DNA of 55,709 nt, counting the filler, from Dirinaria sp. TL-2023a (Eukaryota): NCBI GenBank assembly GCA_051941275.1. It is 4 parts of 4 records of this genome, joined end to end, with 100 filler letters (N's around TTAATTAATTAA, not from the genome) between each part and the next. Parts side by side here need not be neighbours in the genome. Positions count along the whole stretch, not along the records: positions 27,934 to 41,779 come from JAVEBF010000646.1; 3 more parts are not named here. One strand, given 5' to 3'. A program made the translations under genes and the position numbers. The notes beneath the pieces were generated by a model. That model did no database searches. It had not been told where the DNA came from and saw nothing but the letters and a program-made list of their open reading frames with translations. Of the stretch, positions 1-55,709 are shown one piece after another. How positions within the stretch are numbered: position 1 is the first letter of the stretch; every line of letters starts with the position of its first letter.

Positions 1-57
1 CCCAAAAAACCCAACACGAAAAAAAAATAAAATAAAATAAAATTTCAAAAAAAGGAT

Positions 58-188
58 CGTCACCGGCAGGGTTCGAACCTGCGCTCCCGAAAGAAATAGA
101 TGGCTGAATTTTTTTCATTTCCAAAATTTATTTATTTCACAAATTTTAAAATTCAAGTCTATCGCCTTAACCACTCGGCCACAGTGAC
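58..188 (-). tRNA. tRNA-Ser(UGA) with 50-nt intron (151..102)
   Basis: Minus strand reads GTCACTGTGGCCGAGTGGTTAAGGCGATAGACT-TGA-A [intron] ATCTATTTCTTTCGGGAGCGCAGGTTCGAACCCTGCCGGTGACG. Acceptor stem GTCACTG/CGGTGAC, A and B boxes, long variable arm, G discriminator, T-run terminator downstream. Confidence 0.95.
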
Positions 189-575
189 ATGAGTTCAAAA
201 TCTGCTTATTATAATATATATTCTTGTTTTTTTGTTTATGTTTGAAATGGAATTATTAAGGTGTCACCCGAACGAAATACAGGTTTGCGCAAATTTTTGT
301 TTTTTTTTTTACAAGAGTGTAGGATTGCAATAAGAATGGCAAATTGAGTTCTGTTTTGGGGGTCTAGTATACAAAGCAGGGCCAGACAGAGCTGGTGCCA
401 TGCGTATGTAGAGTATGTTCTATCATCTAAATGCAACCGGGTCGCTTTTTTTTTCTTTCTTTTTTTTTTTCCTAGCAAACATATAGCGCCATCGTTCGCC
501 TCGCTACCCTTGAAGCATACAATCCACAATATCCGTATTTCCATTGTCCCATGATTGCCACCAGCACTTTTATGC

Positions 576-1981
576 TTACGCGGTCCCCCTTGGCTTAGCC
601 TTCGCATCCTTCTTGGCCTTCTGTTCCTGCTTCTGCTTCTTCTTGCTCTCCGCCTTCTTCTCCTCTTGCTTCCTCTTCAGACTCTTTACCTCTTCGTCCG
701 TCTTCTGCACCGGCTTGAAGAACCCTTCCAGCCGCGCTTGCTGGGCCGATTTGAGGTTCTTGTTCAGTCGCGTCGACGCATTGCGGACGCGATCTTCGCT
801 GAAACCTTTTTCGTGCACGAGGAATTGGACAAGCCCTTCCACGTCCGGGGCTTCCCATTTGAAGTCGCATTCCGGGTGGTCTGCGGAGCGGACGTCGGGT
901 TCGAAGAAGAGCAGGCGAGCTTCTTTGTAAGGCCAGTCGTCCGGGATGGTGTACTTCTTCTTGGGGTCCTTTTGGATAAAGTCCACCACATTTTCGAGCG
1001 TCTTGTGTTCGCGGATGAGGTTTAGTGCTGTTGAAGGGCCGATTTTGGGGATTGGGTCGACGTAGTCGCAGCCCAGTAAAATGCAGAGGTCGACGAACTA
1101 AAATACTCATTAGCTCTCACTACAATATCGGAAAAGTGGTTGGCTTGCCTGTTCTCGTTCCATCTCCAATCCAGCAAGCACCCGATCCAAATGAATCTCA
1201 TGGATAGGCTCTTTACGCTGCTCGCTGTAGGTAAGGTGGCGAATGAGTATGGGTGTGTTGAAGCATAGTGTATCCATATCTTCAGATGCAGCAGCGTAGA
1301 CCTTGCCAGCTCTTGCTAACACCGCACATTGCGCTTCGGCCTCTGTTGGCGCCACAATATACGGCACCCCCATCAAGCGCAATAGACGCTTGCACTCCTC
1401 GTTATGCTCCCTTGTGACTTTGACTGTCCGCCTTGAAAACTTTTCCACTTCTTCAGCGGTTCCTGTCTCCATAGCTTCTTCATGTTGTTCTTTCGCTTCC
1501 GTCTTCCTCGCAAACCGTTTTGCGAGTTCTCCCGACTTGAGTTTGGGGGGTGCACCATCGAATACGAAAAGCGGCTTGATGCCATTGTCGACCATGCGCA
1601 ACGTACGGTAGAACATGCCCATCAAATGCGAGGTGGTCTCGCCGCTCTCGTTCATCAGTTGCTGGCCTTCTGAGCGGACGGCGACTAGGAAGCTGTAGAT
1701 ACTCATGGACCTGGAATGGACGACTCTTAGGACGATTCATATGTAGCATGAGTGGAAAATAGGCATACGCATCCTACAGCCTTGTTAATACGTACAAATT
1801 TGGATCAGGCGTCTAAGTCTGAACTTACAATTGCAACCTTCCTACCGAATTGATTCTTGATCTCACCAACTTTGACCGCATCAGGTGCATTGTCGTTGAT
1901 GATCGAGGCCAGCTCTGGGGAAAATCAGCTTGTTCTTCCGTAGCAATTATTGAAACATAGATGATTACGTTTTATGCCCAT
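576..1981 (-). CDS. FEN1: Flap endonuclease 1 (spliced, with a 5-nt microexon and a GC-AG intron)
   Basis: MGIK start at 1981. Motifs [54 protein letters not shown] box QARLEGFF and a basic C-terminal tail. Confidence 0.97.
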
Positions 1982-2125
1982 TTTGACGAAGTTCAGGCTA
2001 GTAATGGGTATATACTGTAGATTCAGGTACGAGAGTTGGAGGTTGATGTACTCTATGATAAACAGTGGTGCTGCATCTGCAGCAGTAGCGGGGAGTCGCG
2101 CTTGGCGTCGCGGGTTTTCTCACTC

Positions 2126-2131
2126 ACGCGT
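2126..2131. promoter_or_regulatory. MCB element (ACGCGT) upstream of FEN1
   Basis: ACGCGT about 145 bp upstream of the FEN1 ATG, with two GTCGCG nearby. MCB sites are typical of fungal G1/S replication genes. Confidence 0.6.
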
Positions 2132-2481
2132 CACGCTCGAGGCTTCTTTTTTATTTTCAATTTTCAATTTTCAAATTTGGAAAAGGTACAGCTTCCACAT
2201 TCGAGTCCACCCGAACACCGATTGAAAAATTCAGAGACAACCTTAGCACCTGTTACATACATAACTTTATGTCTTCTAAATACCGCTTATTAGTACCGCT
2301 CTGGCCCTTTGAGCGTGTCTCTACCAGCTGGATGACGTAGATGCCGAGGTTCAATTAGATGGAGTAATCTGAATTTGTGGTAACATTCTCTGTGATTTTA
2401 GATGGTTCTCCTCTTTCTTCGTCCTTTCATTTTCTTTTTAATTGCTATGGTCTTTTTATCTCTCTCATTCGAGCGTTGGAT

Positions 2482-3903
2482 ATGATCCGAATTACGGTCC
2501 ACAGACCGCTTACCAAAGCTGCTTCTCTTTCGAACCTTGGGCGGCGCTACGCGCATGCTCCTGTTGTTTTCAACTGGCAGGACCCACTGGACTCCGCTTC
2601 TTTGTATACAGAAGAAGAATCAGCAATACAAGAGTCTGCTCATTCATACTGCCAGGAACGAATGGCACCCAGAGTTCTAGGTTGGGGACAATTTTCAGCA
2701 CCTATGTTTCTATACTAAGTCCATACAGAGGCATATCGAAATGAACAATATGACAGAAAGATTTTGGAAGAGATGGGCGAATTAGGTCTCCTAGGAGCAA
2801 CCATCAAAGGGTACGAATGCGCAGGCGTCAGTAGCGTGGCATCTGGTCTTATTACCCGAGAGGTGGAAAGGGTAGACTCTGGATACCGGTCAGGCATGTC
2901 TGTACAAAGTTCATTAGTCATGGGTGGGATAGATGAGTTTGGATCTAAAGAGCAGAAGGACAAATACCTCCCTGGCCTCGCTAAAGGCAGGATGCTTGGT
3001 TGTTTTGGCCTGACAGAGCCGAATCATGGCTCAGACCCTGGATCGATGGAAAGCACCGCGAAGCCGCATCCGTCTAAGAAGGGTTACCTGTCAATATCGG
3101 GGTCCAAAACATGGATCACCAATTCACCCATTGCAGACATCATGCTCGTATGGGCGAAGCTGCAGGAAACTGGGAGAATTAGGGGCTTCTTGATAGACCG
3201 AGCAGAATGTCCTGCCGGCACTCTAGAGACCCCGCCCTTGAAAAACAAAAATGGCTTGAGAGCCTCGATCACCGGCATGATCCAGCTGGACGAGTGCCCT
3301 GTACCCGAAGCCAACATGTTTCCTGAAGTCGAAGGCTTGAAAGGCCCTTTTAGTTGCCTCAATTCTGCTAGATTCGGTATTTCCTGGGGTGTCATGGGTG
3401 CACTTGAAGATTGTATACACAGAGCAAGAGAGTACGCCCTTGAGCGTCGACAGTTCAAGAATAACCCGATAGCAAAGTATCAGTTGGTGCAAAAGAAGCT
3501 AAGCGACGCTGTCACAGATGCGTCCTACGGCATCCTGGCTGCAACGCAAGTAGGTCGGCTAAAAGACGAAGGCAAAGCAGCGCCGGAAATGATATCAATG
3601 ATTAAGAGGCAGAATTGTGATAGAGCCCTAGCGAACGCAAGAACGTGCGTGAAGCCCATGTCATGAAAGGGTTGTGATTTCTGACTGCATTTAGATTGCA
3701 AGAGATATTTGGAGGCAACGCTGTAAGTGACGAGTACGGCATTGGGAGGCATGTGGCAAATCTGTTTGTAACACAAACTTATGAAGTCTGTTCCCATTCT
3801 ACGCTCGTACTAGAAGGACCGTGCTAACCTTTCGCAGGGCCAAAGCGACATACATAGCTTAATCTTAGGCCGTGCCGTTACGGGTATTCAAGCTTTTGTA
3901 TAG
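2482..3903 (+). CDS. GCDH: Mitochondrial glutaryl-CoA dehydrogenase (acyl-CoA dehydrogenase family, spliced)
   Basis: [49 protein letters not shown] and terminal [24 protein letters not shown]. Three GT-AG introns. Confidence 0.93.
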
Positions 3904-4671
3904 AGAACGTGCACCAAAAGCCTTGCATTTATGCTTTACGATGCGATTATTACATTTACAGCGCTTCGACTGACTGAGTTTGGATACTGCGAGATTCGAC
4001 AACGTTTATCGTGGCGAGGCTGCTTCCTGCAACAAATTATCCATTACTCTACCATCTTGAGCTTTACGGCGTCCCTGGGCGGCCAGTCTTTGTGCTTCGA
4101 CGAGGAGGTGAAACATTTTCGACATGGCGGACGATCACGGCTACCTAAAATTGGAGACTACAGCGAACCGGGAACATGCAGAATGATTTCTGAAGTCTAA
4201 GAGTTGTGGTATTGATTTTGATGTGTAAAGCATCTAAATCCGCAATTATCGTACTAGCGAAAAGTACATCCCTATGAGGCGTGCAGGCGGGGCACCAAAA
4301 TACATTAAGTATGGAAGGTATTATTGGTAGCACTCGAGGCGAGTACAAATAGAGAGGTGATTACTCAACATGTGCTACTTAGTACATTACCTTAGTAGTG
4401 ATAAGAGCACCGTCCGGACTGGATGCCGAGACACCACTATTCTGGCTCTGCACCAGATCCTGCGCACCACTGGATCAGTAGGGAGGGGCACTACTATTAC
4501 TCCCGGTCAACCTCGACTCTAAAGCGGTGGTCATGCCTCGATGGAGTCGGGAAGTTTTCCAAGTAAGGTAAGGTAGTGCATCCTTTGCTACGTCATCTCC
4601 TATCGCAGTTGTTCTACTAGAGGTCCCCCCTTCTCAACCTTGTGTCTTCTTCTTTCTCTCCCCTCGTCAAC

Positions 4672-5718
4672 ATGGCAGAGACTCAAAGAGCCCCAGTGCC
4701 TGCGCATGAGATGATCTATGAGCAGCAACAATTGCCCTCTTTACGTTCAAATAGGGGAAAGTATGTGGAACCCTCCTCAACCGGCTGGATGCGGCCAACT
4801 TCACGAGACACCCCCGTGGAGGAGATGCGCAGACGGTATAAGGAGGACGGATATGTCTGGATCAAGAATCTTATGCCCCGCGAAGATGTCTATGATATGA
4901 GGGAACAGTACGGAGGCTCCAAGTCTCAGAATATACGTAGTCTGATAAGTTGCTGAAAAATCACTAGTTACTTTACTCACATGTCTCCAACTGGGCTTCT
5001 ACTTCCTAACACTTCTCCTCGCGATGGTATTTTCAACTCAGCCCTGGACCCGTTAGCTCATCAAGGCGTTGGAGGCACCCCAGAACAATCCGCTCTCGAG
5101 CTCATTGATGCTGCTCATGCAACCCCTGTATATCGGAAGTTTCTTACCCATCCTGATCTTCGGGGCTTTGTCAGAGAATTCATGGGATGGGAGCAGGAGG
5201 TTCTTCTCAAGCGTGGCATTCTTCGACATCATTCCCCCGGCAGCCTGAGCACCGGCATCCATTATGACCAGATCTTCCTCCGCGGTGGGGAGCCAGAGTT
5301 TCTCACCGCATGGGTGCCAATTGGCGATTGTACCGCGACAGGCGGGGGATTGATGTACCTCGAGAAGAGTGCGGAGCTAGGCAAAAAGATTGAGAAGGAC
5401 TTTACTGAAAAAGCAAAGCTACTGCCGGCCGGAGATCGCATTAGTGCTTTCAATGCCAATATGGAAGCTGGAGGCTTTATATCTCAAGACGCCGATGAAT
5501 TCAGTCGCATCGAGGCAGAGGGAAAACTCCGGTGGTTGGTAGGTGACTATGAAGCTGGAGATGTTGTGTTCCACACTCCGTGGATGATTCATGCGGCCAC
5601 ACAGAATGAGGATGAGTTTGGTAGGATAAGGCTGGCTTCGGACCTAAGGTTTTATGAGAAAGGCGCAGCATTGGACAAGCGCTGGATGAAGTTCTTCACA
5701 TATAATGACGGCTTATGA
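4672..5718 (+). CDS. Phytanoyl-CoA dioxygenase (PhyH)-like Fe(II)/2-oxoglutarate dioxygenase
   Basis: YKEDGYVWIKNL, HxD motif (GIHYDQ), TAWVPIGD, GDVVFH..MIHA and RLASDLRF. One intron at about 4908-4968. Confidence 0.85.
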
Positions 5719-6129
5719 TGTTAAAATTTGGCCCCGAGCATCCCGGCGGGAGGGAGCGATATAAGTTCTCAAGACAATGTCGTGCTCGCCACTTTTATTT
5801 TCCTTCAATGAATTGATTTAAAGAGGGATCAGTCGACGGTTCTACGTTATATTTGCACTTTCCTTTCCGCTGGTGCCTGGTCCGCTGCTTCTCTCGGCAA
5901 AGTGAGTTTCAAGCTCGCCTTTCAGAATTGAATGAGACAAGTCGGATCTTCGGTGAAACTGTAAGGTCAGGTACAAGTAGAGCACTTTAAGGTAGGTAAC
6001 CTCTAGATATTTTTTAGGGTTGGATTCAGATAGTTTCTGCCAACCCTAAACTCGGGAGCTTTTGACGCCATCCTGAGATAGTGATGTCTGGGCTCCGCGC
6101 CCAACAACATTCAATTCTACCGGTCCGAG

Positions 6130-7399
6130 ATGGCTGACCGGCACGGAGCGACAAGGCAAAAGGTGTGTAGGGTTCTAATCAGGATTGAGTCTTGTTCCCA
6201 ATGCTAATTCGATTAGCCGAGTCTCCTGAGGTCGGTCATAGCGGGCTCCACGGCCGGCGCTGTCGAGATTGGTAAAATCTGCATTTCGGGGGACGATTCG
6301 GCTGGCTGACGTTTCATCTTGCCAGCTATTACATATCCAGCTGAATGTGAGAAAGATCCCTTACTCTATAGCAACGTTGTTGATGAAGGTTCGAACAGTT
6401 GCAAAGACCAGAACACAACTCAACCGTCGACTACCGGATGGGCAGAAACTTGGGTTTCCTCCTTTCGGCAAAGCTTGGTATGCAGGATGTACAACTTTGA
6501 TAGTCGGGAATTCACTCAAAGCCGGAATCCGATTTGTCGCATTCGACGCCTACAAGTCCATGCTTCAGGATGACAAGGGGAAGCTCTCAGGGCCAAGGAC
6601 TGTGATAGCTGGGTTCGGCGCAGGGATTACCGAGTCGCTGCTTGCTGTCACACCGTTTGAGAGTATCAAAACCTCATTGTATGTCTGGAATCGGTACACT
6701 CGATGGATGGCGTGCTAAAGGATACTGGTGGCATAGAATCGACGACCGCAAATCGGCCAACCCTCGAATGAGAGGCTTTCTCCACGGATCTAGCCTAATA
6801 TTTCGCGAACGTGGTATAAGGGGGTTCTTCCAGGGGTTTGTGCCAACGACAGCTCGACAAGCTGCGAATTCAGCTACAAGATTTGGAAGCTACACAACAA
6901 TCAAGCAGTTCGCGCAGGGATATGTGGCCCCGGGCGAAAAACTCGGGACATTGAGCACTTTCGGCATAGGAGGACTCGCTGGCCTTATCACCGTGTAAGC
7001 TGTCAGCAACGAGCAGCACGAAGGAGTTGCCACTAATTTATGAATAGCTACGTAACTCAGCCGTTGGATACAATAAAGACACGGTGAGTGGCGGCTATGG
7101 AGGTAAATTCTTTTCAGGGCTCATTAAATCCAGCATGCAATCAATCGATGCTCGCAACGAGTACAAGAACAGCTTTACTTGCGCAGCAAAAATATTCCGG
7201 GATGAAGGGCTCTTGACATTTTGGTCAGGGGCCGTTCCACGCCTAGCAAGGTTGATATTGAGCGGCGGAATTGTATTTACGATGTTCGTCCTATTCAGAT
7301 CTGTATCCTTGGTTTGCTAATCTGAACGCTGGTTGATGCAGGTACGAGAAAACAATGGAAGGCCTCGATAAGCTAGATCCGAACCAACAATACATATAA
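6130..7399 (+). CDS. CTP1: Mitochondrial tricarboxylate (citrate) carrier, multi-exon
   Basis: Three carrier signatures (ITYPAE..KT, VTPFESIKT, TQPLDTIKT), plus GNSLKAGIRF, RQAANSATRF and PRLARLILSGGIVF. Confidence 0.92.
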
Positions 7400-7769
7400 C
7401 TATGTTCATTCGGAAAGGATCAATATGTTCACTCTGGTGGGATTGCTGACATAAGATAATCGTACCTTGATGTGCTTCTTGGCATTGGAAGTCTTCACCA
7501 GGGCATGCTAAGGTACAGTACTTGAAGCAATTGTACCTGAAGGTCGGTAAGCTACCTTAGGGTGGGGCCAAGCATGAGGTCACTCAGCCAAGCTCCCTGG
7601 AATCTTTCCCATTCGCGAACAGAGCCTTCTTGTCTCAATGGTGCACAGCATCAAGATTCTACATCAACTCTTCTACCTATTGATTTCTATCATCTCTGCA
7701 TACTGTATCAGCACGTTCTGGATACATACTTCTGGTTACCTCTCTCAACTGCCACATAAGGTGGCCAAG

Positions 7770-8580
7770 ATGGCTTGGATATCCTCAGGTTCATCCAACA
7801 AGGCCCTAATTGCGAATTTGGCAAGCAACAAATTGATAACATCGGAGCGGGTCAAAACCGCCATGCTAGGTGTATGGCTTTCGCGGCCTTTTACGTTCCA
7901 GCTAACTAAATGCTCGACCGCTGACAGCAAAGGATAGGTAGATCGCGCTCACTATGCTCCGGCTCTACCATATCAAGACTCTCCGCAACCAATAGGCTTC
8001 GGCGCTACAATATCAGCACCGCACATGCATGCGTCAGCCTGCGAATCTCTTCTCCCATTCCTCTACCCTGGCGCCCGCGTGCTTGATATCGGGTCAGGCT
8101 CGGGCTACCTGACGCATGTCTTGTCAAAGCTGCTCGGTGACGAAAGTGAAGGCAGAGTCGTTGGCGTTGACCACATTCAAGGTTTAGTCGATCTAGCAAC
8201 AGGAAACATGCAAAAGAGCGACGACGGAAAGAAGATCTTGAGTAATGGCAAAGTCAAGTTCGTAAAAGCAGATGGGCGAAAAGGTTGGGCGGAAGAAGGG
8301 CCGTACGATGCGATTCATGTCGGTGCAGCTGCCACTGAAGCGCATCCTTCATTGCTAGATCAGCTAAAGGCGCCTGGAAGGTTCGCCATTGATAGTGTTG
8401 ACTCTTCTCATGGGAGGAAGCTGACAAATGACGTATAGAATGTTCATCCCGGTGGGAGATGCTTACTCCCAGTATATCTGGGTTATCGACAAGGATGAAA
8501 CTGGGAAGGTCCAGAGGGAGAAGTCGTTCGGAGTTCGCTACGTTCCATTGACAGACGAGCCGACTGCGGGAGAGCATTGA
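7770..8580 (+). CDS. PCM1: Protein-L-isoaspartate O-methyltransferase
   Basis: [41 protein letters not shown] and GVRYVPLTD. Two introns. Confidence 0.93.
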
Positions 8581-9001
8581 TCGCTCTATGGCAAGCTGAA
8601 TTGTGTAGCAATCGGAAGTACGCACCGGAACTACCTGGATATGGACTGGGGGATCGAGCTCTAAAATAATTGGTAGCCACGCGAAGCGTGATATAGGAAT
8701 TGCGTAACTATCCTCTACATCTCTCCCGGATGCAGTGCTTTCGCAATTAAGATACATAAGTTATTTATCGCTGCAAAGCTACCTTAGCGGACATGTGCTG
8801 TTTCATTAACCTAAGTAGGCACACTTTCCCTTTAAGAACCGCATCTACACCTAAGTAGCGGTATAGAAACCATGTGAATACCGTATCGATATGGTGAATA
8901 AGAATTACTAAGGTGAGGATCAGTTACTTACTTCTATTCTAGGACTACCGCGACTTCTTGGTATCCTGGGATCGCATATCTCGGCCCAAGGTACCCTCGT
9001 A

Positions 9002-9017
9002 CCTAAGGTACCTTAGG
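9002..9017. repeat. Perfect 16-bp palindrome CCTAAGGTACCTTAGG built from the recurrent TAAGGTA motif
   Basis: Read directly. Lies about 150 bp upstream of the MAM33 ATG. Confidence 0.8.
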
Positions 9018-9164
9018 GATGGTGCCAAGGCTCAATAGGCAATCCAGGGTTGATGTAGGTTTAGAAATGATTTAGCATCAGGATCGCTCGTCTTGAATCA
9101 GCCAACGATAATTTTGTTAAAATCCCTTCTTAACCCGTACTTTGAGCCTACGTTACTTCTCGAT

Positions 9165-10359
9165 ATGATATCTCTAAGGAATCTCGTGCGCGCTGCTCCT
9201 CGCTCCGTACCGAGGTTGCTTTCAAGGTCCTCGCCACGGCTTTTCTCTAATGTCCGCTCAACCTCCCTACTCCAGCGGTCACGTACACTATCACCGAAGC
9301 CTCGATGCGCCCCCTTTTCGACCTCACAAGCTGTATGGGAGAAAGAAGGGCAAAGTAGCTATGCTCATCGATGTCTAGGTTTGCGGTCACTGACACTTGG
9401 TGTAGTCGATCAGGAGCTTTCTGCGAAGATCGAATCCGAGCTTCAAATGGAGAAAGATATAAGGGATTCGGAGCAATACCCAGCTGCTGTTCAAGAATAC
9501 ATCGATAATAGTCCATTTAAAGTATGTTCCTAGTACTGTCATTCTATGAGTTGCGCTGACTGTTCTAGCTACATGATACGCCAGGTCAAGAAGAAGTCGT
9601 CATGACCCGTCAATTTGGGGACGAAACGTGCGTCAAAAGCCTCACCATCGAGGGTTTTATTGCGCTCTACTAAATGCACTTTCTTCAGGATTCGGCTTTC
9701 TTTCTCCATCGCCGACCTTGATGCGGCGAACCAAGATCCTGATCAACTAGCCGAAGATCGAGCGCTGGAAGATGAGTATGGAGAGGATGTACCCACGGAT
9801 ACTCAGTCGGGTGGAGCAAATACAAAGGGCGCTGTCAACCAAGGGCGTACCAAGGGAGGCAATATAGCTGTTGCTCCAGAGGATAGGATAGCGCCAGCAG
9901 ACCGCCCCGAGCTCGCTGATGATGCTCCTGAGGGCGGAGAGGGCAGTGAGGAGCCTAGCTTCGCGGTGACGGTCAACGTGACAATCGAGAAGCCCGGCAA
10001 GGGATGCATACAAATTGACACCACGGCTCAAGATGGCATGATCAATATCGAGAACGTCCACTACTTCAAAAAGGGAGAGCTAGCGGATGCACAGACGGCG
10101 GAACTGAATTGGTCAAAACGAAATTTGTACGCTGGGCCGCCATTCGGTAACCTCGATGAAGACCTCCAGGTACTACTGGAGCGATACTTGGACGAGAGGG
10201 GTGTCAATACGGCGCTCGCTTTGTTTGTACCAGACTACGTCGACTTCAAGGAGCAGAGGGAGTATCTCAGCTGGTTATCCAGTAAGCAGTCTTTGCAGCA
10301 CTGATTGGGTACTATTGCTGACATTTTATGTAGACCTGAGATCATTCGTCGATGCATAA
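9165..10359 (+). CDS. MAM33: Mitochondrial acidic matrix glycoprotein (Mam33/p32 family)
   Basis: R/S-rich presequence, DQELSAKIESE, YAGPPFGNLDEDLQ, YLDERG and KEQREYLSWL. Four introns. Confidence 0.92.
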
Positions 10360-11667
10360 GGGGGAAATGTTCGGTTCGATTCTCCTTGTACATCCAGCTC
10401 GCATCCAGTTATTTCCACTCCAAGCGCTGTCAAAATTCGAATTGTACAATAACGGGTAGTTGAGACATCAGAAAATTTTAATATTCATGCATTTCAAGCG
10501 CAGCAGGATTGTTCACTTCATAAAGATAACCTGAGATTGAAGCCTCGAATCCAGTCCTTAAGAAGGGTCCACAGAGTCACTATTTGATTTGAATTGATAT
10601 TCGTTGGTCTACCTTATTATGAGCAGGCTGGACGCTGTTCCCCTTCAATGACATCTACATATGTAGGGTAGGCCTGTCCAGGTTCCTATGCAAGATCTCA
10701 CCCTTCACTGCGCGCTTTGCACTTGCTGGAACTGGACTATTAGAGTAGCGGAAGTAGACGCTATATAATAATAATGCGAATCGACGATTGCATTTTCAAG
10801 GATCGAAAAAAGCCATTATTCATGCGCGAGGGCTCGCTCGCTCGAGCGTTCGGCTAGACGAAAGGCCGAGGCTCGCGAGACTCCCGGGGCTCCTCTGGTA
10901 ACTGCCAAGGCTTCTGATGCATGAAGATCCACAAAGTACAGTAGTCTGAAGCTCCCCTGAAACACCAAATCCCCTTTACCCCTTCTTAGCTTGTTCGAGG
11001 TTGGCTCCAGATTTCGTGCATCACTGGTAATTCTGCATCCCCATACACGCCCAGCTGACCACTACGATATCTCGTCGATGAGGGTCGAAAGGTTGGGTGG
11101 CGTTTTTGGGGGGCGCTTTACCTTTCCAAGCCAGAAGATGAAGCAGAGGAGGTTATGCTGTGGAAAAGCGATGTCACCCATATGGCCCAGCCTTTGCTAC
11201 ACCCTCTGAGGGTGGCAAAGGCCTATCGAAATGCCTTCTTGTCCATCTGTCTCCCCAGCATGGCTGCTGGTCACCAAGCGCCAGATGATTCCTTTCGTCT
11301 CCTAGTGTCTATGCAATTAAGAACTTTCCTTCAAGCTCTATTTTCTACCTGTCTTGCAACCTGTAGTCGAGTCTCGCGGCTAGTGCCTATCTGAGGAAGG
11401 TACATTCTTTCACTTCCACAACGGGCAGGGACCCATCGCGCAGGTCGCTTCTTCTTCCAGGAAGGAAGGTGAGAATGGTTCTTTCCATTTCTCCGCTGTG
11501 GCTACATACTGACGACACAATCCTAGTTGAGCTTTGTTCCCCTAAGTCTCTGACGATTCACGGCGTACACTTTCATCGTTCCTTGTCTACGAAATCACTC
11601 TCATTACCCGCTGCACCATTTTTCTCCCGCTGTCAAGACGGAATTGCATTGCCCGCAACTCGGGAAA

Positions 11668-13513
11668 ATGGAGAAAATGCCATCTGACAGGAGCAGCATG
11701 TGGTCGGAATCGTCTGAGAGATCTCGATGGCCACCCTTAACTCGACTACTGATGTCTGGAGAACTGAGTGGAGAACCTCCAAGGGATTTGAGCTGGAAAG
11801 AAAAGTTTGATCGCTGGATGGTTAATGAAGGCTACCGAAGGCTATTCGTGCTTGTTTTCATGGTCGTTCAGACGATGATCTTCACCTTTGGTTTCCTGAA
11901 CTACCATATGAAGGATAATCTGACCAATGCGCGTTCCACGTTCGGGATAACCTACCCAATAGCACGAGCTGCTGCTTTGGTCCTTCATTTCAATGTTGCC
12001 ATTCTGATCTTCCCAGTATGCCGTACACTCATTTCCTTGGCTCGGCAGACGCCACTGAACGGTATCATTCAATTCGACAAGAACATCACATTTCATAAAC
12101 TGGTGGCCTGGGCGATCGTTTTCTGGAGTTGGGTCCACACCATCGCTCATTGGAACAACTATGCGCAATTAGCTGCGAAAAACAACCTAGGGTTCAAAGG
12201 CTGGCTACTGGGAAACTTCGTAACAGGACCCGGGTGGTCTGGCTATGTCATGCTCACTGCGTTGATGCTGATAGCCTTGACTTCGATCCAGAAGTTCAAA
12301 GGGAAAAACTTCGAGCGTTTCTGGTACACTCATCATCTGTTCATTGTGTTTTTCGTTTTCTGGTCCGTCCATGGAGCGTTCTGCATGATCAAGACGGATG
12401 GCCCCCCATTCTGCGCTGGAACAGGCGTCTTTTGGGAGTATTGGATGTACAGCGGCTTCATATATCTGCTCGAAAGAATCGCGCGAGAGGTCCGCGGAAG
12501 GCACAAGACGTTCGTCTCTAAGGTGATTCAGCATCCCAGTAATGTGGTAGAGATCCAGATGAAGAAAGAGCATACAAAGACAAGAGCGGGCCAGGTTTGT
12601 CCTGTTTTATCATCACCTACGGCGCGTTACGCTAATTGCTATCGCTCAGTACATCTTCCTATGCTGCCCAGAGATCTCCGTTTGGCAGTATCATCCATTC
12701 ACCCTGACAAGCGCGCCGGAAGAAGATTACATTTCGGTCCATGTTCGGTGTGTCGGGAACTTTACTAAAGCACTCGGTAAGACACTGGGATGCACGTTCG
12801 ACCGAGGTGGAGATCAGAAAGGATCCGAGGATTCTGCGGTCGTAGGTATCGATGATCGGGCGGCTAGTCCAGGCGTCGATCCGGCCATCCGAAAGGTGCT
12901 ACCTCGAGTTTACGTCGATGGACCGTTTGGCAGTGCATCAGAAGACGTTTTCAAGTACGAAATTGCCGTCCTTGTTGGTGCTGGTATTGGAGTCACTCCA
13001 TTCGCATCGATCTTGAAAAGTATCTGGTACCGCATGAACTACCCGCAACAGAAGACTCGTCTGCGGAAGGTCTACTTCTTCTGGGTCTGTCGAGATTTCG
13101 GCTCTTTCGAGTGGTTTCGGTCGTTGCTCATGGCAATCGAGGCTCAGGATATGGACAGCCACATCGAAATCCACACAGTAGGCAACTCCTTGGACATTGA
13201 GATGGGGAGAAGCTGGCTGCTAACATATTGCCTACAGTATTTGACGGCCAAGATCAAGGCTGACGATGCTACGAATATCATGATCAACGATGCCGATGCT
13301 AGCAAGGACACCATCACCGGCCTCCGTGCTCCCACCAACTTTGGCCGGCCCAATTGGGATGCGGTGTTCCGGGGCATTCGCAAAATCCACACACCGGCCG
13401 AGGCAGGCGTGTTCTTCTGTGGGCCCAAGGTGCTCGGCAGCCAGTTGCACGTCAAGTGCAACATGTACAGCGAGCCTGGATTCAAATTCGTTTGGGGCAA
13501 AGAGAATTTTTGA
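11668..13513 (+). CDS. noxB: NADPH oxidase, NoxB/Nox2 isoform
   Basis: Nox2-type N-terminal extension SERSRWPPLTRLLMSGE and DRWMVNEGYRR, heme His pairs, HPFTLTS, VDGPFG, GAGIGVTPF, FFCGP and terminal KENF. Introns 12595-12649 and 13178-13237. Start codon uncertain. Confidence 0.92.
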
Positions 13514-13881
13514 AGGGATTCGCGGTGGAGGACAATTGCCATCAACGCCACTACTTTGCCGCGCCGGTCTCACGAGCTTGCCTTGCCAATTGCTCTATCG
13601 TATAGATTCTGCAATTCCGACATTGTTATTGCATTTGCATTGACTTTTTTACTTTGATCGCCACATCTATAGAGATCCAATCATGCTGTATTCATCGAGC
13701 GTCTATTGGCATTGGCACTGGCATGGCCGTGGTAGCAGGTTGATGGCATGGCATAGCATTCCCAATCATATATTATTATTCCGGCTTTTTATCTATCCCC
13801 AGTATCATCATTGACGACTTTGACCCTGTCATCATCCTATCACCATATCTCCGTATCTCCGCAACTCCCTCTTCCCCCGCC

Positions 13882-13981
13882 NNNNNNNNNNNNNNNNNNN
13901 NNNNNNNNNNNNNNNNNNNNNNNNNTTAATTAATTAANNNNNNNNNNNNNNNNNNNNNNNNNNNNNNNNNNNNNNNNNNNN
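13882..13981. other. Artificial contig spacer N44-TTAATTAATTAA-N44
   Basis: 100-nt linker with stops in all six frames, identical at three positions. Confidence 0.98.
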
Positions 13982-14756
13982 CTTCCAGTCATGAAACGGC
14001 TCTTGTGACTATCGAGTGTGGAGTTGTCTGTTTTAGGGATGACTGACTGATCCTGTTCTTCGATTCCAATACAGGAGCCAGCCCGTCCAGAAGACCTAAG
14101 CTATCGTTAAATATACTGACAGCCTTACAGAAAGAACTATGCTCCCAACACTAAGCTTTGGGCTCCATGGATCGAGTATACGACTACTTCCTGCCTCGGT
14201 TCGCATACATAGGTAGAACTGACCTGTCCTTATAGAGAAGTGCATGTCACAGTGTGGATCAGCAACAAGAACTCGCAAAGCACTGTGGTAGAAAGAGAAA
14301 GGAATCCCCATAAGGTTCTCACGATGGCATTGCATGCTATATCTCTCTAAGCACTGCCTTATTGAGGCAGCCTTCCACACGTCCCAGCCAGCGCCGTGCA
14401 ATGCAACGCTACCATAACCGCCATGACGTATGCTACATGAATCTACCAATTTTCGACAAACGCCCGCCCACAGAAGAGAATCAAGCCCAACATGTCGAAG
14501 AACACTATGCCTGCCTAAGCCCATGGAGTCGTGCACGCCCGCTGTGTCAATCACCCATCGTACTAAAACAACAAAACCGTATGGGACTGATCGCGAGAGA
14601 CGCTGCGAAGTGGACAAAACATATAAATGCGCGAGGATTGCCGCCAAAAGTTAGATCCGTGGGGCCCTTTTTATCGATATGGAAGTCGAACTCGAGAATC
14701 CGACTCGCCTCCCAAGCGTGCAAAGTGCTTTTTTCTTTCTCGCTTTTGTATGAAAT

Positions 14757-17304
14757 TTAGCCCAAAGTACGGCTGCCACCAACAATACCATGACTTTGAA
14801 ATCTTAGATCAGATAATTCCGGCCTCATGACTCGCGGGGGCGGATAGGAGGGCAAAGGCTTGTCGTTCTTTTCCTGTGCATTCCACCCCTCTTCACTCAA
14901 AACATTGAGCCAATTGCTACCCACTTCTGTCTTGAGAGCTTCTACTTTATGGCGGTACGCTTCGCCATTGAGATTGAGGTGCTGGATGTCGTGTGCCAGC
15001 GCATGGCCTTTGTCTGACACTGTTTGGGCCGGTGCGAGCACTGGGGACGAGGGAGAACTGAGTGATTTAGAAACTGTAGACGAAGCAACGGCGGGTTGAT
15101 CATGCGTAGGAGGTCCAACTGTGGGCTTGGTTCTTGGTGAAATCCCGTTCTCATCTACAGAGCCAAGCTCTTGGCGGATGGTAGTAGGTGGAGGAGTTTG
15201 GTGCTGCGGCGAGCTTGATTCCTGAGGAACCCCGCAGCTGTCGTCTCTAGCCAAGTCCACGATTCTCCTTCTCGGACCTCTCCTTTTTCGATTTGATCCT
15301 ACAGTGGCCTCACTCTGGGTGATGTGAGGTGATGGTCGCTGTACTCTCTCGGTGCTCGCGCCTCTGTGGTCGCTCGTGGACACGAAACCGGGACCTTCCA
15401 TCCGAGGCGAGTCCAATACCTCAGGGTCTGGTGGTAAGGGTTTCATTACTGGCACAGCTTCCGACTCGGCTACACGATCCCTAAGCTGTCGCCTTTCGCC
15501 GTAACCTGGTCCCTGAGAATCGAGGTAGACATCTTCAGTGTAGCCCGGTGTACCTCTGAAAAGGTTGAAAATTGTGACACGGTAGCCTCCATGGGTCCTT
15601 GTGAAAGGATTACACGCTACCCATATTTCTCGCATTTCTGGGATACTGGTGAGCCTCGCAAGTTCGGTGGGGTCTTTAAGCTTGTTGTCTCGCAAATCCA
15701 AGCGCTCGAGGGAAGGAAGTCGCTGGATTCCGGCGATGGACGCAAGCCTGTTCGAGCGTAGGTTAAGGGCAGTGATTGCGGGTAAAGGGCTCCTAGCTAG
15801 CGAATGCAAAGACTCAATCATGCAATTAGAGAGGTTCAATGCTCTTAAAGCTGTCAATGATGCCAGACAATCCGGGATCTCTGCAAACAAGTTCGACGAG
15901 AGGTCGAGAGAGTGCAAGGTATTGGCGAGCGGAGCGAGGCTCGACGCAGTCATGGACGTAAGCGAATTATCTGCGAGACTCAAATGTCTGAGAAACCTCC
16001 ATTTGGAAGCTGGCAAGAAGCCCATGCTCAGCAGATTTGAAGAGCTTCCACTTCGGTACGGTGCAGTCGCATGATCACTGGAGTTGGAACTGCCGGAGCC
16101 AGATCGCTTGATCTTAGTGCCACTTCCCCTAACATGTCGTTGGGTATCTTGCCGAGAACTTGTGGGTCGGCTTGGAGATGTGCTCTTTGGTCGTGGCTCT
16201 TGACGCATTTCAGCATTGTCGGCATCGTCATGTTGCAAAATGACCTTGCGAGGGCTCGTGCTGTGGCTGAGCTTGTCATCAACGGTTGGCGAATTAGGGG
16301 TCGAGCTTGTCCTGGCAAGCTCGTTGTATCGGAGGAGGGGGCTAGAAGGCCATGCCATGATTGGCGAATTCTGAGTTCTAGAAGACCGCCGGCGACGCCT
16401 GTCCATGTCATCCAGTACTACACCCACCAACAAGTCTGTTGGATCTTCAATCTTCCCTCTTTTAATAGTGAGCGAGCGTAGCTGATCCGCCAGCCTGTCC
16501 CAGCCAAAGAATTGCCGGAAATCGACATCGCTTACCTCAAGGGCACTAAGATTTTTGAAAGCGTGCAACGGTACTGCAGTATCGAAAGGGAACTCCTCGT
16601 ATCCCCCGATGAGGCCGGCCTTATGATCTGGTGCCAGCCGCAGACAGGGAATCTTAGTAAATGCGGAATACAAGTACCTAGTATCTGCGAGCTGTTGTGC
16701 CTTTGCCTTCTCACTTTTTGCAGCGCTACCGGAGGACCCAAGGCCGATATTGGACCATAGAAAAGACATGCCCGACACTACACTTCGGACGCTGGAGACA
16801 GAGTGTATAGAGTCACGATCACTTCTACCCTTGTATCGCTGTGATTGACTTAGGAAAGAGACATAATTGGCGGGCGAAACCTCTGCATGGAGACTCTCCA
16901 GGCGCACATTCATAGGGCCGATAGATATGCCTATCTCTTCAAAGCGCGTGAGAAGGTAGAAGAGGTGGTGAGGTGTCAATGTAAGTTTTGCGGGTTTCAC
17001 ATTGTGAGATGAGAAATGTAATGTTCCGAGGGACAGCGCTGCCGCAAAAGAACTTGTCGTCGACGACTTCGACGTTTCGCCAGCATAGCCATTTATGTGT
17101 GTAGATGACGCTTCGCCATCTCGATTGCTCGAAGGCCCACCTTTCGGACCTTGCCTCCGCAGTTGCAACGCGTTCGCAAGGGCCTTCTCATGGGTGTGGA
17201 CAAAGTGTGCTAGATTCTGTCTAGATGTAAGTCCTCCTACAGAAGGCACGTGACGATGGCAGAGTACTTACCTTGACAAAGATTTGTCCATCCTCCGAGT
17301 CCAT
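14757..17304 (-). CDS. Conserved fungal leucine-rich-repeat protein
   Basis: Exon 1 MDSEDGQIFVK, GTAAGT donor, exon 2 from 17216 (NLAHFV). LRRs LRHLSLADNSL, LHSLDLSSNLF, LRALNLSNCMI, ITALNLRSNRL, LERLDLRDNKL and LRR cap NPF. Confidence 0.88.
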
Positions 17305-18150
17305 GTTGAGCTATACATTAGGACCAAATGCATATGATATTCAGTCACACAAGCTCAAGAGTGTAGCTACCCAGGCTTATCCACTTCTACGCCATTGGGT
17401 AGCCTTGAGCGAATTTAATAACAGGCTACACGGACTGATATAGAAAGTCCACACTGCCTACGAAGGATCCGTCAAGGATGCCCCTTTATCTGGTTTGAGA
17501 GGCCCGTTCTGCTTTCAGTCTATAGGGTGTTGACGATCTCTGAATATATCGACTTTTGCGTCCAAGGACAGTTCGCTAAAGCTCGACGTCGAGGATTGTA
17601 GTATTTTTGAATACGTGCAATAGCAGGAAGAGAGCGTGGTGAGCCTAGGCAGCCGTTTAGTGGCGAGACGCGATCGGATATCAGCGAGGAAGGAACCGGA
17701 AGACGGAGAATGGGCCGACGTTGTTCAGCATGAGCACGGTGGTTTGCAGGTCAGGTATGTAGCGGTGCGGTGGGTTGAGTGGTTTGGAATGATCGGAGAG
17801 AGCTGGACTTGGATGCACGGCGATGATCGACAAGATAACGGAAAGGTACTCGGACGGGTAGTCTGATACTCTGATTATAAGGTTGTGCGAGCACTAGAGG
17901 AGTAACGAATACAGAGCTAGTTGAAACAGCACAGTGGCTTTAGGACTTGCCGGAGATGAGATATGCTGCACGATGACCGGTGCCAAAAAGCTTCAGAGCA
18001 GACTAAGAGAGCGACCAGCTTACCCGCAGGAAGGATAGGTGGATTGAGGTAGTGCTGGGGGAGGGGGTGTGGTGGGAGGAGAAGTTGCGGTAAAGGGTCG
18101 AGGGTGCGTACATAGAAGTCCGAACTTGGAGGGGACTGCTTGTTTGGTTG

Positions 18151-18185
18151 AGGTAAGGTGAGGTCAGGTCAGGTAAGGTCAGGTA
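18151..18185 (+). repeat. Pentamer tandem repeat (AGGTN)7
   Basis: aggta aggtg aggtc aggtc aggta aggtc aggta, in the long region upstream of the LRR gene. Confidence 0.75.
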
Positions 18186-20375
18186 AGAGGTAGAGCTGTT
18201 GAAGAGCGGGTAGGTTTCTATTTGGTGGGCAGGCGAGCGGGCTGCGGGCAGGCGAGCAGGCAGCTTTCATTGGAGGGGTCGCCTGGTGAGGGGCTAAAGT
18301 ACACATTAATGTCACAATGTGGTTGGAGGGGTCCGGCCTAATGCACAGTGGGGGTTCGATTCCCCCCAATCCCACACTCCCACTGGTCCCTCTCAACAGC
18401 CTGCCAAGAGCTGCACTTATATTGCGTATAATTGCGTGCGACAGCAACTAAGGTACCGCTATTACTACCATACTAATACCATACTACTACCTTACTCTTT
18501 CCGCGCCATAACCCAGTCCGCGTGTCACATATCCAGGCCTACTTATGTACCCAGCACGATGGTCCATTTTTGCATGAGTTGGCCCAGCGGTGTGGAAGTG
18601 TTCTTGACTTTGGTAAGCGATATGACCACCACATGACTGCGCGCCACCCAGCGGTCGTCAGCAATCAGTCACGAGGCTATTCAAGTCAAGCTTTCTAGTT
18701 CCTGCTCTCCGAGGCCGCTCTGACTGGAAGGCCCCCCGAGACGAGGATCGGACGGGGATTTCCAGGTAATCGACAAGACCAGTGGATTGAGATCGCCGAA
18801 TGCTTGCATCATCCAGCATCAAGCGCCCAGTCCTCCCCATTCCTCGCCTTTCGCTGTCGGAATGAAAGTCCCACAGCATGAGCGAAACGCTATCTTGGTG
18901 CGGCTGCAGCGTCCTCTTCGGCCACGATTAAATGCACATGCTGCCCTTGTCTTGCCGCCTGCAGGAAGCGCACACCGCGTGAACGGCCAACAAAAACGTG
19001 GGGTTGGCTTTCTCTCTAGCCGATGTCGAACGCTGCATAAGGGCTGGATAAGTCGAATCGGCGCTCCCGGATCCCTGACACTCATACTAATGACCAGCTA
19101 CTCCATGACCGCATCTCACCCACTGGAAGCATGCGTGGCGATTTCAGCATATCAGTTGACACTTTTGCCCCTAGAACCGAAAAGAGACCCTGGAGCGCAG
19201 AATTTTCCGACATCCTCCCCTTCCTACAGTACTAGTTTCGATGTCTCGAAAGCTCCTGCATGGGCTTCCAGAGGCCGTTCGAAAGAGCCATCTGTGGAAG
19301 AGTTGCTGATCCCGATTTGTCACAGAACTTGGCGTCATGCATCCTGCCGAGCCTGCATATCATCGGAGGAGCTAGACTATGCCTCTTCAAGGTATAGTTG
19401 ATATCAAGCCTCTTCTTACGATCAATACTCTGAAAATAGCTCGCCAACCCAGAAGCTCTGCATGATCGGTAGATAATTTACTTTCCATCTGGTACACTAA
19501 TTGCTAAGGTACCATAAAGATGACTGTCTCAAATGCTTCAAATGAGCATCGACTAGTTCTACACTAGCGACGAAGCGTTCATATGTCTCTCATTATTATT
19601 ACCACTTGTCGGTCTGTCTTGGCTTCTGTCCTCACGACGATCTATGGAGCATCAAGCGTGCCACAGTGATCTAGGTCAGCTCCTATCGATTCCATTGGCA
19701 CATATCGGTTCTATCTCTTGTTTCCCTGCATCAAACACAGATGTCCTTTTAAAGAGTGGGTTTTAAGTCGGAAATTTTGACGCTGCGTCTGGAATAAGCC
19801 TAGCCGATGCATAGTTCAATTGTTTCAAGACATCCGGAATGTCCAGACCCAGCTATATGACGGCCTATTATGCGCCACGTTATGGAAGATATCGACGTCT
19901 TAATTATTCCACATCATGCTTTCCTTAGAAAAGCCAGGCACCAAGTTGAGGACTTCGCGTAAAGAAGTGGAGAAGGAACCGCCATATGCCTCGCAAGGTA
20001 TGCCATACGGACGCCTGACGCTTCTAGGCCCATACATACTACTTCGCGGCCCTCATCCTACCCGATCCCAAGCTTGTTAAGCGGACTGCTACCGGATGAA
20101 TATACCCATGTGGCGCTTTTAAAAACAATCTATCAACCTTTATCAAGATCTCCTCTATAATTAGCCATCCTGGTGTTTCCCGGGCACTCGTTTCGATGAG
20201 GACTTTTTGGAGTTGACCTTGTCCTGATGACTGGATGGAAACCCAATAGTATTTGCCGTCGTACTCCTATGGGTCTACTGTACCTCCTGTAATCAGCGTA
20301 AGTTGCAACAAAACATATCTTGGCACACAAGTAGTCCCGGCTTAATTCCGGTAGTGCCGGGTAATAGCCGGGCGA

Positions 20376-20412
20376 ACGCGAAACTTCTTGTCATACGCGT
20401 GTGGCTACGCGT
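20376..20412. promoter_or_regulatory. MCB/SCB cluster upstream of PRI2
   Basis: ACGCGAAA (20376), ACGCGT (20395) and ACGCGT (20407), 75-110 bp before the ATG of a replication gene. Confidence 0.75.
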
Positions 20413-20486
20413 CGTCTCTACCCTAGTATACATTAACCTACATCTACTGGAACTAAACGTCATGATCAATTTGATCTGTAGCAACG

Positions 20487-22184
20487 ATGATACGGCAGGA
20501 TATCAATCGTATTGACCCAAAGCGCAGGAATGTTATCGACCACAAAAAAAGACAATTTGCGACACCTCTCTACAAACAGCAAGAATATCCCCACCGCCTG
20601 AACCTCTACGAGACACCTCCAACCGCAGACATCACTCTTGAGCAATTCGAGCAATGGGCAATTGATCGCTTGAGAAGTACTTGCATTCCTCGCGCGCGCG
20701 CTCTGTCTATCAATACCCTCGCAGAATGACTAAAATTCAACAGTCCTTGCTGAGCTCGAAGCCTGCACCTTCCGCAACAAAACCCCCACCGAAACCGCCG
20801 AACACATCAAGCCCCTGCTCGCCAAATGGCTGCCCCTATCCCCAAACTCCTCCGCACCGTCATCAATCAGTTGGAGAGACAAGAAGCTCCAAGAGGAACG
20901 GCAAAAGGATCATTACTCGCACTTCATCCTGCGCCTCGCCTTCTCCTCCACGGAGGATCTACGGCGACGATTTGCGCGCATAGAAACCGCGTTGTTCAAG
21001 CTACGTTTCCAGAACGATGATACGCGAGAACGGCAAGCGTTTGTGGAGTCACTGAGCCTTGACTGGGAGGCTGTAGGAGATGAGGAAAAGCGCGCATTGA
21101 GTAGCCAGCTGCTCAGTGCAACACCGGGGTTGAAGAAGTCAGAGCTGGAAGAAGGAGGGTGGTTCAAAGTCGATTTCGAGACCGTTCCCGAACTAGTCGA
21201 AAGCAGACGCGTGTTTCTAAAGGCGGGCAAAGCGTACGTGCCGGCAAGGGAGCAGATGAGTATGGTTCTTGCGGGCTTTACTGAGCGGTTGGATAAAGGC
21301 TTGGAGGTAAGCACCCTCTCGGACGCCTTGTCTCAGTGCCTGTGTCCTCAGACAGCTCACATGATAATGGAAAAAAATCGCAGCTCACTGCGCGCGCGTT
21401 GCCCCGCCTCGACGAAGACGACCGCCTGAGCCCGATCCTATCGCATCTTTCCAAAAACTTCGCCACACCGGACGCCCACATCTCCGACAGCGACACCTCT
21501 CTCGGGGCGCCCATCACCGCCGGCAGCATCGACGCCCTCTCGCCACACTTCCCCGCCTGCATGCGCAACCTGCACATGACGCTGCGCAAGAACAACCACC
21601 TTAAGCATTTCGGCCGGCTGCAGTACACCCTGTTCCTCAAAGGCATCGGCCTGACGCTGGACGACTGCATCCTGTTCTGGCGCCAGAGCTTCAAGAACCA
21701 CACCGACGACCAATTCAACAAGGAATACCGGTACAACGTCCGGCACGCGTACGGGGATGTGGGCGGGGACGCCACGCGCAGGGGCAGAGGCTACGCGCCC
21801 TTCTCGTGCCAGAAGATCCTCACCGAGCACCCGCCCGGCACCGGCGAGTCGCACGGCTGCCCCTACCGCCATTTCAGCCTCGACAACCTCACCGCCCTGC
21901 TGCAGGCCACGGGCGTCCACGACCGCGACGTGCTCCGCGGCGTCAAGGACGATGTCGAGAAGAAGCGCTACCACATCGCCTGCAACCGCGTCTTCGACTG
22001 GGCGCACAAAGCGGATCTCAAGCGGGTCAAGGACGATGGCAGTTGGCCCGCGAGCGAGTTCGATACGATTGTCCATCCGAATACGTATTTCAAGCGCAGT
22101 TATTTGCTGAAGCATGGCGGGCGGGCTGCTGGTGGTGTTGATAGTAGGGATGGCAAAGAAAAGGGGGAGCCGATGGAAATGTAA
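20487..22184 (+). CDS. PRI2: DNA primase large subunit
   Basis: LEQFEQWAIDRL, KDHYSHFILRLAF, FPACMR, HLKHFGRLQYTLFLKGIG, Fe-S cysteines (SCQKI, HGCPY, HIAC) and HPNTYF. Introns 20677-20743 and 21307-21383. Confidence 0.96.
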
Positions 22185-22458
22185 CAAACGGACGTAGAAC
22201 CAGGGTGCTTGCTTTGTGTCATTAGGATAGTACTCTTGCCAACGGACGAGAAGTGCTTTGGGAACGAATCGAAGGGTATCAGTCTTCTCATATCTTCCAA
22301 AAAAAAAAAAAAACGTCGATTCGTAGCTCCCTTTCTTGCAAATTCTACAATTGCAATACACACCCCAAAAAAACCCCCCCTTGAACAGCAGCGCTATGCA
22401 AGCTCCCCCAGGCTAATATGCATTCACACAAAAAAAAAAAAAAAACAAAAAAAAAGTT

Positions 22459-24777
22459 TCATTCCGCCTTCTGATGCCCCTCGCCATCTTCCACCGCACT
22501 CGCCCACCCTCCATCACTGCCCTCGGTATCAGCCTCATCGGCGTCCCCAACACCAACGGGATCGTCGAAGAAAACGCCACTCTGCCGCTTCAACTCCAGC
22601 AGCAGAGTCGAGCGTCGATGGGGCTGGCCGCCGCCGACCATGACATGATGATCCTGTGTCCTGCTTCTCCTGCTTCCCTTTGCCCTATCCGCCGCTGCGA
22701 ACTGCGGCTCTACATTGTTACCCTCGGGCTCCGTCGTCGTCTGATCATCATCATCATCGTTAGACTGAGACTGAGACTGAGACTCCGCCTCTGCATCCAA
22801 GCGCATGGCATGGCCGTGCAAATGCAGGCTCTCCTCATCACCGTTCGCCTCCTCGGACGAAGAAGAGGCAGTTTTCCGATTCCGATTCCGATTCCGATGA
22901 TGATGATGATGATGACGACGCCCAAGCAAAAGCCCTTCCTCGATCAAGCGCTCGATCTTCATCCGGTTCTGGATGAAGAGCAGCTTCGGGAAAGCGCTCT
23001 TCATGCCGGCGCGGATCATGCGCGCCAGCCGCGCGGAAGTCGGGTCCGACAGGATGTACCAGAAATCGCTGGGCTTGCTTTTCGGCCAGATGGTGATCGT
23101 TCCCGAGAACTGCTGCAGCCAGATGGCGCTCCAGTCTTGGCCGAACGGCCGCGGCAGCAGTTCGAGGTGCTTGAGCACCTTCAGCCATTTGTTCAGGTCG
23201 AGTTTGAGGTACGTTTCCACCGCGGACCCGAGGTAGCCGCCTCGCCAGCCTCGACCTTTGCGGTGCGTGACGGGCCGCCCGATCGTGCCGCGGGAGGAAA
23301 AGAAGAAGAGATTGATGTGTGGATTTACCTGCGAGACGATGCTGAATTGGGTGTTGAACTGCGTTCTGAGGGCTTTGAGAGGGATGTCGGTACGCAGCGA
23401 GCCGTCTTTCCATTTGTGCCCGAAGGAGTAGGGATGTAGGGAGCCGTCTTCGTGGGATTTGTTCATGAGGACAACCGGGTTGAGAATGCCCGGCACGGCG
23501 GCAGATGCGAGGACAGCGGACCATATCACGCAGTCGGGAGAGGTGAGATAGTTGCATAGAATTGTAGGCGAATGCGGGTCCGAAGGCACACAGGTGACAT
23601 TCAAAATCCGCCCTGTACGTTCGTATGATTCACGGAAAGTGGTGCTGCCGCGGCAGTACCAGCTGCAATGGCGAGCCCATTCTATGGAATCGAAGCGTGC
23701 ACCGGTTCGCCACCAGCGTGGAAACCAGGTGCTAAACCCCTCGCTGCAGGCAGTAATGTGGCTTGTGAGAGCGGGCACGAGTAGAGAAGAGAGTTCCGCG
23801 TCTGTACGGGTGCAGAGCAGGGCGGCTACCAGAGCGCCGCCGGAGGTGCCTGTTATAACTTCTGGAAGCAGTTGAGCGTCGAGGAGGGCACGTGCGACTC
23901 CGAAATGATAGTAGGCGAAAGTAGCGCCGCCAGAAAGACAAAGAGCTGTGCGGCCAAAGTTTGTGTGGAGATGGCGAGACAATGAGTATTTTTCGGCTTG
24001 TGATAGACTCGGAGTCTGTAGGAGATAGGCGAGAGATGCTTGCAGCTCATCGACAAAGTTCTGTGCGAGGTGTTTGGTTCCGTAATAGGTTTCGCTGTAG
24101 AGACGAGGATTCTCCACCCCTACAAAGTTGTTCTTAACACACGCTTCAACGAGGGAGCGTAGATTAGACAATTCGCCTGAGGCATCTTCATGTCCCTTTT
24201 CTGCAAGGCTTGCCCTTGTCCGAGACGCTTTGAGCTGTTCTTTGACCTTGCGTACGGTAGTATGATCATAGTACGCATAATCATCCTCTTCTTTCCATTT
24301 CTCGTTCCCAAGATACGCATCGAGCTCCTGAGCTGCCTCCTTCCACTCTTTGAACGTATTTTGCGCGCGAACTGTACGTCTTATTCGTGCCCGTTTCCCT
24401 CGCCAAGTCACCAATCGCTCGTAAGCGTAAATGTAGAGTCGCGTGACCAGGTAGGAAAAGCCGAGGGCAATGATCCAACCTAGCACAAGAAGAAGCAGAG
24501 GCCACTTGACGACTGTATAGACGAAGCCTTCTCTTGTCTCATCCTTGCTACGCTTGGGCTTCTTCCTGCGGCTCCTGACACCTTTTCGACGGACACGCTG
24601 GTGTATAGGACGCCAGTCGTTGAGAGCTATCAAAGGTGACGATGCGGGAGCGTTGAGGGCTTTCGCAAAAGCATCGAGATCTGCTTGTTCAATGAAGTCT
24701 TTGTCAAAGTCGGGTAGTTTGGTGAAGTCAAATGCTGCAGGAGGAAACCCCTCCTTCGATGCGCACGAGTCCGGCAT
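22459..24777 (-). CDS. Patatin-like phospholipase / TGL3-5-type triacylglycerol lipase
   Basis: GRTALCLSGGA, nucleophile GTSGG, KWKDGS catalytic Asp and one N-terminal TM helix. Intronless. Confidence 0.92.
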   Translation of the reverse strand: MPDSCASKEGFPPAAFDFTKLPDFDKDFIEQADLDAFAKALNAPASSPLIALNDWRPIHQRVRRKGVRSRRKKPKRSKDETREGFVYTVVKWPLLLLVLGWIIALGFSYLVTRLYIYAYERLVTWRGKRARIRRTVRAQNTFKEWKEAAQELDAYLGNEKWKEEDDYAYYDHTTVRKVKEQLKASRTRASLAEKGHEDASGELSNLRSLVEACVKNNFVGVENPRLYSETYYGTKHLAQNFVDELQASLAYLLQTPSLSQAEKYSLSRHLHTNFGRTALCLSGGATFAYYHFGVARALLDAQLLPEVITGTSGGALVAALLCTRTDAELSSLLVPALTSHITACSEGFSTWFPRWWRTGARFDSIEWARHCSWYCRGSTTFRESYERTGRILNVTCVPSDPHSPTILCNYLTSPDCVIWSAVLASAAVPGILNPVVLMNKSHEDGSLHPYSFGHKWKDGSLRTDIPLKALRTQFNTQFSIVSQVNPHINLFFFSSRGTIGRPVTHRKGRGWRGGYLGSAVETYLKLDLNKWLKVLKHLELLPRPFGQDWSAIWLQQFSGTITIWPKSKPSDFWYILSDPTSARLARMIRAGMKSAFPKLLFIQNRMKIERLIEEGLLLGRRHHHHHHRNRNRNRKTASSSSEEANGDEESLHLHGHAMRLDAEAESQSQSQSNDDDDDQTTTEPEGNNVEPQFAAADRAKGSRRSRTQDHHVMVGGGQPHRRSTLLLELKRQSGVFFDDPVGVGDADEADTEGSDGGWASAVEDGEGHQKAE
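22744..22915 (-). repeat. Coding microsatellites in the patatin C-terminal tail (poly-His, (RN)n, (SQ)n, poly-Asp)
   Basis: (ATC)n, (GACTGA)n, (TTCCGA)n and (TGA)n tracts on the + strand. Confidence 0.85.
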
Positions 24778-25272
24778 GCTGCAGGGTAAAGAGGAGTTTC
24801 TTAGAGTAGAGAACGTTACTCATGTAATCACGAAATAAATACATTCCTGTTCGACCGTTACGAAGATATTAGGTTTAGATAAGGTCATTGAAGGGGCCAA
24901 GTTCCAATCATCATTCGTAAGGTGTTTTGGTGCTCTGAACACATCCCTTGTGATGCCAGGTACCTGTACCTGTGCCCATTGTCACCAAAGTACTTCTTAA
25001 GACATTTTGATATATGTTGAACCCTGAGCAAACCCTGGCTTAAAAGACCACAACTAAGACGCAATTAGTAATATATTAGGTAAGGATTGAATGGTGCTTC
25101 TCCTTTTCAGACCGGTATGTCAATAATTCGACTATTACCTTAATTCCTACCAAGAGCGCATAATGTATGTAGGAGGAAGGTTTGCAGGGGCGCTTAGTGC
25201 CGACAAATTTGACATCTCTCCTTTCTATACTCCTGTCAGCTCTCAATAGATTGATATCAATGTCGAAAACAT

Positions 25273-26580
25273 ATGAAGACGTCTCGCCTTGCTAAAGACA
25301 CGGCGAAAGTCGCCAAAAATCTATCAGAGGCCGACTATGTGCCGCGTCGCCAGACACGTTCCTTCGCAGCCTCGCTTCAAGCATTCTCCGCCAATGGCAT
25401 TACGGTTCGGGAAGCAGCAAAGACTGAGGTGAAGGAGGAGGATCTCAGCCATGATGAATCGTCTCTATCTTCTCTGTCTTCGGCACCAAGTCTCGACATA
25501 GAAGATTCCGTTCCAACGAACCTGTCTCGCTCTCGAAAGCGCAAGCATGGGCTTGACACTCCCACGACAACAGTGGCCAGCATTTCGGCCACCACTAGTG
25601 TACGGTCCACTCCTCGTAAACCAGTAGCCAACGGTAAAGATGGCAAAATCAAAAAGGCAAAGCGCCAGCCTGCGAAACAATCCATCAATGACGCTGGAGA
25701 AGTCGAGATACATCCACCCGCCAATTGGGCGGAAATATACGATAGCGTCAAAGAAATGCGAAAGACGGCCATAGCACCCGTGGACACCATGGGCTGTGAG
25801 ACTCTAGCGGAAGAGCATTTGACGGCTAGAGTAGATCTTACTTTGAAGCTGCCACATATCCAATTGCTAACATCGGGCCAGGATAAGCGCTTTCAGACAC
25901 TCATCGCTCTTATGCTCTCCTCGCAAACCAAGGATACGACCAATGCCATCGCGATGCGAAAACTGCAGACCGAGCTGCCACATCCAGGTCTGACCTTGGA
26001 AAACATCCTCGCAGTTGACCCTGTCAAGCTGAACGAATTGATATATGTGGTAGGCTTCCACAATAACAAAACGCGCTATATCAAGGCTACTGCGCCTATC
26101 CTGCGCGATCAGTACGGCGGCGATATCCCCTCCACCGTTGAAGGCCTCATGAGTCTCCCTGGCGTTGGGCCCAAGATGGCCTACCTGTGTATGTCAGCTG
26201 CGTGGGGTAAGACTGTAGGCATAGGGGTAGACGTTCACGTGCACAGAATCACGAACCTTTGGGCCTGGCACAAGACCAAGGCGCCAGAGGAGACGCGATT
26301 GATGCTAGAGGCATGGCTGCCAAGGGAAAAGTGGCATGAAATCAATCATCTCTTGGTTGGGTTTGGACAGACCATATGCTTGCCTATAGGAAGGAAGTGC
26401 GGGGAATGCCAGCTCAGCGAAAAGGGACTATGCCCGAGTGCGGTGGTGGACAGACGTAAGAAGATGGTGAAGAAAATAAAGAAGGAGATTGCTGAGGGGG
26501 ATGATGGAGCCGTAGATGAAAAGACAGAGGAGACCACAATCATAAAAGAAGAGAACCAGACAATAGGGGACGAGATTTAA
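25273..26580 (+). CDS. NTH1: Endonuclease III homolog (bifunctional DNA glycosylase/AP lyase)
   Basis: APVDTMGC, LMLSSQTKD, HhH motif LPGVGPKMA, IGVDVHVHR and Fe-S motif C-x6-C-x2-C-x7-C. In-frame 51-nt intron 25831-25881. Confidence 0.95.
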   Translation: MKTSRLAKDTAKVAKNLSEADYVPRRQTRSFAASLQAFSANGITVREAAKTEVKEEDLSHDESSLSSLSSAPSLDIEDSVPTNLSRSRKRKHGLDTPTTTVASISATTSVRSTPRKPVANGKDGKIKKAKRQPAKQSINDAGEVEIHPPANWAEIYDSVKEMRKTAIAPVDTMGCETLAEEHLTARVDLTLKLPHIQLLTSGQDKRFQTLIALMLSSQTKDTTNAIAMRKLQTELPHPGLTLENILAVDPVKLNELIYVVGFHNNKTRYIKATAPILRDQYGGDIPSTVEGLMSLPGVGPKMAYLCMSAAWGKTVGIGVDVHVHRITNLWAWHKTKAPEETRLMLEAWLPREKWHEINHLLVGFGQTICLPIGRKCGECQLSEKGLCPSAVVDRRKKMVKKIKKEIAEGDDGAVDEKTEETTIIKEENQTIGDEI

Positions 26581-27560
26581 CACTATTTCAATATTTTCAA
26601 ATCACCAATCTGTTCAAACTTACACCAAGTAGATCCAGCAACCACGGAGAAAATCCCGATGATTGGGACGACTGACTATCCCAGGTCCTGGTAGGGTGCT
26701 AGTTTTAAGTATACTAGTAGCTTATGACAGAAATGTATTGACAAAATGACGATAGACTACTTCTCCGATAAAGAGCCATCGGTCAATCAACACGATACGA
26801 AGAATGTATAAGTATGGCAAAAATGAACCTAAAGAGCAATCAGGAAGGAGAAAAAGAAATGAAGTAATGCACTCATGGAACTCGCACCCATTTTCGCCAG
26901 AGCACGGGATTAAGTCTCCGCTTGCGCCCCATTGTCATCCACCTCAAGGTTCGATATTCAATCGCCAATATCAAGTCCTCTTCCTGCACCAGTGAATTCC
27001 CCACTTCTACAACATTCGATGCGCCACCCGCTTGTGATATATTCCTAAGGCTTCATCGACCCCTCACCAACACCTCAGAAACAAGCAGAGACCAGGTCTT
27101 CTGCGTTCCTGCAATGTAACCATCCCAAACTACACCTACAAACACCCCTGATCCTCACGCAATGCACTTCTGCAATGTGGAACAGTCTATCAAACGATGA
27201 ACGGCCCAGGCAGGCTTAGGCGGCAAAAATATATATAGCCAGGAAGTATATCATAGTAGCAGGGATTCTGCAGCTGTAAATGCAGACCGCTTATGAAAGG
27301 AGATGAATACCATTTCTCACTGCCGTTCATGGTTGATCCAAGGTATACTAATTGCAAGGAAACAGGTAAGGTAGGCCGCTTGCATGCTCCGGAGCCATCC
27401 CTCATAGTCGATCTTTAAGCGCGTGTATTAGAATCTGGTCGTGGGTCGTCTCTCTCTCATGGAATTCATGATCGATGAATTTGTGCTTAGTGGTATTTAT
27501 GCTGCGTTTACATGACTGCGTTTGTTGTGCTTTACATTTCGTATTTTGAGGATATGTGCA

Positions 27561-27791
27561 TCAAATAGGGTACTTATCTCCCCCCACCCTCCCTTCAATA
27601 TCATTCCTACGACTTATCATAAGCTCCCAAGGCAGTCTCTGCCTCTCTACCTCTACCTCAAGCCAAGTCTCCATCTTTTGTTCCGTCTTTAGCAAAAATC
27701 CCCCCTCCAAAACTTCAAAGAGTAAGTAAGTATCCAATGCAAATGAAAATGCTACATCCATCGCCTTTCCTCGAATGCCATAAAACCCAGC
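27561..27791 (-). CDS. Probable last exon of a gene truncated by the contig end (unknown product)
   Basis: CTACAG acceptor followed by a 77-codon open frame AGFYGIRGKAMDVAFS...GDKYPI*. Confidence 0.4.
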   Translation of the reverse strand, partial: AGFYGIRGKAMDVAFSFALDTYLLFEVLEGGFLLKTEQKMETWLEVEVERQRLPWELMISRRNDIEGRVGGDKYPI

Positions 27792-27833
27792 CTGTAGCCA
27801 TTCCCCCCTCCCCCCACAAAAAAAGTCATCAAC

Positions 27834-27933
27834 NNNNNNNNNNNNNNNNNNNNNNNNNNNNNNNNNNNNNNNNNNNNTTAATTAATTAANNNNNNNNNNN
27901 NNNNNNNNNNNNNNNNNNNNNNNNNNNNNNNNN
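27834..27933. other. Artificial contig spacer N44-TTAATTAATTAA-N44
   Basis: Same 100-nt linker. Confidence 0.98.
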
Positions 27934-28610
27934 ATGATATTTAGAATGCAAATAGCATTAGCTGATATGCGCAGCACAAAGTGACATTCAAACGCTTCGC
28001 TCCAACTAAGCTAGGCACTAGAAAGGGTGTGGAATGACTGATTAGTTGTGAAGTTGCTTAATAGAGATGTTAAAGAGCTCGGGACAAGCACGGCTCTATA
28101 GCGGGCTTGAATGTTTTTCTGGGAGGTTAATTAAGGGCGGGTAATACTGGGATGAAGTTAGGTTTTTCTTTAACTTTATAGATATCGCTTCGCTTTGTTT
28201 GTAATACATTCAGCAGATCGAATGTGGAGAGTGAAATGGAGGAGGGGAAAGGAGGTTGTTAAGGATGTATCATTGTGACATTGTCTTCGAGGAAGGAGAG
28301 TCAAGGACAAGGGGTTAGGAAGTTGTGATAGCGGAAGAGAGATATGAAGATAGCGACGATCTTTTTTCTTTTAAGGAAAGAGGCTTTTCAGATGATGTTG
28401 CTTGAATTTTTTTTTTTTTTTTTTTTTTTTAAAGAAAAGAAAAATGTAGATGTACTCGCTCGACGAACCTGAGAAGCAAAGCTGGTGCATGTTTTCCCCT
28501 ACTCTATTATATCTATTATCTGCATACATTTAACTCATCGAGCATAGAATCAAATCGGCAACACACGCCCACACTCGCTTTCTATCAGCCTTCCGAACAC
28601 CCAGTTCGTA

Positions 28611-29462
28611 TTAATCTTTGAGTATTTTTCGGGCCATAACCATACTGTCCCTGCCAAAATCCTTTTCGATCTTGAGCCAAAGGTCTTTGGGATCCAGCTC
28701 GAGATTATCTTGGCGCTCCTTTTTCACCGCGAGCAAGACATCCCGCAATAGCGGCATGGGACGATCTTCGGCCGCTGGCTGTGGCGGATTGGTCTTTCGT
28801 AAAGAATTCTGCTCCACAGGATTATCAAAGATTTTATCGATCCCGGTCGCTTTTTGCGGGATGCTCTCGGAAACCGGCGGCCGGTCTACCGATTGTAGGA
28901 CGCTCTTGGAGATCCCGCGGGCTTTTTGTATGAAGGTTTTGGGAAGGTTTCTCCAGTCCACCGCAGATTGTCGGACTCTTAGGACCAGAGGGCCGAAGTT
29001 CTGTTCCGCTGATTGTGAGAACATGAGGAGCAGGTAGGCACCTACCCACACCGAAGCGACATAGATAACGCCGACGAGGAGTAGCAGACTCGGCTTTATC
29101 GACAAAACCGAGTGTACGAATTTCAATTTCGATCTTGTGCTGATCGTGCGATACCATTCGTAGAGTTTCCAATGTGCCCAACAAAGGGCGCGTTCGCTGT
29201 CACGCACACGCGGCATTGGTTTGTATGAACCACTTAAACTCGAGATGATTGCCGCCAGCTCTATTTCCGCCAGATCTAGGCACACCGCGTGTACCATCGC
29301 TGCTGGAATCTCAAGAATCTCTACCAGGCTGAGCAAGCAGGCAGTGGTGTATCGTAAAGCGGTGTTGATGGCAAATACGGCGAATGCCACGCTTATCACT
29401 GCCATCAAATTCAGCCATATGTTCTTGGATATAGCAGTTTCTGTTCGTGGTTGGAATGGCAT
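28611..29462 (-). CDS. Unrecognised membrane protein, tandem family member A (283 aa)
   Basis: ATG at 29462 with TATAAAA about 110 bp upstream. Hydrophobic segments. AYLL...RQSAVDW...QKARGI matches member B (VYLL...RQTADW...RKAKQI). Internal repeat QS.VD...QKA.GI.K. Confidence 0.7.
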   Translation of the reverse strand: MPFQPRTETAISKNIWLNLMAVISVAFAVFAINTALRYTTACLLSLVEILEIPAAMVHAVCLDLAEIELAAIISSLSGSYKPMPRVRDSERALCWAHWKLYEWYRTISTRSKLKFVHSVLSIKPSLLLLVGVIYVASVWVGAYLLLMFSQSAEQNFGPLVLRVRQSAVDWRNLPKTFIQKARGISKSVLQSVDRPPVSESIPQKATGIDKIFDNPVEQNSLRKTNPPQPAAEDRPMPLLRDVLLAVKKERQDNLELDPKDLWLKIEKDFGRDSMVMARKILKD

Positions 29463-29612
29463 TGTCGCTGTGTGGTTCTGAGAAATTCTGAATACGTGAC
29501 GTGTGGCGGTCTTCGATTGTGTGATAATTGGAAACCAGACTGTTGAAGGCAATGAGTGGGAGAATGACTTTCTTTTATAGGCGTAGATATATAGTGATGA
29601 ACTTTGAAAACT

Positions 29613-29754
29613 GAACAATAACGAGATTGTTCGTTCAACAAGCAGGGGGTACAAACCACTGATCTCACATGAACAAGTGCATTGAGTATATCATGTTTTT
29701 CGTTGGTCTTGCGAAAACAAATCATCGATCTCAACACAAACAGGTTCATTGAGT
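29613..29754. promoter_or_regulatory. Upstream cassette A: palindrome plus two GAACAA-N4-ATTGAGT-like boxes
   Basis: GAACAAT-aacgag-ATTGTTC (29613-29632), GAACAAGTGCATTGAGT (29671-29687), AAACAGGTTCATTGAGT (29738-29754). Confidence 0.7.
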
Positions 29755-30790
29755 GTTCCATGTTTCCTTGCACTGTCCATTCCAAATCTTGAAACCAACC
29801 GAAGTTTGTAACAGCTGAGGAAAGCAAATCTGGCTATGGGCGTAATTCAGATACACATATTTTGGCCTACATGCTTGCCATACTGGCAATCATGATGAGG
29901 AAAAAAATACTAGGAAGATGACTGAAACGCAAACACGAGCAATTTCCAACATCGATGGGATGGAGATGATGAGGTTTAGAAAGAAAGAGGGGTGAGATTG
30001 TTTAGTATATATCGCTTGTGTTCATGCAAGCAGCAACGAAATAGTTCATCGATCGGTATTGATGCTATGTAAGTACCTAAGGAAGGAAAGAAAACAAGCT
30101 TGGTGAAAGGAGATTTGTTTGCGCGTGATTAGTAGGGAGACCAGACTTAATAAGGCTAGCGCCAGAACGCAGTTGTCCGGTCTTTAAAACACCAACAGCT
30201 TGATTTGCTTGAAAAGCCAGACGTAGATTGCCACGCATAGATTCATACTTATTCCAGATATTGATCCCTAAATACCCCAAATTTCAGCGTTGCCTATTGA
30301 TTTTATACTCGTGCATAGGATATACATTGGAGTAGTTATCAGTGTAGTGTATTCACTTGATCTAGCTGGGTTTGATGAATCTGGAATCAAAATTTGGATT
30401 CCTCTTAAAGAAGTATCGGACGAATATGCTGATGATTTGAAAGACGAATAATAATTTGAACACACATTAATACGGGCTAGATGCGATGAGAACATTTCAG
30501 AAGAACATACAAGTAACGCATCAAAAACCGCATTTCTTTTGATATCTCGAGTTGTTTTCTCTCAAGAGTAAGTCACTTTTAATGATAGCACAACAGAGAA
30601 AAAGAAGTGCGAGGGAAAGGGTCAAAAATTCAGAAAAACTGAAACCTTTCAATTATTATATTGCTAGTCGGTAAGAATTAGGCGAAGAATTGAAAAAAGT
30701 GTTGCATGCATTTAAGCACCTCCTTTTGTCCACAGACTTTCCCCAATCTTTCGCATCTGCCGGTACGGATCTCCGATCAATTGCTCCCTT

Positions 30791-31480
30791 TCAGTCAGTC
30801 TTCTGTTTAATCATCACTATCGGAGCCTCGCCGTCAAACATCTGAATCTGTACCTCATCGACCTCGGGCAAGAAGACCTCGAGCTTCGCTTCAACTATTC
30901 CGTTGTACTTGAACTTCAGTGTGTGTGTCTCGCGCAAGAAAACACCCTTCCCATACTTCTTCAAGTTCCGACAGATCTGTTTCGCTTTTCGTAAGACGGT
31001 TGCGAACCTTTTTGCCCAGTCCGCGGTTTGTCGACATATCCTATCCAGGCGAACGAAGACCTCCGCCAGGAGGTAAACGGCGAATACGCAGATGGTCACC
31101 GAACGAGTACCAACGTTCAAGACCACGGGCCAGGTCAAGGAGTCAAGGAACCGCTGAACCACGTAACCGAAAGCTCCCGCCAAGGAGCACTTGACGATTA
31201 AGAAACCAATTACCCAAATATCACCTTCCAGAACTAAGGGCCAGTCCATGGATTGTAGAAAAGTCTTGACCAGGCAACCAAAGAGCCATATAAAGGAAGA
31301 AGTGCCGAGCGCGAAAGTGGTGTCCACAATATGGAATACGACCTTCTCGCCCATGTATTTATAGATCGGTAGCAAATTTGTGACCTCAACTGCGCACAAT
31401 AAAGCGAACCCAACGACATACGTTGTAAGTATCACTCTTGTTGATGTCGTAAAGAACGGGCTAAGTTTTTTAGATAGCAT
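30791..31480 (-). CDS. Unrecognised multi-pass membrane protein, tandem family member B (229 aa)
   Basis: About four hydrophobic segments. Internal repeat FLQSMDWPLVL / FLDSLTWPVVL. N-terminal half aligns with member C. Confidence 0.72.
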   Translation of the reverse strand: MLSKKLSPFFTTSTRVILTTYVVGFALLCAVEVTNLLPIYKYMGEKVVFHIVDTTFALGTSSFIWLFGCLVKTFLQSMDWPLVLEGDIWVIGFLIVKCSLAGAFGYVVQRFLDSLTWPVVLNVGTRSVTICVFAVYLLAEVFVRLDRICRQTADWAKRFATVLRKAKQICRNLKKYGKGVFLRETHTLKFKYNGIVEAKLEVFLPEVDEVQIQMFDGEAPIVMIKQKTD

Positions 31481-31660
31481 TATTGCGCGTTCGAGTATAG
31501 ATTGCCGTGTTGCTTTAGAGTTCTTTAAACACTGGAAAATCGAAGTGGCTGAAGTTTTGAGATGTGGACGATGCCTGAAGCTAGAGACATGAGAGCAAGA
31601 AGAGCGAAGTCGACTGTCTTAAATATTCGCAGATGAGTAACAAAGACTTACGAGATTTTG

Positions 31661-31873
31661 ACACAACAGTGACATTGTTCGCTCAAATGAGCAGAGAGAA
31701 CAACAAGAGTCTTACATGAACAAACAACAGTGACATCGTTCGCTCAAAATGATAGAGAGATCAATAAGAGTTTTACATGAACAAGTGTATTGAGTGATTC
31801 ACTGTTTTTCTCATTTCTCGTCCAATATGACAGAAGAACAAAAGTAAATCCATCATGAACAAGTGCTTTGAGT
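31661..31873. promoter_or_regulatory. Upstream cassette B: palindrome doubled by an approximately 61-bp tandem repeat, plus two boxes
   Basis: ACACAAC-agtgac-ATTGTTC (31661), AAACAAC-agtgac-ATCGTTC (31722), GAACAAGTGTATTGAGT (31779), GAACAAGTGCTTTGAGT (31857). Confidence 0.7.
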
Positions 31874-32008
31874 ATCTCTATCACAGTGTATACATGAAGA
31901 TAACGATGCAAGCAGTATCTAGAAGCAGTGGATGGTGGGAACTTGCATAATTGATTGGCTATTAGAAGGAGTATCAATCTTGCTTAGAGAAAATCATCCT
32001 TTCTGTGG

Positions 32009-32497
32009 CTATGCACTAAAATCCCTATTAGACTCTGCCGGAATCAAATAGGAAAAAATCAACCCTACCACGTGAAAACAATAGGCGATCACCCAACCAT
32101 CAAGTTCGAAATTCGAGGGGCAGTCCACGGATTGTAGATGCATCTTGACCAGTATCTTGACCAGGCAAACAAGGACCCATGCGTGGATTAAAGTGGCAAG
32201 CATGTAGGTGATCGACCAAAATTTGAAGGCAAATTTCGCGTGCATAGATTTCAATGTCGGCGTCATCTTCTCGAGCATGTTTTGATTGCACTCCAAAAAG
32301 AGCACGCAATCAGATGCCCACAACAAAGCGACTCCAGTGACATACGCCGTGAATACCACGTTTGGCGATGTTGTAAAAATTGAGCCAAATCCTTCCAGTG
32401 CCATAATTGCGTTTTCGAGTATGGGTGCCTTTAACTGCGAGCACGTTTCTTTCGACATTGCTAGTGCGACTCCGAGCGCGGGTATTGTTGTATCCAT
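32009..32497 (-). CDS. Unrecognised membrane protein, tandem family member C (shorter; alternative ATG at 32404 is homologous to the ATG of B)
   Basis: IFTTSPNVVFTAYVTGVALLWA matches B FFTTSTRVILTTYVVGFALLCA. CLVK...LQSVDCP...WVI matches B CLVKTFLQSMDWP...WVI. Confidence 0.65.
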   Translation of the reverse strand: MDTTIPALGVALAMSKETCSQLKAPILENAIMALEGFGSIFTTSPNVVFTAYVTGVALLWASDCVLFLECNQNMLEKMTPTLKSMHAKFAFKFWSITYMLATLIHAWVLVCLVKILVKMHLQSVDCPSNFELDGWVIAYCFHVVGLIFSYLIPAESNRDFSA

Positions 32498-32670
32498 TTG
32501 TCTCGAGTATGGAATTCGTATCTCTGTAGAGCTCTTCAAGTATGAGAAATCGAAGGGGCTTCAGTTTGAAATGTGTACGATGGCCGAAAGCTAGACAATT
32601 TAGAGCAAGAAGAGCGAATTTGACTGTCTTTAATTTTCGCAGCTGGGTAACAAAGACTTACGAGATTTGT

Positions 32671-32907
32671 GAACAACAGTGACATTGTTCGCTCAAAATG
32701 TTGGCGATATCGATAATGGTTTTACATGAACAAGTGTATTGAGTGGCCCATTTTGTTTTTTTCTTGCATTTCTCGTCCAATATGACAGAAGGGCAAATGC
32801 AGGTCTCACGCGAACAAGTCTATTGAATATCCTACTTTTCCTCGTATTGTTCGTCTGACGCAACAGGAAACTCGAGTGTATGTCTCACACGAACAAGGTT
32901 ATTGAGT
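32671..32907. promoter_or_regulatory. Upstream cassette C, between member C and divergent gene D: palindrome plus three boxes
   Basis: GAACAAC-agtgac-ATTGTTC (32671), GAACAAGTGTATTGAGT (32728), GAACAAGTCTATTGAAT (32812), GAACAAGGTTATTGAGT (32891). Confidence 0.7.
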
Positions 32908-33130
32908 ACTCATTTTCCCTTTGTCTTGGCCCCTTAAGTCTGTTTCTTTCCTTATCTGTCTCGTCTTCTAACCAAGCTCGGCAGTGTTTCTTGCTCTGGA
33001 AGCACACTCTGAAAAACGTATCTTGGTGCTGCCGATTATTCACCATTTAGCCGGATTTTCATCACTCAGTTTCTCTAGAAACCTATCCATACTCGGCTCC
33101 TCATCCTGGCATTGTGTTTCTTCCAGCATC

Positions 33131-33439
33131 ATGCCTCCTCCCATCAGACTCTCACATGGTCGCTTGTACGGAGTGGAGAACAGCGCTAGCCGGTGGAATC
33201 AGCTTGTGGTTATCGGTATCTTTATCCTTCTTATTCTTTCTGTCATGAATGCGATGTATATAGAGTATACTCAGGGCCGAGCCCATGGCCAGCAGGACTG
33301 GTTCAGAGCTGCGCCACTGATCCGAGAGGAGTACCATGACAGCGATGATAACTCGGCACACACCCGCAGAATGGCACGCGATGAAGACTATCATGCCGAC
33401 GATGAAGGCGGGAGCAGCCTTCTAAGTTTTTGGTCGTAA
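33131..33439 (+). CDS. Small single-pass membrane protein D (102 aa), unrecognised
   Basis: ATG in CATCATG context, TM segment LVVIGIFILLILSVMNAMYI, acidic repeat REEYHDSDD / RDEDYHADDE. Confidence 0.55.
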   Translation: MPPPIRLSHGRLYGVENSASRWNQLVVIGIFILLILSVMNAMYIEYTQGRAHGQQDWFRAAPLIREEYHDSDDNSAHTRRMARDEDYHADDEGGSSLLSFWS

Positions 33440-34653
33440 CCAGCGTTTGGTAGGGAAAAGGAGCTGAAGTCCTTCGAAAAGTCTGATTTAGATGGACCGA
33501 CAAAATTAATAGTAATAATAGTATAACCGCGATGTTCATGATTGCAAGCAACAGATTCTGCTACTATCGAATAGATGCTAAACGTTGTTTTGTGCACTAT
33601 ATGATAATGAAATATTTGCTGTTACATTAGATCGCTCTTGCAGACTCTTATCAGAGAATTTTCTTGACCACACTTCTCGGCCGACTTCGAAAATTTGGCT
33701 GGCCAACTCGAAAGGGGTACAACGAGGAAAAAATTTTGATTGACCTACGTAGTTCAGCCCGAATCTGTCTGGTGTTTAGCTCAAATATGGCCCCCAAGTC
33801 CTGGTTCAGACCCTGCGGATTCTCCCTTCTCTCAGTATACGGCATTTGCTCTCACCGGCCCAACATCTTCTTTTTTGGGGGTCATGTAGGATCCAGTTTG
33901 CGGAATTCTGTAAGTTTCAGTATCGGATTTATCACTCGGCTCGCGAACAGCAGCCTCTCGTTTTGGTAAAAATTTGGTGAAAATATGTTGAAATATGGCG
34001 TCAAAATCAATATTTCTCAAGGAGCGCACTGTCCCGCCTTCCATGCTGTCGCATGTTGTAATAAGGAGAGTTTAGTTTGCAGGCTCACTGAGCGTGTAAA
34101 GGTGGGTCTGTAGTGGACTTCACTCATCTCTATCACTGCCGTTCTTGGAACTATTTTTGTGCTCCTTTATCCCTCGGTAAAAGTTCCGCCAACCCCTGGA
34201 ATGAGAACGCTTGTGGTGCATAAGATATGTACGCCAAAGTAATTTGTCATGAATCCTATTGGGTACCTGTTGGCTCGCACATGCATAGAAAGCGATAGTT
34301 GCTGCCCTCGAGCCTATATTGGGCTGGTGGTAAGCTTACGTGGGTGCAAGGTGACGCATTGGTTGCACCGCGTGGACTGACTGATCGCCAGTGCTCGGTA
34401 CGTGTGTAGATGGAAACAGGAGTTTGAGATCGCAGTATGCCGACCATATGCATTGTAAGTTCCCAAAGTTCAGCAGCACTAAGCACGAACTATGTTGGTG
34501 GTTTTGCAGATACAAACTATACTTGTTGTACCAAAAACGAAAATCCTTCGCTCATAGTTGGTGCTTAAGAATGGTACAGGCTATCTTTTAGTCTCAACAT
34601 TTGTGAAGCAAGCAGCGATAGTCTTGTGTGAGCTCGCTATTGCCATCGCAGAC

Positions 34654-35997
34654 TTACCAGTGTGGGAGTATCTGCATTAAGTCAAAAGTCTTGTATACAC
34701 CAACTGGTAGCTCTCTTAGACCGACTAGAGCTTCCACAATCATATAAGTCCTCGCAGCAGCGAATAAAAAAACCATGGGCAGTAGTAGACCAACTTCCCA
34801 GAGTAGCATAGGTTTGGCGTGCTTCTGCTCCGTCTCAAAAGCGTCAAGTCGATTTCTTGTGCTTTGACGCTTCGTCCTCGCACCACTTTCAACATCTGGT
34901 TCATTTGCAAGCATTTTCTTTTTAAGCCCCAGCCAAATGAGGTACTTGTCCCATCGCCCAAAGCGATGACGAGCCGCGATGGTTTCGAAAACCCACCAGA
35001 AAATAGTGGCACCAACAATCAACAAGCTTGAAATCCGCCATAGAAGTGACTCAGATCGCGTTGGGAATGTGAAATTCCAACCGATCAGGTGAAAAGCTGA
35101 GTATGTCGTTGTCATAAAGAAGAGTGCAAACTTCTCAAAACTGCCGATGTCGGGAAATCGATCGTTGGGAAAGCATCGAAGCGGTCTTTCACGATTGTCG
35201 CAACGTAGCTTGAAAAATCCCATCACATCGTAGCCACAAGTGAAGGACTGTTTAGCTACGAAATCAAGCGGAGTGTGGAGATAAGGCGCAGCGGCTTCGT
35301 CTCCAGCGTCAAGCAAAATTTGAGCAGTTGTGGCTTCTATGGTTAACACAATACCTTTCTGAACGTTATTCGGTTTGTGCAACCAACAAACAAACGTGCC
35401 CAATGTGCAGAGCACGATCGCACCTGCTGAGAGCTCAAGGGCCGATGTCGCCAGTCGTAGGATTGCACGACCCAGCAACTGGATGACAAGCCAGCAAGCT
35501 TGTAGCAAAGTGAGGACACGTGCAAGTGTGTCAGCTTTTGACTTGTCCCAGATCTCTTCCACAGCAAGATCCGGATACTCCATGTATTGATGTTCCACCA
35601 GGTATGCCAATTGGCGGCTGTTGACCAAGAAAGGAGTGCTGTCTCTCGGTTGCAGCAGTATACCGCCCATATCTGCAAAGAATCCGTGACGAAGTGTCCA
35701 AGCCTTGTATCCGAGTCCATGAAATCGCTTCACTGACCGTCGTGCTGAAGCAAATTGGCCGATTGCCACAGCGAGTACGAGTTCCGGGCCTACTATGGCC
35801 CACAGCATCCATTTTGCTTTGATGCATAGCCTGTCTAAATTGCTTGCATCAGGATGCGGAATGTTTAGGCATACCGCCGTCCAAGTACATAAGAAAATGG
35901 TAAGAAAAGACGACCAGACTATGTCTATTGTGCCTCGGCCCTCAGGGCCAGACACCCATCCAATGATAGAGGGCGTTGAGTTGCGAACCTCGTTCAT
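34654..35997 (-). CDS. Uncharacterised fungal multi-pass membrane protein (GWV..P..RGT family)
   Basis: 447-aa intronless ORF with motifs of a widespread fungal family: GWVSGPEGRGTIDIVWS, LCTWTAVCLNIP, HGFFADMGG, EIWDKSKAD, WLHKP, WNFTFPT and LRELPVGVY. Confidence 0.85.
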   Translation of the reverse strand: MNEVRNSTPSIIGWVSGPEGRGTIDIVWSSFLTIFLCTWTAVCLNIPHPDASNLDRLCIKAKWMLWAIVGPELVLAVAIGQFASARRSVKRFHGLGYKAWTLRHGFFADMGGILLQPRDSTPFLVNSRQLAYLVEHQYMEYPDLAVEEIWDKSKADTLARVLTLLQACWLVIQLLGRAILRLATSALELSAGAIVLCTLGTFVCWLHKPNNVQKGIVLTIEATTAQILLDAGDEAAAPYLHTPLDFVAKQSFTCGYDVMGFFKLRCDNRERPLRCFPNDRFPDIGSFEKFALFFMTTTYSAFHLIGWNFTFPTRSESLLWRISSLLIVGATIFWWVFETIAARHRFGRWDKYLIWLGLKKKMLANEPDVESGARTKRQSTRNRLDAFETEQKHAKPMLLWEVGLLLPMVFLFAAARTYMIVEALVGLRELPVGVYKTFDLMQILPHW

Positions 35998-36765
35998 GAC
36001 AGAGGATCAAGAGGTTGTAAGGATCATCCCAACCAGCATGACAGTAGTTGGAAACCCGATTCTGACTTGAGGCATAATGGCGTAGAATATCTCATATATG
36101 AAAGCCTACTCAAAGAGAAGCAGTCAGGAGCACTTGTGACGCATAGCTGAAATTAGCCTTTACTGCATGATTGATCCTATTCAAGCAGCCCCTTAGACAG
36201 GATATTCCCATTTTTGGGATCTCTGCATGATCCCAAACAAGAAACCCTGTAGCAACTAGTTATTGATCGTTAGAGAAGGCCAATGGTAGTTCAATACTGA
36301 CGCTGAAGTCTACTATAGTAACAGCAGATCGGCAAAGCGATGTTCTGGACCGGCGCCGCGGGCGCCTGTTGCCCCTACCGCCCAATGGCCATAGTATCTA
36401 AGATCTATTCTCGAGTATGACAGTAGAAGTGTGATGCAACTTTGCTAATGCACAACGAACACGGCGCTTACTGGTTTCCAAAATTCATGGACAGGCGCGT
36501 ATGATCATTGGTGATTGGTGCTCTCGCTTTGGAGGGCATGGATGTGTCACCCAGATGGGCCTAGCGTAGCGACCATACATACGGTACTGTACAGTATTTG
36601 TGCAGTGGGCGCTTCCTTGTATTCTCAGCCTAATCCACCGGGGAGAGAAGAGGGTGTCGATTAAACAGAATCTTCCCCCGTGCATCACTTATCACAATAA
36701 TCAAAGTCGACACGCATTCCAGTTACTTTCCATTTTCAAATACGTAAACATTCTCGACAGCAGAA

Positions 36766-37710
36766 ATGGTCAAAAACGCCGCTCAGTTGCCACTATCAGC
36801 AGTCCCCAAGACTACTACAAGCGAGCCAGCACCTGTACTGGATGAATCTGATGAACAAAAATCTTACTGGCCATTGATAGCGTCCAAGGATGATCTTCCA
36901 GAATGGCTGCGCGATAACGATTATATTATCAATGGACATCCAATGCCTACATATTCATATCGGCGCTCTTTTCGTCTTTGGCAATGCTTGCATATGGAAA
37001 CTGTTAACATCTGGACACACCTCTTGGGCTCCGCGGTATTCATTGCTCTCGGTATCACTTTCTACAAGTACACCTCGGCTTCTGGAGGCTTTCCATGGAA
37101 CATAGGAGATCTCTTCGCGTTTAGTATTTCAATCACAGCAGCTGCTGTGTGTTTCGGTCTGAGCGCCACTTTTCATACTTTGAGAAGCCATTCGTACAAT
37201 GTGCATCACTTCTGGGGAAAGATGGACATTCTTGGCATCTGTGTGCTTGCCCTTGGAGGTGGAATGTCAATGACATTTTACGCGTTCTATTGTAGCCCCG
37301 CGACTCAAAGAGCCTATTGGACCATTAATGCAATCTCAGCCGCTGCCGCGGGGGTCATACTGTTCGATACGGGTGGAGGTGGTAGTAAAATGAGGACTTT
37401 GCGAGGCGGCGTGTTCAGCTTGTTGGCTATCACTGCGATTTTGCCAGCTTTCCATAGTTCAATTCTGACTGGGTGGACTCGGGCGTCCAATGAGATTGGC
37501 ATACATTGGTATCTCGCTGAGGCTCTGTCTCTATTACTGGGTGTGTGTCTTTTTGTTGGCAGACTTCCGGAGAGACTTAGTCCTGGCACCTTCGACATGT
37601 TCGGTCACTCGCATCAGCTGTTCCATTTTTGCGCTCTCTTCGGCACGGCATTTCATGTCGTTGGACTTGTGTCAGGATTCAAGTATCGCCAAGCAAATCT
37701 GAATTGCTAG
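36766..37710 (+). CDS. PAQR / hemolysin-III family (Izh/mPR-like) 7-TM protein
   Basis: LPEWLRDNDYI, ETVNIWTH, SATFH, KMD, PERLSPGTFD and GHSHQLFH zinc-binding motifs. Intronless. Confidence 0.93.
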   Translation: MVKNAAQLPLSAVPKTTTSEPAPVLDESDEQKSYWPLIASKDDLPEWLRDNDYIINGHPMPTYSYRRSFRLWQCLHMETVNIWTHLLGSAVFIALGITFYKYTSASGGFPWNIGDLFAFSISITAAAVCFGLSATFHTLRSHSYNVHHFWGKMDILGICVLALGGGMSMTFYAFYCSPATQRAYWTINAISAAAAGVILFDTGGGGSKMRTLRGGVFSLLAITAILPAFHSSILTGWTRASNEIGIHWYLAEALSLLLGVCLFVGRLPERLSPGTFDMFGHSHQLFHFCALFGTAFHVVGLVSGFKYRQANLNC

Positions 37711-38960
37711 GGTTAAATTTGTTCGCCTTTACATTGTGGGCAGATCGTAGTTATTAGAGGGGAAAGCGGTCTGAAAATCCAAATAGCTTTGCGTCGTCGA
37801 ATGCAGTATGCTTGAGAGTGCATATTCTTGTCTTAGAGCCTTCTCAGATTGTGGGGTTTCTTACAGTCCGCTTGTCCGAAACCGAGTGATATCGAAGGGT
37901 ACATGTTCCCGTTGAGAAGTTGACCATTCCCATAGAGCACATCAGCGAGCTCTAGCTAAGCGTTTCTTCGCGTTTCTAGCCCCTTGTCAATGCCTGGGTG
38001 TAGGTCTCAAAGAGGCCTCCGGGGAGTTCTCAAAATCTTAGCGCGAGTTTTGCCGCCCCATTGTCCAAGCCTCCAGCGAGATTTATCCGACTATTATTAC
38101 CAATCTTTCTTTCAGCATTGGCGGAATTCTACTCGATTATCATTCAGTGAAGGGGGCCAAAATAAGATCAGATCGAGTTACAGAGCCTATACCAAAAATG
38201 GCGCGCGTGCGATATTATTGCAAAACGTCTTGCAGTTCCGCATGTAAATCTTTATAGTCCTGGATTGAACGGCCAATACCTTGCCAGCGTCGATCCGGGA
38301 AATCATGACATATAATATAGTAGCATGAAATGTAATGTAGAAACGTAAAGTGGCATCGCGCTACCTGGCTTTCGCAGGTTCTGGTTCAAGATAATAGTCT
38401 TCCTTGCCATCCGAACGATCTTGGATATTGATCGACAAGCATGACATTAACGTAACTGGCAGCAGAGAAACACTCGTACCTAATGTTGCTCAGTGCATGA
38501 CTGTCTGTCTATTTTCCAGATCCAGACGTGGTCTCGAAGCTTCTTGCTTCCCCCGAAAACGGCCTGCCTTCTCTACCTCCACCACGTTCCCTCATACACC
38601 CTCAGCATCCTTTCTCGGCGCCTTTTGCTTCCTCGGGCAATACTAATGATTACAGGAGTCCACAATCTCTCATTCGGCCGCTCCTTGGGGATGTCTGTTA
38701 AAGTGGCGCTAATAAAACAATCCACTTGACTAACAGACTGCTACTTGGAATTTTTCCTCCCTCTTCTTTGAATCGAGAGGAAAAGTGTTTCCGTCGGCTT
38801 GCCTCATCATTATCGTGATTTAAAGGTAGATAATGTAGCTGGACTACGGTATAATATAAATGGGGTGAACAGTAGGTCATGGAGATCTTTTTGTGATTCC
38901 ATAGAAGTGAAAAACTCCTAGTTGGTCTCCGTTGTTAGCGACAGCCACTCGACAAAAGAT

Positions 38961-39085
38961 CACGAAAACCCTTATTGGGCTAGGCTAATCTGCACCCACT
39001 TAGCAGGCTTGGCAGGGCAGCCCCTCAGCTTGCCAAGCAACACTTAAAGTACCTCTCACGCTAATGAACGCGTCTTCTGTCGCGT
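38961..39085. promoter_or_regulatory. SCB/MCB-like sites upstream of the sirtuin
   Basis: CACGAAA (38961), ACGCGT (39068) and TCGCGT (39080). Confidence 0.5.
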
Positions 39086-39240
39086 TAATTGACAAAGGGA
39101 TCTATGTTCTCTTCACTGCTTGATATATCCTGTACATATAATTGTCCTTCTCTACGCATTCCTATGATGGCAGTACACATATGAATGTGGACCTTGACTG
39201 TAGAGTTGCCAGAATTAAAATCTTTCATTGTCAGCCCTAC

Positions 39241-40937
39241 ATGGCAATACTCCAGATTGCTGAAGACGACAATCGCCAACTACAGAATGTTGCCAATATT
39301 CTCGCTTCGGCCAAGAAGGTCGTGCTTTTCACAGGTGCTGGGATCTCTACTAACTGCGGAATACCTGTGGGCAGACGAATCGTCCATTCGCCGGTTGTAC
39401 AAAAGCTAACACTCGTAAGGATTTCCGCTCGGAGGAAGGCCTCTATGCCCTCATCCAAGCCAGCTATGACAGAGCTCCACAGCAGTCATCTCAATCCGGT
39501 GCACGAGCGAACGATGCTATTCCCATAACCTCACCCAGTCGACCCTCTGTCCCAAGCAACGTCAGAGGCAAGGACCTTTTTGACTCTGTTCTATGGAAGG
39601 ATCCTGTCAGCACCTCAGTATTCTATACCTTCATCGCATCGTTACGAAAGAAGATCCGAGAAGAGGTAAAGCAGACTTCACCGACCCATCGCTTCATCCG
39701 GACCTTGCGCGACGGTAGAAGATTGGTGAGATGCTATACTCAGAACATTGACGGCTTAGAGAACCGGGAGGGGCTGTGTACCGATTTCGAGAGGGGGAAC
39801 GGCGTACGAAGTAGGTTTAGGAAGAAGGCACTCGCGTTACCATCCAAGCTCCTGTCGCAGAAAGCTACAGGCGGTACTCAGGATGGAGGTTGCGAAGTGG
39901 TACAGCTTCACGGCGACCTCGAGACCCTCCGATGCACTTTCTGCAAGAAAATCTGTGGGTGGGAAGAGGGCGGTAGGGAAGCGCTGCTCCTAAGTGGTAG
40001 AGCGCCTGAATGCTTGTCATGTACCATCCTAGACCAAGACCGCCGAGACCGTGGGAAACGTGGCACTAAGATCGGTACATTACGACCAAATATAGTCCTT
40101 TATGGGGAAGAGCATCCCTCGGCAGATGCTATATCGACAATTAGCACGCATGATCTCGGATTTGCACCTGACGTCCTTCTGATACTCGGTACTTCTCTTC
40201 ATGTCCATGGCTTAAAGGTGTTGGTCAAAGAATTTGCAAAGTCAGTGCATGCAAGACCAGGAGGAAAAGGCAAGGTTATTTTTGTGAACCTGACGAAACC
40301 ATCGGAAAGTGTATGGAAAGACACCATCGACTACTGGGTCTCTATGGACTGCGACCAATGGGTTGGTGTACTCAAGCGTCACAGACCGGATCTCTGGCAC
40401 ATACAGACCGAGTTGAAACCCCAGATAACCAAGGTCGGTATTAGTAAAGCAAAGTCCAATCCTATTAAAGATGCCCCTTTTTGTGGAGAGGACCAGAAGG
40501 AGAACGCCCCTACCGGTTCATGGGGTATCTCGAAGTCCGGAAAGAAAATGGCGTCGGGCTCGCCCAAGAAGAAGGTACCTTTGTTCGATATGACTGAGGG
40601 TTCGAGAACAGTGCTCTCCGAACATTCGCCCTCCCAGCCTGCAACGAAGTGCTTGAAACGCAAACGTTCTTGCGAGAACCAGCAGCTGCCCACTCCACCA
40701 TCAAGTGGACATCGGGCCAGATTTCTAGATATGGCCGCTGAGCCCATCGAGCCAGCTATGAGTGACCCTCGAACACCGTCAAAGCGGACGGCAGCCGAAG
40801 TTGTCATTTATCAGGATCCGACTCCTAAACGTCGACGAACAGACAGTGGTCGCAGCACCGATCCTCAATCGAGCGGCCAGAGACGCGTGAATCGTCCAGC
40901 GAAGTCTCTGCAGGGAAAGTATGTCCATCGCCAATGA
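39241..40937 (+). CDS. HST3: NAD-dependent deacetylase, Hst3/Hst4-like sirtuin
   Basis: TGAGISTNCGIP|DFRS (intron 39367-39419), YTQNIDGLE, QLHG, CxxC/CxxC zinc ligands, RPNIVLYGEEHP and GTSL. HST3 versus HST4 not certain. Confidence 0.9.
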
Positions 40938-41659
40938 AACTCCAGTCTCAAGAGGGTTTCAAGCGGGAACCCACGGGAAGAGGCTTCCGGTCCAGTGGCC
41001 AAGACTTGCCACCCACCATTAGAAGGTGTAGCTAGGGCTGATGTCACAGCGACTTACCATGTCATCGCAAGAATTGCTGGGGTCAGTGAATATTGCAAAG
41101 GAGCTGAGCGTTGCGGCAGTGCTGAAGCATGTTACATATGTACTGTACTCTTCAAGTACTACTACTACCTTGGGGTAGGTTTGCAGGCTGGCAGCAGCCA
41201 GGAACCCTTTAGCAGGTTAGCGACTTTCTAGAAGGTTTCTGCTACACCATTTCACTTGCATCGCCTACCCTTTTGTCAGCTACCTTATTGATTGGAGGAC
41301 TGGGCAGTAAGTGAGCTCTTGGCAGGCGGCTGTGCCACTAGCTAAGACGCACGTCACTGCGAGGCAGAAGAGATTCGAAGCAATTCCTCGATTCATCCAC
41401 CAGTCCATGTTCCATCGCATGCTTAATCAGCCTTGTGGGGCCTCGAAGCTTTTCTTCGTAGCTTTTATACATACCTCTACCCCTAAAAATCTCATTGCGC
41501 CCGACTTCTGCTGAGCCGATCTTCCAAACCCTTCCCACAGGAACCTCCATTTACTGTACCTTGACCCCACCAGCAACCCCATCATCCACATCTCAGTATC
41601 CCCACCAACTTGATTTCCACCCCAAGGCAAAAAAAAAAAACATAAAAAACATCCCCAAA

Positions 41660-41779
41660 ATGGCCGACCCCTACCGCCCAACTTACTACGAGCAACAAGA
41701 AACCTACCAAACCCACTCGAGCCAACCCTACCGCCCCGCAGACTATACCCCGCAGTCGGCACTGACGCTGTCCCAAAAC
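41660..41779 (+). CDS. 5' end of a gene truncated by the contig end (MADPYRPTYYEQQ...)
   Basis: CAAAATGG start context, Y/Q/P-rich open frame running to the gap. Confidence 0.5.
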
Positions 41780-41879
41780 NNNNNNNNNNNNNNNNNNNNN
41801 NNNNNNNNNNNNNNNNNNNNNNNTTAATTAATTAANNNNNNNNNNNNNNNNNNNNNNNNNNNNNNNNNNNNNNNNNNNN
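41780..41879. other. Artificial contig spacer N44-TTAATTAATTAA-N44
   Basis: Same 100-nt linker. Confidence 0.98.
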
Positions 41880-42727
41880 GACCTTGGGAAGCTTTTTCGT
41901 GAAATTCGAGTCCACCATTGTATCTTATCTTCAAGCTCTGGGGTAATTGCCGTTTTTTTGCAAATGTGTCTTTTTTTGCAAATGCGGTGAGTACATGCGG
42001 CGCTATACCCCGCTTTGAAATACAATCCGCGTGGAGATTGATTGGTTCCTACTGAGATAGATCCTGTTGGGATCGAGAGTTATAATAGAACTCGGTATTA
42101 ATATAGAAGGTGTATTGTCTTTGGTACGCTCGACGAGGATTAGCTAGATGAGATCCCAAACATGGAAGATGACTTCGCTACTTTGTTCGCTTGATCGGAC
42201 TGTTGGATGACATAAGCGATTTCAAGCGCCTTAAGATCCTTTTCCCCGCTCTCTGACGCTTTTCCCTTGGTTCTAGGATACCACTGACTCCTCCCTTCGG
42301 CGTCAAGAATTACAAAGGCCAGGATGAGCCGGTTACGAAACTTTTGGGCAGTGTATTGTCTGCGATAGCGCTTACGCCAGAGTGGAATTGACAAGTACCG
42401 CAAATTCTCAATTTTGGAGTAGTCCCTATTGTTCGGCAAGCAGCTATAGTGGGCTCGTCGCTCAGGAAGTTTGTATAGATAAGACGAAAGAATCGCATTG
42501 GCCCATGTCCTAGAAATTTAGAAAGACACCTGTATCATCCGAAACTCGTACATCGTTATCATATTTAAAGCATGCAGGAGCGTAGGAGAACACCATTAAT
42601 GCCCGAAAACAAAACCAGAGCGACGGAAACAGAAAGTAGAACGCCCTCTCCTCCGGCCGATAACCCAATCCAACAACTCCTAAACCTTGCGCCTGCTCTA
42701 TGCCTGTTCCACATACTCCGTCCAATG

Positions 42728-43988
42728 CTATTCCTCAACCCAGTCGGCACGACTAAAACCCCATCATCATCAGCCACAGACTAAGACCCACGATGGAGAC
42801 GACGTACCAATACGGGCAAGTTTGCGAGGTCCCCTCCCGCAGCCAAGTGTCGATGCATCTCTGATGGTAATACTGCCTGCACTGTGTTCGGCAGGGTACG
42901 ATGCTTCTGCCGTCAACCAGTTCTTCGTAGCAGATCGAGCAGTCTCCGGATAGCGTTCGAGGATTAGTCGGCACCGGCTCTTCTGGAGACGTTTGCTCTG
43001 TTACTGGGACAGCGGGGGCGGGATGGAGGATATCAGACGATGGTTCATCGCTGACAGGGCTGTTGCCTCGCTCGACTTGCAAGGAATCCACGGTTTCCGC
43101 TTCTGTGGCTGCTTGAAAGGAAGCCACACTGGTGCCTGGGGTGCTGGTTGGCGATGCTGGGGGGCTGAATGTAGTCGCGGGGCTGCTGAGGTTGGTCAGG
43201 CTTTCGTCGGTTGGGGTTCTAGCCGGCGTTGCTGGAGCCACGTTGTCTCCTAGAGTCGTCTCTAACGCCAAAACGGTGCCCGTTGATGTTTGAGTTGGTG
43301 TCGAGCTAATGGCAACCGGTTCTGTGGTCTGAATGGCCCTTCCGCTGACAGGGCTTTGTTGACTGTTTCCTTGTGAGGCTGTTGAAGACGTAGCCGTCTC
43401 GGCTGAAGCAGCGGTTCGTCTATGTATCTCGGTGGGTGCCGCAGTATCGCTTCTACTCGAGGGTTGCGATGCCGTAGGCTGCACTGCTGCGAGCCGTGTA
43501 ATGAGACTACGTATCGAGCTTTCGAGACTCGGCGCTGCCGCACCTTGGCGTCTTCTTTCCCTGACGACCTGGCGAGCAATCTCCGCCAGAATCTGGGCTT
43601 CAACCTCGTCGCGTTCTACTTCTTCTTGATCTTCAGCTTCCTCTTCCTCTTCCTCTTCCTCCTCTGCAATCTCTTCTTCCTCTTCTACAGACAGGAGTTG
43701 CTGGATATCGTTCTCCCACTGCCTGACTACGCCAGTAGCCTGATTCTGATGGTTTCTCTGACATAGTAGTAGACGGGCCAACTTCTGCAGATGCCTGCTC
43801 AAGCTCGGGCTTGCAGGATCGAGCCTGGATATTTTAGCCAGCAGTAGCTGCGCTTCTTCACGATTGGCCAGGGCGATGGGGTTTTGACACCCACGGCCCT
43901 TGGACGGTGCCCAGCCACAACATCGTGTGCGGGAGTTATCGATGCTGAGTACGTCATAGGGGTTCCAGAAGGTACTGAAAGATGGCAT
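42728..43988 (-). CDS. RING-finger protein with N-terminal Cys/His module (putative E3 ligase)
   Basis: N-terminal CCGW..GRGCQNPI...LLCQRNHQNQ, poly-Glu, S/T/P-rich linker, C-terminal CSIC..CRTQC..H..C..W..CPY|CRADW. Intron 42807-42753. Confidence 0.85.
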
Positions 43989-45750
43989 GGGTTCGTGTTG
44001 GAAGCACCGGCTCTCAAAAGGAGGGTGGTTGGATGAGTTGTGAAAGGAAGATACTCAAAAGGCAGCAGCAACCTAGCGGATCTGCCGGACGGTTTTCGGC
44101 GAATGGGAAAAAAACAATAAGACTGCGTGTAAGAAAAGCAACTCTACGTGAGTGAGGAATCCAATAGATAGGAAGATGAAAGTAAGGAAGCAGGCCAAGG
44201 AGGCGAACTTTGACTTAAAAGCAAGAATTGATCAAGCAGTCGTGACCTAATAAGTTTTGGGAGTACAAAGCCCTGCAAGATGCCTTGCAAGACTGTCTCA
44301 GCTGAGACGTTCATCCACCCACCTCACATTGAACATGGGACATGACAGCCAATCTCAATCTCTGGCGCACCCTCACCACCCCATTTCTCAAAAGCAACTA
44401 CTTGACCTCATACTGCACAGCTTGTGTGCCAGCACCGCAGTTACCGAAAGCCACAAATCGCTGCGCATGAAATACGCGTAGGAGGCGATTTGGTGCGCTG
44501 ACTGCTGCGGTAAGTTTACAACCTGCATGCTCTTTGATAGGCCGAGACATTCAGGATGCAAGCGCCGGGGAACTTCCCGTCGGAGTATTCTTAGCGGGGG
44601 CAGTGTCGTAGATTGGTGTGGCTGAAGGAAGACTGGACGCCACATTTGCTTTGAGGGGGTGGAACAATGGTGGTGTGAGAGTAATTCGACTTTGGAAACC
44701 ATCCGTAGAATAGTAGAACGTGTCACGCTGTGACATGCTTAGAGAGTCTTTTCACCGAGGAAAGTTTTTAAATATCTGTCGATGTAATCTTGTTGTCTCG
44801 TTTGGAAAAAGATACGGAGACGAGGACGTCGATGAATGACTTCGCACCTTATGCTTGTCGGGCTTTTTTGACAGCAATCTCGCTTGCCGTGGGCTTAAAA
44901 CGGAACTTATGCAAGAAAGAGGCCCAGCAGATATCTTTCTTAATATAGCGCAAAGGATTGCATAGCGGACACAGGGATATTAGGAGCCGAAACTTCAGAG
45001 GATCAAAAAGAGCCACTAAGAGTGTTCTACGAACGTCAGAGAGTTCTTCGTCTTTGAAGGGGCCAGATGGAGATTCATCTGCTGAGAAACTCTTCGCGCA
45101 TCCTGACAGTAGCGAGACAGCACTAGAGCGAGCGAGGTAGATGAACGAGCGACCTGCCGACAGCCGAAAGTGTGACCAATCCATGTTGAGTCCACTGCCT
45201 AATAATCGCTCTGGTAAATTGGGGTAGTCGCTCAAGGAAGCTTGCAATTCTTTACTCGGAAATAAACTTACTGGATGCGAGGGTGCCTGAGCCAAGTGTC
45301 GCAGCCTTGTCTTAGATATAGGACACACTCACAGGTCGCGGAATGAAGGTCTCGTCAAAGACGCGACATCTCAAAACTCTCTAGCTTTTTCCAACCACTC
45401 CCTTTTTATATGCCTCCTTGCCTAACATCAAAGAGTCAAGGTTGAATTTTCAATGCTTTCCTCTCTTAGCTTCTTCTGCTAGGACGTGCCGCAGGCCGGG
45501 TCGTGCTATTCATTTCCTCGGAGCCACTCAATTCACTAGAGGAAGAAGCGCGATGGCTAGACGCGCCATCTGAAGTCATCCGCCGCGACTTTCATCCTAA
45601 GTAGCAGGACTTGTATTTTGACCAAAAAGCCAAGGAGGTCCGAGTGTTTATACCAACTCCGCCCAAAGATGCCTCAATGCATCTCGTTCATCATTTTGCC
45701 CTCCTTTCTAAACCTCATCTAACCCCCACCATCTCATAAATATAGGCTCC

Positions 45751-46971
45751 ATGGTGGGCGATACGACTGATAAAACTCGCTCCGTCATTGATGCTGAGAC
45801 CACGAAGATTGAGAACGGCAAAGGCATCGAAGCATTTAACAGCTGCACTATTGTTCTTAAAAATCTGAGCAATGTGCGCTCGCAGGATGTGGCTGCTAGG
45901 CACGGTTTTGGCGCACAAGTCGAGCCGAGGAAGAGATTAGCTATTGTGCGATATGCTTTCCTACAGAAGACGATAAACCTCGAGCACGAGTGGGTTTCCT
46001 GGAGGGACGTTGATATTGCGGAAAGCCCAAGAACAATTCTCGAGGATTTCATAGCACATCAAAAAGGTGCCCTAGCTCTCAGTGAATTAGCCATCGAATA
46101 TAACCTCCCTTTGTCAACTCACAACATTTAGACATCTGATTTCACAGACAATCAAAGGTGAGCAATATCTATGGCGGATGTGAGCGCTCATATGTCTTAC
46201 AATCTAGCGTTGCTAACCCAAGCTCGTAATCCTTCAGACGATTATAATTCTTGGCAAGAGACGCCTCAAAACGACAACTTCAAAGAGCGATTAGATACAG
46301 AAGTTATAGTCGTCGAAGGTATGCTGCTTGCTCAATGGTTCCATCAAGGCTCGAGCTTTTTCTAGCAGGCTACTCCCAATTCAAGACACGGCGCCGACAC
46401 ATGGCCAAATCCGCGGTTAGCGCAACAGCCCGGCGCTCGAGATTCCGCTGGATGTCGTAGGAGAGGCCAGTCTCTTAGTCTCTCTAATTATGTCCTTTGG
46501 CATTTTGGCACGTCCGATAAAGAAGGGAATGTGCATGAAACGCTGCCTTGGCTTTGGCCGCTGCTAGAATGTCTGGTTCTGATGGATGTGGAGGAGGGTT
46601 ACATTGAATCGGCCACCTGTGCTATGGCAGTTCAAGATGAGGAGCGCGCACAAGACCAGAATCGTCGGATACGCAGAGCCTCATATTTTTGCGGCATGGT
46701 ACTCTAGGCTACTGCTTTGTTAGGGTAAGGCTGATCTCAATCCCAGAGAAGCTCATGCCGTGCAAAAGCCGTTACCCAATCGCTTTGAGGAGATCAGACT
46801 CTAGAAAAGGCACTCGATATCCTGAGTCACTGCATAGAAAGTGAAGGCAGGAAGACTTTAGCGGAAAATTCCGATCAAATCACGCTAATCAAGATCAAGT
46901 ATCTCGAGTTACCTGATGATTTGATCGATGTCAATGTCATTGACGCTGTCTTAACTTGCTTGACGACTTAA
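45751..46971 (+). pseudogene. Probable degenerate gene of unknown family
   Basis: One frame is nearly open for about 400 codons, with stops at 46129, 46159, 46363, 46786 and inside an intron-like segment. Intron-like elements at 46158-46207, 46319-46368 and 46699-46746. Confidence 0.5.
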
Positions 46972-47671
46972 TCGAAATTCTACATAATCACCAATCCTAC
47001 GACCTGAGGTCTTCAAGCAGTGAGGAAATCACCCGCGTAAGTTTGGTATGAGGTGTGGTGTGTGAGAGCAAAATGAGGGTGGTGCACGAAAGAATTCTGC
47101 AGAGTGGTGTGCGGGGAGTGGCTACGAAGTACCGACACCCAAGTCCGTATTGCACATTCCCTTAATGGAATAGCGCGTCTTCAAACGAGGCTGCCGCCAA
47201 GGAGAGGATCAGGTGAAAACGAATACTGGCAAGTCGGCCAATAATGGCATGTCGACTAAAAAGCTCGAAATTTCCTTAGAAGCTCTGAATTCTATCACCC
47301 AGCTAAGATCATCCTCCAGAGTCTGCATAGCCACAGCTGCAGCTATTGCAAAGGCGCCGATCCCAGACCTATTATTGCGAACTTTGTCCATGTTCCTCTC
47401 GCTTTGATTAGAAAGGTGCGCACTCGGCCATTTCTAGCACCACTTGGGGCTTCGAGTGGCTACAGCGGACTGACGCCAGGCTGCCAGTATCTTGGCTGCT
47501 CAGCGACTTCGGCTCTCTACACACATGCCACTCGACTAACGACAGTTGAATAGTTCAGCTTTTCGTCATCTCTATCTCCACATAAGTGTCCATGGTCAAT
47601 TATCAGACGAGTCGATAAGCTCATGCTCCCCCGACCTTTCGTTACGACGATGATCATTTTCGTCCTGAGCT

Positions 47672-50600
47672 ATGCCATCCACCCTCTCGCGACTGAAAGC
47701 TCGGCTCCGAAGCCGTAGCACAGAAGACCGACTACGCTCGAGCAACACCCATGATGGCGAGGCGGGGAACAGAGCCATCGACTCGATTACCCACAATCCA
47801 AACCCTGTAAGCAATATTTTCCATATGCCGGCAATCAGACTTTGCTCTGGTCTCCGCAAACTAGCAACAAAGAGCTGACATGTTCTTCTTAGCTTCCAAG
47901 GACCCCATCACCCTCCGATCCTCTCATCGTCGACTCATCCCATCCAAACCTCCCACCCAGCGCAGTCGAGTCAGCTTCCACTACGCCTACTCTTGAACGC
48001 GCACCCTCCAAAAACTCGGCTCCCGAGTTAACCCCATCGCAACAGCTTTGGAATAGAGCATACAATGCCGTCAAGCAAAAAGAACCCAAGTTGATCGATT
48101 CATATGAACGAATTCTGTCTCTTGAATTGCGACAAGATAATTTGCATAGTGATTTGTCTCAGGTTTCTAACCTGGTTGAGCAGGTGAACGAAGCGGAAAG
48201 GTGGCAGCAGATGCGGCAGCTCGTCCAGAAGCGGCTGGCAAGTTTAGAGAAAGAAGAGAAAATGAAGCAGGTCATTGGCACCGGCATTCGAATCGTTCTC
48301 TCCTTTAAGGATGCCATGAGCCAGGCTCTACAGCTGGTGCCTCAAGCAGCTCTGGCTTGGGCAAGCCTCTCGTTTGCCTTACAAGTGAGATCCCTTTTCT
48401 ATACTCTTTTTGACCCAAGTTGACGTTTGGAGATCTTGTTAAATCCCTCCACTGAAAGCCGATCAAATCGGGACGGGACTGCCCATGTCCTTGCCAGAAT
48501 GGGATGGTACTCTGAGTTGTCGGCCCTCGTCTTCGATGACGGTGGGACCTATGCTACATCGTTGGCAGGGATACAAACACAATTAGAAAGCCGAGTTGTG
48601 GACCTCTTTGAGCAGGTAATCTTGTTCCTTGTAAAAAGCGTCTGCTCGTGTTTTAAGAATCGAATTTCCACCGTCCTACGCGACCTACTGAAGCTTGATG
48701 ACTGGAATGGCAGCCTCAAAGGTGTCGAAGATGCGGAGATTTCTGTTCGACGGGACTACAGTGTACTTGATATTCAAGACGTCAGATTCAAATTGGAGGG
48801 AATCTTCCAATCTGTGGGAAGCTTGAAAAGAGCACTAGTTCACGACCAAACGGATCAAACTTGTTTCCAACATTTACGTGTGACCGATCCACGCGACGAT
48901 AAAACCCGCATCGAGAACACTAAAGGTGGCTTGCTACAGGATTCGTATCAGTGGATTCTTGACCACGTGGAATTTCGGCAATGGCGCGAAGACCAACAAA
49001 ACCGGTTGTTTTGGGTTAAAGGCGATCCCGGCAAAGGGAAGACGATGCTGTTGTGTGGCATCATTGACGAGTTGAAGAAACCGAGCGCCCACGACGGACT
49101 TCTGTCGTTCTTCTTTTGCCAAGCTACTGACGATCGCATCAACAGCGCAACAGCAGTGTTGCGCGGTTTAATATTTCTTCTCGTCGATCAGCAGCCATCG
49201 CTCATTTCTCATATCCGGACAAGGTACGATCATGCAGGCCAAAGCCTCTTTGAAGATGTGAATGCTTGGGTGGCTCTGTCAGAGATTTTCTTGAATATCT
49301 TACGAGACCCTGGGATGAAGAATACCTTCTTAGTCATAGACGCTCTCGATGAATGTGCGACAGATCGATCTCTACTTCTTGACTTGATAGTCAAGGAGGC
49401 GTCCGTGCCTTCTAGTGTAAAATGGGTCATATCCAGCCGGAATTGGCCCGAAATCGAAGAAAGATTGGATCTCACGAGACAGAAAGCTACGTTGTGTCTT
49501 GAGCTCAACGATGAGGCAGTCTCTAAAGCTGTCAGCAAGTATATCGAAATAAAAGTGCAGGCTCTGGGGAAAACTAAGCGCTACGACACCAAAACTCAGG
49601 ATCTTGTACAGAAACATTTGAATATTAACGCTGACAACACTTTTCTTTGGGTAGCATTGGCCTGCAGCCATCTTGCAAGAGTTCCTCGATATCAAGCACT
49701 GGCTTGTCTGAAGCAATTTCCGCCAGGTCTCGAACCCTTTTACGAGTCCATGATACAACATATGTGTTCTTCCGAGGAAGTTGGCCTCGACTGCCTCAAG
49801 CGAGTTCTTGCTTTGGTCGGAACCGTGTACCGGCCAATCACCCTGCTGGAAATAAAGGTTCTGATCGACATCCCTGAAGATTTTTCTGATGATCTCAGAT
49901 CACTGGGGGAAATTATTAACCGATGCGGTTCTTTCTTGACACTTCGAGAGCACACTGTGTATTTCGTTCATCAATCGGCTAAAGATTTTTTGTTTCGAAG
50001 AACTCCAAGTTTTATATTTCCTTCTGGTGAGGCGGAGGTTCATTGCAGTATCTTTCGAAAGTCGCTTGAGTCTATGTGTCGGACACTTCGTCGTGACATA
50101 TACGGATTGGGCGCTCCAGGAACCCCTGTCGAGGAAGTAGAAACGCCAGACGCGGATCCATTGGGTGCGATTCGTTATTCTTGTGTCTACTGGGTTGAAC
50201 ATTTAGCGAAGTGGAATTCTGACAGATCTGTAAAAGACGATAATGGCCTTATGTACATCCATACGATCGATGATTTTCTGGAAAAAAAATACCTGTACTG
50301 GCTCGAGGCTTTGAGCCTCATCCATGACCTTTCAGAAGGAACACGTTCGGTTGTTCGGTTGGAAGGCTTGTTCCAGGTATGAGCCAGATCAGTCCACCTT
50401 CGTACGGTATGTCAATAACATAATTAGGACTGGAAGCTCGATTCACAGCCAACTGAGTTATTACAAGATGCACGCCGGTTTATTTTATATCACAAATTCG
50501 TGATAGAGAACTATCCTCTTCAAATATACTGTTCAGCCCTTGTTTTCAGTCCGCTCAACAGCTTGATTCGCCGGAGATATGACGGGGAAGTGCCAACATG

Positions 50601-52788
50601 GATTCGGACTTGTCCGACAATGGAAGAGAACTGGAGTGCCTGTCTTCTCGTACTTGAAGGCCACACGGCAAAAATCCGTTGCGTCCGCTTTTCGCCTGAT
50701 GGCAAGCTTCTCGCATCGGTGTCATCGGATGCGACCGTGAAAGTCTGGGAAGTCATCACTGGCAAGTGCGTACGTACGCTCAAGGTACATGGTCACAATG
50801 TCGAGTCTGTCGCTTTTTCTAGCAGTGGCAAATATCTTGCATCTTTAGAGCTCCGCAAAATAATCATCTGGAACGCGGTAAGCGGCAAGATTCTGCATAC
50901 AATAATAGGACATTTTACCCAGATCTCGTGGTCTCATCCTGAAAAGTCACCTCTTGCTTTTTCGTACGATAGTGAATTCTTAGTCGTGATGTCAGCACGC
51001 CACTCTTTGGAAATATGGAAGATAGTCACCGATAACTGCTCACGAATAGTCGAGCGTCATATCGGTCAATCCGAGGTGCTTGCTCTTTCCCTGAATGGGG
51101 AGTATTTTGCATCAGCAGAAATTGGCCAGGCTAGAGTCTGGGGAGTACATAGTGGTAAATGCTTGCAAACATTCGAGTGTGGTACCGACACCGTTAGAGA
51201 GATGGTCTTTTCGCCTAACGGTAAACGCGTAGCATTCATAGTCAGGGAGGAAACAAGGATCTTGGACAGCCTCAGTGGCGAATGCCTACAAAAATTCCGA
51301 CATGAAGTTTCATCATACGGCTACCCTAAAATCTCCTTTTCGAACGATGGCTTGCGTCTTGCATATTGGTCGACTTCTTGGTGGCGCACTAACCCTCCAC
51401 GAATTTTGGACGTCCTTAGCGGCGAAGATTTACAAACTCTTCCACTGACCAAAGTGCCAGCCGACACCATAGAATTATCTCCTAATGGCAGACTTCTCGC
51501 GTCAATCTCCAACGATGTTGCTATTAGAGTTTGGGATGTATCTGAACGCAAAGGCCTAGGAAAGTTCGGAGGTCATTCTGATCCTAACCAAACGATCGCG
51601 TTCTCTCCTGATACAACGCGTGCCGTCTCGGTATCGATTAAATCTAAAATTCTCCAAGTCTGGGATGTAATTAATGCCAAATGCTTGCACACACTGCAAG
51701 GTCACCATGCTGAGATTTTCTCATTCGACATTTCGAGGAACAGCATGTTCGTTGCGTCGGGATCACGTGATACTACCGTAAGGATCTGGGAACTTTCTCA
51801 CGGCCGATGTTTGCACATTCTTAAAGGACACACTGGTCTAATACAGGAAGTCCTCTTTTCGCAGAGTAACAGACGCCTTGCATCAATATCTAGGGAATCG
51901 GGTGGATACGAAAAGAAAACTAAATATGAAATTAGAATTTGGGACGTAGTCAGCGGCCAATGTCTATCAATTCTCCGAGGATCTGCTGCGAATACTCTTT
52001 GTTCGGCAATCTTTTCCACAGACAGCAAACTTCTTGTATGTTACTTCTACGAGGATTCCACAAAAATATGGGACACGATTAGTGGAGCATGTTTACAAAC
52101 GATTGAACACCGTAGATCTTCATCTTTATACAACCTTGTTTCGATCGGGTTATCTCACGATAATAAGTGGCTCGCGTGCGAATCAAACAATTTCATGGTG
52201 GATGTTTGGGATGTGAGCAGTGGCAAAAACATTAAACAATGTGCAGGCCACGTCAGCGAGATCACATCGATCTGCTTCTCATACGATCACAAATATCTGG
52301 CGTCTTCGTCGTTGGATGAGACTATCAAAGTCTGGGATATGACCGACAGCAAATGCCTCCAAACAATCGATGTCGGTGGACGCATTCTCCACTTGTCGTT
52401 CGATGTCGCCTCCTCGTATCTTCATACTGAAATGGGAGTTTTCTCCCTTGATCTTGCAGTAACCTCGACGTCTGTAAACAATGAAGCTAACAGTAAGAAA
52501 CCACAGCAGCAGGGTTACGGTCTAAGCGCTGACTCTACATGGATTACACACAATTCTGAGAAGCTCGTATGGCTTCCTGCAGAATACCAATCGCAGGATT
52601 TACATCTCAGTGGTTCAACGGTGATTCTGGGTATCAAGAGTGGAAGATTGTTGAATATGAGCTTTGTCGAGTCAGAGGAACTCCTGAGGCAACTTGAACT
52701 TCAGAAATCTCAATCCACCTGTGAAAATCACAGCCAGGGCCAGATGCAAAGCGAAGAAGAGTTGATAAGGACAGTCATAGAGCTTTGA
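47672..52788 (+). CDS. Fungal NLR: NACHT_N-like domain + NACHT + WD40 repeats (HET-E/NWD-like)
   Basis: QLWNRAY..YERIL N-terminal domain, TDPRDDKTRIENTKGGLL, Walker A GDPGKGKT, Walker B FLVIDALDEC, HQSAKDFL and multiple GH..WD repeats. Introns about 47807-47892, 48385-48432 and about 50377-50428. Confidence 0.93.
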
Positions 52789-53873
52789 TCCTGGAAAACT
52801 CCAGCAGAAAGAGAAGTGGAAGTATGCAGATGCCTAGATACGAGAATATCCCCGTCCGACGCGACTTTCCTTTTCTTATCTGCTTCGGGGTGCAACGGTC
52901 TGAGAGACACATTTTGGGCACGGCAGACAAATTGGTCTCTTTGAAGCCGAAGACACTTCCTATAACACTCCCGCCGTTCCTGCAACTAGTATGGTAGTCG
53001 ACTACCCGCAAAATACAGTAGGGCAGTGTCTTCAGAAGCAAAAGTAGCGCCCTTTCCATACTTGACGGATATTTTTTGGACTCTTGGCCCTAGAAATCCT
53101 TGGAAACCCCATTTTGAAGAGTCCTACCCCAGCACTCATACAAATCACAACTGCATATTTCGGAGAATTCTTTCAAAGGTGGATTGCTGGAGTTCTCGCC
53201 GTCAGCTTACCGGATTGTTCGGTAGGAAAGTGCCACTCCCTGTTTGATCAATTATCATCGGAGCTGGAAACCGATGTGAGTCGATCGAAGAAGGATGATT
53301 ATGATGATGATGATTCATGGATGCAATTTGTTTCTAGACTGCAATCAAATTTCTCTCATGTTCTGCAACAGTTCTCATCATCGCTCAAATCATTGCTCTG
53401 GAGAGGAGAGCGTAGTTCCTACAGATGGTGCTTCTATCTATAACCAAAGATATGCATGTTCTTCTATACTCCCCACTGCTTCTCAAGCCAATCAGAGAGT
53501 CAATTTGAATCATTCCAAATCAGGCGACTAGACAGGTAGACATAGGTAAAGTATGTAGGAAATCGTAGAGGGTTGAAAATCTCTCCACCCTTTGACCGTG
53601 ATTGATGGAAGGATGAATTACATAATCATCGGACAGATGTCGGGCCGCTCGATACGCTCGACCTCCAACTGATGACGTGATGCACACCCTGATGAGGGAA
53701 AAGCTGGAGGTTCAGGTACCTCAATAGTGACTTAATCCGAGGTAATGATTTGCGGTGTCAGTATGCGCCGTTGCGTCAGCGTTCAGAATCGTCTCATGGA
53801 GTTTCCCCTCATAGTCGCATCCTGGACTTGTTTGTTCCTTTGTTCATTTCTCGACTGTGGATGAGCATCAGCA

Positions 53874-54972
53874 ATGGCATACACAGCTTCTCTTGCCTCC
53901 CTCATCGTGGCCTTCGCTTCCTTGGCCCACACGCAGAATCTCCAAGTTCCGTTCGTACCAGATACCCAATTTCCAATCCCTTTGCTCGGCTATGGAACAT
54001 GGAACCTAGATAAGTCCAACGTTTCCGATGCCGTTTCCTTCGCACTGCAGACTGGCTATCGGCACCTCGACTGCGCTGCCATCTATAACAACCAGAAGGA
54101 CGTGGGAAAGGGTATTGCCGAAGGTTTGGACAAGATTGGGCTGGACCGTGGGGACATCTGGGTGACTTCGAAGCTATGGAATGATCAGTAGGTCATCCAG
54201 CTTTGCCGAACACCGCAACTGACTCGAAGTGTCAGTCATGGCACAACAGACAACGTCGAAGAAGGCCTCGATATCACCCTCGCGGACCTCGGTCTTGAAT
54301 ATCTCGACCTATATCTGATGCATTGGCCTGTCTCGAGCGCCGATGGACCCAGTAAGCTCGAGTATCTAGACGTGAGCATAGCAAGATCTATCATTGGCCT
54401 GGACCGATGCTAATCACCATAGCCTACAGACATGGCATGCGATGGAGAAGCTACTTGACACGGGCAAAGTCCGCTACATCGGCGTATCCAACTTCGATCC
54501 GCCGCAGCTGAAAGACCTGATCGAACACTCCCGCACCAAGCCTGCGGTTCATCAATTCGAGCTCCATCCATACCTGCAGCAGACCAAATGGGTGCAATGG
54601 CACAAGGATCATGGCATCCACGTCACCGCTTATTCTCCTCTGGCAAACGTCAACCCCACGTACGGAGCACCGAGCGACGAGGACGACCCTCCGCTCTTGC
54701 TCGCGAATGAAGTACTCACGAACATTGCTCTGATACGCGGATGCACGCCCGCGCAGGTAGCGCTCGCATGGGGCATTCACCGCGGCACGAGTGTGATACC
54801 CAAGAGCTCCCATGCCCTGTACATCGAGGAGAATTTCAGAAGCACCAGCTGCGCGCTCCAGGATTCGGATTACGAGGAGATAACAGATCTGGGCAAGAAA
54901 TATTTGAAGAGGTTCAACAACCCCAGCGACGGATACGGCGTGCCGCTCTTCAAAGGCTTGGACGACGCTTGA
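53874..54972 (+). CDS. Aldo-keto reductase with apparent N-terminal signal peptide
   Basis: [16 protein letters not shown] (D, Y), TSKLW (K), LMHWP (H), IGVSNF, QFELHPY, AYSPL and IPKS. Introns 54189-54235 and 54372-54429. Confidence 0.93.
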
Positions 54973-55620
54973 GCAATAGTTGAAGGTAGGGTCTCGGAAA
55001 AAAAAGTCCAAGTAGTATACAGCTCTTCTTAGCGCTCTTTTCAGCATTATAGCAATTCCATATCCTTTTCCCTCCCTACTTCATTAATCAAATGATCACT
55101 GTATCACGCAACCAACCAACCCCACTCCTCACTCTCAGCCCTCTACATAACCTCATACCCGTGTGAAATCACCTTCCTATCACCCCACCGCACGCTCGCA
55201 GTCCAAAACGCCAGATTGAAAACCCAAATATATATGCACCGCCATCCTCTACACAACCTCCCCATTACGATAACCATCCATCAACCCCCTACCTCCACGA
55301 AAAAAGTATCAAGAAAGATACGCACTGCCCCACATCCGTAGCGCCACAGCCACGTCTCGCCCTCTCAGTCTATAACCGTCACCCGCGGCGCTAACAAGGC
55401 GAAGAGGAAGCATGGAGGAGCATATTCCGGGCCGGAACTTTGCATGGCTGAGATAGTGATTATCGCGCTGTAATTGCTGTTCGTGGATCTGATGCATCTT
55501 TGCCCCCACAGAGGCATCAAACGCATACTCGAGCGCCACTTCCTCAGCCCCCTTATCCACCGTCCCAGCCTGGCCCCAATATCAACAACATCGATCCCCG
55601 ATCCTCAAAATAACGCTGCT

Positions 55621-55691
55621 TTAACGTCCCCGCTCCACATCCTCAATATCAAAAGTGCGGTCTACCTTCCTTACCCCTTCCATCTCGCGCT
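55621..55691 (-). CDS. Possible terminal exon of a truncated gene (..REMEGVRKVDRTFDIEDVERGR*)
   Basis: TAAC..TTCAG acceptor at the contig end, followed by a short open frame. Confidence 0.25.
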
Positions 55692-55709
55692 CTGAACGGA
55701 GGTGAGTTA

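Follow-up and report, generated by a model that had tools for sequence, protein, structure and literature searches.

Organization of the locus

The window (the whole stretch of DNA that was analyzed, 55,709 nucleotides, filler included) consists of four contigs joined by N-linkers, and only positions 27934-41779 form the genuine context of the gene array described here, which lies approximately 680 bp from the contig end. Four open reading frames that the first-pass annotation had reported were confirmed by an ORF check:

28611..29462, minus strand: gene A, orphan of 283 aa; ORF length reached in 0/300 resamples
30791..31480, minus strand: gene B, orphan of 229 aa; ORF this long in 5/300 resamples
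32009..32497, minus strand: gene C, 162 aa, paralog of the first ~108 residues of B; three helices, C-terminally shortened
33131..33439, plus strand: ORF D, 102 aa, uncertain gene; divergently oriented at 240 bp from composite C3, with a single hydrophobic helix

Canonical intron candidates were not found between 28401 and 33600, in line with the previous description of A, B and C as intronless, and the topology check by hydropathy yielded three (A), four (B), three (C) and one (D) candidate membrane helices. D had been regarded as a fourth transmembrane gene. Its open frame and single helix were recovered, but its status as a gene was not upheld since ORFs of at least 102 aa arose in 257/300 resamples; it is unrelated to A, B and C.

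The hydrophobic helices of A cover residues 14-32, 42-60 and 126-144 and are followed by a basic segment, then by a linker rich in proline and, toward the C-terminus (about 236-282), by a piece of three helices. In the structural model, pLDDT values of about 78-86 were restricted to residues 241-280. The fold model used as a query retrieved generic helical matches only, and comparison of the tail with PDB sequences gave no match. The three-helix tail may have some DEK-C or helix-turn-helix likeness. B possesses a basic helix after its fourth hydrophobic helix and an internal repeat of 37 residues that scored higher than any of the 150 shuffles (period 111, 44/78 bases). C stops right past helix 3, without the basic helix and the tail of B. 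The start homologous to that of B is Met32 of C (32404), and the upstream ATG of C stems from an in-frame insertion of 87 nt (about 32430-32516). The possibility that B and C have an additional exon upstream (ATG ... GTAAGT) was rejected, as the frame of C would close and as A has neither signal, its TATA box sitting just downstream. Read-through of the C stop codon was discarded, too; the next stop follows after only four further codons.

Matches to A, B and C were confined to one contig. The copy-number search proposed earlier, run in this assembly, gave three copies at a single locus, which is a lower bound due to the fragmented assembly and the nearby contig end. A RIP signature was not found in the array. 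A-D, HlyIII and a 447-aa gene had no match in 54 sirtuin-anchored loci, whose flanks comprised up to 10 kb and in many cases less. Relatives of A, B and C were absent from every library searched, so that the suggestion of an undescribed lineage-specific family was borne out within these searches. In Pfam (E up to 1), A and C matched no family and B gave two chance matches; a Pfam search with A-D plus the tails of A and B found no family either. Among 5.8 billion proteins (near lengths only), B, A and D retrieved themselves or nothing, and an A/B/C profile run against 1.84 billion representatives recovered only A and B. The best scores in the ESM Atlas (0.79 and 0.84) were under its threshold, and single-sequence fold models reached mean pLDDT values of 44.6 and 50.8.

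The promoter cassette

Above the start of each of the three genes, at a distance of 150-400 bp, a cassette of two parts is located. Element 1 is a composite site, GAACAAG-N3-ATTGAG, which occurs in seven copies with fixed spacing, two to three per gene. Element 2 is an inverted repeat, GAACAAY-N6-ATTGTTC. The following features were identified:

29572..29579, minus strand: TATA box of A, TATAAAAG; the homologous place reads TATTTAAG in B and AATTAAAG in C
29613..29638, no strand: element 2 of A, perfect GAACAAT-N6-ATTGTTC (two HMG-type sites), then a partial alpha-box-like half
29671..29686, plus strand: composite A1, GAACAAG-N3-ATTGAG
29738..29753, plus strand: composite A2, left half degenerate; right half, TCATTGAG, in accordance with the MAT1-1-1 consensus
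31618..31625, minus strand: TATA-like box of B, homologous to the TATA box of A
31639..31647, plus strand: near TR-box AACAAAGAC in B, 8/9 bases of the PaHMG5/Ste11 site
31661..31747, no strand: element 2 of B, two tandem copies, 61 bp apart
31779..31794, plus strand: composite B1, element 1 copy
31857..31872, plus strand: composite B2, right half without the critical A of ATTGA
32628..32635, minus strand: TATA-like box of C, homologous to the TATA box of A
32671..32696, no strand: element 2 of C, GAACAAC-N6-ATTGTTC plus GCTCAA
32728..32743, plus strand: composite C1, element 1 copy
32812..32827, plus strand: composite C2, element 1 copy
32891..32906, plus strand: composite C3, whose right half, TTATTGAG, equals the ppgA site of A. 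fumigatus

The near TR-box, judged by the published consensus for the PaHMG5/Ste11 site (PMC3730723), recurs in C at 32649-32657 and is absent in A. The view that even the distant member A keeps the cassette proved correct (z 9.3 in the comparison with B and 13.6 with C). Its kinship with B and C rests on colinear DNA, as protein similarity falls short of significance (BLASTP E 0.07 for A-B and 0.77 for A-C; shuffle p 0.135 and 0.237). In the colinear A-C alignment, 38/43 motif columns are identical compared to 169/277 columns elsewhere (p 3e-4). A footprint of the seven composite copies gave 114/126 for both hexamers, 52/84 for the spacer and 294/777 for the flanks. The promoters are conserved at the motifs themselves. 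Genome-wide, five of the 15 matches to GAACAAK-N3-ATTGAV fall within the 3.2 kb of the array. A wider regulon was not seen, since the remaining ten are isolated, mostly in coding or repeat-like DNA, and form no clusters; four other inverted-repeat matches in the genome were not clustered, either. The cassette pattern gave 0 matches in metagenomes.

Mating-type motifs in control promoters

The motif of MAT1-1-1 is YYATTGAB (PMC8022922) and the HMG core of MAT1-2-1 is ATTGTT (PMC4559316). Three promoters of the same genome served as controls, and motif expectations were taken from a background of 239 kb (916 windows of 500 bp). The STE3 promoter contains four YTATTGAB motifs (0.11 expected) and no GAACAAT. 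In the alpha-pheromone precursor region (a first pheromone search pattern had given no match), two YTATTGAB motifs (0.16 expected) plus GTATTGAC were detected, again without GAACAAT. By contrast, the STE2 promoter (600 bp) harbors three GAACAAT motifs (0.10 expected) and no YTATTGAB. Hence, STE3 and the alpha-pheromone gene carry the alpha-box (MAT1-1-1) motif only and STE2 carries the HMG (MAT1-2-1-type) motif only, while the array promoters, unlike each control, carry both types.

GAACAA occurs three, six and six times in the promoters of A, B and C, compared to a maximum of two in the 916 background windows, and GAACAAT occurs two, one and two times (0.07-0.10 expected), as at STE2. Strict alpha-box matches (YYATTGAB) are not enriched, with one per array promoter (0.23-0.34 expected), and two or more BYATTGAB motifs were present in 69/916 background windows. 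Two of the seven composite right halves fit YYATTGAB exactly, four have one mismatch and one is devoid of the critical A, so that ATTGA is kept in six copies. The left halves read GAACAAG instead of the GAACAAT of the control, which counts against a mating-type reading. These counts are not independent because the cassette copies descend from duplication. The sexual-cycle promoter sites postulated earlier gain support from the match of the hexamers to the STE3/alpha-pheromone and STE2 motifs and from their selective conservation, but most half-sites are mismatched. MAT1-1-1 is present in the genome (PF04769 match, E 1e-27). As further possible binders, other HMG-box genes gave eight matches at seven places; the families to which we assign them are presumed from their sequences.

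Judged from these motifs, we put the probability at about one half that the array encodes a lineage-specific membrane protein family under mating-type-class regulators, whose members are possibly direct MAT1-1-1/MAT1-2-1 targets after fertilization. It is conceivable, though rather unlikely, that the cassette is functional but read by another factor, namely a Rox1-like or Ste11/PaHMG5-like HMG dimer or, at a degenerate site, Ste12, in which case the family would serve symbiosis, stress or general development. The symmetric inverted GAACAAT repeat of element 2 is arranged like a site for a homodimer, a CAA core is common to the two halves of element 1, and the near TR-boxes in B and C as well as the other HMG genes of the genome would fit such a factor. 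Moreover, TGAAACA of the STE3 promoter stands within an ACATGAA context resembling the composite left half. However, TGAAACA is absent from the array, and the asymmetric ATTGAG half, conserved equally with GAACAA, matches the STE3/pheromone motif that is missing from the STE2 promoter.

Divergence of B and C

B and C were said to share only short protein motifs with A and with each other, yet approximately 95 residues of B and C align at 38% identity (E 1e-12). The motifs are real but not common to all three proteins: FTTS and CLVK..LQS.D.P link B and C, YLL..RQ..DW links A and B. The claim that upstream DNA is more similar than coding DNA was confirmed, as B and C are identical at 85/98 core and 106/132 distal upstream positions (80-87%) versus 174/279 coding positions (62%; Fisher p 2e-7) and 12/19 four-fold sites (p 0.02). 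Gene conversion could likewise keep the promoters of B and C alike.

The dN/dS ratio of 0.75 is in agreement with the fast protein change noticed before, but positive selection is unsupported because its interval (0.43-1.33) spans 1. This value, together with equal identity across the three codon positions (0.60, 0.66 and 0.61), would also suit decaying duplicates or near-neutral orphans with a cassette that only looks conserved, being a copied and homogenized short repeat. The shortening of C and its codon use, which resembles non-coding DNA in a codon-usage model of weak power that scores known neighbors near zero, point in the same direction. We nevertheless regard such decay as improbable. 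The two indels in coding DNA, of 33 and 12 nt, preserve the frame, neutral simulations left the frames of B and C open in only 139/5000 and 37/5000 runs, and A and B are longer than chance ORFs. Conservation of the motif columns above their flanks and the missing RIP signature argue against it as well.

Comparison with known systems

The closest regulatory parallel is tom1 of Penicillium chrysogenum (tomA in Aspergillus fumigatus), whose function is unknown and whose promoter contains clustered MAT1-1-1 sites (PMC10512297, PMC8022922). MAT1-1-1 and MAT1-2-1 interact and together bind the tom1-2 probe, in which CTATTGAG lies next to AACAAT; in the literature covered, this is the one promoter probe bound jointly by both mating-type factors (PMC10512297). 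On the minus strand, element 2 shows the tom1-2 order (TTGAR, then AACAAT), but it is two bases wider and its alpha-box half is imperfect. In element 1 the order is reversed, and the gap is fixed at 4 bases in all seven copies. Thus, the tom1-2 arrangement itself, ATTGAG directly followed by AACAAT, was found in neither element. Tom1 is also a conserved nuclear protein, whereas the array products are orphan membrane proteins. A literature search that covered few subscription journals yielded no publication dealing with this composite at fixed spacing, nor any on MAT binding sites in lichen fungi.

Sexual orphans of Pyronema confluens (PMC3778014) and Podospora anserina (bioRxiv 10.1101/2024.12.09.627484) are short, lineage-restricted and fast-evolving like A-C. 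In P. confluens, sexual development induces more than 20% of the orphans (PMC3778014). Those sets were defined by expression, the A/B/C family by promoter anatomy.

The first-pass annotation had also considered meiotic drive. In a wtf- or Spk-1-like poison-antidote system, paralogs, or long and short forms of one of them, would be produced in the ascus and kill the spores that do not contain them. The wtf genes of Schizosaccharomyces (bioRxiv 10.1101/2021.09.30.462505, PMC10721834) share with the array hydrophobic multi-pass proteins, fast divergence and a conserved sexual-cycle promoter site. Spk-1 of Neurospora sitophila, compared by description, is, likewise, a protein of small size, confined to one genus, with a predicted membrane location and no known domain (PMC8092558). 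A promoter compatible with post-fertilization expression, as the motifs suggest, in-frame starts in C at Met1, Met14 and Met32, an LPIY motif in B that is missing in C, and a region that differs among related fungi would fit, too. By contrast, wtf genes have six exons and two transcripts, intron 1 containing a FLEX site and the promoter of the poison form, the antidote has PY motifs in an N-terminal tail of its own, and their many copies per genome are dispersed; Spk-1 contains introns and an edited site, and its homologous matches in Neurospora are diverse and number more than a hundred (PMC8092558). With three copies at one locus, no intron candidate and hence no intron-based dual promoter, no GTAAAYA (FLEX) within 28401-33600, no sequence match to wtf (Pfam, E up to 1; large protein searches) and no N-terminal-tail PY motif in the extension of C, in A or in D (B has only LPIY, located between helices 1 and 2 and possibly there by chance), drive is weakly supported and a very remote prospect.

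Proposed regulation and function

Under the preferred reading, control by mating-type-class factors, small multi-pass proteins, composed in part of a helix-plus-LQSxDWP unit of ~37 residues, would have arisen by local duplication of the whole unit of promoter, leader and coding DNA, A splitting off first, then B and C, with C being shortened later. The proteins would drift almost freely yet in frame, while the promoters hold fixed-spacing sites for HMG-fold sexual regulators, the HMG-type half GAACAA beside the alpha-box half ATTGAG and the inverted GAACAAT pair. What we infer of binding factors, timing, localization and function would then be as follows. Reading by mating-type-class factors in the sexual cycle appears most likely, and since the sites pair motifs of the regulators of opposite mating types, expression of the genes may begin only after mating. 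A stronger form, with obligatory joint binding of MAT1-1-1 and MAT1-2-1, has about half the probability of the main reading. In that form, GAACAAG-N3-ATTGAG would be a fixed-geometry MAT1-2-1/MAT1-1-1 pair site, an AND gate needing both mating types, which we consider unlikely rather than implausible. Expression would then be confined to cells shared by both mating types, i.e., the ascogonium, ascogenous hyphae and young asci, where the products may act on membranes. As direct post-fertilization effectors, A, B and C could take part in nuclear pairing, in the development of croziers or asci, or in conflict between spores.

For filamentous ascomycetes, one source describes the recognition of unlike nuclei and the building of dikaryotic cells after fertilization as unknown (bioRxiv 10.1101/2024.12.09.627484). 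If cooperativity fails, what is left is a small orphan family of an ordinary kind whose promoter is conserved. The footprinted seven-copy site with its fixed spacing defines exactly the oligonucleotide on which cooperativity can be tested, and it provides a pattern with which other genomes can be scanned.

The array and its contig

The window consists of four contigs joined by N-TTAATTAATTAA-N linkers (13882-13981, 27834-27933 and 41780-41879), so that genes on either side of a gap are not neighbours, and the true genomic context of the array is 27934-41779 only (contig C646). Besides a Sir2-family gene (sirtuin), this contig harbors the following features, the last two lying between the array and the sirtuin:

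28611-29462, minus strand, membrane-protein ORF A, three candidate helices by hydropathy
30791-31480, minus strand, membrane-protein ORF B, four candidate helices
32009-32497, minus strand, membrane-protein ORF C, three candidate helices
33131-33439, plus strand, ORF D, one candidate helix
34654-35997, intronless 447-aa membrane gene, no Pfam match
36766-37710, HlyIII-family gene

All four ORFs agree with the first-pass annotation. Since A ends approximately 680 bp from the contig edge, the array may extend further. On another contig, a NACHT-domain gene is followed by a WD-repeat-like ORF (NLR-like, 48499-52788).

In 300 regional resamples, ORFs of at least the length of A, B, C and D arose in 0, 5, 45 and 257 cases, respectively, so the case for D comes from its codon score alone, which, under a model of weak power, lay above the 95th percentile of non-coding DNA. 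The B and C proteins are 38% identical over about 95 residues (E 1e-12), while similarity of the A protein to either was not significant (profile comparison P 0.0096, probability 4%). At the DNA level, A aligns colinearly with both B and C over the promoter and leader (score reached by 0/500 resamples), and colinearity with B runs into the coding region (semi-global alignment, 0/200), which identifies A, as judged by alignment, as an old paralog. An LQSxDWP-like motif is common to the three proteins. B contains an internal repeat of 37 residues. C terminates directly past its third helix, with no DNA similarity of its tail to the 3′ part of B (p 0.85); its upstream ATG is supplied by an 87-nt in-frame insertion, the start homologous to that of B being Met32. 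B, unlike C, has a PY-type motif, LPIY (31358-31372), that lies between its first and second helices and may be due to chance. Fold searches were uninformative. Structure models were poor, apart from the last 45 or so residues of A (28614-28760), for which a single-sequence model gave a confident three-helix piece (pLDDT ~85) matching no Pfam family and no PDB sequence.

A conserved promoter cassette

Each of A, B and C has an upstream TATA or TATA-like box. Above this box lies element 2, in which the inverted repeat GAACAAY-N6-ATTGTTC precedes GYTCAA, and beyond it are two to three copies of element 1 (GAACAAG-N3-ATTGAG). Upstream identity no higher than at neutral sites would have refuted the first-pass annotation; this was not observed between B and C, which agree at 85/98 positions in the promoter core, 106/132 in the distal part and 68/89 in the leader, the figures for coding DNA and four-fold sites being 174/279 and 12/19. 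Among the seven element 1 copies (A1-A2, B1-B2, C1-C3), spacing is unchanged and pairwise identity is 90% in each hexamer, a value partly built in since the copies were located via their own core, 62% in the spacer and 38% in the flanks. Less biased is a comparison of A with C along their colinear alignment, where 38/43 motif columns but only 169/277 others were conserved (p 3e-4).

Genome-wide, four of seven exact and five of 15 relaxed element 1 matches fall in the array; reversed patterns gave one and three matches, respectively. The remaining ten relaxed matches are isolated, mostly in coding or repeat-like DNA. At locus L112 (1501-1516, G000 contig C598), GAACAAGGTTATTGAA differs from copy C3 by one base and sits in an AT-rich stretch not covered by any long ORF. 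A non-coding inverted repeat GAACAAT-N6-ATTGTT at locus L121 (1501-1520, G000 contig C1156), about 400 bp above an ORF, possibly belongs to the same regulon as the array.

Candidate regulators

MAT1-1-1 is reported to bind YYATTGAB (PMC8022922) and the MAT1-2-1 HMG box ATTGTT (PMC4559316); PMC6562746 contributed nothing further on binding sites. The genome contains MAT1-1-1 and eight HMG-box matches, among which MAT1-2-1 was not recognised by eye. Three promoters served as controls against a 239-kb background. The STE3 promoter has four YTATTGAB sites (0.11 expected) and the 800-bp promoter plus start of the alpha-pheromone precursor two (0.16 expected) plus GTATTGAC, both without GAACAAT. By contrast, the STE2 promoter lacks YTATTGAB but contains three GAACAAT sites within 600 bp, where 0.10 would be expected. 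Thus, the two motifs sort cleanly by mating-type class. At locus L108 (~5137-5830, G000 contig C1355), an intron-containing gene with MAT1-1-1-type sites in its promoter encodes an alpha-factor-like pheromone precursor, whose four divergent repeats all contain Cys and directly precede KR.

In the array promoters, motifs of both classes are adjacent. With a probability of roughly 0.5, the array would be switched on during the sexual cycle by mating-type-class HMG/alpha-box factors, yielding small membrane proteins. About half of this probability belongs to joint control by both factors, which would restrict expression to the time after fertilisation. In Penicillium, MAT1-1-1 and MAT1-2-1 are reported to interact and jointly bind a probe with CTATTGAG directly before AACAAT (tom1-2, from the tom1 promoter; PMC10512297), although its geometry differs from that of the array composite. 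Speaking against control by mating-type factors, only two of seven element 1 right halves fit the strict consensus YYATTGAB, and strict alpha-box matches alone are not enriched (one per promoter versus 0.23-0.34 expected), the single one of B lying outside the composite element. Left halves of element 1 end in G, the STE2-type motif in T. It is less probable, though still quite conceivable, that a non-MAT factor reads the cassette: element 2 resembles a binding site for a homodimer, a near match to the TR-box of Ste11-type factors (TR-box: PMC3730723) is present in B and C, and the genome has further HMG genes. Since orphan genes are reported to be often induced during fungal sexual development (PMC3778014), the general kind is already known. 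What would be new is the fixed pairing of two mating-type-class motifs, supported by the same-genome controls; no paper on it was found in a search mostly outside subscription journals.

Evolution of the coding sequences

Over 93 aligned codons, B and C gave dN 0.49 and dS 0.65; the ratio of 0.75 (bootstrap interval 0.43-1.33) does not demonstrate positive selection. Identity is equal across the three codon positions, and no RIP signature was detected. Decay of the array is improbable, as neutral simulation seldom left the two frames open (139 and 37 of 5000 runs) and neither coding indel shifts the frame. Apparently, the proteins have to exist and to remain hydrophobic, with loosely constrained sequence. 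A drive system, suggested in the first-pass annotation, is very improbable, since the array shows none of the wtf hallmarks given in bioRxiv 10.1101/2021.09.30.462505 and PMC10721834 (homology, intron candidate, FLEX site, N-terminal PY tail, dispersal beyond one locus), leaving a loose likeness of its proteins to Spk-1 as reported in PMC8092558.

Relatives and synteny

Searches of Pfam, 5.8 billion proteins (queries B, A and D), the ESM Atlas and, with a profile, 1.84 billion representatives returned only self matches or sub-threshold scores; within the genome, all matches lie on C646. Judged by sequence comparison, the A-B-C orphan triplet is real, and so is its promoter, footprinted by conservation. 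Anchoring on the sirtuin retrieved 54 metagenome loci; within their flanks of at most 10 kb, A-D, the HlyIII gene and the 447-aa gene were not detected. DNA upstream of the sirtuin differs among the groups compared, which covered 14 of the 54 loci. In the closest loci (78% identity) the downstream neighbour is kept, and the upstream gene, not seen on C646, encodes a secreted-looking Ser/Thr/Pro-rich, Cys-rich protein (7749-8879 in locus L035).
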